A stretch of DNA of 59,830 nt from a bacterium (lineage in GTDB: Bacteria; Patescibacteriota; Minisyncoccia; JAHIHE01; JAGLIN01), in assembly GCA_030638825.1 (NCBI GenBank), contig DAOWDU010000053.1, positions 1 through 59,830 of the forward strand. Reading direction: 5' to 3'. Positions within the stretch are counted from its first letter, which is position 1, and each line of letters opens with the position of its first letter. Positions 1 through 59,830 of the stretch are shown one piece after another. Both the position numbers and the translations under genes were made by a program. The notes below the pieces were generated by a model. The model ran no database searches. It saw only the letters and a program-made list of their open reading frames with translations, and had not been told where the DNA came from.

Positions 1-7169: not shown

Positions 7170-7882
7170 AATTAGATAAAGACGAACACAGAAGAATAAT
7201 GCTAAAAATATTGGAGGAGATTTCAGCTAATGCTTTGTTGTCTAATAATCTTGGATTTAAGGGCGGTACAGCTTGCTATTTTTTACACGGGCTGGATAGA
7301 TTTTCAGTTGATTTGGATTTTGACTTGCTCAATGAAGAAAAAGATGAAATAGTAAAAAAACATTTATTAAAAGTTTTAAATAAATATGGCTCGGTAAAAA
7401 CCAAAACCAGCATCAAAGTTATTTATTCAGATAAATATCAAGCTTTAAAAATAGATCTTTCTAGTAGGCATAAAAATAATAAATTAAATACTTATAAAGT
7501 CCAGGATATAATTTCTGGGATATCTTTAAAAGTTTTACAAAAAGAAGATATTTTTGCTCATAAATTAGTGGCATTGATTGACAGAAGCGCCTCTAGTACA
7601 AGCGGGGATAAGTTTATGGCAAATAGGGACTTATATGACATCCACTTCTTTTTCAAAAATGACTGGAAATTTAATAAAAAAATTATTGAACAGCAAACAG
7701 GTGAGAGTGTTCAAGAATATTTACAGGAAGCTGTAAAATTTATAAAAAAATATTCTAATGAAACAAATATTTTAGCCAGACTCGGTGAATTGGTTGATGA
7801 CGAGAAAAGAGAGTGGGTTAAGAAAAATTTAAAAAATGAAGTACTAAAACAATTAGCTATAGAAATTAAAGTTTTAGAATAG
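7166..7882 (+). CDS. AbiEii/AbiGii-family nucleotidyltransferase toxin
   Basis: GFKGGTACYFLHGLDRFSVDLDFD motif typical of the family. Confidence 0.85.
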   Translation: MKLDKDEHRRIMLKILEEISANALLSNNLGFKGGTACYFLHGLDRFSVDLDFDLLNEEKDEIVKKHLLKVLNKYGSVKTKTSIKVIYSDKYQALKIDLSSRHKNNKLNTYKVQDIISGISLKVLQKEDIFAHKLVALIDRSASSTSGDKFMANRDLYDIHFFFKNDWKFNKKIIEQQTGESVQEYLQEAVKFIKKYSNETNILARLGELVDDEKREWVKKNLKNEVLKQLAIEIKVLE

Positions 7883-10346
7883 ATATCCTCATCAATCCCT
7901 CAAACCCCTCCAATGCAATTTTGATAATCTTAATAGAAACATCAATCACTCCTTTTTTATATTTCTTCTTACACGCCTCAGCGTTCCATTTAATTTCCGC
8001 CATTGATTGTTCAATCGCAGTAATCCTGAAAATTTCTTTAAATCTATTTTGATCTTCAATTGATAAGCTATTTAGAAATTCTTTCAATAATTTAGATCGC
8101 CACTCTGGATATCTCCAGGTCTGAACCCAAAGATGAGTAATGTCCGCTGCAAGATTGTCAATCCGAACTGAATCCCAGTCAGAAAGATAAATTTTATTAT
8201 TTTTACTTGAAACGATTTGATTGGCGAGAGTAAAATCGCCGTGCGTGAAAATCAAGTTATTATTTAATTCTTCTTTATTTTTCTCAAGCAATTTATACAC
8301 AGCATTAAAATCTATTTTATTATCTCCTGTTTTTTCTTTTTCGTAATATTTAATTGTCTTAAAATAATCGTCATAACCTCTTTTTTTAATATATTTTATC
8401 ACCCCGTTTTTTTCCGCTTCTCTAATAAACTCGTCAGATATGCTTTGCAAATTTCTTAAATTCTGAACAGAGTTTTTTACATAAATCTCTTCTTCATGTT
8501 TTTTCGGCATCTCATAAAAATCTCCCAAAATATCTCCTTCAATATAGTCATAAGCATACCACTCTGGAATGTCTTTTAAAGATCCTCCTTTAAATCCCGT
8601 AAAATTTACTTTGCTTGCTATTTTTTTATTTTCAGTCATTATTCTTGAAATTTCCATTCCTTTTTCAATCCCAAAAATATAATCTTTATTAGCCGTAATT
8701 CTCGCTTTTAAAAATATTTTATTATTATTATTTAAAACGCTATGCGCGTAATAATTTTTTTGTTTTTTAGCAAAATAGCTCACTGGTTTTGTAATTTGAA
8801 AACCTTCTTTTTTTGCCAGCTCTTTAATTTTTTTATTAATATCTTCAATTGTATTATACATAAATTTTTTCTCCCTTTTAGAATTTAACGCCTTTTTATA
8901 AAGTAAAACATATTTTTTAGCGGGAACTTCCCATGAAAATGATTCTTGCATTCCTTTTCTGGCAAGATTTCGCCAATCTTTTTTATATTTATAAGTTTCT
9001 AACGCTCTCGTAATCGCGACCAAAAGGTCTTTCGGATCATAAGTTTTGAAGACAAATCCGTTTCCTTTTTTTGTCTGCGGACTATAGTTTGTAATCGTAT
9101 CAGAAAGCCCTCCTGTTTCTCGAACAATCGGAACAGATCCATATCGCAGGCTTATCATCTGTCCGAGTCCGCACGGTTCAAACCGCGAGGGCATCAAAAA
9201 CATATCCGACCCCGCATAGACCATCGTTATTTTTTTAGTCTTGAATTTCAAATGAGCCGCGACTTTTCTGGGATTTTTCTTGCTTAATTTTTTAAATATC
9301 TTTTTGTAATATGGATCAGCGCTTCCAATTAAAATCAACTGCATCTCAAGCCTAATCAAAGCGTCTATAATTTCTAGGATTAAATCAAATCCTTTTTGTT
9401 CTGTAATTCTGGTGACCATCGCAATCACAGGAATGTCTTTATTAATTTCAAGTCCAAAATCTTCCTGCAGCTTCATTTTATTAACAGACTTTTTTTCAAG
9501 AGAATTATAATCATAATTTTTCCAAAGCCCAGGATCGGTTTGCGGATTATATTCTTTATAATCAATCCCATTTATAATTCCAAAAAACTTTTTCTCTTGA
9601 TGCTTTGTAAAAAGTATCTCACTTAAATCCTGACCGTATTTTTTCTGCATTACTTCTTCCGCATATTGCTCGCTGACGGTATTGATCATATCAGCGCTTA
9701 TAATTCCTCGTCTGGTAAAATTCACCCTATTAATTTTATACTTATCCTTAAAGTCAGGGAGCGCGCTTGTCCCATCATCTTGTTCTTTTTTGTTTACTGT
9801 CCACCAATCTTTGCCAAACTGAAAAGTAAGATTGTGAATTGTAAAAATTGTTCTTGTCTTTTTGAAAATTTCTTCTTTGCGAAATTTAGTTTTTAGTAAA
9901 TAAGGAATCAGTCCGTTGTGCCAGTCATTGCAATGGATGACATCAGGAACCCAGCCATCCATATTTCTGATCACTTCAAAAACCGCAAAATTAAAAAACA
10001 TAAACCGTTGGTTCTCGTCTTTATATCCATATATTTTATTTCTCCCGCCAAAATATTTAAATTTATCTATAAAATACACTGGCAAATTTTCAGTTAAATT
10101 TCTTTTTTTTATCCTGAAATTTATCTCTATGCTTTTTTGAATTTTAACTTTTAAATTATCTTTAATGATTTTTATACTATGTTTTTCTTCGTTTATAACT
10201 CCGTGCCGAGGCATCACAATTCTGACATCATGCCCTATTTTCAAAAGCGCTTTCGGCAATGATCTTGAAACATCGCCAAGCCCGCCCGCTTTTGAAAAAG
10301 GAGAGAGGTCAGTTGTCACAAATAGTATTTTTAGAGGTCTTGGCAT
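7866..10346 (-). CDS. glgA: Glycogen/starch synthase (GT5) fused to a C-terminal APH/choline-kinase-like phosphotransferase domain
   Basis: N-terminal half: KILFVTTDLSPFSKAGGLGDV, HCNDWHNGLIP, MPSRFEPCGLGQMISLRYGSVPIV. C-terminal ~320 aa: FTHGDFTLANQIV...YLSDWDSV (HGD..N / DWD kinase motifs). Confidence 0.9.
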   Translation of the reverse strand: MPRPLKILFVTTDLSPFSKAGGLGDVSRSLPKALLKIGHDVRIVMPRHGVINEEKHSIKIIKDNLKVKIQKSIEINFRIKKRNLTENLPVYFIDKFKYFGGRNKIYGYKDENQRFMFFNFAVFEVIRNMDGWVPDVIHCNDWHNGLIPYLLKTKFRKEEIFKKTRTIFTIHNLTFQFGKDWWTVNKKEQDDGTSALPDFKDKYKINRVNFTRRGIISADMINTVSEQYAEEVMQKKYGQDLSEILFTKHQEKKFFGIINGIDYKEYNPQTDPGLWKNYDYNSLEKKSVNKMKLQEDFGLEINKDIPVIAMVTRITEQKGFDLILEIIDALIRLEMQLILIGSADPYYKKIFKKLSKKNPRKVAAHLKFKTKKITMVYAGSDMFLMPSRFEPCGLGQMISLRYGSVPIVRETGGLSDTITNYSPQTKKGNGFVFKTYDPKDLLVAITRALETYKYKKDWRNLARKGMQESFSWEVPAKKYVLLYKKALNSKREKKFMYNTIEDINKKIKELAKKEGFQITKPVSYFAKKQKNYYAHSVLNNNNKIFLKARITANKDYIFGIEKGMEISRIMTENKKIASKVNFTGFKGGSLKDIPEWYAYDYIEGDILGDFYEMPKKHEEEIYVKNSVQNLRNLQSISDEFIREAEKNGVIKYIKKRGYDDYFKTIKYYEKEKTGDNKIDFNAVYKLLEKNKEELNNNLIFTHGDFTLANQIVSSKNNKIYLSDWDSVRIDNLAADITHLWVQTWRYPEWRSKLLKEFLNSLSIEDQNRFKEIFRITAIEQSMAEIKWNAEACKKKYKKGVIDVSIKIIKIALEGFEGLMRISILKL

Positions 10347-10412
10347 AAATGATGATCTTGTTTCTTATTCCTATATTATACCCTAAATTCAGTAATTTTA
10401 AAAACAACAAAG

Positions 10413-10444
10413 AAAAAAGTGAGGATTAAATCCTCACTTTTTTA
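10413..10444 (-). terminator. Bidirectional intrinsic terminator after hsdS
   Basis: AAAAAAGTGAGGA-TTAAA-TCCTCACTTTTTT. Confidence 0.7.
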
Positions 10445-10486
10445 CCTCGTTGCTATTTCTTCAAAATTATTTCACTTATAAGGTCG

Positions 10487-11905
10487 TTATTTCAAAATCA
10501 TCTTCTCAACTTTTTCCTTCGCATTTTCCAAAACTTCTTTCGCTTCTTTTTGGAGAGTTTTTGATTGAGAATAATAAAGTTCTATTTTCTCTGATATTTT
10601 TTTCTGGATATTTAAAGGTAGGATTGGAATTTGGAGATTTTTAACGGATTCTCTTGTTAAACCAGTTACTGTTGCTCCTGTGATTTCTCGTTTAATTTGT
10701 GATTGTCCTAAACCAGAATTTAAAAATGCGAAAATGTATTTAGGAATTATTTTTTTATCTTTAATTCTAATCGCAAAAACATGTTCGTTAATATTACAAT
10801 CTTTATACGGATAATTTTTTGGAATTATGCCAACTTTGCCAGTCGTCGCTCCATCTTTTACTAAAAGAACATCGTTTATTTTTACCGCACTATCAAGATG
10901 ACTGCGATGAAAATCAACAGGAATAAATTTTAATTTTTCTGTTTTTATTTCTCCACTTGATAGAACATGCTCTCCTCCTAAACTTGGAATGCCTTCTAAA
11001 ATATTACCCACTCCGCCTTTAGGTCTCGCTCCACTAAAAATTTCAACCACTTCTCCTAATTTTATTGTTTCTGTTTTTAAGTTATCCAGCAAATTAATAG
11101 TATCCATAAAAATTGAACTATAAAAATACGGATCAATTCTGCCATTCTCCACCTCATCGCTCCAAACCTCAAACACCATCTCTTTTTCAATCTCCGGCAT
11201 TTTTATTCCCAATTCTTTCAAAACAAAATCATCAACAGAATTCAATATCTCCCCCGCCTTAATTTCTTTCCGCTTTTTCTCCTCATACGCTTTTGACATT
11301 ATAGAAACGATTTTGTTTTGGATTGGAAGAGAAGGGAGAGGGATTTTTATTGATTTTATTTGTTCAAAATTTATGTTTGGTTGAGCAACTGCTGTTAGCG
11401 CCATTTCAGCCTGCTTTTTGCATAAATCAGAATTCAACATAATTTTTATATATTTTTTGTTGATTTCACTTTTTAAAACTATTTTTGCGATTGCTTGGTT
11501 TATATTAGCTCTGCCAAAATTTTCTGGGAAAATTGTTGCGATTCCTATTGAGCCAGCCATCGTGTAAAGCAACTCACCGCCAAATAATTGGGATCGTTTC
11601 ATTCTTTTATCAACTTTTTCAGAAATATAAACTATCTTCCCCTTTATATTTTCAGGAGTAATATTTTGAACTTTTAGAAAAGGCACACCCTCATTTTGAT
11701 AATCATCGCCACGCCAAAGGGGAGTTTCACCTTTTGTAATTACTTCAATAATTTCACCTAACTTAACTGTTTTTGTTTTGCTTAATTTATTTCTGAAATC
11801 TTTAATTTCAGCGCTAAAAAAATACGGATCTATTCGTCCTTTAATTTCATCGCTCCAAATAGTGAAAATTTGGGGGTTAGATTGTTGGGTTTTGGTTTGA
11901 GTCAT
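10487..11905 (-). CDS. hsdS: Type I R-M specificity subunit (two target-recognition domains)
   Basis: Duplicated architecture (IDPYFFS... / IDPYFYS...) and conserved central and C-terminal helices (LPSLPIQNKIV, LPLNIQKKISEKIE). Confidence 0.9.
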   Translation of the reverse strand: MTQTKTQQSNPQIFTIWSDEIKGRIDPYFFSAEIKDFRNKLSKTKTVKLGEIIEVITKGETPLWRGDDYQNEGVPFLKVQNITPENIKGKIVYISEKVDKRMKRSQLFGGELLYTMAGSIGIATIFPENFGRANINQAIAKIVLKSEINKKYIKIMLNSDLCKKQAEMALTAVAQPNINFEQIKSIKIPLPSLPIQNKIVSIMSKAYEEKKRKEIKAGEILNSVDDFVLKELGIKMPEIEKEMVFEVWSDEVENGRIDPYFYSSIFMDTINLLDNLKTETIKLGEVVEIFSGARPKGGVGNILEGIPSLGGEHVLSSGEIKTEKLKFIPVDFHRSHLDSAVKINDVLLVKDGATTGKVGIIPKNYPYKDCNINEHVFAIRIKDKKIIPKYIFAFLNSGLGQSQIKREITGATVTGLTRESVKNLQIPILPLNIQKKISEKIELYYSQSKTLQKEAKEVLENAKEKVEKMILK

Positions 11906-11907
11906 AG

Positions 11908-12552
11908 TTATTTATCTATAATTCCTATAATACTTCTAAATCTTTTCTCAATTAATTGTTTAACAACAGGAACATCCTCGCTTATTTGTTTCCATGCCTT
12001 ATTCCATTCTTTTGCATCTCTTCCATTACCATCTTTTAAATCTTTTGAATAATTAAACTGATTCCATGATTCTCTAAATTTTCTTAATAATTTATCAATT
12101 TCCTTAGCAAGCTCTTCTTCAAAAAAAATACGATTCTCTTCATAATAATCTACAAGTTCATTTATTTCTTTTACGGCAAGCTTAATTTCTTCTTCTTCAG
12201 TAGGCTCACCTGCAAGTTGCAACGGACACATAAGAGAATGGAAGCTTTTATATGTTCCAATTATTTTTTTATAAACCTCTTTAATAATCTCAGCTCGTTC
12301 TGAATGTAATTTTTCGTATCTTATTTTAAACTGCATCGCTTCTTTTTGTAGACCAAACTTGAATTCTACCAAATCTTTAGCAAACAATTGTTCTGTGTAT
12401 TTTTGAAGAAACCAAACAAAAAAACCAGCAATTCCCAATACTTTACTCAGATCCTTATCTAAAAAATAAAAGACAAAAACAATAATCGCTAAAACGATAA
12501 GAAAAATATTAGAATTATTTTTTAGTAATTTTTCCAAATTCATAAATTTCAT
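11908..12552 (-). CDS. Hypothetical membrane-anchored coiled-coil protein embedded in the R-M operon
   Basis: Two N-terminal hydrophobic helices, then a charged helical region. Its stop lies 2 nt before the hsdS start. Confidence 0.6.
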   Translation of the reverse strand: MKFMNLEKLLKNNSNIFLIVLAIIVFVFYFLDKDLSKVLGIAGFFVWFLQKYTEQLFAKDLVEFKFGLQKEAMQFKIRYEKLHSERAEIIKEVYKKIIGTYKSFHSLMCPLQLAGEPTEEEEIKLAVKEINELVDYYEENRIFFEEELAKEIDKLLRKFRESWNQFNYSKDLKDGNGRDAKEWNKAWKQISEDVPVVKQLIEKRFRSIIGIIDK

Positions 12553-12596
12553 TTAAACCATTTAAAACTCCCAAAAATCTATCCCCACCCCCGCCA

Positions 12597-12624
12597 TTGA
12601 CAGCGAAATTAAACCTGCTATACT
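12597..12624 (+). promoter_or_regulatory. Candidate promoter TTGACA-N16-TGcTATACT
   Basis: TTGACA 12597-12602; TATACT 12619-12624, preceded by TG at 12616-12617. Confidence 0.4.
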
Positions 12625-12630
12625 TACAGT

Positions 12631-12697
12631 AGAAATAAATCCTCCCATGTTGGGATACCGTAAGGCGTCCCGTTAAAGTGGGAGGTTTTCTTTTTTT
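12631..12697 (+). ncRNA. Candidate small structured RNA (or simply the DUF3800-gene terminator)
   Basis: CCTCCCA...TGGGAGG outer stem (12641-12685) encloses the inner hairpin GGGATACC-GTAA-GGCGTCCC and is followed by TTTTCTTTTTTT. Confidence 0.35.
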
Positions 12698-13325
12698 ATG
12701 GAAAAAGCAAATTCTCCCCGATTATTTTATTTTTAATAACCTCGTAATATTCATAATCGCCCCGCTCGTATTTTCTAAATATCGCCCAAGAAATAAAATC
12801 AACCGCCTGTAAACATTTCTCCGTATGAGAAGGTTTTATTTTTATCGCGATTTTTCCATTGTCCCACTTTTTCAAATTGGACTTCAAATAATCTTCAAAA
12901 TTTTTCTTTAAAAATTTATTAGTTTCTCTTTGGTCAATATAAATTTTTACTTCGTCTTTTGGGTTTAATACTTTTTTATTATTCAACCGTTCAAGTAAAA
13001 TATTAGCTGTATAATTATAAAGATAACTTTTTTGGTTTTGCAAATCAATATAAACTTTTCTTTTATTGAGAATAATGCAAAGAATTTTTAAATCTTCTGT
13101 TTCGGAAAGCGACCGCAAAACCCGTTTTCTTGTAATTGCGTCAGCGTGATAAGCATGCAATTCTTTAACCGTTTTATATTTCTTTTTCAATCCTCTATGA
13201 ACTTTCTTAACGCTTTTTTCAACTTTGCGATGATTATTTGTTAAAAGAATAGTCAAAATAAACCACTTGCTTGATCGCTGGCTAAACCCCAAATCTCCGC
13301 TTTCGTCTAAAAATATATAAGCCAT
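12696..13325 (-). CDS. DUF3800 domain protein
   Basis: N-terminal YIFLDESGDLGF motif and the C-terminal LQAVDFISWAI pattern. Confidence 0.8.
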   Translation of the reverse strand: MAYIFLDESGDLGFSQRSSKWFILTILLTNNHRKVEKSVKKVHRGLKKKYKTVKELHAYHADAITRKRVLRSLSETEDLKILCIILNKRKVYIDLQNQKSYLYNYTANILLERLNNKKVLNPKDEVKIYIDQRETNKFLKKNFEDYLKSNLKKWDNGKIAIKIKPSHTEKCLQAVDFISWAIFRKYERGDYEYYEVIKNKIIGENLLFP

Positions 13326-13330
13326 TTTTT

Positions 13331-15151
13331 TTATTTTAATTTTCCAAACTTCTTAAACTCCTTATAAATCTCATCTAGATCATTTTTAGAATCTTTTCGC
13401 CCAGTAGCGTCATAACCAATATGTTCGGCAATCGCCATAAAAATTTTATAACGACCCAGCTTTTCATCCTCCGCTTTTTTGCGGACAAATACCAAAGACG
13501 ATTTCACGCCTGCGCCGAAATGGGTAAAAGCGAATTGCGGCAAACTGACTACTGCCAAAATCTGTGTTCCTTCCATTAAAAAATCACGGACATATTGCAA
13601 ACTGGAATTAGTTAAAATTCCATCAGGCAAAACAATCGCCATTTGTCCAGTTCCCGGTTTCAAAAAATCAATACATCTCTCAATAAATAAAATTTCTGTT
13701 TTCTGATTTTTCATATTTTTCTCTTTTCCATCTTTATTTTTCTTTCTGCCTAGTTCAAATTTTTCTAAATACGGATGTTCGCTCGCTTTTACGTTAGAAC
13801 CAAATGGCGGATTAGTTACAACAATATCAAATTTGTTTTCAGCAAAGCCATAATTTTTCCTATTCATTTTTTCAATATCTTCTAAAGCGTCAAATCCAAT
13901 AACATTTGTATGTCCATCGTCATGAATAATCATATTCATTTTAGCGACACGCGCGATTGAATCGTTAATTTCAATTCCAAATAAATTGTTAGCCGCAAAA
14001 TCGTGCCAGTAGCGAAATTCTCCCGCATCGTCATTCTTAAAATATTCTTTTGCGTCATTTCTGACTTTATCCAAACTATGAAGCAAAAATCCCCCGCTCC
14101 CACAGGCAGGATCTAAAACCAAATCATCGTTTTTTATATCCATTATTTTTATTGCGAAACTAACAATATTTCGCGGAGTAAAAAATGCTCCAAAATCACC
14201 TTTGAAAAATCCTTCCATAAATTGCTGAAATGCTTCGCCCTTAACATCTAAATCTGTTTTATTTAAAGAAATAGCCTGAAGATGTTCCACGACCGTGTAA
14301 AGTTCTTCTGGCTCTACTTTTAAATTTTCTTTAAATACTTCTGGGTCGTTTTCTTTTTCTTTTAAATAAAAGTCATTGATTCTGTTGAAAACATTTTTTG
14401 CTTTTTCATGAGTTTTTATTTGAAAATCATAAGGAAAACCATCTGGACGACCCCTCTTTTCATCTTTTATTTTTACAAAAATTATTTTAGCAAATTCATC
14501 AAAAGCCGTGGTTGCCGCCCTCTTTCCACCAGCCCATAATGTATCGTGGCATTTTTTAAATACTCTTCTTAATTCTTCTTGATCTAAAATTTTTAAATCC
14601 CAATTAAGATCTCCTTTTTTATACCTAAATTCTTCAATCTTGCCATAGGAGATTGGAATATCAGCAATCGTCGCTTTCTCTGGCGTTTTATCATTCCATT
14701 TTTCCGTTTCCATCGCTCGCCGCGTATTTCCCGCAACACAAATCGCAAACGGCGCTTTTAAAACGCGCGCATTAGCAATTGCCTGCTTAGTGGCTTGTTC
14801 AAATTCAGCGTCAGTAATACCGTCCTTTTTACACTCCACAACAATGTAAGGAATTTTTTTATCATCATCTTTATAGATTACAATATCAGCGTAATATTGA
14901 GGAGTTCTGCTCGGCATCTCAATTTCAAAATCAATTCTCTTAGCAGGATAATTATATTTTTCAACCAAGTCGTAGTAGTATTTAGAACGAACTTTTTCTT
15001 CTGGATTAGAAGCGTTATATTTTTTACCAGAAGCCAGATATTTAATTTTGCCTTTATCCAAAATAAAATATTTCTTTTTCTGTCCTGGCTTAAAATATTC
15101 CTCAGAATCACTAACAATTTTTTCTTCTAATTGTTGATAACCAATGCTCAT
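13331..15151 (-). CDS. hsdM: N6-adenine DNA methyltransferase (type I HsdM-like) with an N-terminal HsdR_N-type PD-(D/E)xK-like domain
   Basis: N-terminal YYADIVIYKDDDKKIPYIVVECKK. AdoMet motif VLDPACGSGGFL. Catalytic motif VVTNPPFG. Confidence 0.9.
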   Translation of the reverse strand: MSIGYQQLEEKIVSDSEEYFKPGQKKKYFILDKGKIKYLASGKKYNASNPEEKVRSKYYYDLVEKYNYPAKRIDFEIEMPSRTPQYYADIVIYKDDDKKIPYIVVECKKDGITDAEFEQATKQAIANARVLKAPFAICVAGNTRRAMETEKWNDKTPEKATIADIPISYGKIEEFRYKKGDLNWDLKILDQEELRRVFKKCHDTLWAGGKRAATTAFDEFAKIIFVKIKDEKRGRPDGFPYDFQIKTHEKAKNVFNRINDFYLKEKENDPEVFKENLKVEPEELYTVVEHLQAISLNKTDLDVKGEAFQQFMEGFFKGDFGAFFTPRNIVSFAIKIMDIKNDDLVLDPACGSGGFLLHSLDKVRNDAKEYFKNDDAGEFRYWHDFAANNLFGIEINDSIARVAKMNMIIHDDGHTNVIGFDALEDIEKMNRKNYGFAENKFDIVVTNPPFGSNVKASEHPYLEKFELGRKKNKDGKEKNMKNQKTEILFIERCIDFLKPGTGQMAIVLPDGILTNSSLQYVRDFLMEGTQILAVVSLPQFAFTHFGAGVKSSLVFVRKKAEDEKLGRYKIFMAIAEHIGYDATGRKDSKNDLDEIYKEFKKFGKLK

Positions 15152-15221
15152 ATTTTTGAATTAAATTGATAACTAAAATTATTTAATACTTCATTTTCCA
15201 TTCAAATAAAATGAACCTTCT

Positions 15222-16304
15222 TCAATTTCCAATCACTTTCTCGTAAACCCTCTCATACCCCTCCACCATTTTCTCAATCGTAAAATTCTCTTCAACATAT
15301 TTTCTGCATTCTAATCTGTTTATCTGATCTATATTTTTAATCGCTTCAATCATTTCCTCCTCATTCTCAACTACAAATCCCGTTTTATTATGTTTTACTA
15401 TTTCCGAAACAGAACCTTTATTAAAAGCAATAACCGGAGTGCCGCACGCCATTGCTTCAATCATTACCAAACCAAACGGCTCTTCCCATTTGATTGGAAA
15501 AAGTAGCGCTTTGGCGTTTCTTAATAAATCAGAGATATCTTTTTTATTCTCCAAAAAACCGCGATCTTCAATCACACCTTTTTTTAAATACGGTTTTATT
15601 TTTTCATCATAAAATCCGTTTCCCCAAATGGTTCCCGCCATTTTCAATTTTTCTTTTGATTTTATTGCGACAGAAACCGCGGCATCAGCTCCTTTTTCAG
15701 AAGAATATCTTCCTAAAAAAGCAAGATAGTCGCCTTGTTTTTTTTGGGATTTATTTTTAAATTTAAACTTTTCAATTTCAAGCCCGTTATGCACCGTTCC
15801 CGCGTAATTCAAATCTGGCATTCCTTTTCTTTGACTATCGCTGATAGAAACATAATGCGCTTTGTTTTTCCACGAGCAATATTCCACAGATTTATTCCAA
15901 CTCGCTGACATCGGATCGTGCAAAGTAAAAACCGTCGGCGTTTTTGTTAAATTAACAAATGGCAATATTTTCGGAATTAAATGAAAAGCGTGAATTATGT
16001 CGTATTTATTTTCCCGCGCGTCTTCATACATTTTAGAAGCCATCATCTGCTCATAAATTGCCAGCTGCAACTGATCATGAAATCCGCCCGACATCGCTTT
16101 GTTTGGCAAGCGATAATAAGAAACCATCCCGCAATCTACTTTTTTAATTTTAATTTCCGAATCAGTCGGTGTATAAAAAGTAACTTCATGTCCCCGTTTT
16201 TCCAAACCTTTTATAAGTTTCTCCGCCAACCCCATCGGCGCGTAAACAATTTCCTTTGGCAAAGGACAAGAAAATTCATTTGTGCAATAAAAAGCTATTT
16301 TCAT
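15222..16304 (-). CDS. GT4-family glycosyltransferase (paralog B)
   Basis: EPFGLVMIEAMACGTPVIAF...KTGFVV. By hand count, 68 of the last 84 aligned residues are identical to paralog A. Confidence 0.9.
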   Translation of the reverse strand: MKIAFYCTNEFSCPLPKEIVYAPMGLAEKLIKGLEKRGHEVTFYTPTDSEIKIKKVDCGMVSYYRLPNKAMSGGFHDQLQLAIYEQMMASKMYEDARENKYDIIHAFHLIPKILPFVNLTKTPTVFTLHDPMSASWNKSVEYCSWKNKAHYVSISDSQRKGMPDLNYAGTVHNGLEIEKFKFKNKSQKKQGDYLAFLGRYSSEKGADAAVSVAIKSKEKLKMAGTIWGNGFYDEKIKPYLKKGVIEDRGFLENKKDISDLLRNAKALLFPIKWEEPFGLVMIEAMACGTPVIAFNKGSVSEIVKHNKTGFVVENEEEMIEAIKNIDQINRLECRKYVEENFTIEKMVEGYERVYEKVIGN

Positions 16305-16328
16305 TTTTCTATTATTTAGTTATAAAGT

Positions 16329-16355
16329 GTCATTCCTGCGGAGGCAAGAATCCAG
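16329..16355. repeat. REP-like palindromic element (gtcattcctgcgRaggcaRgaatccag family)
   Basis: gtcattcctgcggaggcaagaatccag. A second copy is at 38636-38662. Confidence 0.7.
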
Positions 16356-16446
16356 TAAGTCTCAAGAAATAATATTCTTCACATAATTTTATAAACCGAG
16401 AAAATAAACTTACAACAACGATTTTTATTCCTTTTTCTTTTTCTTT

Positions 16447-17193
16447 TTATAAATTAACTTTCATTTTTTGCTTTGCCCTCTTTCCAAAGTTTCCATCCCA
16501 CTCAGCTTCCATCGGTTTGGTAACTTTTTTACCTTCTTTATATTCAATATCTCTTATCATAATTTTACATTTTTCTTCCTCGTCATTCCAATCTAATATA
16601 GTCTCCCATTTCCCAGTTTCACCAAGCTTAAACGGATCAGAATCTCCCCAACCATTATATGTTCCGCGAAGCTGAATTTCTTTATCTCCCAAAAATTTAG
16701 CTATGGCAATAACAGGATGATCAGAATCTATCTGAACTTTTATTTTTTCTTCTCCGACTTTTTCAAATTTTACTCCTTTAAAATCACTTTCCAGAGAAAC
16801 AATTGTATTAGCATCGCTGGCATATTCATTTTCAATATCCCTAACCATAGATTTTCCCTCTTCGTTTATTTTTCTTTCTTGATTTAAACAAACCCATATT
16901 TTTCTATAAAACCCCAAACCTGTAATTCCTTTTCCACACTCCTGATCTATTATTAACTTCAGCTCTCCATCCTCTTCTTCAATACTAAGCTCTACGCCTA
17001 TAATTCCTCTTTCTTTTTTAATTTCAGTTTCTGTCCCTTTTACAGGAATACCGTATTCCACAAAAGATTTCTTTAACTCTTCAAGCTCGTTTTCTTTTTG
17101 CTCTTTAAACTCTCGCTTTTCAATATCCGACATTTTTGCATAAGTTTTCATTTTATCTTTACTTAAATTTGGATTTAATTCTCCATTAAACAT
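16447..17193 (-). CDS. Hypothetical protein; the C-terminus may be a glycogen/starch-binding (CBM48-like) domain
   Basis: LRGTYNGWGDSDPFKLGETGKWETILDW resembles the GsFnnW...W pattern of E-set/CBM48 domains. This is a weak call. Confidence 0.55.
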   Translation of the reverse strand: MFNGELNPNLSKDKMKTYAKMSDIEKREFKEQKENELEELKKSFVEYGIPVKGTETEIKKERGIIGVELSIEEEDGELKLIIDQECGKGITGLGFYRKIWVCLNQERKINEEGKSMVRDIENEYASDANTIVSLESDFKGVKFEKVGEEKIKVQIDSDHPVIAIAKFLGDKEIQLRGTYNGWGDSDPFKLGETGKWETILDWNDEEEKCKIMIRDIEYKEGKKVTKPMEAEWDGNFGKRAKQKMKVNL

Positions 17194-17212
17194 ATTTTTA
17201 TCTTAATTTTAA

Positions 17213-18403
17213 TTATAAATTCCTCTTCAACATCACTTTTAATATTATAGTCGCAATTCCAAAAAATATCCAGATTAAAAGAGCATAAAAAAGCAAAACC
17301 ATTTGAGGAGCCAATACAGTCAAAAGTATACCTGCCAAAAACAGAGACAATGCCCCAAACAAACATCCGAATATAGAAAAAATTGCAATCACTTCTGCTC
17401 TATGTTCATTTTCAATATTTTTTATTTCCAGCACTCCTTTAGAAGGACCGCTTATTGCTTCACCCACCGCAAACAATGCGGCAAAAATCCAAAACATAAT
17501 CAAACTCGTTGAAAGAGCCATCGCAGAAGAGGCAATGGCCAATATCAAAAATGACACTTTCATCCCTGTCATATAAGATTTTTTGTCCACAAAAGTTCCC
17601 GCATATAAAAGAACAACCATTGCAACTACTCCCTGTGTGGCGAATACACTACCCGTTATTACGTTAGAATCAACAAAAGAAATAATTATTAAGGGATAAA
17701 GGATAATTTTAACATCCCAGTTCATTTTAAAAGGAAACTCCAAAATCAAATGATACAACAAGTAGGGATTTGATAAAATATATTTAACCCCAAAAAGATA
17801 ATTATATTTCTTTTCTGATTTTTTGATCTCCTTTTTTCCTTTGCCGAAAAACTTCAAAGCGAGAAAGAATGGAATTAAAAGAACCGCAAACTGCAAATAA
17901 TAGGGCGCGCCTAAAAAATACTTATCAGCGACAAACCCGCCGAGTATCGCCCCAAAACTGCCGGCAATTGATTGAGCCGAATATAAATATCCCAAAAGCT
18001 TTCCTTGATTTTTCTCTGTTGAAAGATGCTCTTGAAGATACGCGAATAAAAGCGGACCCATCATTGCGCCGGCAAAACCAAAAATCATCTTGCCTCCCAT
18101 ATACTGCAAAATATTTGTGGAGGTCGCGTAAATAAGGGGATACAGAATTCCCAGCGCCGCGCCTATAATTATAAATTTGTTTTTACCATAAGTTCTGGAA
18201 AGCCGCGCAAAAATAAGAGCGAACAAAGACAAACTCAAAGTTCCAAGAGTAAAAGTAAATCCCATCAAAACACTATTCTCTGTCAAAGACGAAATAAACC
18301 TCTGTTCAATCGGCGCAATCAAACTTCCCGAAAAGACAACGGAAATAGACATCAAGAAAACAACAAGGTATTCTTTATTGAGATTTTTGAGAAAATTAGG
18401 CAT
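17213..18403 (-). CDS. MFS transporter
   Basis: About 12 hydrophobic helices, with a loop 2-3 motif-A-like LSRTYGKNKFIIIG. Confidence 0.85.
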   Translation of the reverse strand: MPNFLKNLNKEYLVVFLMSISVVFSGSLIAPIEQRFISSLTENSVLMGFTFTLGTLSLSLFALIFARLSRTYGKNKFIIIGAALGILYPLIYATSTNILQYMGGKMIFGFAGAMMGPLLFAYLQEHLSTEKNQGKLLGYLYSAQSIAGSFGAILGGFVADKYFLGAPYYLQFAVLLIPFFLALKFFGKGKKEIKKSEKKYNYLFGVKYILSNPYLLYHLILEFPFKMNWDVKIILYPLIIISFVDSNVITGSVFATQGVVAMVVLLYAGTFVDKKSYMTGMKVSFLILAIASSAMALSTSLIMFWIFAALFAVGEAISGPSKGVLEIKNIENEHRAEVIAIFSIFGCLFGALSLFLAGILLTVLAPQMVLLFYALLIWIFFGIATIILKVMLKRNL

Positions 18404-18412
18404 TTGTATATT

Positions 18413-20230
18413 TTATATCTCTATTTCAAACTGACAAACATCTTTCGTTCTTACATCCTTCAAAAAACTAGCGCAAAAATTTTCCGCTTCTTGGTATGAG
18501 AAAAGAGTCGGCTGATAATTTATAATTTCGTACGGAAATATATAAAACTTATTTATGTTATTACCCAAAATAATTCCAACCCCAAATCCCTCGTTTGTCT
18601 CTTTTGGAATTTGATCAAAAACAAAATTTCCCAACGAGTAAAAAATGGCTTTGCTTTTATATATCTCCATTGGCTGAATGACATGCGGATGATGGCCGAT
18701 GATCACATCAGCTCCGCTGTCTATGAGCTTATGGGCTATTTCCGTTTGGCTTTTTGATTGCAATTTATTGTATTCATATCCCCAGTGGATATTTACGACA
18801 ATGTAATTATTTCTCTTTTTTAAATCTTTGATCAAATTATAAAATTCATTTATATTTATTTTTTTGAAAGTGTCGTCAATTCCGACAAAAGCGATTTTTT
18901 TGTCGTTAACCTCTTTAATAATATAACTGTCGCTTAGCTCATTTCCGCCAAAATAATTTATGCCAAAATAATCCAAATTTTCTTTCGTATCGCTCATTCC
19001 CTTTTCCCCGCAGTCAAAAGAATGATTGTTGGCTAAATTCGCAATGTTGATCTTATTTTCAAAAAGCAGTTTTGCCGTTTTGGGCAAGAATCTAAAACTA
19101 TACGCTTTCTTTTGGCATTGAGTGTTCTCCGTTATCGGACCCTCCAAATTCACCGAGGTAAAATCCACGCCCTTCAAAAAATTTCCTTCCACGCCTCTTA
19201 TTTTTTCAAACGGGCTTCTCTCGTCTTTTATTATTTTTTCTACTCCTCTGCCAAGCATCGTATCCCCAAAATTCAGCAAGGATAATTTCGCTTCCTTTCT
19301 ATGCTCTCCTTTCACAAAATGAGAAAAAAGATAACTGGTAACATCTTCCGAATCAAGGTCGTCGGAGAAAACCGCAGAATTGATGTTTTCATAAATCATT
19401 TTTTGGCTTCCTCTTTTTTCCAAATATTTTAGAAGCGTATAAATTGACGGCGGGCTGTCTATTTCTAAATTATAGATTCTCTCGTAATCAAAATTTTCTA
19501 TAACTGAAACGCTCGCTTCATCATGGAACTGCGCGGCTATCCTATTGAGATGATGCGAAAAATCAACGCTGGCCAAAACAACGCTATTTTCTCCCAAAAT
19601 TTCATCTAATTTTTTCGCCAGCAATCCCGCCTCTTGGAAAGAAACATTTTGTTTCAGAATAATCGGCGCGATTTTCGCTTCGGGAGAAAAGTATTTTATA
19701 AATCCCGCCAAAGAAGAAATAGAATGTTCTTTTTTGAATGGAAATTCATCATTTTCAACAAACTTCTCCTTTAATAATTCCTCAATGACTTTTTCGTCTG
19801 GCTCCAGAACGCCCCAGGGAGTATTATAGGGATATTTTGATATTAAAATATCGCCGTCTCCGGCGCTAAAATGGTTTGGTCCCAAAATAACAACTGTCTC
19901 TATTTTTTGGTTTCCAATTTTCGCGAAAAAACTTGCTATTTTGGGAGCAACTAAAAAATGGTGAGAGACAATCCCACCATCCACTTTTTCGCTTATTTTT
20001 ATTTCGCTGTCCGCTTTTTCTAAATCACCGTAAAACTCCTTATTCTGAAAATAAGCGAAATGAAAATCGGTATACTCTTTTTTGCCAGAGTTATTTTTGA
20101 CTGTTTCTAAATTCTCCAAATTTACCGAAACTTTTTCGCTAAAAATTCCAGTGAAATAATCCTGAAAAATTCCAACACAGAATAGGAGTGAAAGAAATAT
20201 AAAGATTGATGATATTAATAATTTTTTCAT
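18413..20230 (-). CDS. Fusion of a Memo/AmmeMemoRadiSam-B-like domain and a CapA-family (PGA_cap) metallophosphoesterase domain, secreted or anchored
   Basis: Start chosen at ATG 20230 (MKKLLISSIFIFLSLLF signal). N-terminal half: GGIVSHHFLV...VVILGPNHF. C-terminal half: NLANNHSFDCG...VNIHWGYEY...IIGHHPHVIQP...YSLGNFVFDQ. Confidence 0.8.
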   Translation of the reverse strand: MKKLLISSIFIFLSLLFCVGIFQDYFTGIFSEKVSVNLENLETVKNNSGKKEYTDFHFAYFQNKEFYGDLEKADSEIKISEKVDGGIVSHHFLVAPKIASFFAKIGNQKIETVVILGPNHFSAGDGDILISKYPYNTPWGVLEPDEKVIEELLKEKFVENDEFPFKKEHSISSLAGFIKYFSPEAKIAPIILKQNVSFQEAGLLAKKLDEILGENSVVLASVDFSHHLNRIAAQFHDEASVSVIENFDYERIYNLEIDSPPSIYTLLKYLEKRGSQKMIYENINSAVFSDDLDSEDVTSYLFSHFVKGEHRKEAKLSLLNFGDTMLGRGVEKIIKDERSPFEKIRGVEGNFLKGVDFTSVNLEGPITENTQCQKKAYSFRFLPKTAKLLFENKINIANLANNHSFDCGEKGMSDTKENLDYFGINYFGGNELSDSYIIKEVNDKKIAFVGIDDTFKKININEFYNLIKDLKKRNNYIVVNIHWGYEYNKLQSKSQTEIAHKLIDSGADVIIGHHPHVIQPMEIYKSKAIFYSLGNFVFDQIPKETNEGFGVGIILGNNINKFYIFPYEIINYQPTLFSYQEAENFCASFLKDVRTKDVCQFEIEI

Positions 20231-20232
20231 TT

Positions 20233-22260
20233 TTACCTCAATAATGTTCCGCCCCATTCAACTACCGTAAAACCACTCCTTGCTGGAGCCGCAAATAATT
20301 CCTGTTCCGGAACAGATTTAAACTTATTTAGACTTTCAGCGGTCATCATTACTCTAATTACTATTTTTGGATTTAAAGAAAAGCTGATTGGCGCGATTTT
20401 GTTAAATTCATCTTGCGTTAGAAACGAGATTTTATAATAAGGATCATCACTTAATCTTTTCAACCAGTATTCTTTAAAATCGCCGACTTCCTCTTCATTT
20501 AAACCGAGAAAAGATAATTTTTGATCAAAAAATTCATTTAGGTCTTCCTTCTTAATAACAAACCCTTCTTCTCTTCTTGGATAGTTAAGCCCAATTCCCT
20601 CCCAATATAAATAATCGTATTCCTGATTTGTTTTCAAGTCTTTTACTTTTCCATCCTGAGAAATTTCCACTTCCCAGCCCTGATTATAGTCTGGTTTCGT
20701 AAAGGTAAATCCGCCATTCGGGCTTACCTGAACATCAATTTTTATTTCTTCCTCAGGATAAAAATAAATGACTGGCTTGCACATCTCCGCCGCTGACATA
20801 AACTTTCTATTCTTGAACTGGATCCATCTTCCCAAAGGATCTTGCCAATACAAAAGAGGGCGTAAACCTATAAATTCCTCATAGCTATATTTATTTCCAT
20901 CCGTTTTTTTCCAATCCTCACTATAATAAGCAGTTGTGTTTTCGTCATTATATAACTCTTTTAATTTTTCATCGTTTATATCTTTGAATTCATAAATAGG
21001 ATCGCCATTGCTTGCTTCGCCAACTATCTTAAGTCGTTCATCAGGAGAAGATAGCTTCTTGTTATCCATAACATCAAGATAAGAACACAATGAACCGCAA
21101 CCGGCTATTCTATTATAATTATATTCTTCTTCGTTTTTATCTCCTTCATAAGGTTCGGGTTTACCTTCATTAAAAATTATTTCCAGTAGCCCATTTTCTT
21201 CGTTGACAAATGGAACCGTGAAGCTATACACAAAAACGGTATGATCTGGAAGTTCCGCGACCGCGCAGCCATTTTCGGTCAAATAAATATCGCCCATCTT
21301 TTCATCGGTAAATAATTTCTTTTCTATCTCCATTTCGGCAAAAAAACGATCTTTTATATTACCTCCCTCTATCGTATATTTTTTCTCTGGCGCAATGATT
21401 GTCTTCGGCAAATCTGTGAAACCTTCTATTTTGATATTATTCTCTTTTAAGTAAAATCTTTTCTTATTTTCCAAAAGATAATAATTAAATATATCCATCA
21501 TACTATGCTCTACTTCCAAATAAATATTTTGTCCTTCATATTGACTGCTTGCTACTTTCCCCGCTAAATAATAATCATACGCATTATATTTATCACTCTT
21601 TTCAAATTCAGTTTCTATTTTTATCAACTCTTTTTCCCAATCAACTTTTATCGTTATTACTTTTTCATCTTCGGGCAATGCCGCGTTTATTATTATTTCC
21701 TTTTTCGTTATTTTATTTTCCTGATAAGCCAAAACTGCAATAAGATTTTTTCCTTCCGTTAAACTATCGTTCTCCGCCCTTAAGACATAACTCCAGTTCA
21801 AATCTCCTTTTTTAAAATCGTCTAATAAAATTCTCTTTACTTCACTTTGTGAATTAGTAATTTCCAACTCAATTTTTTCAATCAAAAAAGAATTACTTCC
21901 TTTTATTTCATATTCGCTGGCATTTATGTTTATTTCAGTTTCAGCGGGATCTTTGATAACGAGCAAATCCGACATCAACGGATCATATCCGTTCTCCACT
22001 TCCGAACCATCTACATATCCGTCTTTGTCAGTGTCATTATCGTTCGGATTTGTTTTATGAACATAAATTTCGTCAAAGTCGCTAAGCCCGTCATCATCAC
22101 TGTCAGTATCTTTTAATTCTTCCATGTAATCTTTTGTCATTTGCACTTCTTTATTAAGAAATGAACCATAATCGCTCCCGCCAATAACGATGGCTAATAA
22201 TAGCGCAAACAGAAATAAAACCGCCAACCCCGCTAAAATAATTTTGTTTATTTTTTCCAT
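20233..22260 (-). CDS. Large secreted/anchored protein with TSP3-like Ca-binding Asp-rich repeats
   Basis: N-terminal TM helix; DTDSDDDGLSDFDE...NDNDTDKDGYVDGSE. The remainder is unassigned. Confidence 0.7.
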   Translation of the reverse strand: MEKINKIILAGLAVLFLFALLLAIVIGGSDYGSFLNKEVQMTKDYMEELKDTDSDDDGLSDFDEIYVHKTNPNDNDTDKDGYVDGSEVENGYDPLMSDLLVIKDPAETEININASEYEIKGSNSFLIEKIELEITNSQSEVKRILLDDFKKGDLNWSYVLRAENDSLTEGKNLIAVLAYQENKITKKEIIINAALPEDEKVITIKVDWEKELIKIETEFEKSDKYNAYDYYLAGKVASSQYEGQNIYLEVEHSMMDIFNYYLLENKKRFYLKENNIKIEGFTDLPKTIIAPEKKYTIEGGNIKDRFFAEMEIEKKLFTDEKMGDIYLTENGCAVAELPDHTVFVYSFTVPFVNEENGLLEIIFNEGKPEPYEGDKNEEEYNYNRIAGCGSLCSYLDVMDNKKLSSPDERLKIVGEASNGDPIYEFKDINDEKLKELYNDENTTAYYSEDWKKTDGNKYSYEEFIGLRPLLYWQDPLGRWIQFKNRKFMSAAEMCKPVIYFYPEEEIKIDVQVSPNGGFTFTKPDYNQGWEVEISQDGKVKDLKTNQEYDYLYWEGIGLNYPRREEGFVIKKEDLNEFFDQKLSFLGLNEEEVGDFKEYWLKRLSDDPYYKISFLTQDEFNKIAPISFSLNPKIVIRVMMTAESLNKFKSVPEQELFAAPARSGFTVVEWGGTLLR

Positions 22261-22416
22261 AAGATTTTTTTAGTTTTTTAAAAATTTTTCTTACTAAATT
22301 TTCTTACTACATTATACCAAATATCACTTCTTTCGCCAATTTTTAAATGACATTTTAAATTGACAACTTTTCTGATAGCTTCCATAATAATGATATTAAT
22401 TTAAATAATAAAAAAT

Positions 22417-22917
22417 ATGTCAACAGAAATTATTCTAGTAGATAAAAACGATCAAGAAATCGGCGCAGGTGAGAAAATGAAAGTTCATCAAGATGGAAAG
22501 CTACATCGCTGTTTTTCTATTTTCGTTTTCAATTCCAACAACGAAATGCTCCTACAAAAAAGAGCGAAAGCAAAATATCATTGTGGCGGACTTTGGACAA
22601 ATACCTGTTGCAGCCATCCTAGAAAAGGAGAATTATTAGAAAAAGAAATTCATAAAAGATTGCAAGAAGAAATGGGTTTTGATTGCGAGCTAAAAGAAAT
22701 CGGCGGTTTTATTTACAAAGCGAAATTTGACAATGGCTTGACCGAACATGAATACGATCATGTTTTCACCGGCAAATTTGACGGTCAGCCGAAACTGAAT
22801 CCCGAAGAAGCGGATGATTACAAATGGATTGGTTTAGAAGAATTAAAAAAAGAAATCAAAAAAAATCCAGAAGATTTCACTGTCTGGTTTAAGATTGCGC
22901 TGGAGAGATTTTTTTAG
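22417..22917 (+). CDS. idi: Isopentenyl-diphosphate delta-isomerase, type 1 (Nudix fold)
   Basis: LHRCFSIFVFN, WTNTCCSHP, EHEYDHVF. Confidence 0.9.
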   Translation: MSTEIILVDKNDQEIGAGEKMKVHQDGKLHRCFSIFVFNSNNEMLLQKRAKAKYHCGGLWTNTCCSHPRKGELLEKEIHKRLQEEMGFDCELKEIGGFIYKAKFDNGLTEHEYDHVFTGKFDGQPKLNPEEADDYKWIGLEELKKEIKKNPEDFTVWFKIALERFF

Positions 22918-22940
22918 AAATTTTTCGTAAATTAACACAG

Positions 22941-22971
22941 TTGTCATCCTGAGCTTGTTGAAGGGTGACAA
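22941..22971. terminator. Hairpin between convergent genes (idi and the SEC-C gene)
   Basis: TTGTCATCC-13 nt-GGGTGACAA. Confidence 0.45.
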
Positions 22972-22998
22972 ATTTAGCTATTTCGTAATTTAAAGAGA

Positions 22999-23550
22999 TT
23001 ACACTTTTTCCATACAACACTTCTTATATTTCTTCCCGCTGCCACAAGGACATTTTTCATTCCGACCAGTTTTAGTAACTCTGTTAACTGACAAAACTGA
23101 CTCGCCCATAATATCTTCTTTCAGAAAATTTTGACATTCCTGGATTGCTAAATTCAACCAAATCTTCAATTCTGGATCAGGATTTTTTTCGTATTCTTCT
23201 AAAATTTTATAGACATCAGGTCTACCCTTATGAGCTAAAATAATCAAAGCTCTTTTTTTATCTTCAATCTCCGATTTCCCAGAAAGCAAAATTTCCCGCG
23301 CCCACTCAATCTCCTCTTCAGGCATATTTAAATAATAACTCTCCGGAATTTTCTTGTGATACTCTACATATTCAACGGTCGCTCTGCCCTCTTCACTCTC
23401 AGGATCGTCAATCGCCATAACAGATCCACCCATCCCCTTTTCTTTCAACGCCATCATCAAACTAACACATTCCTCTTCCGATAAATTACCTTGATTTAAA
23501 ATGCTGATCAATTCTTCATTGCTTAGGTTGTTGAAGTTTTTGTTGGTCAT
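22999..23550 (-). CDS. SEC-C motif domain protein
   Basis: C-terminal GRNEKCPCGSGKKYKKCC. Confidence 0.75.
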   Translation of the reverse strand: MTNKNFNNLSNEELISILNQGNLSEEECVSLMMALKEKGMGGSVMAIDDPESEEGRATVEYVEYHKKIPESYYLNMPEEEIEWAREILLSGKSEIEDKKRALIILAHKGRPDVYKILEEYEKNPDPELKIWLNLAIQECQNFLKEDIMGESVLSVNRVTKTGRNEKCPCGSGKKYKKCCMEKV

Positions 23551-23791
23551 AAATCTTTGGTTATTTTATTTATCACTAATTTATATACAACTATGCTTTA
23601 CACTATATTCAATCTATTGCAAGGTATAGTTTACAATAGATACACAATTATTGACCATATGGTTAGTAATTATGTACCTAATATAATTTAGATAAACTCA
23701 TTCTCACACATTTTTCTTTTTACTCCTCGTTTTTCAATTCTGTCATATCCTCATTCATAAACTCTTTGCGATATGCCCAATATCTATAATT

Positions 23792-25645
23792 TTATTCATC
23801 ATTTTTATTTTCTTGATCATAAAAGTTATATAATTCATCTCTATAATATTTTTCCATAAATTCATCTAAATATGGTAAAAATAATTCATATTTTTTATCC
23901 CCCTGCATTCTTTCTTTTATAGGTAACTCTTTATCTTTCCAAATCTCTTTTGCAACATCTTCTGCAATTTGAAGACCCTTTTTATCGGTATAAGCCCCCA
24001 TTCTAATTAAATATGGAACGAACATAGGATCAACTCTTAATAAACGCAAACATTCCTCAAACTCTTCTACAGATTCCGCTTCTTCCAATTCTAACATTTT
24101 AACCTCACCTTCAAAATATATTTTATCTTGAGGATAATATTTTCCTCCCTCTTTGGGATTAAATCCTTTAAATGTTCTAAGACAATTCTTTTTGGCTATT
24201 TTTTTTGCAATCCTTTTGCTTTTTTCTTCAACTTTCTCAATTTCTTTTATTAGAACTTTTTTCTCGTTATCATTATTTGCAATATCTAATTGTTCTTTTG
24301 TATTGTTATATTCATTTTTATATAATTCTTCTCTAAGCTTTAAATTATAGATATATTTAAAAGTTTTTGCATAATTCCAACCATTTTTATATTCTCCGTT
24401 TTTATTTTTTTCTCCCCTGATTTTTTCCATAGCTAAAATATAATATGGTTCAGCGCTAATTTCAAAATCACAAAATTCTTCCTTGAGCATTTCTTTTGCT
24501 ACTCTCGCTTCGCTCCTTTTTGATATTCCTTCATTAACAACATTCCATCCTTTCCCCATCGTTCCATTAAATCCCTGCTTTTCATTATAAATATTGGTAG
24601 TCACATGCCTGCCTATTTCATGCGCAACAAGTCTCATTAACTGAAGTCCATTTTTTTCTGCGTCAGGAGGAATTAAAATAACAGGACAATCATATCCAGA
24701 ACGATTGGTGCTAACTATAATACCTGTAATATTTTTATCAATAAACACTTTATATCCAGCATCAGATAATTTTCCTTTTATAAGAGCCAACTCAAGAACA
24801 GTTTTTATACCTTGCGCATCAAACATAGTATCCTCTAATTTTTTTTCTAATTTACCTTTTTCTGGTCTGTCTTTAAAAAATTTTAATTTTTCTTTATATA
24901 TATCATTTGCGCTTTGGCACAAATTATCATTTATGTCATTATGCACAATCTTAATCTGCTCAAAAGCATTCTTGTCATTGCCATTTTTTTTATTTATGCA
25001 AAAATCTATCAAGGCATTGGATGATAGTAATAACTCATCAAGAATTTTTTTAGTGTTTTCGTTTTTACATTCAACATTTATTTCCTTTTCAATATCTTCT
25101 AATTCATTGCTTGTTTCTTTAAGTTTTTCTTCGTCAAGTTTCTCTATTTCCGGATAAATAAAGGTTGGGCACATCTCAGTATATTCTTCGTTAGTAATTT
25201 CTTGTTCCTCCTTAGAACATTTTTCAATATATTCTTCATCAGAAACTTCTTGATCCTCGTCTAGATGGTTTTTTATTTTTTCAAAAAATGCATCGAATTC
25301 TTTTTCATAATTCCTCCCTTCCTCTCCTTTCGGCTCAACAAGAGCTCTTGGACCATACGGCTTTACAATATCATTAATTCTATTTGAATATTCAATCAAT
25401 TGTTTCTTCGCTTCTCGCTTTTCTATTGTATTAACATTTATATTCAAATCTTCAACCATAAATTTTATCTCTTCGATTTTTCCCGTTTCATCTCTATTTT
25501 CTTTTTTTGAACAAGGCATTTCATCCAAAACTGCTTCTGCAATATCTTCTGTTATAATTTCATCAACAGTGTCATTAATTTCTTCTTCTGCTTTCGCTTT
25601 TTTAATTTCAGAAGCTATATCTAAATATGATGTTTCTTTTTTCAT
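23792..25645 (-). CDS. DUF1704 / MATCAP-like metallopeptidase-domain protein (paralog 1) with a long acidic N-terminal extension
   Basis: LVAHEIGRHVTTN (HExxxH), WNVVNEGISKRSE (QEGLA-equivalent), YYPQDKIYFEGEV. Confidence 0.75.
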   Translation of the reverse strand: MKKETSYLDIASEIKKAKAEEEINDTVDEIITEDIAEAVLDEMPCSKKENRDETGKIEEIKFMVEDLNINVNTIEKREAKKQLIEYSNRINDIVKPYGPRALVEPKGEEGRNYEKEFDAFFEKIKNHLDEDQEVSDEEYIEKCSKEEQEITNEEYTEMCPTFIYPEIEKLDEEKLKETSNELEDIEKEINVECKNENTKKILDELLLSSNALIDFCINKKNGNDKNAFEQIKIVHNDINDNLCQSANDIYKEKLKFFKDRPEKGKLEKKLEDTMFDAQGIKTVLELALIKGKLSDAGYKVFIDKNITGIIVSTNRSGYDCPVILIPPDAEKNGLQLMRLVAHEIGRHVTTNIYNEKQGFNGTMGKGWNVVNEGISKRSEARVAKEMLKEEFCDFEISAEPYYILAMEKIRGEKNKNGEYKNGWNYAKTFKYIYNLKLREELYKNEYNNTKEQLDIANNDNEKKVLIKEIEKVEEKSKRIAKKIAKKNCLRTFKGFNPKEGGKYYPQDKIYFEGEVKMLELEEAESVEEFEECLRLLRVDPMFVPYLIRMGAYTDKKGLQIAEDVAKEIWKDKELPIKERMQGDKKYELFLPYLDEFMEKYYRDELYNFYDQENKNDE

Positions 25646-25672
25646 ATTTTTTAAATTAGTTATTTATTTCCC

Positions 25673-27106
25673 CTAATTTTTCTTATGATTCAAGATACTT
25701 TCACGAAATTCTTTGTTATTCCATAAACGCTCCGCAATTTCCTTTATTCTATTAAAATCTTTTTCATACTTATACGCTCCTATTTTTATTAACGCTGGAA
25801 TATATTTAGCGTCAACTCTGGATAAATATAAATATTTTTCTAATTTTTCTCCAGATTTTATTTTATTCAATTCCCGAATAATAACTTCTCCTTCAAAATA
25901 AATTTTATCTTTCGGAAAATACATCCCACCTTTTTTGGGATCAAAACTCTTAAAAACTCTTACACAAATTCTCTTTGATATATCTACAGATTTTTTTTCG
26001 CAATCTTTTTCTATTACTTTTTTCTTGTTAATATTTTTCTTATTATAATATCCACAATCACATAAATATTCTTTGTAACATTTGTTGAATATATATTTAT
26101 ACACTTTATTGAAATTCCATCCCTTTTTTATTTTCTCTATCGCCAAAATATAATACATTGAAAAATCATATTCTGCGTCTACATATGAATTTTCAAGTAT
26201 TATTTTTTTAATTTCATTTTCATTTTTTTTCGCCAATCCTTCACTATAAACATTCCAGCTTCTTCCTATTTCAGCAACTAGTCCTTGCTTTTTATGATAA
26301 TAATTGGTCGTCGCATGCTTTCCTGTCTCATGGGCAATTAATTGCATAATTCTTATTCCACTAGCTTTAATTTCAGACGGTATTGAAATAACAGGACAAT
26401 TATACCTAAAATCTTTTTCATTAATTTTTATACTGGAAATTTTATCATCAATTAAAACTTTGTAATTATTTTTCAATCCAGATTTCTCTAATGCTAATTC
26501 AAAATATTTTTTAATTCCTAACGCGTCAAAATTTATTCCTTCTAATTTATTTTCCAGCGCGCTTTTCTCTGGTCTATTTTTTAGAAATTTCAATTTTTCT
26601 TTATATGCTTTATTCGCTTTATTAAATAATTCCTCACTAACATCCCCATAAATAATTTTAGAATATTTAAAAGCTTTTTTGAAATTTTTTAGTTTTAATT
26701 CCTTGAGAAAATTTACTTTAGCTAAAGCTATTTCCAAAGATTCAGAAATTATTTTATAAATATCGTCACAAGCGCATTCTTTATAAACTTTTTCTTTTAA
26801 CATACTAAGTTTCAATATTACTGTATCAACATCTTTAATATCTACTTTTTCAATTTCTGGATAATCAAAACTTGGACAATATTTATCATCTATTTTTATT
26901 TTCCTTAAAAACAGTTTAAATTCTTTCTCAAAATTTATATAGTTCCTGCCAACAGGTTGGACAAAAAATAAAATCTCGTCATATTTGCCTAATGTTTTAC
27001 AAATTTCATTCAAATATTTTTTCAACTTTTTCAATTCTAATAAATCCACCTTTTTATTTTTCTCCGCTTTTTTTATCTCTGATATTATTTTCTTAAGATT
27101 TTGCAT
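25673..27106 (-). CDS. DUF1704 / MATCAP-like metallopeptidase-domain protein (paralog 2)
   Basis: LIAHETGKHATTN (HExxxH), WNVYSEGLAKKNE, YFPKDKIYFEGEV. Confidence 0.75.
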   Translation of the reverse strand: MQNLKKIISEIKKAEKNKKVDLLELKKLKKYLNEICKTLGKYDEILFFVQPVGRNYINFEKEFKLFLRKIKIDDKYCPSFDYPEIEKVDIKDVDTVILKLSMLKEKVYKECACDDIYKIISESLEIALAKVNFLKELKLKNFKKAFKYSKIIYGDVSEELFNKANKAYKEKLKFLKNRPEKSALENKLEGINFDALGIKKYFELALEKSGLKNNYKVLIDDKISSIKINEKDFRYNCPVISIPSEIKASGIRIMQLIAHETGKHATTNYYHKKQGLVAEIGRSWNVYSEGLAKKNENEIKKIILENSYVDAEYDFSMYYILAIEKIKKGWNFNKVYKYIFNKCYKEYLCDCGYYNKKNINKKKVIEKDCEKKSVDISKRICVRVFKSFDPKKGGMYFPKDKIYFEGEVIIRELNKIKSGEKLEKYLYLSRVDAKYIPALIKIGAYKYEKDFNRIKEIAERLWNNKEFRESILNHKKN

Positions 27107-27125
27107 AATGTTTTTTATTCACTTT

Positions 27126-28019
27126 TTATTTAGAAAACATATATTGCGATGTTTTTTCTAAGTGCCATATCTCTTTCCATCCTAAATCTCCCATCCCCGC
27201 ATCTAAATATTTTGCCTTAAATTCAATAGCTCTTTCTATTTGTTGATATATAATATAGCTTCCGAGATTAAATGTATCATTTTTATTAGATCCAGTATTT
27301 ATATAATTATAGACATTATTATATTTTATAGAAAAAGAAACAGCTTCTTTTTTACCATTAATAATATAAGAAAGTAAGTGGATATCAAAATTTAATTCCA
27401 GCAAGTCATGAAACATTTCACTGCGAAATGGTTTATTAAATGATGATTTTTCTCCAAAAGATTTTTTGTTTAATTCAACTAATAAGTCCATATCGCTATA
27501 ATTATTTATGATTATTTTTGGATTTAATTGTTTAATGATCTCTACCTTTTTTTGTAATTTTTTTCTTGATCTCGCTTTAAAATTTTTAATTAGGTAATCT
27601 TCCGCATTATTAGCAACAGAAAGATTTGCAACATATTTATATTTATATACATCAAGAGATTTCGTAAATTGATCTTCGCCAATAATTTTCGCAAGTTTCA
27701 CAGAAAATGTAATTGCATCATAAAATTGTTCAATACAATCTTCGTATCCTGGCTTTATAAAAACACGATTGTCTCTCATAAAACCACCGCCAAAAAATTC
27801 TAAGTATTTTTCATCTTCATTAAACTGAAGAGGAAGTAACCCAATAACTTCTTCTTGATCTAATCCCACATAAAAATATAACGGATAGTTAAAATATTTA
27901 TAAAAACAATAGCGATAATTCCAATCATCGCAAATTACATTATTGGGACTTAATTTATCCCAAACTTTTTTTGCTTCCTCTATATTATTTACAAGCTTTA
28001 TGCTTATTCTTTTTTCCAT
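27126..28019 (-). CDS. GNAT-fold Acetyltransf_6 (CelD/BioF2/FemAB-like) protein, paralog 1
   Basis: Length ~297 aa. LEFFGGGFMRDNRVFI; C-terminal GKKEAVSFSIKYN...LDAGMGDLGWKEIWH matches the Fem/CelD-like pattern (..G.piA......Dfg.G...YK..w). Confidence 0.65.
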   Translation of the reverse strand: MEKRISIKLVNNIEEAKKVWDKLSPNNVICDDWNYRYCFYKYFNYPLYFYVGLDQEEVIGLLPLQFNEDEKYLEFFGGGFMRDNRVFIKPGYEDCIEQFYDAITFSVKLAKIIGEDQFTKSLDVYKYKYVANLSVANNAEDYLIKNFKARSRKKLQKKVEIIKQLNPKIIINNYSDMDLLVELNKKSFGEKSSFNKPFRSEMFHDLLELNFDIHLLSYIINGKKEAVSFSIKYNNVYNYINTGSNKNDTFNLGSYIIYQQIERAIEFKAKYLDAGMGDLGWKEIWHLEKTSQYMFSK

Positions 28020-28026
28020 AAAAATT

Positions 28027-28923
28027 TTATTTATAAATAAAATCGTATTGTGGTATTTTTTTAAGATGCCATCTTTCTTTCCAGCCCAAAGCTTCTAGTC
28101 CTGCATCAAATATTTTTGATTTAATTTTAACCGCTTTATCAATATTTTTATAAATATTGTAAGTTCCTAAATTGGAAATGGCTTCTTTATTAGTTCCCGC
28201 ATTTATGTAGACATAGATATCATTATATTTTATAGAAAAAGAAACAGCTTCTTTTTTACCATTGATAATATAAGAAAATAGATGAATATTAAAATTTAAT
28301 TTAAGCAAATCATGAAATGTTTCTGTACGATACGGTTTATTGAATGATGATTTTTCTCCAAATGTTTTTTTATTTAGTTCAAACATTAAATCTAAATCCT
28401 CATAATTATTTTCAATTATCATAGGATCTAACGATTCAATTGATTTTATTTTTTTATGCAACCCGTACCTAGTTTTCGCTTTAAAATTTTGAAATAAATA
28501 ATCATCAACATCTTTTATTATAGATAGGTCTGCTATATATTTTTGTACAGAAACATTAAAACTTTTTGTAAATTGATCTTGACCAAAAATATGAATAATC
28601 CTTACAGGTATTGTAATCGCATTATAAAATTGTTTAATACAATCTTTATATTCTGGTTTTATAAATACACGATTGTCTTTCATAAAACCACCACCAAAAA
28701 ACTCTAAGTATTTTTCATCTTCGTTATATTGAAGAGGAAGCAATCCAACAATTTCTCCCTTGCTTAGTCCCACATAAAAATATAGAGGATAGTCGAAATA
28801 TTTATAGAAACAATAGCGATAATTCCAGTCATCGCAAAGAAAATTGTTTGGACTTAATTTATTCCAAATTTTTTTTGCTTTTTCTATATCATTTACAATT
28901 TCTATGTTTATTTTTTTTTCCAT
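28027..28923 (-). CDS. GNAT-fold Acetyltransf_6 (CelD/BioF2/FemAB-like) protein, paralog 2
   Basis: Collinear with 27126-28019. Shared blocks: DDWNYRYCFYKYF, EDEKYLEFFGGGFM, SYIINGKKEAVSFSIKYN. Confidence 0.65.
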   Translation of the reverse strand: MEKKINIEIVNDIEKAKKIWNKLSPNNFLCDDWNYRYCFYKYFDYPLYFYVGLSKGEIVGLLPLQYNEDEKYLEFFGGGFMKDNRVFIKPEYKDCIKQFYNAITIPVRIIHIFGQDQFTKSFNVSVQKYIADLSIIKDVDDYLFQNFKAKTRYGLHKKIKSIESLDPMIIENNYEDLDLMFELNKKTFGEKSSFNKPYRTETFHDLLKLNFNIHLFSYIINGKKEAVSFSIKYNDIYVYINAGTNKEAISNLGTYNIYKNIDKAVKIKSKIFDAGLEALGWKERWHLKKIPQYDFIYK

Positions 28924-28958
28924 AAAAATTTTATCTTCTTATTCATAAATTAACATCT

Positions 28959-30251
28959 TCATTTAACTTTAATTTTTATTATATCTTTTATTTTTTCTAT
29001 ATCTCTATATAGAATGTTTTTATTATAACTATTCAATACAATTAATAAAACATATATGTGACCATCTCTTGAATATCCACAATCATCTCCATTTTTTTTT
29101 ATTTGATTGTATCTCAAAAAAGATTTCAATTTTTTCAATTTTTCAATGCCCTGAATTGAAACAAGTTTTCCTTCTTTTTCTGGAAATATCTCAAAAACTG
29201 CTGTGTGTGATTTTATTTTTTTGGGGATAATTAATTTCTTCCCCATTTTATTTAAAAAATCATTTTCTTGATGTTTAATACCAAAAGATAATTTTAGCAT
29301 TTCATTTCTGTATCCACCTGGTCTAGTTTGAAGTTCAACAATTTTCCATTTTCCTTTCTTCGTTCTCATAAGTTCTATATGAACCGTGACTGCGCTAGGT
29401 TTTGTTGATTTTATAGATTTTTTTGCTACCACTTGAGCTTTTTTTTCTTCTTTTTCGCCTATATTTGTTGGAGTTAATCTATAATAATTAAAAAAATCAT
29501 CAATGCCTATATCCTTCCCCGTAACAACTCTAACAATTGGCGTAAAATATATTTTTCCTTTTGCATTTATATAAGCATCAATTGAATAAAGATCTCCTTC
29601 CATATATTCTTCAGCTAAAATCATTGGCTTGCTTTCAGAATTAACTTTTTTATAAACTTTTTCTATTTTTTTAAAACTATGTTTTAAATTATTTTTCAGC
29701 TCTTCACTATTATCTGATTTAATAACTAACCTGCTTTTTGTAAGATTAAGCGGTTTTGTTATGCAAGGAAATCCAATTTTCTTTGCAATTTCCTTAGCTT
29801 TTTGAGACTCATTAATCAACATAAATTTAGGCGATATTTCAGGATAATATCTTTTAAATCTTTTTCTCATCTCAAACTTGCTATTACAAATTTTAAGAGC
29901 CTTCACTGTCGGCATATTGACACTTGGTAATAATTTTACCAATCTCGCATACAAAGGCATCCACGATTCAAAATAACAAAAAACGACGACGACTTTATTT
30001 CTAATTGGCATTATTACTTTTTTAATTTCTACTATATTTTTTGTATCACATCTTAAAATAAAATCTAGTCTTTTCTCAACGCCTTTTTGCTTGACCTTTT
30101 TATTTAAATCGAGATTATGAGATGTTAAAAGAGCAGTTCTAAATTTTCTCTTTTGAGATCTTTCAAAGTCTTCTACATCATCAATATTAATATTAAAAAC
30201 ATCCCCAACAAATAATATAATGTTTCTTTCTGTTTTCTTTACTTTTTTCAT
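28959..30251 (-). CDS. ATP-grasp domain ligase, paralog 1
   Basis: ITKPLNLTKSRLV, LAEEYMEGDLYSIDAY, VHIELMRTKKGKWKIVELQTRPGG. Confidence 0.75.
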   Translation of the reverse strand: MKKVKKTERNIILFVGDVFNINIDDVEDFERSQKRKFRTALLTSHNLDLNKKVKQKGVEKRLDFILRCDTKNIVEIKKVIMPIRNKVVVVFCYFESWMPLYARLVKLLPSVNMPTVKALKICNSKFEMRKRFKRYYPEISPKFMLINESQKAKEIAKKIGFPCITKPLNLTKSRLVIKSDNSEELKNNLKHSFKKIEKVYKKVNSESKPMILAEEYMEGDLYSIDAYINAKGKIYFTPIVRVVTGKDIGIDDFFNYYRLTPTNIGEKEEKKAQVVAKKSIKSTKPSAVTVHIELMRTKKGKWKIVELQTRPGGYRNEMLKLSFGIKHQENDFLNKMGKKLIIPKKIKSHTAVFEIFPEKEGKLVSIQGIEKLKKLKSFLRYNQIKKNGDDCGYSRDGHIYVLLIVLNSYNKNILYRDIEKIKDIIKIKVK

Positions 30252-30320
30252 TTTTTTAAATTTATTTTATAAAATTTTACTTAACGATAATCCTCACCCG
30301 CCTCTTCATTTTCTTGTCAA

Positions 30321-30360
30321 GTTGTTAAATAATTAACAATTCTGTTAATTAACTAACAAC
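30321..30360. repeat. Imperfect inverted repeat in the only sizeable gap of the ligase cluster
   Basis: gttgttaaataattaac (30321-30337) and gttaattaactaacaac (30344-30360), directly after the stop of 30362-31645. Confidence 0.6.
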
Positions 30361-30361
30361 T

Positions 30362-31645
30362 TTATTTAACAACAATCCTAACAATCTCCCCTATTCTCTC
30401 CAAATCCCCTTCAAAAACTTTTCTATTTTTACCATTCAAAACCACCTGCAAAACATAAATATATCCATCCCGAGAAAACCCGCACATTTCACCAATTTTC
30501 TTCGCCTGCTCATATCTCACAAACGATTTTAATTTCCTCATTTTTTCAATGCCTTTAACAGAGACTAATTTACCTTCCCGCTCTGGGAAAATTTCAAATA
30601 CTGCTGTGTAAGATTTTACTTTTTTAGGAATAATTGGTTTTTTGTCCATTCTGTTTAGAAAATCATTTTCATAATGTTTGATGCCGTAAGATAATTTTAG
30701 CATTTCATTTCTATAGCCGCCAGGTCTTGTTTGGAGTTCTATAATTTTCCAAACGCCAGTTTTAGTTTTCGTCAATTCTATATGCAAAGTAATTGAAGTC
30801 GGACCAGTCGCTTTAACCGCTTTTCTAGCGACTATCTGCGCTTTTTTTTCTTCGTTGGAATTTAGATTAGCTGGCGTTAATCTGTAGTAATTAAAAAAAT
30901 CATCAATCCCAATATCTTTTCCCGTCACAACTCTAACGATCGGCGTGAAATAAATCTTGCTTTTAGAATTGACATAAGCGTCAATGGAATATAAATCGCC
31001 TTCCAAATATTCTTCCGCCAAAACCAACGGCTCGCTTTCGGAATGAACTTTTTTATAAACGCTTTGGATTTTGCTAAAAGTACTTTTTAAATTGCTTTTC
31101 AATTCTTCTAAATTATTTGACTTGACAACTAATCTACTTTTTGTTAGATTCAACGGCTTTGTAATACAAAGAAATTTTATTTTCTTTGCTATAATTTCAT
31201 AATCATTTAAATTTTTTACCAGCATGAACTTCGGTGTAATTTCTGGATATAGTTTGATAAACTTTTTCCTCATCTCAAACTTGCTATTGCAAATCTTTAA
31301 TGATTTCACTGTCGGCATATTAACATTTGGCAATAATTTAACCAACCTTGCGTACAAAGGCATCCACGATTCAAAATAGCAAAAGACAATTATAATTTCA
31401 TCTTTAATCGGCTTGATTATTTTCGCGATACTTTTAATATCTTTCGTATCACACCTCAAAACAAAATCAAATCTTTCCTCCATTCCTTTTTGCTTCGGCG
31501 GTTTTTCGTTTAGATTGATTTTAGGAGAAGTTATAATAGCTGTCCTAAATTTTTTATTCTGCGATTTTTCAAAACTCCTGACTTCGTCAAGATTGCTATT
31601 ATATGCGCTTCCCAAAAAAAGAATTATATTTTTGTTTTTTAGCAT
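30362..31645 (-). CDS. ATP-grasp domain ligase, paralog 2
   Basis: Collinear with 28959-30251. Shares an identical 20-residue run, VFCYFESWMPLYARLVKLLP, plus LAEEYLEGDLYSIDAY and IELQTRPGGYRNEMLKLS. Confidence 0.75.
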   Translation of the reverse strand: MLKNKNIILFLGSAYNSNLDEVRSFEKSQNKKFRTAIITSPKINLNEKPPKQKGMEERFDFVLRCDTKDIKSIAKIIKPIKDEIIIVFCYFESWMPLYARLVKLLPNVNMPTVKSLKICNSKFEMRKKFIKLYPEITPKFMLVKNLNDYEIIAKKIKFLCITKPLNLTKSRLVVKSNNLEELKSNLKSTFSKIQSVYKKVHSESEPLVLAEEYLEGDLYSIDAYVNSKSKIYFTPIVRVVTGKDIGIDDFFNYYRLTPANLNSNEEKKAQIVARKAVKATGPTSITLHIELTKTKTGVWKIIELQTRPGGYRNEMLKLSYGIKHYENDFLNRMDKKPIIPKKVKSYTAVFEIFPEREGKLVSVKGIEKMRKLKSFVRYEQAKKIGEMCGFSRDGYIYVLQVVLNGKNRKVFEGDLERIGEIVRIVVK

Positions 31646-31663
31646 ATTATTATTTGATATTTT

Positions 31664-34498
31664 TTACCACTCCCCAAACAACTTCCGATAAACTTCCAGA
31701 TCCCCACTTAAATTATATTTTATTTTCTCCTTATCTATTATCCCCAATTCTATGAATAAAGGCAATAAATAAGGATCAATTTTCGCTATAATTAGATAAT
31801 CTTCTAAATTATTATCGCGCATTTTTTTCGCTAAAATCTCGCCCTCTAAATACATTTTATCTTTTGGAAAATACGCTTTGCCTTTTGACAGACTCTCTCT
31901 AAATCCGCGAAAGATTCTTTTGCAGATAAATAACGCTTCTTTCTTTGAAATTTCTTCGGCGTTGTACTCGTCAATATTTTTTGCTTGATATTCTTTTATT
32001 TTTAATTCAGAGATATAATCAAATGCCTGATGAAAATTAAACCCGCTTTTTATTTTGTTCATCGCTAAAATATAATATGGATTTGGCAGTTCTTTTTCCG
32101 CGCCGAAAATGTTGTTGACAAAATCATTGCTAATTATTCTCGCAAAACCCTCTTGATAAAGTTCATAATCCCTGCCAAAAATAACTCCGCCAAATCCTAA
32201 GGCGTTATTATTGCTGTTTGTTTTCAAATGAATAACTTCATGAATAATCTTCCTCGCTAAATCCAAACCGTTTGTTTTCTTTTTTGTAGGAATAACAATT
32301 GTTGGAGAATCATATTTTGTTGAATTAAATTTTACATCAATCTGACTAACATCTTTATCAAGTGCAACGCTCCATTCCGATAATTCCATAATTTTTAAAA
32401 CTTCTTCAAATTTGTTTTTTACTTGCCTAGAACTAAATGTTTTTTCTTTTAAATTGATAAGCTGCTCATCATCCTGTTCCTGATGCTCTAATAATTTCTG
32501 ATAAACCCCTTCCGCTTTTTTTACTAAATCGTTATTTATATCTCCATAAATTTTCTTAGCGTACTCAAAAGATTTCGCCTCGTCTTTTTGTTTTACGGAC
32601 ATTAAAAAATTTATTTTATTCCTGCTTAAAGACGCCGCTTCTTGAATTATCTGTTTTACAAAATCATTATTTTCAAATTTTACGCTCTCGCAAATATTAT
32701 CTATGCTTTTCAAGGCCGCTTTAAATTGCTCTTCTCTGAATTTTTTTAGAACTGGGTATTTAAACACTGGATTATATTCTCTTTCGTTTTCTTTTTCTAA
32801 AAACAAATTTAGTTCTGCGAAAGAACTTCTTTTTTCAGATCCGGAGGGAACAATGAAAGAAAAGACATCGTTAAATTCCCCAGCCACTTTTTCTATTTCT
32901 TCCGCATAAAATATAACTTTTTCTTTAGCAAATGAATTTTCTTCCTGTTTATTTTTTTCCGCTTTTAAAATTGCTTTTATAGTTTCTTTAATTTCTCTTT
33001 TTTTATTATCATTTCCTAATGATTGAACTAAACGAGATTGAACCTTGCTCGGATCCACCAAAAACCTCCCCAAATCTTTCCGTCCGATGATCACTGGAAA
33101 TTCCAAATTACTTCTGTCCGTCACAGACATTTTTGAAATTACTGAAACGCCAGATAATATTATTTTCATTTTAATCAGCAAACGATAAGAAACTCCGTGG
33201 CTGGATTTGATAACAACTGTGTCAAAATCATCTCCCCATTTTTCTAATCTATCTTTTATTTTTTCATCCAAACTTTCTTTCGTAGAATTATTTTCTATTT
33301 CTAATTTTTTAACAACTTCCTGGAATTCATCTATCACCTCTTCGTAGCCCAATTTTCTCGCCAGCTCCTCATCAATTGATGATCTATCTGCTCCCGTATC
33401 TATTTTAGCTTTTAACTCTATTTCTTCTGCTTTCATTTTTTCACTGTTTTTATCATCTACATCTTTATTTTCTTTATTCATAATTCCTAATTCATAATTC
33501 ATAATTCCTATCGTCTCAATAATCCCCAAAATTTGCTTCCCAGAAATATCTTCAATTTCTTCTTCAATTTCTCCGCCAAATAAATCCTGCGCGATTCTAA
33601 TCCCGTGCGTTTCATTTTTTACTTTTAAGCCGCTTACTTTTTTTAATCTATATTTCAGCGGCGCCAGATTAGCAATCTGGATGGAAAGTCCAGCATGCGC
33701 GTTTATTTCCAAAACGACTGGTCCCCGCTCACTGTCAATCGCAATATCAACGCCGATATATCCTAACTTAGAAACCTCTTGGCACTTAATCGCAATTTCC
33801 AAAATTTCTCGCCAGTAGGGAATTTTAATTCCTTTCAAAGTTAATTTTGTATCGGGATGTTTTTCAATCAAAAAATCTCTCATCACGGCATTAGTCGTCA
33901 CGCCTGTGGCAATATCCACGCCCAATCCTATTCCACCCATATGCAAATTCGCTTTTCCGCCAGATTCTTTTGTCGGCAAACGAAGCATCGCCATCACAGG
34001 AACTTTATTATAGACAATTACTCTGATATCAGGAATTCCTTTGTAAGAATATGGCTTGAGAATTTTTAAAAGTTTAATTCTCTCTTCAAAAAAAGCGATA
34101 TCGGAAGCTCCTGAAAAAGAATAGAATCCTTCAAAAATATCCATAATATGATTTCGCAAATCCTTGATCGTCATTTTTCCGCCTTCTGTTGAAACCCAGC
34201 TTTGATCTTTTTTCTGTCCAAAAATTACTTTGATCCCTTTCCCGCCGCTTCCGCAATTCGGCTTCAAAACAAAACTTTTCGGCAAGTCGTCCCATTTAAA
34301 AACTTCCAGCTCTTTTCTGTTTCTAATAACGCCATAGATTTTAGGAACTGGAATTCCAGCCTTAAAAAGCGCTTCCTTGCTCCGCAGTTTATTATTCGCA
34401 AGATGAATCGCGCCCTGAAGATTATTTGGTCTGATATAAGAAAGGTTTCTCGCGTTCATCCCGAGGAGACCTTTGCTGTTTTTGAGGAAAGTAAACAT
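31664..34498 (-). CDS. Triple-domain fusion: RimK-related alpha-L-glutamate-ligase-like ATP-grasp + DUF785 retropepsin-like domain + DUF1704/MATCAP-like metallopeptidase
   Basis: aa 1-~310: LLGMNARNLSYIRPNN, VLKPNCGSGGKGI, GIPDIRVIVYNKVPVMAMLRLPT..SGGKANLHMGGIGLGVD, GVDIAIDSERGPVVLEINAHAGL. aa ~355-490: AKIDTGADRSSI...SVTDRSNLEFPVIIGRKDLGRFLVDPS. aa ~520-944: IIHEVIHLKTN, YQEGFARI, YFPKDKMYLEGEI. Confidence 0.85.
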   Translation of the reverse strand: MFTFLKNSKGLLGMNARNLSYIRPNNLQGAIHLANNKLRSKEALFKAGIPVPKIYGVIRNRKELEVFKWDDLPKSFVLKPNCGSGGKGIKVIFGQKKDQSWVSTEGGKMTIKDLRNHIMDIFEGFYSFSGASDIAFFEERIKLLKILKPYSYKGIPDIRVIVYNKVPVMAMLRLPTKESGGKANLHMGGIGLGVDIATGVTTNAVMRDFLIEKHPDTKLTLKGIKIPYWREILEIAIKCQEVSKLGYIGVDIAIDSERGPVVLEINAHAGLSIQIANLAPLKYRLKKVSGLKVKNETHGIRIAQDLFGGEIEEEIEDISGKQILGIIETIGIMNYELGIMNKENKDVDDKNSEKMKAEEIELKAKIDTGADRSSIDEELARKLGYEEVIDEFQEVVKKLEIENNSTKESLDEKIKDRLEKWGDDFDTVVIKSSHGVSYRLLIKMKIILSGVSVISKMSVTDRSNLEFPVIIGRKDLGRFLVDPSKVQSRLVQSLGNDNKKREIKETIKAILKAEKNKQEENSFAKEKVIFYAEEIEKVAGEFNDVFSFIVPSGSEKRSSFAELNLFLEKENEREYNPVFKYPVLKKFREEQFKAALKSIDNICESVKFENNDFVKQIIQEAASLSRNKINFLMSVKQKDEAKSFEYAKKIYGDINNDLVKKAEGVYQKLLEHQEQDDEQLINLKEKTFSSRQVKNKFEEVLKIMELSEWSVALDKDVSQIDVKFNSTKYDSPTIVIPTKKKTNGLDLARKIIHEVIHLKTNSNNNALGFGGVIFGRDYELYQEGFARIISNDFVNNIFGAEKELPNPYYILAMNKIKSGFNFHQAFDYISELKIKEYQAKNIDEYNAEEISKKEALFICKRIFRGFRESLSKGKAYFPKDKMYLEGEILAKKMRDNNLEDYLIIAKIDPYLLPLFIELGIIDKEKIKYNLSGDLEVYRKLFGEW
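33481..33508. repeat. Heptanucleotide tandem array, 4 x TAATTC[CA] (28 nt), in the inter-domain linker of the fusion gene
   Basis: taattcctaattcataattcataattcc; translated as IGIMNYELGIMN on the minus strand. Confidence 0.95.
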
Positions 34499-34519
34499 AA
34501 TTAAATTGGATTAAGAAAT

Positions 34520-35167
34520 TTATTTATCAACATTCTTCATAACCTCCCTAAACCTCAAATACTCGCTCAAACGAATTCCAGTCCAGCGGCCTAAGAAGAT
34601 ATTGATAACAAATAATAACAAAATATATTCTGGATGATCAAGAACTAAATTTTTGAAAACATCCCAGATGATAAAATAATAGCAGGCAATGGAAATAACA
34701 AGCGTTTCAATAGAAAGAACTGCTGCTGTTCTAAATCCTTTTTCAACTTGAGTGGAAATAAATTTTTCTATTAAAGTTATCAAAATTAAAATCGGCAAAA
34801 TAGAAGTTGCCGCTAGTCCAGTTTTATTTAAATACCCGCCAACTGCCAGTAGCGCTAAAATCGCTAAACTAATCACCGTCAAAACAATCGCCATTCTCGG
34901 CATATACAATAAGCGAAAATTTCTCAAGATATACCTCACTGCTGTTCCAGTTATAAAAATAACTAAGAAAATAGCTATTCCATATTTAATTCCAATCGCC
35001 CAAAAAGCGAAAGTCAAGACTAATGGCGTATAAATACCAAACGATTTGACTCCAATCAACTGCCGAAACGCCGCAATCAAAGTAGCGACAAAAGGCAACG
35101 CGAGAATTAAATAAATTGTTTCGATACTCACGCCTTGGGAAGCGATGAGTTGGATTATGTTGGACAT
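34520..35167 (-). CDS. 7TM membrane protein of the type usually fused to an inactive transglutaminase (7TM_transglut-like)
   Basis: Seven hydrophobic helices in 215 aa. It sits immediately upstream of, and co-directional with, the RimK-related ligase, as in the known 3-gene cassette. Confidence 0.65.
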   Translation of the reverse strand: MSNIIQLIASQGVSIETIYLILALPFVATLIAAFRQLIGVKSFGIYTPLVLTFAFWAIGIKYGIAIFLVIFITGTAVRYILRNFRLLYMPRMAIVLTVISLAILALLAVGGYLNKTGLAATSILPILILITLIEKFISTQVEKGFRTAAVLSIETLVISIACYYFIIWDVFKNLVLDHPEYILLLFVINIFLGRWTGIRLSEYLRFREVMKNVDK

Positions 35168-35275
35168 AAAAATAAGTTAAAAGTTATAAAGTTTATAAAG
35201 TTAAAAGTTTGTCGGAGCAAGGGCTTTAGCCCGAAAAGTTATTATCGGACTAAAGCCCTTACTCCAAAATAATTA

Positions 35276-35782
35276 CTATTTACTATTTACCTTCTTCTCA
35301 AATTTAATACTACTAGCGCAACATATCGCTACCGCCAACGCATCCGCCGCATCGTCAGGCTTAGGCACTTCATTTAAGCCCAAAATCGCCTTAACCATCT
35401 GCTGAACCTGATTTTTATCCGCGCGTCCATATCCTACCACCGCTTGCTTGACCTGTAAAGGAGTGTACTCATAAATGTCAAGCCCCCGTTTTTTGCCAAT
35501 ATTTTTGCCAATAAATAAAATAACCCCGCGCGCTTGTCCGACGGTAATAATTGTTTTTGCGTTCTTAAAGAAAAACAATTCTTCCACCGCCATCGCCTGG
35601 GGTTTATATTTTTTTATTATTTTTTTCAGCTCCTCTCCCAAAAAATCCAGCCGATCCGACATTTTTAATTTCTTGTCTGTCAAAATACAACCGTAATCTA
35701 CCGCCTTCAATTTGCCTTGCTTATTTTCTATCACGCCATAACCAGTTATCGCTGTTCCTGGATCAATGCCTAAAATAATCAT
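35276..35782 (-). CDS. ruvC: Crossover junction endodeoxyribonuclease RuvC
   Basis: Start set at ATG 35782 (MIILGIDPGTAITGYGVIE). AVEELFF and DAADALAVAICC motifs. Confidence 0.9.
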   Translation of the reverse strand: MIILGIDPGTAITGYGVIENKQGKLKAVDYGCILTDKKLKMSDRLDFLGEELKKIIKKYKPQAMAVEELFFFKNAKTIITVGQARGVILFIGKNIGKKRGLDIYEYTPLQVKQAVVGYGRADKNQVQQMVKAILGLNEVPKPDDAADALAVAICCASSIKFEKKVNSK

Positions 35783-35847
35783 AGAAATTTTTAATCTTAT
35801 TTTTCTAATTCTATATCTATTATGACATAGATTAAATAAATTTGGTA

Positions 35848-36618
35848 TTATTCCGGCAAATTCTTTCCTTCCAATTCTTTCCACAAAGAATCAAACATAA
35901 ATTTAACTAACAAATAAATCGTTTCGTTTTTAATCAAAATTGAGGAGTACGATTTTTGGAGTGAAATAAGAGCAACTTTGTTATTATAAAGAAGCATTCC
36001 TGAATCAAAATTTTTAACTGTCGGCAAAAATCTTATCTCTCGAAAATCAGTATCTCCTTCACGATATAATTTTTTGTTATGAGCGTGATAATCAGTAATA
36101 ACATATGCTTTAGTGCCTCCAATCTGGCGGCGTTTTTTTGTTACATCAGAAAGAATGCGTGATAATCCAAGATGTTCATAGGTTTTTCCAGGAAATATGA
36201 CATGGAGATCTTTTCGGCTTTTTAATATATTTTCTATGATATTCCAAGTACCTTCTATTCCCTGAAAATGACGAATTTCTTCTTTTGATTCCGTAGTCTT
36301 ATTTTTCAAAATTCTTTCAAGCTGTGGCAAAATATCTTTTATCCTCTTTTCTTCTTTCTCAATTTCCTTTTTCTTTATTTGAGCAATCTTAAGTAATTTT
36401 TCTGGTTTTTCGGCAAAAAATATTTTCTTATTTTTTTGAATTATTTCGCCTACCAGTCCTATTTGCTTTAATCTTTCCAAAACTAAATAAACTGTCGTTC
36501 TTTTAACACCAGTTTCAATAGCAATATTCTGAGCAGAAATAGAGCCAAGCTTAAGAATAGCCAAGTATATTTTAATCTCCTTTTCTTTCAATCCAATTTG
36601 TTTTAAGCTTTTAAACAT
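35848..36618 (-). CDS. TrmB-family HTH transcriptional regulator
   Basis: GLKEKEIKIYLAILKLGSISAQNIAIETGVKRTTVYLVLERLKQIGLV. Confidence 0.75.
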   Translation of the reverse strand: MFKSLKQIGLKEKEIKIYLAILKLGSISAQNIAIETGVKRTTVYLVLERLKQIGLVGEIIQKNKKIFFAEKPEKLLKIAQIKKKEIEKEEKRIKDILPQLERILKNKTTESKEEIRHFQGIEGTWNIIENILKSRKDLHVIFPGKTYEHLGLSRILSDVTKKRRQIGGTKAYVITDYHAHNKKLYREGDTDFREIRFLPTVKNFDSGMLLYNNKVALISLQKSYSSILIKNETIYLLVKFMFDSLWKELEGKNLPE

Positions 36619-36815
36619 AGATTTATTTATAAACTGTTTTTAATTTATGACAACAAATATTATATTTATTTGTAGCTTATATAAGCTAAGTTATTCTATA
36701 TTGAATATAATTGTATTTTATCATATCCAAGTAGTATAGACAAGTTTTAAAATTATGATTAAACTTAATGTGCAGGTTGATCTTTAAGGTTTAATAACTT
36801 AGGAGGAAACAGAAA

Positions 36816-37223
36816 ATGAACGAAGAAGCTGAAAAGAACGAGGGTAAATGGATGAATGCAATAGTCAAAATTATTCAATATATGAATAGAAGCATATCAG
36901 ACACCGAACCCGACGAAGATGCTATTAGGGATTTTCTAAGCGAAATTAAAAATGGAAATCCAATGCAGGCATTTCTAAAAATGCCTCCGATAATTTGGAT
37001 GACATGTGAAACTTACGATTTGCAAGAAGAATTTTCAAATCTTTTTATTGAAGCAATAAAGAATGATGAAAATTTTGAAAAAGCTATTGATTTTGCAGTT
37101 GAATCAGTGAAAAACGCTATACTCAATTCAGATGATGAGGATTTTAGCGATCAATCAAATGGAGAATTTTTATTAGAATGCTTAAAACGGGTGGCGCTTC
37201 AATCTTTGCAAAACAAGAGTTGA
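36816..37223 (+). CDS. Hypothetical acidic protein
   Basis: Strong SD (taggaggaaacagaaaATG) and a dedicated terminator downstream. Confidence 0.6.
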   Translation: MNEEAEKNEGKWMNAIVKIIQYMNRSISDTEPDEDAIRDFLSEIKNGNPMQAFLKMPPIIWMTCETYDLQEEFSNLFIEAIKNDENFEKAIDFAVESVKNAILNSDDEDFSDQSNGEFLLECLKRVALQSLQNKS

Positions 37224-37255
37224 GTAAACTCACTCAATTATCCCAACAAACCCAC

Positions 37256-37304
37256 GGACGAAAAGTTGAACCAGCACTTGGTTCAACTTTCGTCCCTTTT
37301 TTTA
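37256..37304 (+). terminator. Intrinsic terminator
   Basis: GGACGAAAAGTTGAACC-loop-GGTTCAACTTTCGTCC followed by CTTTTTTT. Confidence 0.8.
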
Positions 37305-37332
37305 TCTCCAAAAACTTATCCACAAACTTAAT

Positions 37333-37360
37333 TTGACAGATTTTATTTCCCTGCTATACT
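37333..37360 (+). promoter_or_regulatory. Candidate promoter TTGACA-N16-TGcTATACT, preceded by a perfect DnaA box
   Basis: TTGACA 37333-37338; TATACT 37355-37360 with TG at 37352-37353; TTATCCACA at 37316-37324. Confidence 0.4.
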
Positions 37361-37366
37361 AATAAT

Positions 37367-37426
37367 AATATAACTCTCACGCCCGAAGTTTTTAGGCTTC
37401 ACCTTGGCAGAGGGTTTTATTTTTTG
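37367..37426 (+). ncRNA. Candidate short hairpin RNA
   Basis: CTCT-CAC-GCC...GGC-AGAG stem enclosing GAAG-loop-CTTC, then GGTTTTATTTTTT. There is no ORF. Confidence 0.3.
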
Positions 37427-37827
37427 GGAAAACAGGACATCAGATACTTTTTATCACCCCTTTTACTTTCTTTTATTTGAACAAAAAATACTTCTTTGTC
37501 TTTTGTTTTTCCAATAAAACGATGCAACATTTCATTTCTGTTGTCAGTATTTTCCATTGAAACTGGAGCAATTCTAGAATTTCTAATCAAATCAAGAGCG
37601 CAGGAAAAATATCTAAGCCTTCTTATTTTTTCTCTTAAATTCTTTTGCGCTAAATGAACCCAAAAATAATCAAAGAATATTTTCTGCTTATTGAAATAAG
37701 CCGAACGAATATAAGGTCTTCTTTTTGTTCTCTTCTTTATTTGATTTAAAATAAATGAAGCGTGTTTCTTAACTTCCGCATAATTAGTTTCTGGAAGTTT
37801 TTTTGTTTTTGTTTAATAAAAAATCAT
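37417..37827 (-). pseudogene. Conserved-looking ORF interrupted by an in-frame TAA at codon 5
   Basis: ATG 37827 gives MIFY*. The same frame then stays open for 131 codons (…RRPYIRSAYFNKQKIFFDYFWVHLAQKNL…HRFIGKTKDKEVFFVQIKESKRGDKKYLMSCFPKK*). It is absent from the ORF track because no start codon follows the stop. Confidence 0.5.
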
Positions 37828-37880
37828 AATCTAATATTTTTTAAAGATAGTTCAGTTCTCTTTTTTTATTTCCAAAAAAC

Positions 37881-38609
37881 CTATTCCTCCAAATTACTAA
37901 AAACCTCCCCCACATCCTCCTGCTCATTCAATGCTTCAAATAATTTTTCTATCCGCGCGTTTATTTTTTCGTCATCAATTTTGATAGTATTTTTTGCTTT
38001 CCACTCAAAGCCAGTGTCATTTATTTTTATCTTATTTTTTTCCAAATTTTCTTTTACTTTATATAAATCTTCAGGCTTAGTGTAAATTATCACGATATCG
38101 TCAATCAATTTGAAATCATCAGCTCCTGAATCTATAATTGCCATTTCTAAATCATCCTCACTTATCTCTAAATCCTTTTTATCAACTTCTAAATATCCAA
38201 AACGCTCAAACATCCATTTAACACTTCCGACCTCTCCCAGCCTTCCACTGCCCATAGAAAGAATATGTTTTATTTCCGCCACGGTTCTGTTCGTATTATC
38301 CGTCGTGCCTTCTATAATTATCGCAATCCCGCCGGGACCATAGGCTTCATACAAAACTTCTTCAATCGTCCCGCCTTCCAGTTCGCCTGTTCCTTTTTTA
38401 ATCGCTTTCTCAATATTATCCAAAGGCATATTCGCCTGCTTCGCTTTTTCAACTGCAAGCTTTAGAGCGGGATTCATACTTGCGTCCCCTCCTCCGTTTT
38501 TCGCCATCAGCGTCACCACTTTAGAAAGCTGTGAAAAAACTTTTCCTTTCTTCACATCAGCAACGCCCTTCTGTCTTTTGATTTTTGACCATTTTGAATG
38601 TCCAGACAT
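37881..38609 (-). CDS. YebC/PmpR-family DNA-binding regulator
   Basis: MSGHSKWSKIKRQKGVADVKKGKVFSQLSK. Confidence 0.95.
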   Translation of the reverse strand: MSGHSKWSKIKRQKGVADVKKGKVFSQLSKVVTLMAKNGGGDASMNPALKLAVEKAKQANMPLDNIEKAIKKGTGELEGGTIEEVLYEAYGPGGIAIIIEGTTDNTNRTVAEIKHILSMGSGRLGEVGSVKWMFERFGYLEVDKKDLEISEDDLEMAIIDSGADDFKLIDDIVIIYTKPEDLYKVKENLEKNKIKINDTGFEWKAKNTIKIDDEKINARIEKLFEALNEQEDVGEVFSNLEE

Positions 38610-38635
38610 AGTTTTTAAATTAAACGAGATTATTT

Positions 38636-38662
38636 GTCATTCCTGCGAAGGCAGGAATCCAG
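38636..38662. repeat. REP-like palindromic element (same family as 16329-16355)
   Basis: gtcattcctgcgaaggcaggaatccag; stem ATTCCTGC-GAAG-GCAGGAAT. Confidence 0.75.
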
Positions 38663-38685
38663 AATTAATCTCATTACACATTTTT

Positions 38686-39153
38686 TTATTTAAACTCAAC
38701 TTCATCTCCAACATTCAGTCCTATTTCTTCACTCATTCTCCCATTCACCTCCAAAACATACTTCGCCTTTTTATCAGAAGTAAAGGTCTCGCATTGTTCA
38801 ACTTTACACGGCTCAGCGTTTTCTTTTATAAAAACAACTTTTTTATTCTCATCAATCCAAATTATATCCAAAGGAATTAAAACATTCTTCATCCAAAAAT
38901 TATATTCATTTTCCTCCTCAAATAAAAACAGCATCCCGCTGTCTGGCTCTAAATATTTTCTATTCATCAACCCTGTTTCTTTTTTTTCTAAAGTATCCGC
39001 AATTTCAACATCAAAACATTTACTTTCAAAACATACTTCAGAAATATTATTATTTTCTAAACTATTATTTTGCGCATAAAACAAAAAAGAAACTGCTATC
39101 AAAAGTAGAGCTACGCCTAAAATAATATTCAACTTATTTATTATCTTTAACAT
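38686..39153 (-). CDS. DUF192 domain protein with N-terminal membrane anchor
   Basis: GLMNRKYLEPDSGMLFLF...FWMKNVLIPLDIIWID...YVLEVNG. Confidence 0.85.
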   Translation of the reverse strand: MLKIINKLNIILGVALLLIAVSFLFYAQNNSLENNNISEVCFESKCFDVEIADTLEKKETGLMNRKYLEPDSGMLFLFEEENEYNFWMKNVLIPLDIIWIDENKKVVFIKENAEPCKVEQCETFTSDKKAKYVLEVNGRMSEEIGLNVGDEVEFK

Positions 39154-39292
39154 TTGATTTTATAAATCCAAAATTCAAAGCTCAAATTATTCCAAATCAA
39201 TAACAAAAGACAAATGCTTAAATTTTTTAGATTTTATCATTTGAATTTGATTTGAGCAATTTGACATAATTTGGATTTTGGAATTTCTCAAC

Positions 39293-39862
39293 CTATCCTC
39301 TCATCTTAACCTCATACTCAATCTGCTCTATCTTCCTTAAATTATTTTTCGCCTGATCGTATTTAGTTCGCAGATAACCAGTCATATCAAACTTCACTAA
39401 TTCCGCCATAATCTCGTTGATGATTTTTTTTATTTTATCTACCTCATCAAAATTACCGGCCGTCGCTTGGTTAATCGCTTGACGAACTAATTCGCCAGTC
39501 AAATCACAAAGTCCGCCGAGATAACTGTCTATGTTTAAATTGATGCCTTTAATTTTATCAACTTTCTCTCCCGCCATCACAAAATAAAACATTTTCGCTT
39601 CCACATATTCCTCCGCTCCCGCCCGATACGATCCTTCTTTAGAAACTCGCTGATGCCCAAATTCTTTTTCCAACTTCTGCAACGATTTTTCTATCTCCGT
39701 TAATTCTGTTTTTGCTTTACTCAAATCGCCGCGATGCAAAGAGAAAATCGTTCTCTTAGAACTATGCAAAACAACATCAGACAATTTAATAATCTGCCTT
39801 CTCTCATTTTCTCCCTTGTCATAATCTTTTTTTAGTTTTTGAATGAATTTTTTATTAATCAT
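39293..39862 (-). CDS. Translin-family protein
   Basis: All-helical ~190 aa protein with the YLGGLCDLTGELVRQAI motif. Confidence 0.6.
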   Translation of the reverse strand: MINKKFIQKLKKDYDKGENERRQIIKLSDVVLHSSKRTIFSLHRGDLSKAKTELTEIEKSLQKLEKEFGHQRVSKEGSYRAGAEEYVEAKMFYFVMAGEKVDKIKGINLNIDSYLGGLCDLTGELVRQAINQATAGNFDEVDKIKKIINEIMAELVKFDMTGYLRTKYDQAKNNLRKIEQIEYEVKMRG

Positions 39863-39921
39863 AATTTTTAAAATTATTTTAGTTATCTTAGTGTAAGTAT
39901 TAGTTTTTTTAGTATTTCACT

Positions 39922-40218
39922 TCAATCCAAATCAAAATCCTTATCCAAAAGAATTTCTTCAATAACCCGCCATTCGCTATCCAATATTCTATCCTGCTTA
40001 TTGCGTTTTAGCTGTTCAATTAGAAATTTCACCTCTTTTTGAATTATCTGCGTTCCGACTTTTGATTCAAACTCTTTCATTTTTTCCTCAAACGCTTTCG
40101 CAATATCTCCTATTCTATCCTCTGAAATATTACGCAACTTCCCCTCGCTTCTCGCATTAAGCAAAGCGTCTTCAATCAGATTCACTTTAATACGCCCATT
40201 GATATACAACTTTGTCAT
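39922..40218 (-). CDS. Hypothetical protein
   Basis: ORF with start set at ATG 40218 (MTKLYING...). The longer track version begins with a low-complexity extension. Confidence 0.5.
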   Translation of the reverse strand: MTKLYINGRIKVNLIEDALLNARSEGKLRNISEDRIGDIAKAFEEKMKEFESKVGTQIIQKEVKFLIEQLKRNKQDRILDSEWRVIEEILLDKDFDLD

Positions 40219-40312
40219 AGTTTTTTTGTTAAAAATTAAATTAATTATATTTATCAAATTTTATAAAGTTTAGCAAGATTTTTGAATTTTATAAAGTTTC
40301 AATATTCAATAT

Positions 40313-42832
40313 TTAATTCTCACTCACTTTTTTCTTACTTCTATCTATCTTAATCCTAATCCAATCAACCAAAATCAAAATACTTACTACAATCATTATA
40401 CCATAAAAAACAAAATTGCCACTTTTATTTTCTCCTTCAAAATTCTTAACATTTTCAGAAACATTCAAAACCTCAGACGCTTTTGCTATTCCTGAAACTC
40501 TGCTTAACCTTAAATCTCCCTGAAATCTTGGTAAAATTCTATAGCCCAAAGAAGTCTGACTTACTTGTCCCGTAATTACCATCCAATCGCCAATCTTTAT
40601 TTCTGGTTTTTTAATTTCGGTCTGCGGTTTCAAATAAATCTTTACTTCTCCGCTTCCGTCATCAAGATAAAAAACATCGCTTTTGATTTGAGAAACTTTT
40701 CCTTCAATAGTTATTAAATATCCCTCAACTGTTTTGCCTACATTTCCTGTTAAAATAATTTCTGACTGAACTAAATTGTCATGGCTAATAATTTTTAAAT
40801 CTTCGTCTTTATCTAATAAAATTCTCCTTTCTCCTCCCACTTCCGAAATTCTGCCGATGATTTCAACTTCATCGCCGATATTTAAATTTGGAATTTTATT
40901 TTCGTAACTATAAACCTGAATTCCGCTTCCAGAAATATAAAAAATATTATCAGCAAATATTCCAGGAGGCGTAGAAACAATTCCGCTTGTTTTTATTTTT
41001 GAGTATTTTGTAAAATGTTTAATGTCTTCCAAGCTTACTTCTACATAATCTAAATCCTCTTCGTCAGAAGCTGAGCTTCCTATAGGAAGCTCAGCTTCTT
41101 CAGTATCATATTCTATTTTATTGCTTTTACCAATAAAATTCAAACTCCTATTTTCTTCTTCCGGAGTAATAACAGAACTCCAAAACCAGCTTTCATCATT
41201 AGCTAAATTATACGACAAACCTTCATCCGCTTTTTCGTATTTTATTTTGTCAACAATTGTTCCGTCCGGCCAGAGCAGATTAACTTCATCGCCAGTATTA
41301 TTAAGCGCTATTTTTGTCCGAGCGGCATCAAATATTTCATAACTTCTCGCTTTAATAATTTCATTTTCTATCACATAAGCCTTGCTTCCTTTTTCTAAAA
41401 TATCATCAAGCATCCAGCCGTTTAAATTCACTTCGCGATCAGAATCATTATATATTTCTATCCATTCATAATTGCCATTTCTATTATCCCTCCCCTCTGA
41501 ATTCGGATAAATTTCAGAAATTATTATTCTGTCTGAAAAGTCATAATCGTCACCACCATTGGCTCCATTGTCCCGCAGGGCTGTGGAGTCCGTGTGCTCG
41601 TCATCGTCATCGTCATTATTATTATCGTCAATTTCCCCTTTCACAAAGGGGGCTGGGGAGATTTTGTTATTATCAGATTCGGAATCTTTTATTTCATTCG
41701 TCTCCTCCGTCTTAATCACATTTTCTCTTCCCGGCGTCGGCTTCATCGTCCAAACCCAATTTTCATTTTCATCCAAAGCAAATGCCCGCTCTTTCAAAGC
41801 CGAATCGCTTATTTCAGTTTCATCTATAATATTATTTTTATAATCTCTCAAAACAATTCCATCACCTGAATTATTCAAAGTTATTTTTGTTTCATCGCTA
41901 TAAAATGCTTTATATTTTCCAGCGCCTATTTTAGTTCCCTCCGAAATTACAAACTTTTTCACACTGCCCATTTTATCTTCCAAGACACAGCCACCCAAAT
42001 CAACTTCTTCATCGCCATTATTATACAACTCTATAAACTCATCGCTTTTATCACTCCCTTCTGGATCTAACAAAAACTCCGTAATAATAATATCGTCAAC
42101 TCCCCCTTTCACAAAGGGGGCTGGGGGGATTTCGTCGTCGTCATTATCATTATCTACAGAAATATCTCCATCGTTGGCTCCAGTTTCCTGACTGGAGCCA
42201 TCTTGCACAGAATCATCGCCGTTATTATTTGAATTCTGCGGCTCCAGATTATCCCGCAAAACAAAATCATTTTTATTATTATTTGTATCTTGAATTATGT
42301 TATCTACAATTTTTCTTACCAAACTTTGATTATTTTTTAAATTTAAATCAATTGCCTCGCCCTCAAAATCACTCGCCTCTCCCCAACCAATTTTATCAAC
42401 CAAATTTCCATCGCCGTCGTATAATAAAACAGTATTATCATTTGCGAGAAAACTATTTGTCGTATACTCGTTATCTGCGGCAACATTTCCCTGGTAACAT
42501 TTTTCTATTTTACTTTCCCCGCAATTAGCTCGCGGCGCGATTAGAAAATAGCCGCGAGCAAAAATTATGCCTTCAATATTATTTAAAATATTACTCTCGC
42601 TCCCGCTTTTTGTCTTTTTCTTTACATCCCAATCTTCAAGATTTACATCTAAATTAGTCGGATTATACAATTCTATAAACTCATCATAAACCGTCTCCCC
42701 GCCAATTTGAATTTCACTGATAACAAGATGATTTGCATTACTGTTTGCCAAAATAAAATTATTGTATACAAAAAAACTCCCACAGAGAAGAAGAGTTAGC
42801 AAAAAATAAATAATTTTTTTATTTCTGTTCAT
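40313..42832 (-). CDS. Lamin-tail-domain (LTD) repeat surface protein with OB-fold-like modules and a C-terminal TM anchor
   Basis: Repeated LTD signatures (VISEIQIGGE..DEFIELYNPTN..VNLEDWDV; IITEFLLDPEGSD..EFIELYNNGD; IISEIYPNSEG..EWIEIYNDSD). N-terminal signal and C-terminal hydrophobic helix. Confidence 0.85.
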   Translation of the reverse strand: MNRNKKIIYFLLTLLLCGSFFVYNNFILANSNANHLVISEIQIGGETVYDEFIELYNPTNLDVNLEDWDVKKKTKSGSESNILNNIEGIIFARGYFLIAPRANCGESKIEKCYQGNVAADNEYTTNSFLANDNTVLLYDGDGNLVDKIGWGEASDFEGEAIDLNLKNNQSLVRKIVDNIIQDTNNNKNDFVLRDNLEPQNSNNNGDDSVQDGSSQETGANDGDISVDNDNDDDEIPPAPFVKGGVDDIIITEFLLDPEGSDKSDEFIELYNNGDEEVDLGGCVLEDKMGSVKKFVISEGTKIGAGKYKAFYSDETKITLNNSGDGIVLRDYKNNIIDETEISDSALKERAFALDENENWVWTMKPTPGRENVIKTEETNEIKDSESDNNKISPAPFVKGEIDDNNNDDDDDEHTDSTALRDNGANGGDDYDFSDRIIISEIYPNSEGRDNRNGNYEWIEIYNDSDREVNLNGWMLDDILEKGSKAYVIENEIIKARSYEIFDAARTKIALNNTGDEVNLLWPDGTIVDKIKYEKADEGLSYNLANDESWFWSSVITPEEENRSLNFIGKSNKIEYDTEEAELPIGSSASDEEDLDYVEVSLEDIKHFTKYSKIKTSGIVSTPPGIFADNIFYISGSGIQVYSYENKIPNLNIGDEVEIIGRISEVGGERRILLDKDEDLKIISHDNLVQSEIILTGNVGKTVEGYLITIEGKVSQIKSDVFYLDDGSGEVKIYLKPQTEIKKPEIKIGDWMVITGQVSQTSLGYRILPRFQGDLRLSRVSGIAKASEVLNVSENVKNFEGENKSGNFVFYGIMIVVSILILVDWIRIKIDRSKKKVSEN
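41634..41666. repeat. Palindromic REP-like element in frame inside the LTD gene, copy 1
   Basis: tCCCCTTT-CAC-AAAGGGGgctggggagatttt; encodes SPAPFVKGE. Confidence 0.8.
42101..42134. repeat. Palindromic REP-like element in frame inside the LTD gene, copy 2
   Basis: tCCCCCTTT-CAC-AAAGGGGGctggggggatttc; encodes PPAPFVKGG. Confidence 0.8.
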
Positions 42833-43269
42833 CGTATAATTTTTTTAAAAATTATCTCCTTGCTTTCTTTAACAAATTGCTCGGCTCTTACCAATAATTT
42901 TTCAGCATTTGTTTCGCTATAGTCGCCATAATAGTCGGCTGCCTCTCGCAAATTTTTAGCTTCCGTCAACGCTTCAATTAAAAAAATATTTAACTTCCCT
43001 TTTTCAGCATATAAGACTCTAACTGCTTCCCTTAAACAAAAATGGCTATGCTCCCGATAATTTTTATAGTAAAGCAACGCTCTGGCAGAATGGAACATAG
43101 AATAGTATGTTTGGATTATGCACCAACGATAGTTTTCTTCTTTAAAGCTTTTCTGAGCAATTCTTAAATCTTCCTCTGCCAATTTTATTTCTTTGGGGGC
43201 CAAAATTTTGCCTTGAGAAAATTCTTTTATTTTTCTTTTCTTTAAACACTCTTCAAAATGTTTGCTCAT
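42829..43269 (-). CDS. HEPN domain protein (toxin of a HEPN-MNT pair)
   Basis: YYSMFHSARALL, REHSH (Rx4-6H-type), EAKNLREAADY. Overlaps the MNT gene upstream and the LTD gene downstream. Confidence 0.8.
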   Translation of the reverse strand: MSKHFEECLKKRKIKEFSQGKILAPKEIKLAEEDLRIAQKSFKEENYRWCIIQTYYSMFHSARALLYYKNYREHSHFCLREAVRVLYAEKGKLNIFLIEALTEAKNLREAADYYGDYSETNAEKLLVRAEQFVKESKEIIFKKIIR

Positions 43270-43771
43270 ATAATTTAATTCCTTTTTTAACTTCTAAATA
43301 AAATTCCGGTTCCTTAATTTCCATCTCTCCCCACTCATTTGGCGTTTTGATAACAGGATTAATTAATAATTTTTTCCGTTCTTTTTTTATCACTTCTTTT
43401 ACTTCTTTGTAATTGTTAGTCAAAACAAACAAATCAAAATCGCTTTCCGCCGATTGCTCTCCCCTGCAAGCGGAACCAAATAAAATAATTTCTTTGCTGT
43501 ATTTTTTAATTTTTTCAACAATTCCTGAAAGTTTATTCACAGCCAAAGCCGTTCTCATTTGCCTAACCAGTGGATTGTGCAGATTGATTTGAAAAAATTT
43601 CATATTTCCCCTCTGCTCCATAAAAATCATCCTTTCTTTTTCTAAATCTTTCAAACTATTGTGAGCGCCACCCAAAGAGATTTTTGTTTTATCAGATATT
43701 TCTTTCGTAAAAAACTGCCGACTTGGATAGTCCGCCAAAAGATTAATTATTTTTTTATTATTTTCTGTCAT
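43253..43771 (-). CDS. wHTH + minimal nucleotidyltransferase (MNT) domain protein
   Basis: ILFGSACRGEQSAESDFDLFVL (GS-x-DxD) and an N-terminal wHTH-like segment. Confidence 0.8.
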   Translation of the reverse strand: MTENNKKIINLLADYPSRQFFTKEISDKTKISLGGAHNSLKDLEKERMIFMEQRGNMKFFQINLHNPLVRQMRTALAVNKLSGIVEKIKKYSKEIILFGSACRGEQSAESDFDLFVLTNNYKEVKEVIKKERKKLLINPVIKTPNEWGEMEIKEPEFYLEVKKGIKLYEQTF

Positions 43772-43813
43772 TTTAATTGTTATTTAAATTTGCTTATCTC
43801 CCAAAATAAAAAA

Positions 43814-43847
43814 TGAAAGCACTTTCATTTTTTTGAAAGTGCTTTCA
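43814..43847. promoter_or_regulatory. Two 14-bp palindromes (putative operator) upstream of the MNT-HEPN operon
   Basis: TGAAAGCACTTTCA (43814-43827) and TGAAAGTGCTTTCA (43834-43847), with centres 20 bp apart, 43-76 nt upstream of the start at 43771. Confidence 0.55.
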
Positions 43848-43890
43848 TTTTATAGTTTTTCGCTGGTGGTGTCAAATTTTAAATAAAATC

Positions 43891-45027
43891 CTACATCACA
43901 AAATCCAAATAATTTTCCTGATTGATTATTTTAAATTCCGCATTATCATAAGTCTCTTTCCAAAGTTTCGGCTCTTTCTTTTTCTTATCTCCCCACTTCA
44001 TTTCATAACCAAATAATTTTCCATCTCTCTCTTCCACCCAGTCAATTTCTTTTTGATCATAAGTCCGCCAGAAATAATTATTGGCATAAATCGGTTGATA
44101 AGCTTGTTTTTTCAACCGCTCCATTACTAAATAATTTTCCCAAAGCGCGTCGATGTCGTTTCTTAAATCAAGCGGGTTGAAATTATTTATCAAGGCGTTA
44201 CGCACTCCGTTATCATAAAAATAGTAGCGGGAAGTTTTGGCAATTTCCTTTCTTAAATTACGGCTAAATCCTCTAATATTAATAATGATAAAAGATTTTT
44301 CCATTAAGTCCAAATAGCGAGCAACTGTATCATTATGCAATTCCAAGGACTTAGCCAACTCCGAGAGAGAAACTTCTTTTCCTATTTGAAAAGCCAACAA
44401 AGCGAGTAGATCTCTAATTTTCTTAGAATTCTTAATCTGTTCTAATTCAAAAATATCCCGAAATAAATAGGAGTCAATCAACTCGCCTAAATATTTATTC
44501 TTCTCTTCATTTGAACGCAAGTTAAATAGTTCAGGATATCCGCCAAAAATCAAATGGGCTTCAAATATTTGCTGATAATAAGTTAGATCTTTAATGCCGA
44601 CTAATTCCTTAACTGAAACTGGATAAAGAAAAACTGTTTTTTTTCTGCCAGTTAATGGCTCCCCAACTTTTTGCGCCAATGCAAAAGAAGCAGACCCACT
44701 GGCAATAACTTTAATTTTAGGAAGATGATCAACAATCAGTTTTAAATTAAGTCCAATCCCTGGAATTTTGTGCGCTTCGTCAACAATAAGCAAACTGGCA
44801 TTTCCCACAAAACTTCTTAATTTTTCTATTGATTGAGAAGAAAGCTCTTTTTGAATTATTAAATCTTCTCCGCTCACAAATTTAATATTTTCCTCGTTTT
44901 CTAAATTTTTAACCAGTTCTTTTAATAATGTTGTTTTGCCAACTCTTCTCGGACCATAAAGCAAAATCACCTTGTTTTCCTGCAATTTTTGCTTGAGTAA
45001 ATTATATGCTTGTCTTTTTATAAACAT
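43891..45027 (-). CDS. AAA+ ATPase with DUF4143 domain
   Basis: GPRRVGKTTL, LLIVDEAH, YFWRTYDQKEIDWVEE. Confidence 0.9.
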   Translation of the reverse strand: MFIKRQAYNLLKQKLQENKVILLYGPRRVGKTTLLKELVKNLENEENIKFVSGEDLIIQKELSSQSIEKLRSFVGNASLLIVDEAHKIPGIGLNLKLIVDHLPKIKVIASGSASFALAQKVGEPLTGRKKTVFLYPVSVKELVGIKDLTYYQQIFEAHLIFGGYPELFNLRSNEEKNKYLGELIDSYLFRDIFELEQIKNSKKIRDLLALLAFQIGKEVSLSELAKSLELHNDTVARYLDLMEKSFIIINIRGFSRNLRKEIAKTSRYYFYDNGVRNALINNFNPLDLRNDIDALWENYLVMERLKKQAYQPIYANNYFWRTYDQKEIDWVEERDGKLFGYEMKWGDKKKKEPKLWKETYDNAEFKIINQENYLDFVM

Positions 45028-45063
45028 ATTGACTGGTTAAATTTATATTAATTCGTCTAATCA

Positions 45064-45093
45064 ACTGGTTGTATTATAACAAATACAACCAGT
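45064..45093. repeat. 11-bp inverted repeat upstream of the ATPase gene
   Basis: ACTGGTTGTAT-tataacaa-ATACAACCAGT. Confidence 0.7.
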
Positions 45094-45306
45094 CTGTCAA
45101 GTTTATTAATAATACTATTTTTTTTAACTGACGCAAATTCTATAAATTCCGTCAAGTAGCGGACTGAATTTATATAAATTGCGTCTGTTGATTGACTGAA
45201 TTTTGGTAAATCTATAAATTTAGCTAAATTTGTGTAGTCGCAATCCACAAATTAATGATAATTTATGGATTATAATTTGCAAATAAAAAAAGAGTGGCAA
45301 GCCGAG

Positions 45307-46113
45307 CTATACCACATCATTATTGTTATTTTTTCTTAGCAGTTTTAGTATTCCCCATATCAAAATATAAGACATAAAGGACATTGCTGCTGCTATTGCG
45401 CTCACTGTCATTACAGACAAAAAACCGCTTCCATAGCCTCCCACCGACGAAACAGACATCAAACCCACAACCACCATAGCTACAAAAACAATTGCAGCTA
45501 CAATAACTGGTAAACATTCTTTTGTTTTCAATTTCTCACCTCCTTTTTGTAAAGATTTTTGTCTTATCATTGTTATTATTGTCGTCATAACCAACAGCAC
45601 AACAACAATCACTATCCATTCTATCGCTAAATTGACAAAGTTAGCCAGTACGAACGATACTACCACAGTGAAGAAATAATCAATTGGCATAATCCAGACA
45701 AATATCCCTTTAAACGCAGGATATTTTTTCTCCATAAAAGTATGAAGTCCGTATTCATTTTGATACGGATTGACAATGTGCCACATGAAATCCTCAAAAG
45801 TGGATAACAGGATTAGCAAGCTGAACAAAAACACAGCTAAAGTTCCAAATAGTTCTATAGGGACTTCAATCCCATAAATTTTCAGAATAAATATGCAAGC
45901 TGTAATTGTAAACGCTACAAGTGTTATTGTATACGATACAAGTCCAGTATGATATCCTGTTAATTCTTTTGGAAACCAGCTCACTGTTTTCCTCCAACAA
46001 GGTAAGGCCGCTGCCCACGGATGCCTTCCTTCCATCTGTGCTTCCTTATATGCCAGAGCTATAACTACAAGCCCTAACATAATTCCTGTAACAATTGCTC
46101 CTATCAAAAACAT
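45307..46113 (-). CDS. Hypothetical polytopic membrane protein
   Basis: Long ORF with multiple hydrophobic helices; no recognisable motif. Confidence 0.65.
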   Translation of the reverse strand: MFLIGAIVTGIMLGLVVIALAYKEAQMEGRHPWAAALPCWRKTVSWFPKELTGYHTGLVSYTITLVAFTITACIFILKIYGIEVPIELFGTLAVFLFSLLILLSTFEDFMWHIVNPYQNEYGLHTFMEKKYPAFKGIFVWIMPIDYFFTVVVSFVLANFVNLAIEWIVIVVVLLVMTTIITMIRQKSLQKGGEKLKTKECLPVIVAAIVFVAMVVVGLMSVSSVGGYGSGFLSVMTVSAIAAAMSFMSYILIWGILKLLRKNNNNDVV

Positions 46114-46185
46114 TATTAAACACCTCCATGTCTAACTTCGCATTATACTCCGATTCTTATCTTTGTCAATCCCACCACTCAACCC

Positions 46186-46218
46186 AAAAAATCCAGTTCA
46201 ACAAAACTGGATTTTTTT
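46186..46218. terminator. Bidirectional intrinsic terminator
   Basis: AAAAAATCCAGTT-caacaa-AACTGGATTTTTT. Confidence 0.75.
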
Positions 46219-46239
46219 ATATTTATCTAAGCTATAATT

Positions 46240-46989
46240 TTATTTCTCATCCTTCTCCTCCGTTTTTTTCAGAACAAAAGAAATAAACTGCTCTTTTTTA
46301 TTTTCTTCATCATCTCCAAATATTACAGAGCTTTCAACTTCTAATTCATTATCTTCAAAAAACTTCTTCCATTCATCTTCACTACGCAAATTAAATTTTG
46401 ACACTTTCAAATTCAACAATATATTTTTACTGTGAGCTATAATTCCCTCTGTTTTTTCCTCTTGTAATATTTCATCTACAAGCACTATCCTACCGTTATC
46501 TTTAATCATTTCCCTCATTTGTTCTAAAATTTCATTTTGCTGATCGTCATCTAATTCCTGAAATGTAAAATATGCCGTAGCCATTTCAACCGACTTATCC
46601 TTAATCGGCATATTCTCTCCATCTCCAAAAACAGAATCCATTTTTTCTCCTTCATTTGATTTGGAAACTTTTTTTGAAGCATAATCAGATAAATCTATTC
46701 CAACTGTTTTTATTTCTTTGTCAGGATTAGACTTTATCAATTCTTGCATCATATGTCCCTTGCCTCCTCCAACATCCACTATTCTTATTTTTTCTTCATC
46801 GCTAAATTCTTCTACAACATCTTCTACTCCCGATCTCTTAATCATCAACTCCGCTCTATCTTTAAGCCAATTTTGAACTGGTTCTATTTCACTAACTTCA
46901 TGAGCTACTTTATCTTTCATTGATCTCGGATCGGGATGTCTATCTTTCGCCGACTCAAACATCTCTCTTGATCCATCTCCAAATTTCAT
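46240..46989 (-). CDS. Class I SAM-dependent methyltransferase
   Basis: Motif I: RIVDVGGGKGHMMQEL; GIDLS. Confidence 0.8.
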   Translation of the reverse strand: MKFGDGSREMFESAKDRHPDPRSMKDKVAHEVSEIEPVQNWLKDRAELMIKRSGVEDVVEEFSDEEKIRIVDVGGGKGHMMQELIKSNPDKEIKTVGIDLSDYASKKVSKSNEGEKMDSVFGDGENMPIKDKSVEMATAYFTFQELDDDQQNEILEQMREMIKDNGRIVLVDEILQEEKTEGIIAHSKNILLNLKVSKFNLRSEDEWKKFFEDNELEVESSVIFGDDEENKKEQFISFVLKKTEEKDEK

Positions 46990-47065
46990 ATTTTTAAAAT
47001 TACTTAATTAATCTATTTTCATTATAATACACCATCCCAAAAAATCAAATTGCTATGCTATGCAT

Positions 47066-47097
47066 AACAATTTAACAATTTAGCAATTTAGCAATTT
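47066..47097. repeat. Octanucleotide tandem array, 4 x A[AG]CAATTT
   Basis: aacaatttaacaatttagcaatttagcaattt, abutting the flippase stop codon. Confidence 0.9.
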
Positions 47098-48514
47098 ATT
47101 TTTTCATCAACTTCCCAATTTCCTCCTTAGAAATCCCTCCAATAAGATAAATCGCGGGAAGATAAACGACAACGCCTATTATTGCTAAGAAGATAATATT
47201 TAAATAACTAAAATAATTTAAAACTAAAGCCATTAAGAAAGACGCCAGGAAAGCTTTGAGTAAAATTTTAAAAGATGGAATAAAATTTATTGTTTTGTAG
47301 ATTACATAGATCATTAAGCTTGTTACCAAAAGCTCCGTCGCGACTGTTGTCGCCGCCGCGCCGAAGTAGGAATATTTGGGGATAAAAATAAGATTAGTGA
47401 TAATATTAAAAATCATTCCGACGAAATAAATTTGCGCTAAACGTTTTTGCTGGTTAGCGGCGATAATCATATTACTAAAAAGCGCGCCGAGAAAGATAAA
47501 GCCAAGCGCGATTATTAAAATATTTAAAACCAGCGGCGAATCGGCGAATCCTTTTTCCGTGAATAATCCAATAATCTTATCAGAAGTCATTATCGCGCCA
47601 AAAGCAATCGGCAGAAAAGCGATGATCAAAAAATCCAAAGTTCGCTGGACCACTGATTTAAATTTATTTCTATCTGTAAAAATATATTTGCTCATAATCG
47701 GCATTGTCAGCCCGACAATCATTGCTGGGAAAAAGATTAGGTTTTCCAGAATTTTATATGACAATCCATAAACGCCAACCGCCTCGCTATCTTTCATTAC
47801 AGAAAGAAAAATCGTGTCCAATTTGAAATAGATTAAAACTATAATTGCCGAGATTGCCAAGGGATAAGATTGAATTAACAATTTTTTCCAGAACTTAAAA
47901 TCAAACGATAATTTTATCCGGACATATTTAGAAGCAAAACGCAAAATTAAAACAAAACTTACTATTGAGCCAAGAAATACTGAAGAGATAATATATAAAA
48001 AACCAAAATCATAAGCAATAAAATACCAAACAAAAAACAGCTGGACAACTCGCCCCGCCACTTCAACAATAGCGACTTTATCCATTGCCAAATGTTTTTG
48101 AAAGAGCCCCATTAAAACCTGAATATTGGAGAGCATCCAAAATCCCGCCGCCGCGACAGCAATTCCATATTGAACATTATTTGAATACGGAAACAATAAA
48201 GAAACAAAATAAGCGACACCCAAAATAAAAAACCCCGCTGTAAGACGCAGAGTAAAAGCGTTATTGACAATTTTTTTCTCATCCGCGCCTTCGCGGGAAA
48301 TTTCTCGGACCACAATGGAATAAAGCCCCAAGTCGGCAAGAACGGAAAAAATATAAATGAAAGTCACCACAATTATATAATCACCAAACCCGCTCTCGCC
48401 AAGATAGCCGATGATTAACTTGATAATCAGAAAAGCGATTGCCACTTCAACAACACGAGCCATTGCAGAGAAAGAAGCATTATAAGCGATTTTTTGGGTA
48501 AGATTTAACTTCAT
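47096..48514 (-). CDS. Polysaccharide flippase (MOP/Wzx-like)
   Basis: About 12-14 TM helices with a typical Wzx N-terminus (IAYNASFSAMARVVEVAIAFLI). Start set at ATG 48514, which overlaps the ATPase stop (ATGA). Confidence 0.8.
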   Translation of the reverse strand: MKLNLTQKIAYNASFSAMARVVEVAIAFLIIKLIIGYLGESGFGDYIIVVTFIYIFSVLADLGLYSIVVREISREGADEKKIVNNAFTLRLTAGFFILGVAYFVSLLFPYSNNVQYGIAVAAAGFWMLSNIQVLMGLFQKHLAMDKVAIVEVAGRVVQLFFVWYFIAYDFGFLYIISSVFLGSIVSFVLILRFASKYVRIKLSFDFKFWKKLLIQSYPLAISAIIVLIYFKLDTIFLSVMKDSEAVGVYGLSYKILENLIFFPAMIVGLTMPIMSKYIFTDRNKFKSVVQRTLDFLIIAFLPIAFGAIMTSDKIIGLFTEKGFADSPLVLNILIIALGFIFLGALFSNMIIAANQQKRLAQIYFVGMIFNIITNLIFIPKYSYFGAAATTVATELLVTSLMIYVIYKTINFIPSFKILLKAFLASFLMALVLNYFSYLNIIFLAIIGVVVYLPAIYLIGGISKEEIGKLMKK

Positions 48515-49644
48515 AAATTTACAAACTCCCAATAATTCTCTTTATTAATTATTTCAAACTCTGAATTATTGTAAGTGTTTAAAAATTCCTGAGGAATCTT
48601 TTTTTTGTCCGCATTCCATTTGAATTCAAAAGCGAATAATTTGCCGTCTCGTTCTTCAATATAATCAATTTCCTTTTGATCATAAGTCCGCCAGAAATAA
48701 TAGTTCGCAAAAATATTATTATTACTATTTCGTTTTATTCTTTCTATAATGCAAAAGTTTTCCCAAAGAGCGCCGAGGTCATTTCTAATTCCCAATTGAT
48801 TAAAATTCTGAATTAAACTATTTCTAATTCCCAAATCATAAAAATAAATTTTTACAGACTTAGAAATTTCTTTGCGCAAATTACGACCAAACGAACGCAA
48901 AGTGAAAATAACAAATGACTGTTCTAATAAATCAAGATATTTTTGGATTGTTAATCTATCAACTCCTAACTGCCTTGCCAATTCGTTATAAGAAACTTCA
49001 TTCCCTAATTGCAACGCCAAAAGTTGTAAAAGATTAACGATAATGCTTGATTTTTTTATTCCCTCAAAAGAAAGAACATCTTTGTATAAATAATTAGAAG
49101 ATATTTCGTCTAATCTATTTCGCGCATCGTCATCGGATAAAAAGAAAACTTCGGGATAAAAACCGAAGCGCAAGATATTTTCTATTTTTGCCTCTATTTC
49201 AAAACGACTGTTTTGTTGTTTAACTTCTGAAATTGAAAACGGATAAAGCGTAAAAGTCCAAGTTCTGCCCGTAAGTGGTTCGTTTATTTTATTTGCTAAG
49301 TCAAAAGAAGAAGATCCCGTAGCGATAATTTGAATGTCAGGATAGGTGTCAATTAAAATTTTAAGAATCAGTCCGATATTAGTAATTTTTTGCGCTTCGT
49401 CTAAAATCACTAATTTATTATCGCCAAGGTAACTTTTTAATTTTTCCGCTTCAGGAGTAGACAAACCTTGCTGAACAGACAATAATTCGCAATTTAAATA
49501 AAGTTTTTTATCTCTATATCTTTCAAGGATTCGTTTAACAAGCGTAGTTTTTCCAACTTGTCTCGCGCCATAAATAACAATAACTTTGCCTTTAAAAAGC
49601 CGTTTTTCTATCTGCGACTGAATTGAACGAGGTAAATATGACAT
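48511..49644 (-). CDS. AAA+ ATPase with DUF4143 domain
   Basis: GARQVGKTTL, LVILDEAQ, YFWRTYDQKEIDYIEE. Close paralog of 43891-45027. Confidence 0.9.
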   Translation of the reverse strand: MSYLPRSIQSQIEKRLFKGKVIVIYGARQVGKTTLVKRILERYRDKKLYLNCELLSVQQGLSTPEAEKLKSYLGDNKLVILDEAQKITNIGLILKILIDTYPDIQIIATGSSSFDLANKINEPLTGRTWTFTLYPFSISEVKQQNSRFEIEAKIENILRFGFYPEVFFLSDDDARNRLDEISSNYLYKDVLSFEGIKKSSIIVNLLQLLALQLGNEVSYNELARQLGVDRLTIQKYLDLLEQSFVIFTLRSFGRNLRKEISKSVKIYFYDLGIRNSLIQNFNQLGIRNDLGALWENFCIIERIKRNSNNNIFANYYFWRTYDQKEIDYIEERDGKLFAFEFKWNADKKKIPQEFLNTYNNSEFEIINKENYWEFVNL

Positions 49645-49781
49645 CCTAATAACAAATTTAATAGAAATAATATGATTACATTCATAATATTATACTAAAT
49701 TCTGATATTTGTCAATACTAATAATCAATAATCACATCCCTTAATATATAACATTTCAATTAGTTTCTACAAATTTCCGTT

Positions 49782-50285
49782 CTACTCTTCCACATACTTA
49801 ATAATCACCTTCCTCATCAAATCATCTCCCACGCTTTCTGTGGTTAAATTTTCACGGGAAGATATTTCTATGTGAACTATTTTTCTTTCATAAGCAGACA
49901 TCGGTCTCAGCGCGACTGAATTTTTATTATAGATAACTTGATTCGCAATCGTGTCAGCAAGTTTGACTATTGACTCTCTTTTCTGCTTTTTATAATCATT
50001 AACATCAATATTAAATCTTATTTCGTTGTTTTCATTTTCATCGCTATTTTTTTCCAATGCTTTTTTCCTAACCACAATACCCGCCAAATGTTGAAAAGCT
50101 TGTAAATTTGACCCATATTGTCCGATCAAAAGATTCGGATCGTCTGTCATTAAATTAATTATGTACACCTCCCGCCCCTCTCCGACATCTTCAATTCTTT
50201 CCTCCTCTATATTCGCCTCTAAACCCATAATATTTAGAAGCTCAACAACTGTTTCCTTGACAAGTTTATTGTTTTCTTCATTCAT
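49782..50285 (-). CDS. jag: Jag/KhpB-type RNA-binding protein (KH + R3H)
   Basis: Position next to yidC; C-terminal R3H-like RPMSAYERKIVHIEIS. Confidence 0.85.
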   Translation of the reverse strand: MNEENNKLVKETVVELLNIMGLEANIEEERIEDVGEGREVYIINLMTDDPNLLIGQYGSNLQAFQHLAGIVVRKKALEKNSDENENNEIRFNIDVNDYKKQKRESIVKLADTIANQVIYNKNSVALRPMSAYERKIVHIEISSRENLTTESVGDDLMRKVIIKYVEE

Positions 50286-50425
50286 AGAATTATATTGTTA
50301 AATGGAAATTAATTGAAACTCGTAGAAATTAAATTGTTATTTTCTAAGGACAATTAATTTCAAATAGTTTCTATCAATTTCCATAAATTTCTACATCATT
50401 ACGCTATTTATAATAATAGAACAAT

Positions 50426-51217
50426 TTATTTTACAACTTCCACTTCCTGTTCTTGGTCTTGATTCTTTTTTTTCCTCATTATAATACGCTGCTGGACAAT
50501 GGCAAATAGCGTTGTTACTGCCCAATATAACGCCAGTCCGGAAGGGAAACTCATTGCGAAAACAAAAGTTAGCACGGGCATTATGTAAATCATCTGTTTC
50601 GTCATTGATTGAGCAAAGTCTTGAGTTTTTTCTTCCGCTGTTTTTTCTTTATTTTCTTCTTCATTCTTATCTCCGTCTTCTTTGTTTTTCTTTTGCCCCA
50701 TCAGCATTTTTGTCTGGAAATATTGCAAACTCGCCGCAATTAAGGCTAAACAAAGATTAGTTTCAGATAAATTAATAATACCAAATGAAATTGGATTTAA
50801 ATATCCAGGATTGCTGACAAAAGGATATAAAATCGCCAAACTTTCTTCTTTGAAGCCATTGATAAAAACATGATAAAGAGCGATTAAAACAGGGAATTGG
50901 ACTAATAAAGGAACACAACCAGAAAAAGGATTTACTTTGCGTCTTTGATATAATGCCATCAATTCTTTGGCTTGTTTTTCTTTATCTTCTTTGTATTTTT
51001 TCTGAATCGCTTTCATCTCTGGCTGAATGGCCTGCATCGCCCGCTGACTTTTAATAGATTTGCTATTCATTGGATATAACACAAATCGGACCAGCAAAGT
51101 TACCATGATAATCGCCACTCCAATATCCTGCCCCGGAATTACATTATAAAAAAACACCATTAAATTAAAAAGCGGATAGTAGAGTATTTCATTGTAGATG
51201 AAAGATAAAGGGTTCAT
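50426..51217 (-). CDS. yidC: Membrane protein insertase YidC
   Basis: LLVRFVLYPMNSKSIKSQRAMQAIQPEMKAIQKKYK, NPFSGCVPLLVQFPVLIALY, GLALYWAVTTLFAIVQQ. Confidence 0.95.
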   Translation of the reverse strand: MNPLSFIYNEILYYPLFNLMVFFYNVIPGQDIGVAIIMVTLLVRFVLYPMNSKSIKSQRAMQAIQPEMKAIQKKYKEDKEKQAKELMALYQRRKVNPFSGCVPLLVQFPVLIALYHVFINGFKEESLAILYPFVSNPGYLNPISFGIINLSETNLCLALIAASLQYFQTKMLMGQKKNKEDGDKNEEENKEKTAEEKTQDFAQSMTKQMIYIMPVLTFVFAMSFPSGLALYWAVTTLFAIVQQRIIMRKKKNQDQEQEVEVVK

Positions 51218-51249
51218 TTTGTTTTAATTTTTAGTTTTTAATAAATGAG

Positions 51250-51334
51250 GGTTCCATAGTCCCGTTAGGGCTGTGGAACCTAGAATGAAAGGTTCGCATA
51301 TGCGGTGCCACAGCTCTGCGGAGACTATGGCACC
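51250..51334. repeat. Pair of related 31-nt palindromic elements in opposite orientation
   Basis: ggttccatagtcccgttagggctgtggaacc (51250-51280) and ggtgccacagctctgcggagactatggcacc (51304-51334). The second resembles the reverse complement of the first. Confidence 0.7.
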
Positions 51335-51341
51335 GTCGTTT

Positions 51342-51584
51342 TTATTTCAATAAATCAAAGCCTCCTTTAGAAAAAGGATGACATCTAAAAATTCGTTTTA
51401 TTCCTAAAAAAATGCCTCTTCTAACGCCATATTTCTCTATTGCCTGATACGCGTATTCACTGCAGGTTGGGTAAAATCGGCATCCTAAATAAAAAGATTT
51501 ATTTAAAAAAGAAAAGAAACCATGATCGCAGGACAAGGTTTTTTGGTAAAGCTTGATTGATTTTAGAATAAATATTTTTAACAT
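51342..51584 (-). CDS. yidD: Membrane protein insertion efficiency factor YidD
   Basis: [19 protein letters not shown]...[14 protein letters not shown] 51584 is preferred over the TTG at 51605. Confidence 0.9.
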
Positions 51585-51610
51585 TTTATTTCTACGCAAT
51601 GACAATCTTT

Positions 51611-51961
51611 TTATTCTTTTTTCACCACTAATCCAGACCTTTTCAACAGGTTTTCCACAACTATATCAACATCATCAAAACTTTTTTTAACCTCTTTTCC
51701 TCTAAAAATAAAAACAACATCAAAGCCTGGTTTTATTTCATTCCACCGCAATCTTATTGTTTCCCTTAGCAATCGCTTTATTCTATTTCGCTCCACCGCT
51801 TTTTTGGAGATTTTATTACTAACGATAAAACCAAATCTGGATATTTCTAAATCATTCTCAACAGTTTTTAACGCCAAAAACCTCTCAGAAAAATACGCTC
51901 CCTTTTTAAAAATATTATCAAACTCCTTCTGTTTCCTTATTCTAAGTTCTTTCTTAAGCAT
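51611..51961 (-). CDS. rnpA: RNase P protein component
   Basis: Position between rpmH and yidD; basic protein with [26 protein letters not shown]. Confidence 0.9.
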
Positions 51962-51973
51962 AGTTTTATTAAT

Positions 51974-52114
51974 CTGTCATTGCGAGAAGCCCGAATGAGC
52001 GTAGCGAAGAGATGGCAACGAAGCAATCCCAGAATTAAATTCATTGTGCATAGTTATGGGATTGCTTCGTCGGCATTTCGTTCGCTGCGCTCCTCAGCCT
52101 TCTCGCAATGACAG
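51974..52114. repeat. 141-nt imperfect palindrome (MITE/REP-like) between rnpA and rpmH
   Basis: Perfect 16-nt termini ctgtcattgcgagaag (51974-51989) and cttctcgcaatgacag (52099-52114). The inner arms are partly complementary (gcaacgaagcaatccc / gggattgcttcgtcggc). Confidence 0.85.
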
Positions 52115-52139
52115 TTTGTAATCTAAAAGCTAAAACAAC

Positions 52140-52274
52140 TTAGACAGTCAAACTCTTCCGTCCCTTCTTTCTCCGCGCGGCTAAAACATTCCTCCCGCAG
52201 GGAGTTTGCATCCGAGCTTTAAACCCATGCGTTCGCGCCCTCTTTTTCTTTTTCGGCTGATATGTTCTTTTCAT
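52140..52274 (-). CDS. rpmH: 50S ribosomal protein L34
   Basis: Own translation: [44 protein letters not shown]. At 44 aa it is below the ORF-track cutoff. Confidence 0.95.
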
Positions 52275-52431
52275 TATTATAAATAATCTATTTAAGCTAT
52301 GAGTAGTATAATATGGTTTTTAAAGTCCGTCAATGGGAAAAAGAAAAATTAACAAAAAAGGTGTCGAAAAAAGGTTGACAACTTTCAATTAGTGAAATAT
52401 ATTAGATTTAGTTTAAGGAGGTTCAAATAAA

Positions 52432-52941
52432 ATGAAACCAGTAGCATATGTTGCCAGTCCATTAGGCTTTTCTGAGGCAGGAAAACTGTTTTATGATACA
52501 GTCCTTATACCTCTAATAGCCGAGATTGGATTTGAAATTCGTGACCCATGGACTTTAACTCCAAGAGAATTTATAGATCCAGTTCAAGCACTCCCATATG
52601 GAGAAGAAAAAAGAAAAAGATGGACCGGACTTAACCTCGTCATAGGAAGCAACAACAGGAAAGCAATAGAAGAATCCGACATCATTGTCGCAGTACTTGA
52701 TGGCACTGATGTTGATAGCGGCACAGCTGCAGAAATAGGTTATGGTTCCGCTTTAGGGAAAACTATCGTTGGTTATCGAGGTGATTTTCGTCCAGGAGGA
52801 GAAAATGAGGGAAGCATAGTAAATTTACAGGTTGAGTATTTTATTTACCTGAACAATGGAGAAATTGTAACGGATTTAGAATCTCTAAAAATAGCCCTCG
52901 CCAAATATGAAAACCGCTTCTCTAGAAAACTAGAGGACTAG
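52432..52941 (+). CDS. Nucleoside 2-deoxyribosyltransferase-family protein
   Basis: VAYVASPLGFSEAG, VAVLDGTDVDSGTAAEIGYG. Strong SD (aaggagg) and a TTGACA-N17-TATATT promoter upstream. Confidence 0.8.
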   Translation: MKPVAYVASPLGFSEAGKLFYDTVLIPLIAEIGFEIRDPWTLTPREFIDPVQALPYGEEKRKRWTGLNLVIGSNNRKAIEESDIIVAVLDGTDVDSGTAAEIGYGSALGKTIVGYRGDFRPGGENEGSIVNLQVEYFIYLNNGEIVTDLESLKIALAKYENRFSRKLED

Positions 52942-52957
52942 CATAAATCAATTTTCC

Positions 52958-52987
52958 AAAAGTCATCGTTTGATGACTCTTTTTTTA
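52958..52987 (+). terminator. Intrinsic terminator
   Basis: AGTCATC-GTTT-GATGACT followed by CTTTTTTT. Confidence 0.75.
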
Positions 52988-52994
52988 TCCCCTC

Positions 52995-53075
52995 TCATCC
53001 ACATTTCATCCACACCTTATAAACACCCCTCTTTATTTTAAGCCATTTTCTTTATCCAAACAACTGTGATATAAT
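52995..53075 (+). promoter_or_regulatory. DnaA-box cluster and dnaA promoter
   Basis: TCATCCACA at 52995-53003 and 53006-53014 (each one mismatch to TTATCCACA, 11 bp apart). TTATCCAAA at 53052-53060. TG-a-TATAAT at 53067-53075. Confidence 0.6.
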
Positions 53076-53170
53076 ATAAATATTGTGATTAATGGTAATT
53101 AATTGTAATTATTAAATTACAATTTAATTACAACCAGTTACTATAAATTACTATTTATTACCGTAACACC

Positions 53171-54535
53171 ATGACCAACGAACAACTTTGGCAAGCCGTT
53201 ATGGGAGAAGTTGAACTCTCCATAAGCAAAGCGAGTTTTACTACTTGGTTTAAAGACACAAGCATTATTTCTGTTGATCAAGAAAAAATTATAGTTGGTG
53301 TTCCGAGCGGATTCGCGGAAGAGTGGCTTAAAAATAAATATCACAAATTCATTTTAAAAGCGTTTCAAAAGATTTGTCCTCAGATTGAAAAAGTTACTTA
53401 TAAAATTGTCGGCAATTTTAAACCGCCCAAAAATGGCGCGCTTTCAGATTTAAAACAGGAGACATCTTCTTATAAAGATTTCGCGAGCAATCAAGAAGAA
53501 GAACTCCCCGACGATGATTTAAACCCAAGATATACCTTTGACAATTTCGTTGTCGCTTCCAACAATGAACTTGCTCACGCCGCTTGTTCCGCTGTCAGTA
53601 AAAACCCTGGCGTTGTTTATAACCCATTATTTATTTATGGCGGAGTTGGACTTGGGAAAACTCATCTCCTTCAATCAATAGGCAATGAGTTATTAAGGAA
53701 AGATCCGAAGAAAAAAATTAAATACGCTTCGTCAGAAAAATTCACGAATGAATTAATAAGCGCTATCGGCGGAAAAAATACAAAAGGCTTTAAAGACCTT
53801 TATCGAAAAATAGATGTCTTAATTATTGATGATATCCAATTTTTAGCTGGCAAAGAAAAAACTCAGGAAGAATTTTTCTACACCTTCAACGCGCTTTACG
53901 AAAAAAACAAACAGGTCGTAATTTCCAGCGACCGGCCTCCCAAGGCTATTCCCGCGCTGGAAGAAAGGCTAAGATCGCGATTTGAAGGAGGAATGATTGC
54001 TGATATTGGATTTCCAGAATACGAGACGCGCTTAGCCATTTTAATAGCAAAAATAAAAGAGCGGAATTTTGAAATGCCAGAAGAGTCTTTAAATTATATC
54101 GCCCTGCATATTCAAAAAAATATCAGAGAGCTTGAAGGAGCGCTGAACACAATTATGGCGACCTGCGAACTTAAAAACGATTACCCAGATTTAGACAGAA
54201 CAAAAGAGATTTTATCGCAAATAATTTCCCAGCCCATAAAAAAAGCGACCACGCCAAAAGATATTTTAAAACACACTTCTTCTTTTTACGGAGTTGCTCT
54301 TGACGATTTAAAAAGCAGGAGTAGAAAAAACGAAATTGTAAAACCGCGGCAGATTGCGATGTATTTAATGCGCAGTGAAATTAAAAGTTCTTTTCCTTCA
54401 ATCGGAAGCTGGCTTGGCGGACGCGATCACACTACTGCCATGCACGCCTATGATAAAATATCAAAGGAAATAGAAAATGACAAAACAATAGAACAGGAAA
54501 TACGATTGATAATTGAAAAAATTTATAATGCATAA
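53171..54535 (+). CDS. dnaA: Chromosomal replication initiator DnaA
   Basis: LFIYGGVGLGKTHL, LIIDDIQFLAGKEKTQEEFF, C-terminal domain IV (RPRQIAMYLMR...GGRDHTT). Confidence 0.97.
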   Translation: MTNEQLWQAVMGEVELSISKASFTTWFKDTSIISVDQEKIIVGVPSGFAEEWLKNKYHKFILKAFQKICPQIEKVTYKIVGNFKPPKNGALSDLKQETSSYKDFASNQEEELPDDDLNPRYTFDNFVVASNNELAHAACSAVSKNPGVVYNPLFIYGGVGLGKTHLLQSIGNELLRKDPKKKIKYASSEKFTNELISAIGGKNTKGFKDLYRKIDVLIIDDIQFLAGKEKTQEEFFYTFNALYEKNKQVVISSDRPPKAIPALEERLRSRFEGGMIADIGFPEYETRLAILIAKIKERNFEMPEESLNYIALHIQKNIRELEGALNTIMATCELKNDYPDLDRTKEILSQIISQPIKKATTPKDILKHTSSFYGVALDDLKSRSRKNEIVKPRQIAMYLMRSEIKSSFPSIGSWLGGRDHTTAMHAYDKISKEIENDKTIEQEIRLIIEKIYNA

Positions 54536-54805
54536 CTTGTTAACAATCCTCTCTAAAACCTGTTGATAATATTGGGATAAAAATGGGCAATAAAAATCAT
54601 TATTTAAATCTCCAAAATTATCCAACTTTTATTAACAATTTTTCAACACACTTAATAACAACCTAGATAAGTAAATTTTAGTTTTTATTAAAATGAAATT
54701 CATACTTTTCCACTTAAAAAAATTTCTCTATAACAACTACTATTTTAAATAAATAATAAAATAATTATCATTGTAAATATATCTAATTAATTTAAAAAAA
54801 TAAAT
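54536..54805. other. AT-rich dnaA-dnaN spacer, alternative/partial oriC candidate
   Basis: Degenerate boxes TGTTGATAA (54561-54569), TTGGGATAA (54572-54580) and TTATCCAAC (54618-54626), plus a long A/T-rich tract from 54640 to 54805. Confidence 0.45.

Positions 54806-59830: not shown

Follow-up and report, generated by a model that had tools for sequence, protein, structure and literature searches.

A Patescibacterial gene cluster associating predicted amino-acid ligases with MATCAP-like peptidases

What might a cell make, or unmake, with a battery of amino-acid ligases and peptidases encoded side by side? We have studied a locus that raises this question, within a window that comprises the whole 59,830-nucleotide stretch of Patescibacterial DNA analyzed (contig DAOWDU010000053.1). 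Eight co-directional open reading frames, called here g1 to g8 in order of transcription, occupy positions 23792 to 35167, all on the minus strand, with successive gaps of 21, 18, 110, 35, 7, 19 and 27 nt. The list of open reading frames in the window agrees exactly with the coordinates, and with the spacing of 7-110 nt, given in a preliminary description of this DNA. Orthologues of 60-85% identity recur in unchanged order in metagenomes and metagenome-assembled genomes of independent origin, and we therefore take the genes to be real. Between them they specify five predicted enzymes that join amino acids, four domains expected to cut peptides, and a single membrane protein. Domain families were assigned using Pfam and NCBIfam profiles (E values are given in brackets below), with the predicted fold as additional evidence in the case of the MATCAP-like and Fem-like proteins; the profile search upheld all the families that had been proposed. 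The locus ties bacterial cousins of MATCAP, the peptidase that trims tubulin, to amino-acid ligases.

The first gene (g1, 34520..35167) encodes a membrane protein of 215 aa with multiple hydrophobic segments, belonging to the 7TM_transglut family (PF14402, 8.8e-27). Its match to the RloB profile NF052267 is confined to positions 313-507 of 508, so that it is the counterpart of the C-terminal 7TM half of RloB, lacking the inactive-transglutaminase ectodomain. The motif GKWTGLRxxEYxRFR at its C terminus is conserved. A search for a solved homologue of the 7TM protein yielded none. In other lineages the 7TM partner carries PKD ectodomains.

The second gene (g2, 31664..34498) encodes a triple fusion of 944 aa, and homologues of identical architecture are 61-99% identical to it. 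Its first domain (aa 17-289, 33632..34450) is an ATPgrasp_ST, alpha-L-glutamate-ligase-like domain (PF14397, 2.5e-74; TIGR02291, 1.2e-89, with a score of 300 bits that falls just under the cut-off of 314). Membership of the RimK family is ruled out by the curated threshold, the TIGR00768 score being 59.8 bits against a required 143.4. Nevertheless, E264-x-N266 aligns with the ExN motif of RimK (4IWX, 5ZCT), and D251, E264 and N266 are invariant in our alignment (A3). Similarities to the ATP-grasp regions of cyanophycin synthetase in NCBIfam are weak and far below cut-off, and the Pfam scan gave no match to the TTL family; the ligase is RimK/RloC-like. From its distant homology alone, it may be specific for glutamate. 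The second domain (aa 352-487, 33038..33445) is a DUF785 retropepsin-like protease of the RimB/RloA family (PF05618, 5.6e-9; RloA3, 1.6e-10), which also matches PDB 9G59 (E = 1.9e-4). Members of the clade retain its catalytic motif, DTGA (residue 367 in g2). The third domain (aa 571-892, 31823..32788) is a MATCAP/DUF1704-like gluzincin (PF08014, 8.4e-12), with HEVIH at residue 753 and QEGFA downstream. This HExxH zinc motif is one residue shorter than the HExxxH of the family, and the domain is best described as a putative peptidase.

The combination of a 7TM protein, a RimK-like ligase and DUF785 had been regarded as an uncharacterized cassette. [quoted passage not shown] Losing either RloB or RloC is epistatic to losing the RloA proteases; RloA and RimB cleave runs of eight or more glutamates, and poly-alpha-Glu is the product of RimK. 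No poly-Glu substrate encoded in the genome was found in that study (PMC12239564). Both loci have an adjacent, co-directional PF14402 7TM protein, TIGR02291/PF14397 ATP-grasp and PF05618 protease with DTGA. However, g1 lacks the transglutaminase-like ectodomain, and the protease in g2, in which no signal peptide was found, is fused to a cytoplasmic ligase whereas RloA is secreted. The present window moreover adds three MATCAP-like domains, two LAL-type ligases and two Fem-like transferases. A second point of comparison is RimK/RimB which, with RimA, constitutes the polyglutamylation system of ribosomal protein S6 (PMC4741518, PMC11957791). Here too a cytoplasmic RimK-like ATP-grasp enzyme is physically coupled to a counteracting DUF785 retropepsin-like protease. 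The membrane partner and the extra ligases and peptidases set our locus apart from that system, and RpsF has no support as a target here.

The fusion gene is followed by two predicted LAL-type ATP-grasp ligases. The first, LAL-1 (g3, 30362..31645, 427 aa; ATP-grasp_4, 4.5e-15), is a conserved orthologue across sister loci, sharing 83-86% identity with the first of the LAL genes in loci L002, L004 and L101. The second (g4, 28959..30251, 430 aa; ATP-grasp_4, 1e-18) is 70% identical to g3 and is its recent paralogue; its best match in the PDB is the L-amino-acid ligase BL00235 (3VOT, E = 5.9e-6). Like BL00235, YwfE/BacD and RizA/RizB, both proteins combine ATP-grasp_4 with an LAL_C2-like C-terminal domain, but the similarity to these ligases is distant (E 6e-6) and LAL_C2 lies below the Pfam cut-off (for g3, 1.3e-4 and 22.6 bits against 29.4 bits). 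To our knowledge, known LALs have no association with MATCAP-like peptidases or 7TM_transglut proteins.

The next two genes encode Fem-like tandem-GNAT proteins that are 67% identical (g5, 28027..28923, 298 aa, Acetyltransf_6 8e-7; g6, 27126..28019, 297 aa, Acetyltransf_6 1e-8). By sequence neither matches a solved Fem protein, and Pfam gives Acetyltransf_6 only. The AF2 model of g6 (pLDDT 96.2) is more informative. Its top Foldseek matches are FemX (7Z5Y and 4II9; E = 3e-11, TM 0.67), Sbb17/Sba18 (9WQX/9WQY) and the aminoacyl-phosphatidylglycerol synthases (A-PGS/MprF), while tandem GNATs that use acetyl-CoA fit less well (TM 0.45-0.56). The proposal of a Fem-type fold is thus borne out, FemX and aminoacyl-tRNA-dependent peptide synthases being the best structural matches, and on this model g6 is probably an aminoacyl-tRNA-dependent transferase. 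The tandem-GNAT fold of g6 and its paralogue g5 is shared with FemX/FemA; the genomic partner differs, being an LAL-type ATP-grasp protein here in place of Mur ligases.

The last two genes encode stand-alone MATCAP-like metallopeptidases. The 477 aa product of g7 (25673..27106; PF08014, 9.3e-13; TIGR02421, 4.5e-9) contains HETGKH at residue 259 with SEGLA downstream. Its AF2 model (pLDDT 92.5) has human MATCAP as the top Foldseek match (7Z5G/7Z6S; E = 1e-5, TM 0.55-0.57), at only ~15% identity. The longer paralogue g8 (23792..25645, 617 aa) scores 22.7 bits with PF08014, below the cut-off of 27 bits, yet is 39% identical to g7 over 511 residues (E = 3e-95) and retains the invariant H-E-x3-H...E residues, with HEIGRH at residue 342. 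HExxH or HExxxH followed by (Q/S/N)EG is present in all three MATCAP-like domains of the cluster. The g7 model thus supports a MATCAP-type fold for the stand-alone DUF1704 protein, and the gluzincin motif is intact in all three copies. An acidic N-terminal extension of ~170 aa distinguishes g8, the C terminus of which reads ...NKNDE; orthologues are found in L011, L012, L017 and L101, and most of the long g8-type proteins finish in an acidic stretch whose last residue is Glu.

An ATP-grasp amino-acid ligase paired with a MATCAP-fold metallopeptidase recalls the tyrosination cycle of tubulin, catalyzed by TTL and MATCAP. The atypical HExxxH motif of MATCAP is present in g7 and g8, but g2 has HExxH, the ligase is RimK/RloC-like rather than TTL, and there is no tubulin. 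The parallel is an analogy in the pairing of enzymes rather than a demonstrated orthology of a cycle.

How far is this arrangement conserved? Relatives of the core were found in at least 597 species-level genomes, and across Patescibacteria the 7TM, ligase and DUF785 genes adjoin ruvC. In a published survey, Proteobacteria accounted for nearly all RloB hits (96%; PMC12239564), whereas in Patescibacteria the 7TM module extends across the phylum. Among the best 80 species-level loci, the 7TM gene adjoins the ligase gene in 78, and ATPgrasp_ST is fused to DUF785 in 79; within these 79 fusions DTGA is present in 75, D[TS]G in 76 and ExN in 75. The two-gene unit of 7TM protein and fusion occurs by itself in genomes of complete size. 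Although the core is conserved, the full combination of eight genes is not. A MATCAP-like gene of any kind is present in 15 of the 80 species representatives, LAL or GNAT genes in 0 of 80, and extra small ATP-grasp genes number 0-3 per locus. The accessory ligases differ from locus to locus, and may be LAL-type, small RimK/GARS_A-like ATP-grasp or Fem-like GNAT proteins, sometimes with a MurL-like epimerase. GNAT genes are confined to ~5 loci, in 1-3 copies. In sister loci their place is taken by a third ATP-grasp gene, a protein with no assigned family and a MurL-like epimerase; L002 and L003 have such a MurL-like peptide epimerase. L010 carries a DegT aminotransferase and five extra ATP-grasp genes.

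Against this variation, the association of ATP-grasp ligases with MATCAP-like peptidases is well supported. Fusions of ATPgrasp_ST to a MATCAP-like domain, of about 800 aa, are widespread, and in L013 and L014 the parts of the fusion are separate adjoining genes. Genes of the g7/g8 type lie nearly always beside accessory ligases, LAL-type in most loci of the clade and small ATP-grasp genes in L013/L014, L102 and L105. Because fusion and fission recur and adjacency is conserved, we consider the functional link to be real.

Where do the enzymes act, and on what? Scanning g2 to g8 revealed no hydrophobic segment or signal peptide, which argues that these enzymes are probably cytoplasmic. A search of the cluster identified no gene for a product, acceptor or carrier, and no small conserved ORF or tRNA.

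Our preferred reading, to which we give a probability a little short of one-half (about 0.45), is that the locus is an enlarged and fully cytoplasmic Patescibacterial version of a coupled amino-acid ligase-peptidase system of the Rlo/Rim type. The RloC/RimK-like domain of g2, on the cytoplasmic side of the membrane, would make an alpha-linked, probably glutamate-rich, peptide chain, to which g3 and g4 would add residues from free amino acids, and g5 and g6 residues from aminoacyl-tRNA. The retropepsin-like domain would cut long acidic chains internally, as an endopeptidase, and the three MATCAP-like gluzincins would act as carboxypeptidases, together trimming, cap-stripping or releasing the chain and so setting its length and end group. 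The RloB-like 7TM protein might take up the product or, more speculatively, export it to the cell envelope. The acceptor would most likely be a non-ribosomal peptide or a precursor of the envelope, and not a protein encoded in the genome. Since the set of accessory ligases differs between lineages, the composition of the product should differ too, and this variation is more in keeping with a modular pathway for building peptides than with a fixed regulatory write/erase switch.

The preliminary description had envisaged a write/erase system for C-terminal amino-acid tails on a protein, peptide or envelope polymer. In its strict form this would be the reversible addition and removal of amino-acid tails at the C terminus of a cytoplasmic protein that is thereby regulated, as ribosomal protein S6 is modified by RimK/RimB and tubulin by TTL/MATCAP. 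The terms "reversible" and "C-terminal tail" are interpretative, and we consider this strict form unlikely. It does draw on real precedents. For RimK/RimB, the paired action of a ligase and a retropepsin on the C terminus of RpsF has been demonstrated, and MATCAP, an HExxxH gluzincin whose fold and motif are common to g7 and g8, removes the C-terminal residue of a protein. A protein C terminus is thus the target of RimK, and a protein tail the only known substrate of MATCAP, which weighs against our preferred reading; so does the union of ligase and hydrolase in one polypeptide, which could instead signify a regulatory cycle on a protein. The probable cytoplasmic location suits such a cycle as well, and the Glu-terminated tails of g8-type proteins offer a weak hint. 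But the substrates for which LAL-type ligases and Fem-like transferases are typically known are small molecules, free amino acids and precursors of the cell wall rather than protein termini; the structural matches support this, and these enzymes suggest a small peptide or a precursor of the envelope at least as strongly as a protein C terminus. Furthermore, the number and kind of ligases shift freely among close relatives, which would be unusual for a switch on one conserved target, a purely cytoplasmic modification cycle leaves the invariant 7TM partner unexplained, and no conserved candidate substrate gene was found in or beside the cluster, the SEC-C protein downstream not being conserved.

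Could the cluster be two pathways? The phylum-wide core might merely adjoin an independent LAL and Fem-like module (g3-g6) making dipeptides or oligopeptides, inserted or duplicated beside it in this clade. This is suggested by L018, where a double-LAL fusion is directly followed by a homologous GNAT gene, with no 7TM or MATCAP gene, and by the G+C content of g4-g7 (24.8-26.5%, compared with 31-39% in the core). The absence of LAL and GNAT genes from the 80 representative core loci, the recent duplication that gave g4 and the variable GNAT copy number point the same way. Yet in every clade locus of sufficient length the LAL genes lie between the fusion gene and the MATCAP-like genes, all on one strand and only tens of bases apart, the g7/g8-type genes keep to the company of accessory ligases, and LAL-1 is strongly conserved in its cluster context; we rate juxtaposition as rather less likely again. 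More improbable than either is a reserve polymer comparable to that of cyanophycin synthetase and cyanophycinase, in which the ligases would lay down scavenged amino acids in polymeric peptide form and the peptidases free them on demand. Patescibacteria lack most amino-acid biosynthesis, and such a store would suit an auxotrophic, ultra-small symbiont. Genes of synthesis and degradation adjoin, RimK-type enzymes make poly-alpha-Glu, RimB has been proposed in the literature to modulate glutamate/polyglutamate pools, and there is the weak resemblance to cyanophycin synthetase. That resemblance is, however, far below cut-off, and storage accounts neither for the invariant 7TM partner, with its PKD ectodomains in other lineages, nor for transferases of the aminoacyl-tRNA type; ligase content as variable as that seen here is not what a storage system would lead us to expect.

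The preliminary description had placed eight co-directional genes on the minus strand between 35167 and 23792, and the ORF list reproduces each of them exactly. Profile searches with Pfam and NCBIfam agree with the families that it had assigned. In order of transcription, g1 (34520-35167) encodes a protein of 215 aa matching the 7TM_transglut family (PF14402, E = 8.8e-27), and g2 (31664-34498) a protein of 944 aa in which an ATPgrasp_ST domain (aa 17-289, E = 2.5e-74), a Zn_protease/DUF785 domain (aa 352-487, E = 5.6e-9) and a MATCAP domain (aa 571-892, E = 8.4e-12) are fused. The products of g3 (30362-31645; 427 aa) and g4 (28959-30251; 430 aa) both reach the cut-off for ATP-grasp_4 (E = 4.5e-15 and 1e-18), and g3 has an additional LAL_C2 match (E = 1.3e-4) that at 22.6 bits lies below the Pfam cut-off of 29.4. 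The next pair, g5 (28027-28923; 298 aa) and g6 (27126-28019; 297 aa), matches only Acetyltransf_6 (PF13480; E = 8e-7 and 1e-8); no FemAB family was returned for either in the Pfam scan, and no PDB sequence matched. The last two genes are g7 (25673-27106; 477 aa), with a MATCAP match of E = 9.3e-13 and a match to NCBIfam TIGR02421 (QEGLA), and g8 (23792-25645; 617 aa).

The intergenic gaps from g1 to g8 are 21, 18, 110, 35, 7, 19 and 27 nt. There are three tandem pairs of paralogs: g3 and g4 are 70% identical, g5 and g6 67%, and g7 and g8 39%. The contig and its close orthologs recur in several independent metagenomes and MAGs, and the genes of the cluster are real and conserved. The G+C content falls to 24.8-26.5% in g4 to g7 (25673-30251), compared with 31-39% in g1 to g3 and the flanks and 32.4% for the whole window, and this accessory module may be younger or of other origin. 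With the sole exception of g1, the proteins have neither a hydrophobic segment nor a signal peptide, and thus the enzymes encoded by g2 to g8 are probably cytoplasmic. The cluster plausibly provides five peptide-bond-forming enzymes of three mechanistic kinds together with four peptidase domains of two kinds, a composition of ligases and peptidases such as had been proposed. A scan for promoters and terminators was uninformative in this AT-rich DNA, giving 91 sites where 72 were expected.

The association of the 7TM, ligase and DUF785 genes had been called a conserved but uncharacterized cassette. This is out of date, as the triad of 7TM protein, TIGR02291 ATP-grasp and DUF785 is the rloABC operon of Pseudomonas aeruginosa (PMC12239564). 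RloA is a secreted retropepsin-like protease that cuts runs of eight or more glutamates in vitro, and deletion of either rloB (a 7TM protein with an inactive transglutaminase) or rloC (the ATP-grasp) suppresses the hypo-osmotic lethality of a triple rloA mutant (PMC12239564). This genetic behavior is known from P. aeruginosa alone. The substrates considered by the authors were post-translationally polyglutamylated proteins or free poly-alpha-glutamate, and the paralogous RimK/RimB pair adds and removes glutamates on ribosomal protein S6 (PMC12239564).

The ligase domain of g2 is of the RloC type. It scores 250 bits with PF14397 (cut-off 31.4), and with TIGR02291, "alpha-L-glutamate ligase-like", it gives E = 1.2e-89 and 300.4 bits, just under the equivalog cut-off of 314.2. 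The Mg/ATP residues of the ATP-grasp fold are retained as D251 and E264-x-N266 and are invariant across 19 fusion proteins; the ExN aligns with that of the RimK structures 4IWX and 5ZCT. By curated score the domain nevertheless lies outside the RimK family, with 59.8 bits against 143.4 for TIGR00768 and 21 bits against 331 for PRK10446, and RpsF, the acceptor of RimK, is not encoded within the 59,830-nt window. The DUF785 domain of g2 carries the retropepsin signature DTGA at residue 367, matches the NCBIfam models of RloA1-3 and also matches PDB entry 9G59, a DUF785 protein.

There are also differences from Rlo. RloB joins its 7TM domain to a periplasmic inactive transglutaminase, whereas g1 matches the RloB profile NF052267 only over positions 313-507 of 508 (76 bits against a cut-off of 900) and is the 7TM half without the transglutaminase part. 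RloA is a stand-alone protein with a signal peptide, whereas here the DTGA domain is internal to g2, with no hydrophobic segment at the N-terminus. In its predicted working the locus resembles Rlo and Rim, yet by the features that define Rlo it is not a member, because it lacks the transglutaminase ectodomain and its protease is not secreted. The 7TM proteins, both g1 and those of the related loci L002-L104, have in their cytoplasmic C-terminal part a highly conserved motif, GKWTGLRxxEYxRFR, beyond which comes a basic tail that is short and variable; the terminal residue shows no conservation among the relatives. The ligase fusion may dock at this motif.

MATCAP belongs to the gluzincins and has a degenerate zinc motif, HExxxH (PMC13522474). 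In the PF08014 profile search g2 (45.2 bits) and g7 (48.3 bits) pass the cut-off of 27, and g8 at 22.7 bits is under it. Nevertheless g8 is by sequence a true member of the family, since it shares with g7 an identity of 39% across 511 residues (E = 3e-95) as well as the H-E-x3-H motif and the downstream Glu. These motifs read HETGKH...SEGLA in g7 and HEIGRH...NEGIS in g8, and the H, E, H and downstream E are invariant in an alignment of 15 sequences. The motif of g2 is HEVIH...QEGFA, and the whole of its clade has HE[VI][IV]H...QEG[FLIV]A, one residue shorter and with the canonical HExxH spacing; the widespread fusions of about 800 aa have HEIETH...QEGLA.

Comparison of folds was required for g7, because its sequence matched nothing in the PDB and the profile of its clade gave only a marginal match to YbeY. 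All five top-ranking PDB matches of the AlphaFold2 model (pLDDT 92.5) are to human MATCAP (7Z5G/7Z6S; E = 1e-5 to 3e-5, TM scores of 0.55-0.57, probability 1.00); next was an M32 carboxypeptidase at E = 0.05. The fold check against MATCAP suggested in the preliminary description thus bears out the assignment, and by family profile, motif and predicted fold (the profile being sub-threshold for g8, and the fold that of the g7 model) these proteins are MATCAP-like. A profile search of 1.84 billion representatives indicates that the g7/g8 subfamily is small, with 663 clusters (50% identity) at E <= 1e-3 and 49 at 1e-30. As in the eukaryotic system of TTL and MATCAP, the latter a C-terminal Tyr/Phe carboxypeptidase, a MATCAP-like peptidase is paired with an ATP-grasp ligase, although the ligase here is not TTL-like. 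No functional description of bacterial DUF1704/MATCAP homologs was found in the literature searched, where DUF1704 turned up in one irrelevant Plasmodium paper. The recurrent fusion to an amino-acid ligase is the first strong functional context for these homologs.

The g8-type proteins (g8 itself, the homologs P0130-P0149 and those of loci L002, L004, L011, L015, L017, L099 and L101) are extended at the N-terminus by about 170 aa, 24-32% of which are Asp+Glu. In most of them the C-terminal tail is acidic as well and has Glu last (...NKNDE, ...KDEE, ...KNEE, ...KGEE or ...NNNE), Glu being the final residue in about 11 of 17 distinct homologs. This tail is a weak hint of an acceptor, or else simply reflects the composition of an AT-rich genome.

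Turning to the accessory ligases, the predicted structure of g6 (pLDDT 96.2) has the tandem-GNAT Fem fold. It best matches FemX (7Z5Y/4II9/1NE9; E = 3e-11 to 2e-10, TM 0.65-0.68), followed by the aminoacyl-tRNA-dependent peptide synthases Sbb17/Sba18 (TM 0.66-0.71) and then by aminoacyl-phosphatidylglycerol synthases (A-PGS)/MprF; tandem GNATs that use acetyl-CoA fit less well (TM 0.45-0.56). A profile of the GNAT clade gave only spurious matches to SidK in the PDB. The best solved relative of g4 is the L-amino-acid ligase BL00235 (3VOT), a distant one (E = 5.9e-6). The g3 gene is an ortholog of a conserved ligase, LAL-1 (83-86% identity), and g4 is a recent duplicate of g3 rather than an ortholog of a second ligase, LAL-2.

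The named homologs belong to Patescibacteria (Pacebacteria, Andersenbacteria, Minisyncoccia and Parcubacteria), the closest MAG locus being that of GCA_023137595.1, Candidatus Pacebacteria. The closest relatives have triple fusions of 916-973 aa. A second recurrent architecture is the ATPgrasp_ST+DUF785 fusion of about 520-560 aa, and a large set of ATPgrasp_ST-MATCAP fusions of about 800 aa is found in Gracilibacteria, Peregrinibacteria and other Patescibacteria; their middle, DUF785-like segment is often degenerate, with D[TS]G retained in 7 of 13 sampled. In its minimal form the system is a lone two-gene unit of PKD-7TM protein and ~800-aa fusion, in large genomes. In loci L013 and L014 the parts are split into adjacent genes for the 7TM protein, an ATPgrasp_ST+DUF785 fusion, a stand-alone MATCAP-like protein and a small ATP-grasp.

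A scan with one genome per species found relatives in at least 597 genomes, and the best 80 of these loci were annotated by local profile searches. All 80 are Patescibacterial, some under doubtful taxonomic labels. The typical core is an ATPgrasp_ST+DUF785 fusion of 465-500 aa, with the 7TM gene adjacent in 78/80 and ruvC upstream in 67/80; among 79 such fusions D[TS]G is kept in 76 (as DTGA in 75) and ExN in 75. Small additional ATP-grasp genes of the RimK/GARS_A-like kind, one to three in number, accompany the core in 59 of these best 80 loci, and a MATCAP-like gene in 15 (fused in 2, separate in 13), which rules out a one-to-one match between the numbers of MATCAP-like and accessory-ligase genes. 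Co-occurrence in other genomes thus held for the adjacent 7TM gene and for the recurrent fusion of ligase and MATCAP-like peptidase, but the eight genes are not conserved as a set, as none of the best 80 loci contains LAL-type or GNAT genes.

Within the clade of the window itself the accessory set is combinatorial. Loci L011, L012 and L017 are like the window, with one to three GNAT genes, and L101 combines LAL-1 and a divergent LAL-2 with a single GNAT and a single MATCAP-like gene. L002 and L003 contain LAL-1, LAL-2 and one MATCAP-like gene; here the GNAT pair is replaced (L002, 17200-20558) by a third, GARS_A/RimK-like ATP-grasp, a 315-aa protein of unknown function homologous to a DUF3541 protein of L010, and a MurL-like peptide epimerase. 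In L010 (10361-17881) five more ATP-grasp genes and a DegT aminotransferase take the place of the GNAT pair. Up to the end of its contig L004 carries LAL-1 and LAL-2 along with two MATCAP-like genes and another two small ATP-grasp genes; L100 has two LAL and two small ATP-grasp genes. When metagenomes were scanned with the g7/g8 profile only eight loci emerged, and statistics on the full cluster therefore rest on few independent examples.

Many TPA "binchicken" MAGs labeled Bdellovibrionales or Micavibrio (L024, L027, L028, L035, L036 and others) carry the typical Patescibacterial locus of ruvC, 7TM gene and fusion, as do single MAGs labeled Bathyarchaeia or Fimivivens. These labels are probably wrong.

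The evidence supports a system in which ligase and peptidase are coupled and anchored to a 7TM partner. Its core, which does not vary, is the Rlo-like pair of 7TM protein and ligase-protease fusion, and the window contains the most elaborate known variant. We tentatively read the locus, with a probability of about 0.45, as a stepwise peptide-assembly pathway with trimming peptidases, the product of which is delivered to the envelope. The ligases would act in succession, as on an assembly line, to make a short peptide of lineage-dependent composition. The most likely role of the peptidases is in trimming, uncapping or releasing the chain; the retropepsin-like domain would, on the model of RloA and RimB, be an endopeptidase acting on long acidic runs, and the MATCAP-like enzymes are predicted carboxypeptidases. 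The 7TM partner would serve in delivery to the envelope, which is suggested because this partner is invariant and has extracellular PKD domains in other lineages. The reversible writing and erasing of C-terminal amino-acid tails, as originally proposed for this DNA, does have, as far as two of the families are concerned, a real precedent in the action of RimK/RimB on ribosomal protein S6 (PMC12239564). However, a biosynthetic pathway fits better than a switch on one conserved protein, because the number and type of accessory ligases vary freely, LAL and aminoacyl-tRNA-type enzymes are present, and sister loci include an epimerase or a sugar aminotransferase; we therefore regard a strict protein-tail system as unlikely. 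It is somewhat more doubtful that two independent modules merely lie side by side. The LAL+GNAT pair is a separable module, since in L018, where neither a 7TM nor a MATCAP gene is near, a double-LAL fusion is immediately followed by a GNAT homolog. For the ligase and the MATCAP-like peptidase, comparison of genomes gives strong evidence of a functional link, because they are fused in some genomes and adjacent in others.

No obvious substrate gene had been seen, and this stands: neither a conserved small ORF (in gaps of 241 and 110 nt and the flanks) nor a carrier protein or tRNA gene was found in or beside the cluster, and a SEC-C protein (22999-23550), considered as substrate, is absent from the orthologous loci. 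A graspetide or other RiPP is rejected, since a conserved small precursor ORF is lacking and the RimK-like and LAL-like ATP-grasps are of the wrong types. A role in anti-phage defense is likewise rejected, as none of the eight proteins matches the PADLOC models, and the Klebsiella ATP-grasp CfmP is a TupA-like enzyme and not relevant here. We give a low probability to the idea that the Patescibacterial fusion of a RimK-like ligase with a MATCAP-like carboxypeptidase is a true prokaryotic tail-writing and tail-erasing enzyme on a protein C-terminus, for which the acidic Glu-terminated tail of g8-type proteins or a membrane or ribosomal protein would be candidate targets. If it were so, the pairing of a eukaryotic ATP-grasp tubulin ligase with MATCAP would descend from, or recapitulate, an ancient bacterial partnership, and the tail would bear a code of several residues, specific to the lineage and written by the LAL and Fem-like ligases. 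That the product is a storage polymer is improbable.

The preferred reading of a peptide-assembly pathway would, in combining ATP-grasp, LAL and aminoacyl-tRNA-dependent bond formation with dedicated trimming, amount to a new logic for non-ribosomal peptides. As had been supposed, no characterized system of this composition was found in the literature searched, nor any description of this cluster. The question of ligase product and acceptor that attends Rlo and Rim is posed here by a core fused to its own protease, free of periplasmic parts and set amid further ligases and peptidases, and the cluster offers a compact, tractable set of soluble proteins to reconstitute in seeking the ligase product. 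The pair of 7TM protein and ligase-protease adjoins ruvC in hundreds of species-level genomes, which widens the range of Rlo-type systems to an entire phylum of minimal bacteria. Because Patescibacterial gene sets are very small, the pair is likely to matter for the envelope or physiology of these organisms.

The genes upstream of the cluster, in the same orientation, are yebC, a TrmB-like gene and ruvC. The TrmB-like gene (35848-36618, minus strand), which separates the other two and whose 3' end overlaps the start of ruvC by 37 nt, could be a local regulator; it is missing from this position in L002, L007 and L017, where yebC adjoins ruvC. Downstream are the non-conserved SEC-C gene, an oppositely oriented NUDIX gene, a membrane-anchored protein, a Memo+PGA_cap fusion, an MFS transporter and glycosyltransferases. 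The NUDIX gene (22417-22917, plus strand) has the motif WTNTCCSHP, which is typical of type-1 isopentenyl-diphosphate isomerase. Several of the relatives with long enough contigs (L002, L003, L011-L017) likewise have a NUDIX gene at the cluster's 3' end, on the opposite strand. The membrane-anchored protein (675 aa, with Asp-rich calcium-binding-like repeats) and the fusion (614 aa) are encoded at 18413-22260 on the minus strand with an overlap of 25 nt, and the pair is also found downstream of the cluster in L011. The fusion has an N-terminal TM segment, a Memo-like domain and a PGA_cap domain (CapA, poly-gamma-glutamate capsule protein); the proximity of a CapA-like protein to a glutamate-ligase-like cluster may or may not be coincidence.

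Synteny with L011 is broken by a restriction-modification island (10487-15151, minus strand) comprising a type I specificity subunit (Methylase_S), a 606-aa HSDR_N+N6_Mtase/Eco57I-like fusion, a DUF3800 protein and an unassigned ORF of 214 aa. The window also encodes on the minus strand a protein of 189 aa (39293-39862; PF01997, E = 6e-26) of the Translin family, which is mainly eukaryotic and archaeal. A further minus-strand gene (40313-42832) encodes a protein of 839 aa with three lamin-tail domains and a C-terminal OB-fold (tRNA_anti-codon), and this is conserved in L002 (3112-5664).

Follow-up and report, generated by a model that had tools for sequence, protein, structure and literature searches.

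A fused ATP-grasp ligase, retropepsin-like endopeptidase and MATCAP-fold peptidase of Patescibacteria: a candidate compact Rlo-type system

Background

The Rlo operon of Pseudomonas aeruginosa encodes a retropepsin (RloA), a seven-transmembrane (7TM) protein with an inactive transglutaminase (RloB) and an ATP-grasp protein (RloC) (PMC12239564). RloA is secreted, an N-terminal signal peptide setting it apart from RimB, and the active site of these homodimeric peptidases lies at the subunit interface. Both RloA and RimB cut polyglutamate of at least eight residues; approximately eight contiguous glutamates are needed and bulky interruptions lower or abolish cutting, while the basic, channel-lining RloA residues K46, R114 and R137 are essential for polyglutamate cleavage (PMC12239564). 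The effects of losing the rloA genes are suppressed when rloB or rloC is lost, and rlo mutants show cell-shape, beta-lactam and osmotic phenotypes, with Rlo also affecting biofilm formation (PMC12239564). In the Rim system, the polyglutamate product of the alpha-glutamate ligase RimK is removed by the Rim endopeptidase, and RimB stimulates poly-alpha-glutamate synthesis by RimK; a RimB-RimK hybrid (RimBK), found in 12 % of rim-carrying genomes, has been purified and is active (PMC11957791). In the eukaryotic tubulin cycle, TTL/TTLL ATP-grasp enzymes add to the acidic C-terminal tail and MATCAP/TMCP zinc carboxypeptidases remove from it, the human MATCAP-family enzymes being carboxypeptidases that act on acidic tubulin tails (PMC10499314).

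Here we describe a 944 amino acid (aa) protein, encoded in a 59,830 nucleotide stretch of Patescibacteria DNA (contig DAOWDU010000053.1 of assembly GCA_030638825.1; hereafter the window), in which a ligase, a retropepsin-like protease and a MATCAP-like peptidase are joined.

Results and discussion

Extent and domain structure of the fusion protein

The fusion gene and its parts are as follows:
31664..34498, minus strand: three-module ORF of 944 aa (ligase, retropepsin, MATCAP-like peptidase)
33578..34498, minus strand: ATP-grasp ligase module of the RloC / TIGR02291 type, aa 1-307
33536..33577, minus strand: conserved acidic linker (linker 1) GEIEEEIEDISGKQ, aa 308-321
33041..33535, minus strand: retropepsin-like aspartic endopeptidase module of the RloA/RimB type, aa 322-486, with a variable loop at aa 334-357
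32993..33040, minus strand: junction 2, variable linker (linker 2), aa 487-502
31667..32992, minus strand: MATCAP/DUF1704-fold metallopeptidase module, aa 503-944

The ORF runs from ATG to stop with no internal stops, as originally predicted, and at 32 % GC a run of 944 stop-free codons has a chance expectation of ~1e-37. Domain searches, proposed earlier as a check, assigned three Pfam domains above their gathering scores, namely ATPgrasp_ST (PF14397; aa 17-289; 250.4 bits, cutoff 31.4), the Zn_protease/RimB-like domain (PF05618; aa 352-487; 36.5 bits, cutoff 27) and MATCAP/DUF1704 (PF08014; aa 571-892; 45.2 bits, cutoff 27). Three confident domains are likewise present in the AlphaFold model (mean pLDDT 88.9), with low confidence confined to aa 1-14, 310-319, 340-356 and 487-498. 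The catalytic residues of all modules are invariant among 16 orthologues (62-85 % identity), and purifying selection acts on every one of the modules (pN/pS 0.07-0.34), with values of 0.07-0.18, 0.19-0.28 and 0.17-0.34 for the ligase, retropepsin and MATCAP modules, respectively. The fusion is confirmed as a real protein, made up of three folded modules that all have their catalytic residues.

The original prediction had recognised the modules by motifs (GMNARN, KPNCGSGGKGI, GIPDIRVIVY...GKANLH, LEINAHAGL, DTGA and DRSNLEFPVIIGRKDLGRFLVDP), all of which were found in the ORF, and had correctly placed the junctions at ~33560 and ~32950. Its retropepsin (~355-490) and DUF1704-like (~520-944) modules both stand, with starts that shift in the AlphaFold model to ~aa 322, because the first strand comes before the variable loop, and to ~aa 503, respectively. 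No Rfam match was found in the window, and scans for promoters and terminators did not define usable operon boundaries in this AT-rich DNA.

The ligase and retropepsin modules

The ligase module scored 300.4 bits against TIGR02291 ('alpha-L-glutamate ligase-like'), just below the trusted cutoff of 314.2 (NCBIfam), and fell short of the RimK-family profiles TIGR00768 (59.8 vs 143.4 bits) and PRK10446 (21 vs 331). Residues K79, D251, E264 and N266, which correspond to the ATP-grasp lysine and the acidic/Asn Mg-binding residues, are invariant in the 16 orthologues. The nearest solved folds are those of RimK (5zct, 4iwx and 7qys), followed by LysX/ArgX and cyanophycin synthetase, and the composition of the module is basic (K+R 0.16 vs D+E 0.09). 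The module is predicted to add glutamate through alpha-peptide bonds, an activity that is putative for RloC too.

The retropepsin module aligns with the RloA-type PDB structures 9g58 and 9g59, and D367-T-G-A, K365, R439, R462 and G472-R473 are invariant in the 16 orthologues. In this alignment, K365, R439 and R462 fall at K-x-D, 'R-P-V-I' and 'T-D-R-S', and they appear, by offset, to be the counterparts of RloA K46, R114 and R137, the aligned PDB sequences being orthologues of P. aeruginosa RloA and not that protein itself. The RloA1-3 equivalog models gave weak scores (25-41 bits vs cutoffs of 210-280; NCBIfam). No signal peptide was found, the retropepsin being internal and the N-terminus of the protein lacking a hydrophobic stretch. 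The protease must thus be cytoplasmic, and by location it is RimB-like and not RloA-like, so that the topology of the pathway is unlike that of the only studied Rlo system.

The MATCAP module and its paralogues

The sequence of the C-terminal module had no match in the PDB, so that a fold search was needed, and the module was modelled alone (pLDDT 94.4, pTM 0.92) because ATP-grasp matches swamped the search with the whole model. The sole significant Foldseek matches were human MATCAP structures (7z5g and 7z6s, the top five; E 3e-5, TM 0.64), with which the module shares a common fold and the QEG.A and KD..Y..G motifs, at an identity of only ~15 %. H753-E-V-I-H757 and Q782-E-G-F-A are invariant in the 16 orthologues. 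The zinc motif of the fused module, HExxH, is found in 22/22 members of the fused clade and is one residue short of the family motif HExxxH, which is present in human MATCAP, in protein P0062 and in the two standalone paralogues of the window. The shorter motif is probably still a zinc site, though a variant one. Judged by its score against TIGR02421 ('QEGLA motif protein'; 43.7 bits vs a cutoff of 338.65), the fused module is only distantly related to the proteobacterial QEGLA proteins.

We know of no carboxypeptidase assay of a bacterial MATCAP/DUF1704 member. Literature searches found nothing connecting DUF1704 with ATP-grasp enzymes and nothing informative on the origin of MATCAP; those for TIGR02291, TIGR02421 and PF08014 yielded nothing but Plasmodium gene identifiers, and 'QEGLA' was found only in one unrelated transcriptome paper.

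Two further genes of this family occur in the window:
25673..27106, minus strand: standalone MATCAP paralogue 2, 477 aa, HExxxH (PF08014, 48.3 bits)
23792..25645, minus strand: standalone MATCAP-like paralogue 3, 617 aa, HExxxH (PF08014, 22.7 bits, below cutoff)

Paralogue 2 is ~31 % identical to the fused module and paralogue 3 aligns with the family, and both keep the motifs. The N-termini of the standalone MATCAPs align just past junction 2. In the phylogenetic tree, the fused modules form a clade of their own, apart from the adjacent standalone genes.

The 7TM partner and gene neighbourhood

The fusion gene is flanked by a membrane protein gene and by several genes for putative amide-forming enzymes:
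34520..35167, minus strand: 7TM membrane partner, RloB-like in its transmembrane part only, 215 aa (PF14402)
30362..31645, minus strand: ATP-grasp_4 / L-amino-acid-ligase-like gene, 427 aa (PF13535, 56 bits; weak LAL_C2 match)
28959..30251, minus strand: second, paralogous ATP-grasp_4 ligase gene, 430 aa (PF13535, 67.9 bits)
27126..28923, minus strand: two tandem Acetyltransf_6 (FemAB-like GNAT) genes, 298 and 297 aa (PF13480)

A gap of 21 nt separates the end of the 7TM gene from the fusion gene downstream. Its product (7TM_transglut, 94.6 bits) has approximately seven hydrophobic helices and matches the RloB model (NF052267) at the C-terminal positions 313-507 only (76 bits vs a cutoff of 900), lacking the inactive transglutaminase-like ectodomain of RloB. 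In 83/84 related loci, the ligase gene is directly preceded by a 7TM gene, and the 7TM and ligase+retropepsin genes often have overlapping stop and start codons. Furthermore, 7TM-ligase as well as transglutaminase-7TM-ligase fusions were found, with the PF14402-type domain fused to the ligase in proteins P0262 and P0256; these fusions indicate that the ligase may work docked to the 7TM membrane protein. In some of the 7TM partners, an extracellular PKD or transglutaminase-like domain is also present.

The 427 aa ATP-grasp_4 gene begins 18 nt downstream of the fusion and is kept downstream in five related loci (L001, L002, L004, L005 and L009), with the tandem pair also present in L001, L002 and L005. 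A homologue of the GNATs occurs near the system in L009, and the GNAT pair of the window may be tied to the fusion, by position alone. In relatives, up to five further ATP-grasp genes, a DegT aminotransferase and MurL are encoded beside the system. Gene neighbourhoods of this kind were probably first described by Iyer et al. in 2009. The YebC translation factor is encoded two genes upstream and ends in -EE/-ED in one clade only, a distribution that is thus confounded with phylogeny.

Related architectures in Patescibacteria and Proteobacteria

In the lineage of the window, ligase and retropepsin normally form a single gene (~80 Patescibacteria species loci). Among these loci, a MATCAP gene is fused in five, is the next gene in eight and lies within the flank (up to ~5 kb downstream) in thirteen. 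A stop follows the retropepsin in L003, L007-L010, L012, L013 and L016, and MATCAP is encoded there by a gene of its own 20-50 nt further downstream. The Proteobacteria examined encode the modules separately, with DUF1704 ('QEGLA') away from the others, and a Legionella plasmid carries the classic separate Rlo trio. The expectation that the modules are normally separate, with DUF1704 elsewhere, thus holds for the Proteobacteria examined but not for the lineage of the window itself.

A second family of ~800 aa proteins with the same ligase-retropepsin-MATCAP order occurs in Gracilibacteria, Peregrinibacteria and other Patescibacteria, under the database name 'DUF1704 / tyrosine-phenylalanine carboxypeptidase domain-containing protein'. 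It resembles the fusion in module order and in having an upstream 7TM gene (theirs with a PKD ectodomain), but shares only 30-40 % overall identity with the window protein. Its MATCAP modules are canonical (146-209 bits, HExxxH), while that of the fusion has HExxH, and they form a clade separate from the fused ones. Its retropepsin is compact and often degenerate, with D[TS]G kept in 31/63 proteins and the catalytic Asp replaced by Asn in 13 (position-based counts). Classification of this family as an independent ligase+MATCAP fusion without a retropepsin was rejected, as a custom HMM finds a retropepsin-homologous middle module in 62/63 of its members. Given the lineage norm, this second family and the active, published RimB-RimK hybrid, the union of a writer with an eraser is not unusual, contrary to the original prediction.

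Comparison with the Rlo, Rim and tubulin systems

Three protein families are common to the window and Rlo systems. Both have a ligase close to TIGR02291 and, encoded beside it, a 7TM protein with PF14402, and both have a retropepsin (PF05618) with the DTG motif, in which the basic channel residues also appear to be kept. They differ in that ligase and protease are separate in Rlo but joined in one polypeptide here, that RloA is periplasmic while the window protease, without a signal peptide, is cytoplasmic, and that the window adds a MATCAP-fold carboxypeptidase, which is absent from the proteobacterial operons examined.

Similarly, the RimK-RimB pair and RimBK combine an ATP-grasp ligase with a cytoplasmic retropepsin-like endopeptidase, and among solved folds that of RimK comes nearest to the window ligase. 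However, this ligase is not RimK-type by profile (TIGR00768, as above), the order is reversed, RimB being N-terminal in RimBK and the ligase N-terminal here, and the Rim systems include neither the 7TM partner nor the carboxypeptidase module. The protein modified in the Rim systems is ribosomal S6. The fusion is an analogue of RimBK and not a member. A ligase-retropepsin hybrid is already known (PMC11957791). In the window protein, all three enzymes of a widespread membrane-linked system are joined completely, whereas elsewhere they mostly occur apart or in partial fusions.

The link of ligase to MATCAP is a bacterial parallel to the eukaryotic tubulin tail cycle, and possibly its origin. The window ligase is RimK/RloC-like and not TTL-like, the eukaryotic ligases and MATCAPs are separate proteins while those of the window are fused, and the zinc motifs differ (HExxxH in human MATCAP, HExxH here).

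Proposed function and alternatives

On balance, the fusion probably represents a compact Patescibacteria Rlo-type ligase/peptidase system for glutamate-type tails, a reading that we hold with moderate confidence. The RloC-like ligase would act in the cytoplasm, at the membrane, with the RloB-like 7TM protein encoded upstream, and would extend an acceptor with alpha-linked acidic (glutamate-type) residues. The retropepsin would cut inside long alpha-polyglutamate runs, capping or releasing chains, and the MATCAP-fold zinc carboxypeptidase would trim acidic C-terminal tails residue by residue, so shortening or recycling them. With writer and erasers on one polypeptide, both tail (or oligopeptide) length and turnover would be set before use or export. 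Functional coupling is supported by the 7TM pairing, the 7TM-ligase fusions, the fusion or adjacency of MATCAP and the module order of the ~800 aa family. All three modules may serve one substrate, and the role of the 7TM protein is putative. The joining of a ligase to peptidases that undo its product, as pointed out originally, agrees with what is known of RimK/RimB and RloC/RloA, and the accompanying proposal of processive editing or quality control of the putative tail is a reasonable idea.

Bacterial DUF1704/MATCAP-fold proteins are tied by this fusion to an RloC-type ligase and a polyglutamate-type endopeptidase, from which it can be predicted that bacterial DUF1704 proteins are carboxypeptidases for ligase-made tails. 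As the writer and both erasers reside on one soluble polypeptide, the product of an Rlo system could be made and read in vitro.

The extra ATP-grasp ligases, FemAB-like GNATs and MATCAP paralogues hint that the product may exceed simple polyglutamate in complexity. A somewhat unlikely alternative is that the ligase is the hub of an assembly in which the ATP-grasp_4 enzymes and GNATs build a non-ribosomal peptide on an envelope precursor (peptidoglycan stem or glycopolymer), which the 7TM protein transfers and the peptidases edit or mature. The abundance of amide ligases and peptidyl-transferase-like GNATs in the cluster, the further ATP-grasp, DegT and MurL genes of relatives, the Pfam description of the ligase family as 'sugar-transfer associated', the cell-shape, beta-lactam and osmotic phenotypes of Pseudomonas rlo mutants and the extracellular domains of some 7TM partners are all consistent with such a role. 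However, the polyglutamate-binding residues of RloA appear to be conserved in the retropepsin module, RimK is the nearest solved ligase, MATCAP-family enzymes are known to act on acidic protein tails only, and the accessory genes differ between loci while the 7TM-ligase-retropepsin core is constant, all of which speaks against this alternative.

The linkers bear on a different proposal, that the protein is a polyprotein, fused for co-expression only, in which the dimerised retropepsin cuts the linkers, as retroviral proteases do, and frees three enzymes. The protease is indeed flanked by two low-confidence linkers (pLDDT < 50 at aa 310-319 in linker 1), and linker 1, with the motif LFGG-E-[IV]-E-E-E-x-E-[DE]-x-SG-[KR] near-invariant in ~80 species loci, includes a conserved acidic stretch (E-x-E-E-E-x-E-[DE]) resembling a polyglutamate substrate. 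Furthermore, the tree shows split forms interspersed with fused ones, so that both work. Against this, linker 1 has hydrophobic interruptions, while RloA and RimB need approximately eight contiguous glutamates; linker 2 is basic and unconserved, its length varying and its sequence nearly neutral (pN/pS 0.5-1.5); and RimBK was purified and assayed as a hybrid, self-cleavage not being reported (PMC11957791). We thus consider cleavage into separate enzymes quite improbable. An extension of the Rlo-type reading, in which the protein is a self-contained 'tail code' machine that writes, cuts and trims a glutamate tail on a protein C-terminus, possibly that of YebC, is likewise very doubtful, and YebC as tail acceptor is only a lead; if true, the union of ATP-grasp ligase and MATCAP would represent the prokaryotic ancestor of the TTL/TTLL-MATCAP/TMCP pair that writes and erases tubulin tyrosination and glutamylation.

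The explanation that the fusion is an artefact, whether a chimeric assembly or a sequencing frameshift merging adjacent genes as found in the split form of close relatives (the eight loci with a stop after the retropepsin), is effectively refuted, the evidence coming from independent assemblies and not from reads: the search of public genomes proposed earlier recovered the same architecture in 22 protein clusters (916-973 aa; 61-99 % identity) from four data sources (ENA, NCBI, JGI and Logan), including one protein (P0007) on contigs of two different ENA samples; the fusion is present in two GTDB species representatives; the length changes at junction 2 all keep the frame (16 orthologues); selection on the MATCAP module is purifying; and the fused MATCAP modules make up a separate clade, distinct from the adjacent standalone genes, with an HExxH variant of its own.

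Architecture of the three-module protein

Positions 31664..34498 of the minus strand comprise one ORF of 944 aa, reading from ATG to stop, and at the 32 % GC content of the window the probability of 944 codons without a stop is ~1e-37. The single uninterrupted ORF of the original prediction is borne out, every motif quoted there was found in the protein, and Pfam placed each of its three domains above the gathering score: ATPgrasp_ST (PF14397; aa 17-289, 250 bits), Zn_protease/RimB-like (PF05618; aa 352-487, 36.5 bits) and MATCAP/DUF1704 (PF08014; aa 571-892, 45.2 bits). Against NCBIfam, the N-terminus corresponded to the 'alpha-L-glutamate ligase-like protein' TIGR02291 (300 bits vs cutoff 314), while the middle part matched the retropepsin-like peptidases RloA1-3 weakly. 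The AlphaFold model of the fusion, with 61 homologues as input, consists of three well-folded bodies (mean pLDDT 88.9), with low confidence at aa 310-319, 340-356 and 487-498.

Module layout of the 944-aa protein, with pN/pS calculated codon by codon against four orthologues from independent assemblies (ratios approximate owing to near-saturated synonymous sites)
aa 1-307: ligase module, AlphaFold-guided limit; pN/pS 0.07-0.18
aa 308-321 (33536-33577, minus strand): acidic linker
aa 322-486: retropepsin module, including a variable loop (aa 334-357); pN/pS 0.19-0.28
aa 487-502 (32993-33040, minus strand): linker 2; pN/pS 0.5-1.5
aa 503-944: MATCAP module; pN/pS 0.17-0.34

The closest solved folds to the ligase module are RimK (5zct, 4iwx, 7qys), a poly-alpha-L-glutamate synthetase, followed by ArgX/LysX and cyanophycin synthetase. 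By sequence, however, the module belongs to the RloC type (TIGR02291) rather than the RimK type, with the RimK-family TIGR00768 scoring 59.8 bits vs a cutoff of 143. The retropepsin module aligns with PDB entries 9g58/9g59, the matching positions being the K-x-D-T-G-A motif, the Arg of 'R-P-V-I' and the Arg of 'T-D-R-S'. By offset, the matched Lys and Arg positions probably correspond to RloA K46, R114 and R137, which are needed for polyglutamate cleavage in Pseudomonas (PMC12239564). The linker between these modules carries a motif, LFGG-E-[IV]-E-E-E-x-E-[DE]-x-SG-[KR], that is nearly invariant across ~80 species loci (FGG-E-I-E-E-E-I-E-D-I-SGK at aa 308-321 in the window), and is strongly conserved yet modelled as flexible by AlphaFold. 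An acidic linker tethered beside a polyglutamate-type protease may serve as a pseudo-substrate, mimic a primer or be a site of processing.

The C-terminal module, modelled alone (pLDDT 94.4, pTM 0.92), gave significant structural matches only to human MATCAP (7z5g, 7z6s; E 3e-5, TM 0.64), with M32 carboxypeptidases as weak matches ranked after it. The QEG.A and KD..Y..G motifs are common to the human enzyme and the fused module, but the HExxxH of the former is HExxH in the latter. The longer form also occurs in canonical bacterial members and in the two standalone MATCAP paralogues of the window, while the one-residue deletion is common to 22/22 three-domain proteins. The fused module is related only distantly to the proteobacterial QEGLA equivalog.

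Occurrence of the fusion in independent assemblies

A search of 5.8 billion proteins for the same fusion, as the original prediction had proposed for public genomes, yielded twenty-two clusters (916-973 aa; 61-99 % identity to the window protein) with the same three Pfam domains, sourced from ENA, NCBI, JGI and Logan. One of these three-domain proteins (P0007) was recovered on contigs from two separate ENA samples, in the same gene order, and the single ORF is also present in two GTDB species representatives (loci L005 and L006). In an alignment of sixteen orthologues both junctions vary in length, with the frame always kept, and residues of the ligase (K79, D251, E264, N266), retropepsin (D367-T-G-A, R439, D461-R462, G472-R473) and MATCAP module (H753-E-x-x-H757, Q782-E-G-x-A) are invariant. 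The three-module fusion is real and robust, and an assembly artefact as its source is effectively excluded. When 1.84 billion proteins are clustered at 50 % identity, one representative, P0016, stands for the entire window-type three-domain clade; these proteins are a narrow clade inside a broad system.

Gene neighbourhood

The fusion lies in a minus-strand run of YebC, an HTH-like ORF, RuvC, a 7TM protein, the fusion, a ligase pair, a GNAT pair and two MATCAP paralogues.

Genes of the run around the fusion
37881-38609, minus: YebC
35848-36618, minus: putative HTH-like ORF
34520-35167, minus, just before the fusion in the run: 7TM protein of 215 aa (PF14402, the membrane half of RloB)
30362-31645 and 28959-30251, minus: two paralogous ATP-grasp_4/L-amino-acid-ligase-like genes in tandem
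28027-28923 and 27126-28019, minus: two FemAB-like GNAT genes (Acetyltransf_6) in tandem
25673-27106, minus: standalone MATCAP paralogue, 477 aa (~30 % identity to the fused module, HExxxH)
23792-25645, minus: standalone MATCAP paralogue, 617 aa (~30 % identity to the fused module, HExxxH)

A search of the PDB for sequence relatives of the two GNATs found none. The tandem ligases and tandem GNATs directly downstream of the fusion suggest a larger peptide-assembly cluster. The C-terminus is -EE, -DE or -GE in several standalone MATCAP paralogues of related loci. The YebC C-terminus is ...SNLEE in the window, -EE or -ED in the closest clade, ...SNVE in the related locus L085 and ...YDNL in more distant relatives; the -EE terminus is reminiscent of S6, the RimK acceptor, and the -EE/-ED ending is confounded with phylogeny. 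A few genes past the cluster, with a plus-strand NUDIX gene between, a 614-aa protein (18413-20257, minus strand) combines a Memo-like and a PGA_cap domain with an N-terminal membrane helix. PGA_cap is CapA, associated with poly-gamma-glutamate capsules.

Split, adjacent and fused states in related loci

Using HMMs built from proteins of the window run, eighty-four related loci were surveyed (four encoding contigs and 80 GTDB species representatives), mostly labelled Parcubacteria/Paceibacterota, Moraniibacteriota, Falkowbacteria and Doudnabacteria. The gene order YebC, RuvC, 7TM, [ligase+retropepsin] is essentially universal among them, with the 7TM gene upstream of the ligase in 83/84 loci and often overlapping its start. 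This survey shows the ligase+retropepsin fusion (~465-540 aa) to be the normal arrangement of the lineage. Five loci (L001, L002, L004, L005, L006) have the MATCAP module fused, and eight (L003, L007-L010, L012, L013, L016) have it as a separate gene 20-50 nt downstream, with a real stop codon and a new start preceding the MATCAP gene of L003; in ~13 further loci it lies inside the fetched flank (<= ~5 kb downstream). In a neighbour-joining tree the MATCAP modules of the fused proteins group in one clade, and the standalone genes adjoining two-domain proteins fall into other MATCAP paralogue clades. Two- and three-domain proteins interleave in the ligase+retropepsin tree, and MATCAP attachment is thus evolutionarily labile.

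Further ATP-grasp genes (five in L085), a DUF3541-like gene and a DegT aminotransferase follow the system in relatives (L001, 15200-18558; L085, 9361-16376), and the downstream region of L001 also carries MurL (UDP-MurNAc-L-Ala-L-Glu epimerase family). MurL and these accessory genes hint at a tie to glutamate or cell-wall chemistry.

A second family of ~800-aa proteins makes up 63/120 top homologues and is annotated in Gracilibacteria, Peregrinibacteria and others. It combines a ligase, a compact middle region and a canonical MATCAP module (146-209 bits). The middle region is homologous to retropepsin in 62/63, with D[TS]G kept in 31/63, Asn at the catalytic position in 13/63 and the 'DRS' arginine mostly gone; one subgroup (P0055, P0056, P0059) retains all of these. 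In the loci of this family the 7TM gene comes first and has a PKD ectodomain. The 7TM protein of several Patescibacteria (L022, L038, L064, L085, L086) likewise has an extracellular PKD, not a transglutaminase-like domain.

Other fusions of the ligase
P0039: ligase-retropepsin-YdjC
P0144: ligase-retropepsin with a second ATP-grasp
P0256: 7TM-ligase
P0262: transglutaminase-7TM-ligase, an RloB-RloC fusion

These varied fusions identify the ligase as a hub, joined physically both to the membrane protein on its one side and, on its other, to hydrolases that process its product.

Relation to known systems and proposed function

The RloA proteases of P. aeruginosa are secreted retropepsins which cut runs of at least eight glutamates, and a triple rloA mutant has osmotic, biofilm, antibiotic and cell-shape defects that deletion of either rloB or rloC suppresses (PMC12239564). 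RimB, a cytoplasmic retropepsin-like endopeptidase, takes off the glutamates that RimK has attached to ribosomal protein S6, and it also stimulates RimK in making poly-alpha-glutamate; of the genomes that carry rim genes, 12 % encode a naturally occurring RimB-RimK hybrid (RimBK), which was proteolytically active when purified (PMC11957791). The ligase-protease part of the fusion has a published precedent. MATCAP-family metallocarboxypeptidases take tyrosine and glutamates off acidic tubulin tails (PMC10499314).

In the Proteobacteria inspected, no DUF1704 gene adjoins the classic rloA-rloB-rloC trio and no ligase gene lies next to a QEGLA gene, so that the claim that DUF1704 proteins are usually encoded elsewhere holds there, but is false in Patescibacteria. 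The proposed union of 'writer' and 'eraser' is sensible as a general idea, but is not the oddity of a single contig: the window protein represents the complete-fusion extreme of a range of arrangements common in candidate-phyla bacteria. The literature search found no paper joining DUF1704 with an ATP-grasp ligase. Relative to the literature searched, the covalent and syntenic tie of a MATCAP-fold carboxypeptidase to an Rlo-type ligase is new, as is the ligase as a fusion hub.

The interpretation with the best support is an enzyme that would 'make, cut and trim' while docked at the membrane. An acceptor would receive alpha-linked acidic residues from the RloC-like module, long chains would be limited or released by the retropepsin and shortened from the C-terminus by the MATCAP module, and the 7TM partner may anchor or regulate the enzyme or export the product. 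Folds, motifs, selection and linkage form the observed basis of this model, and the activities of homologues are taken from the literature; we infer the specificity for glutamate, the sharing of one substrate and the 7TM role. Neither a signal peptide nor a membrane helix was found in the fusion, which places all three activities in the cytoplasm, whereas the protease of the Pseudomonas Rlo system is periplasmic, and this difference weakens the model. The variant metal motif HExxH weakens it also, as do the extra ligases, GNATs and MATCAP paralogues of the cluster, which suggest a more elaborate product. Rival explanations are that the product is a cell-envelope peptide with a different chemistry and, for the fusion itself, that it is a self-cleaving polyprotein.

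Other features of the window

A chromosomal origin region lies at ~50400-56000, with the sign of the GC skew switching near 52-54 kb, and genes to its left are nearly all on the minus strand, co-directional with replication.

Further genes of the window
50426-51217, minus: yidC
53171-54535, plus: dnaA
54806-55945, plus: dnaN
4957-6192, 43891-45027 and 48511-49644, all minus: three scattered, paralogous AAA_14 + DUF4143 ATPase genes
2724-3683, minus: ORF encoding an intein splicing domain, located where the window is richest in GC (~0.40 vs ~0.32 elsewhere)
10487-11905, minus: restriction-modification type I specificity subunit (Methylase_S)
13331-15151, minus: 606-aa restriction-modification protein with HSDR_N, N6_Mtase and Eco57I-type methylase domains
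7866-10346, minus: unusual 826-aa fusion of a starch-synthase-like glycosyltransferase and an APH-type kinase domain
40313-42832, minus: unusual 839-aa multidomain protein with three lamin-tail domains and an OB fold

The lamin-tail/OB-fold protein also occurs upstream in L001.
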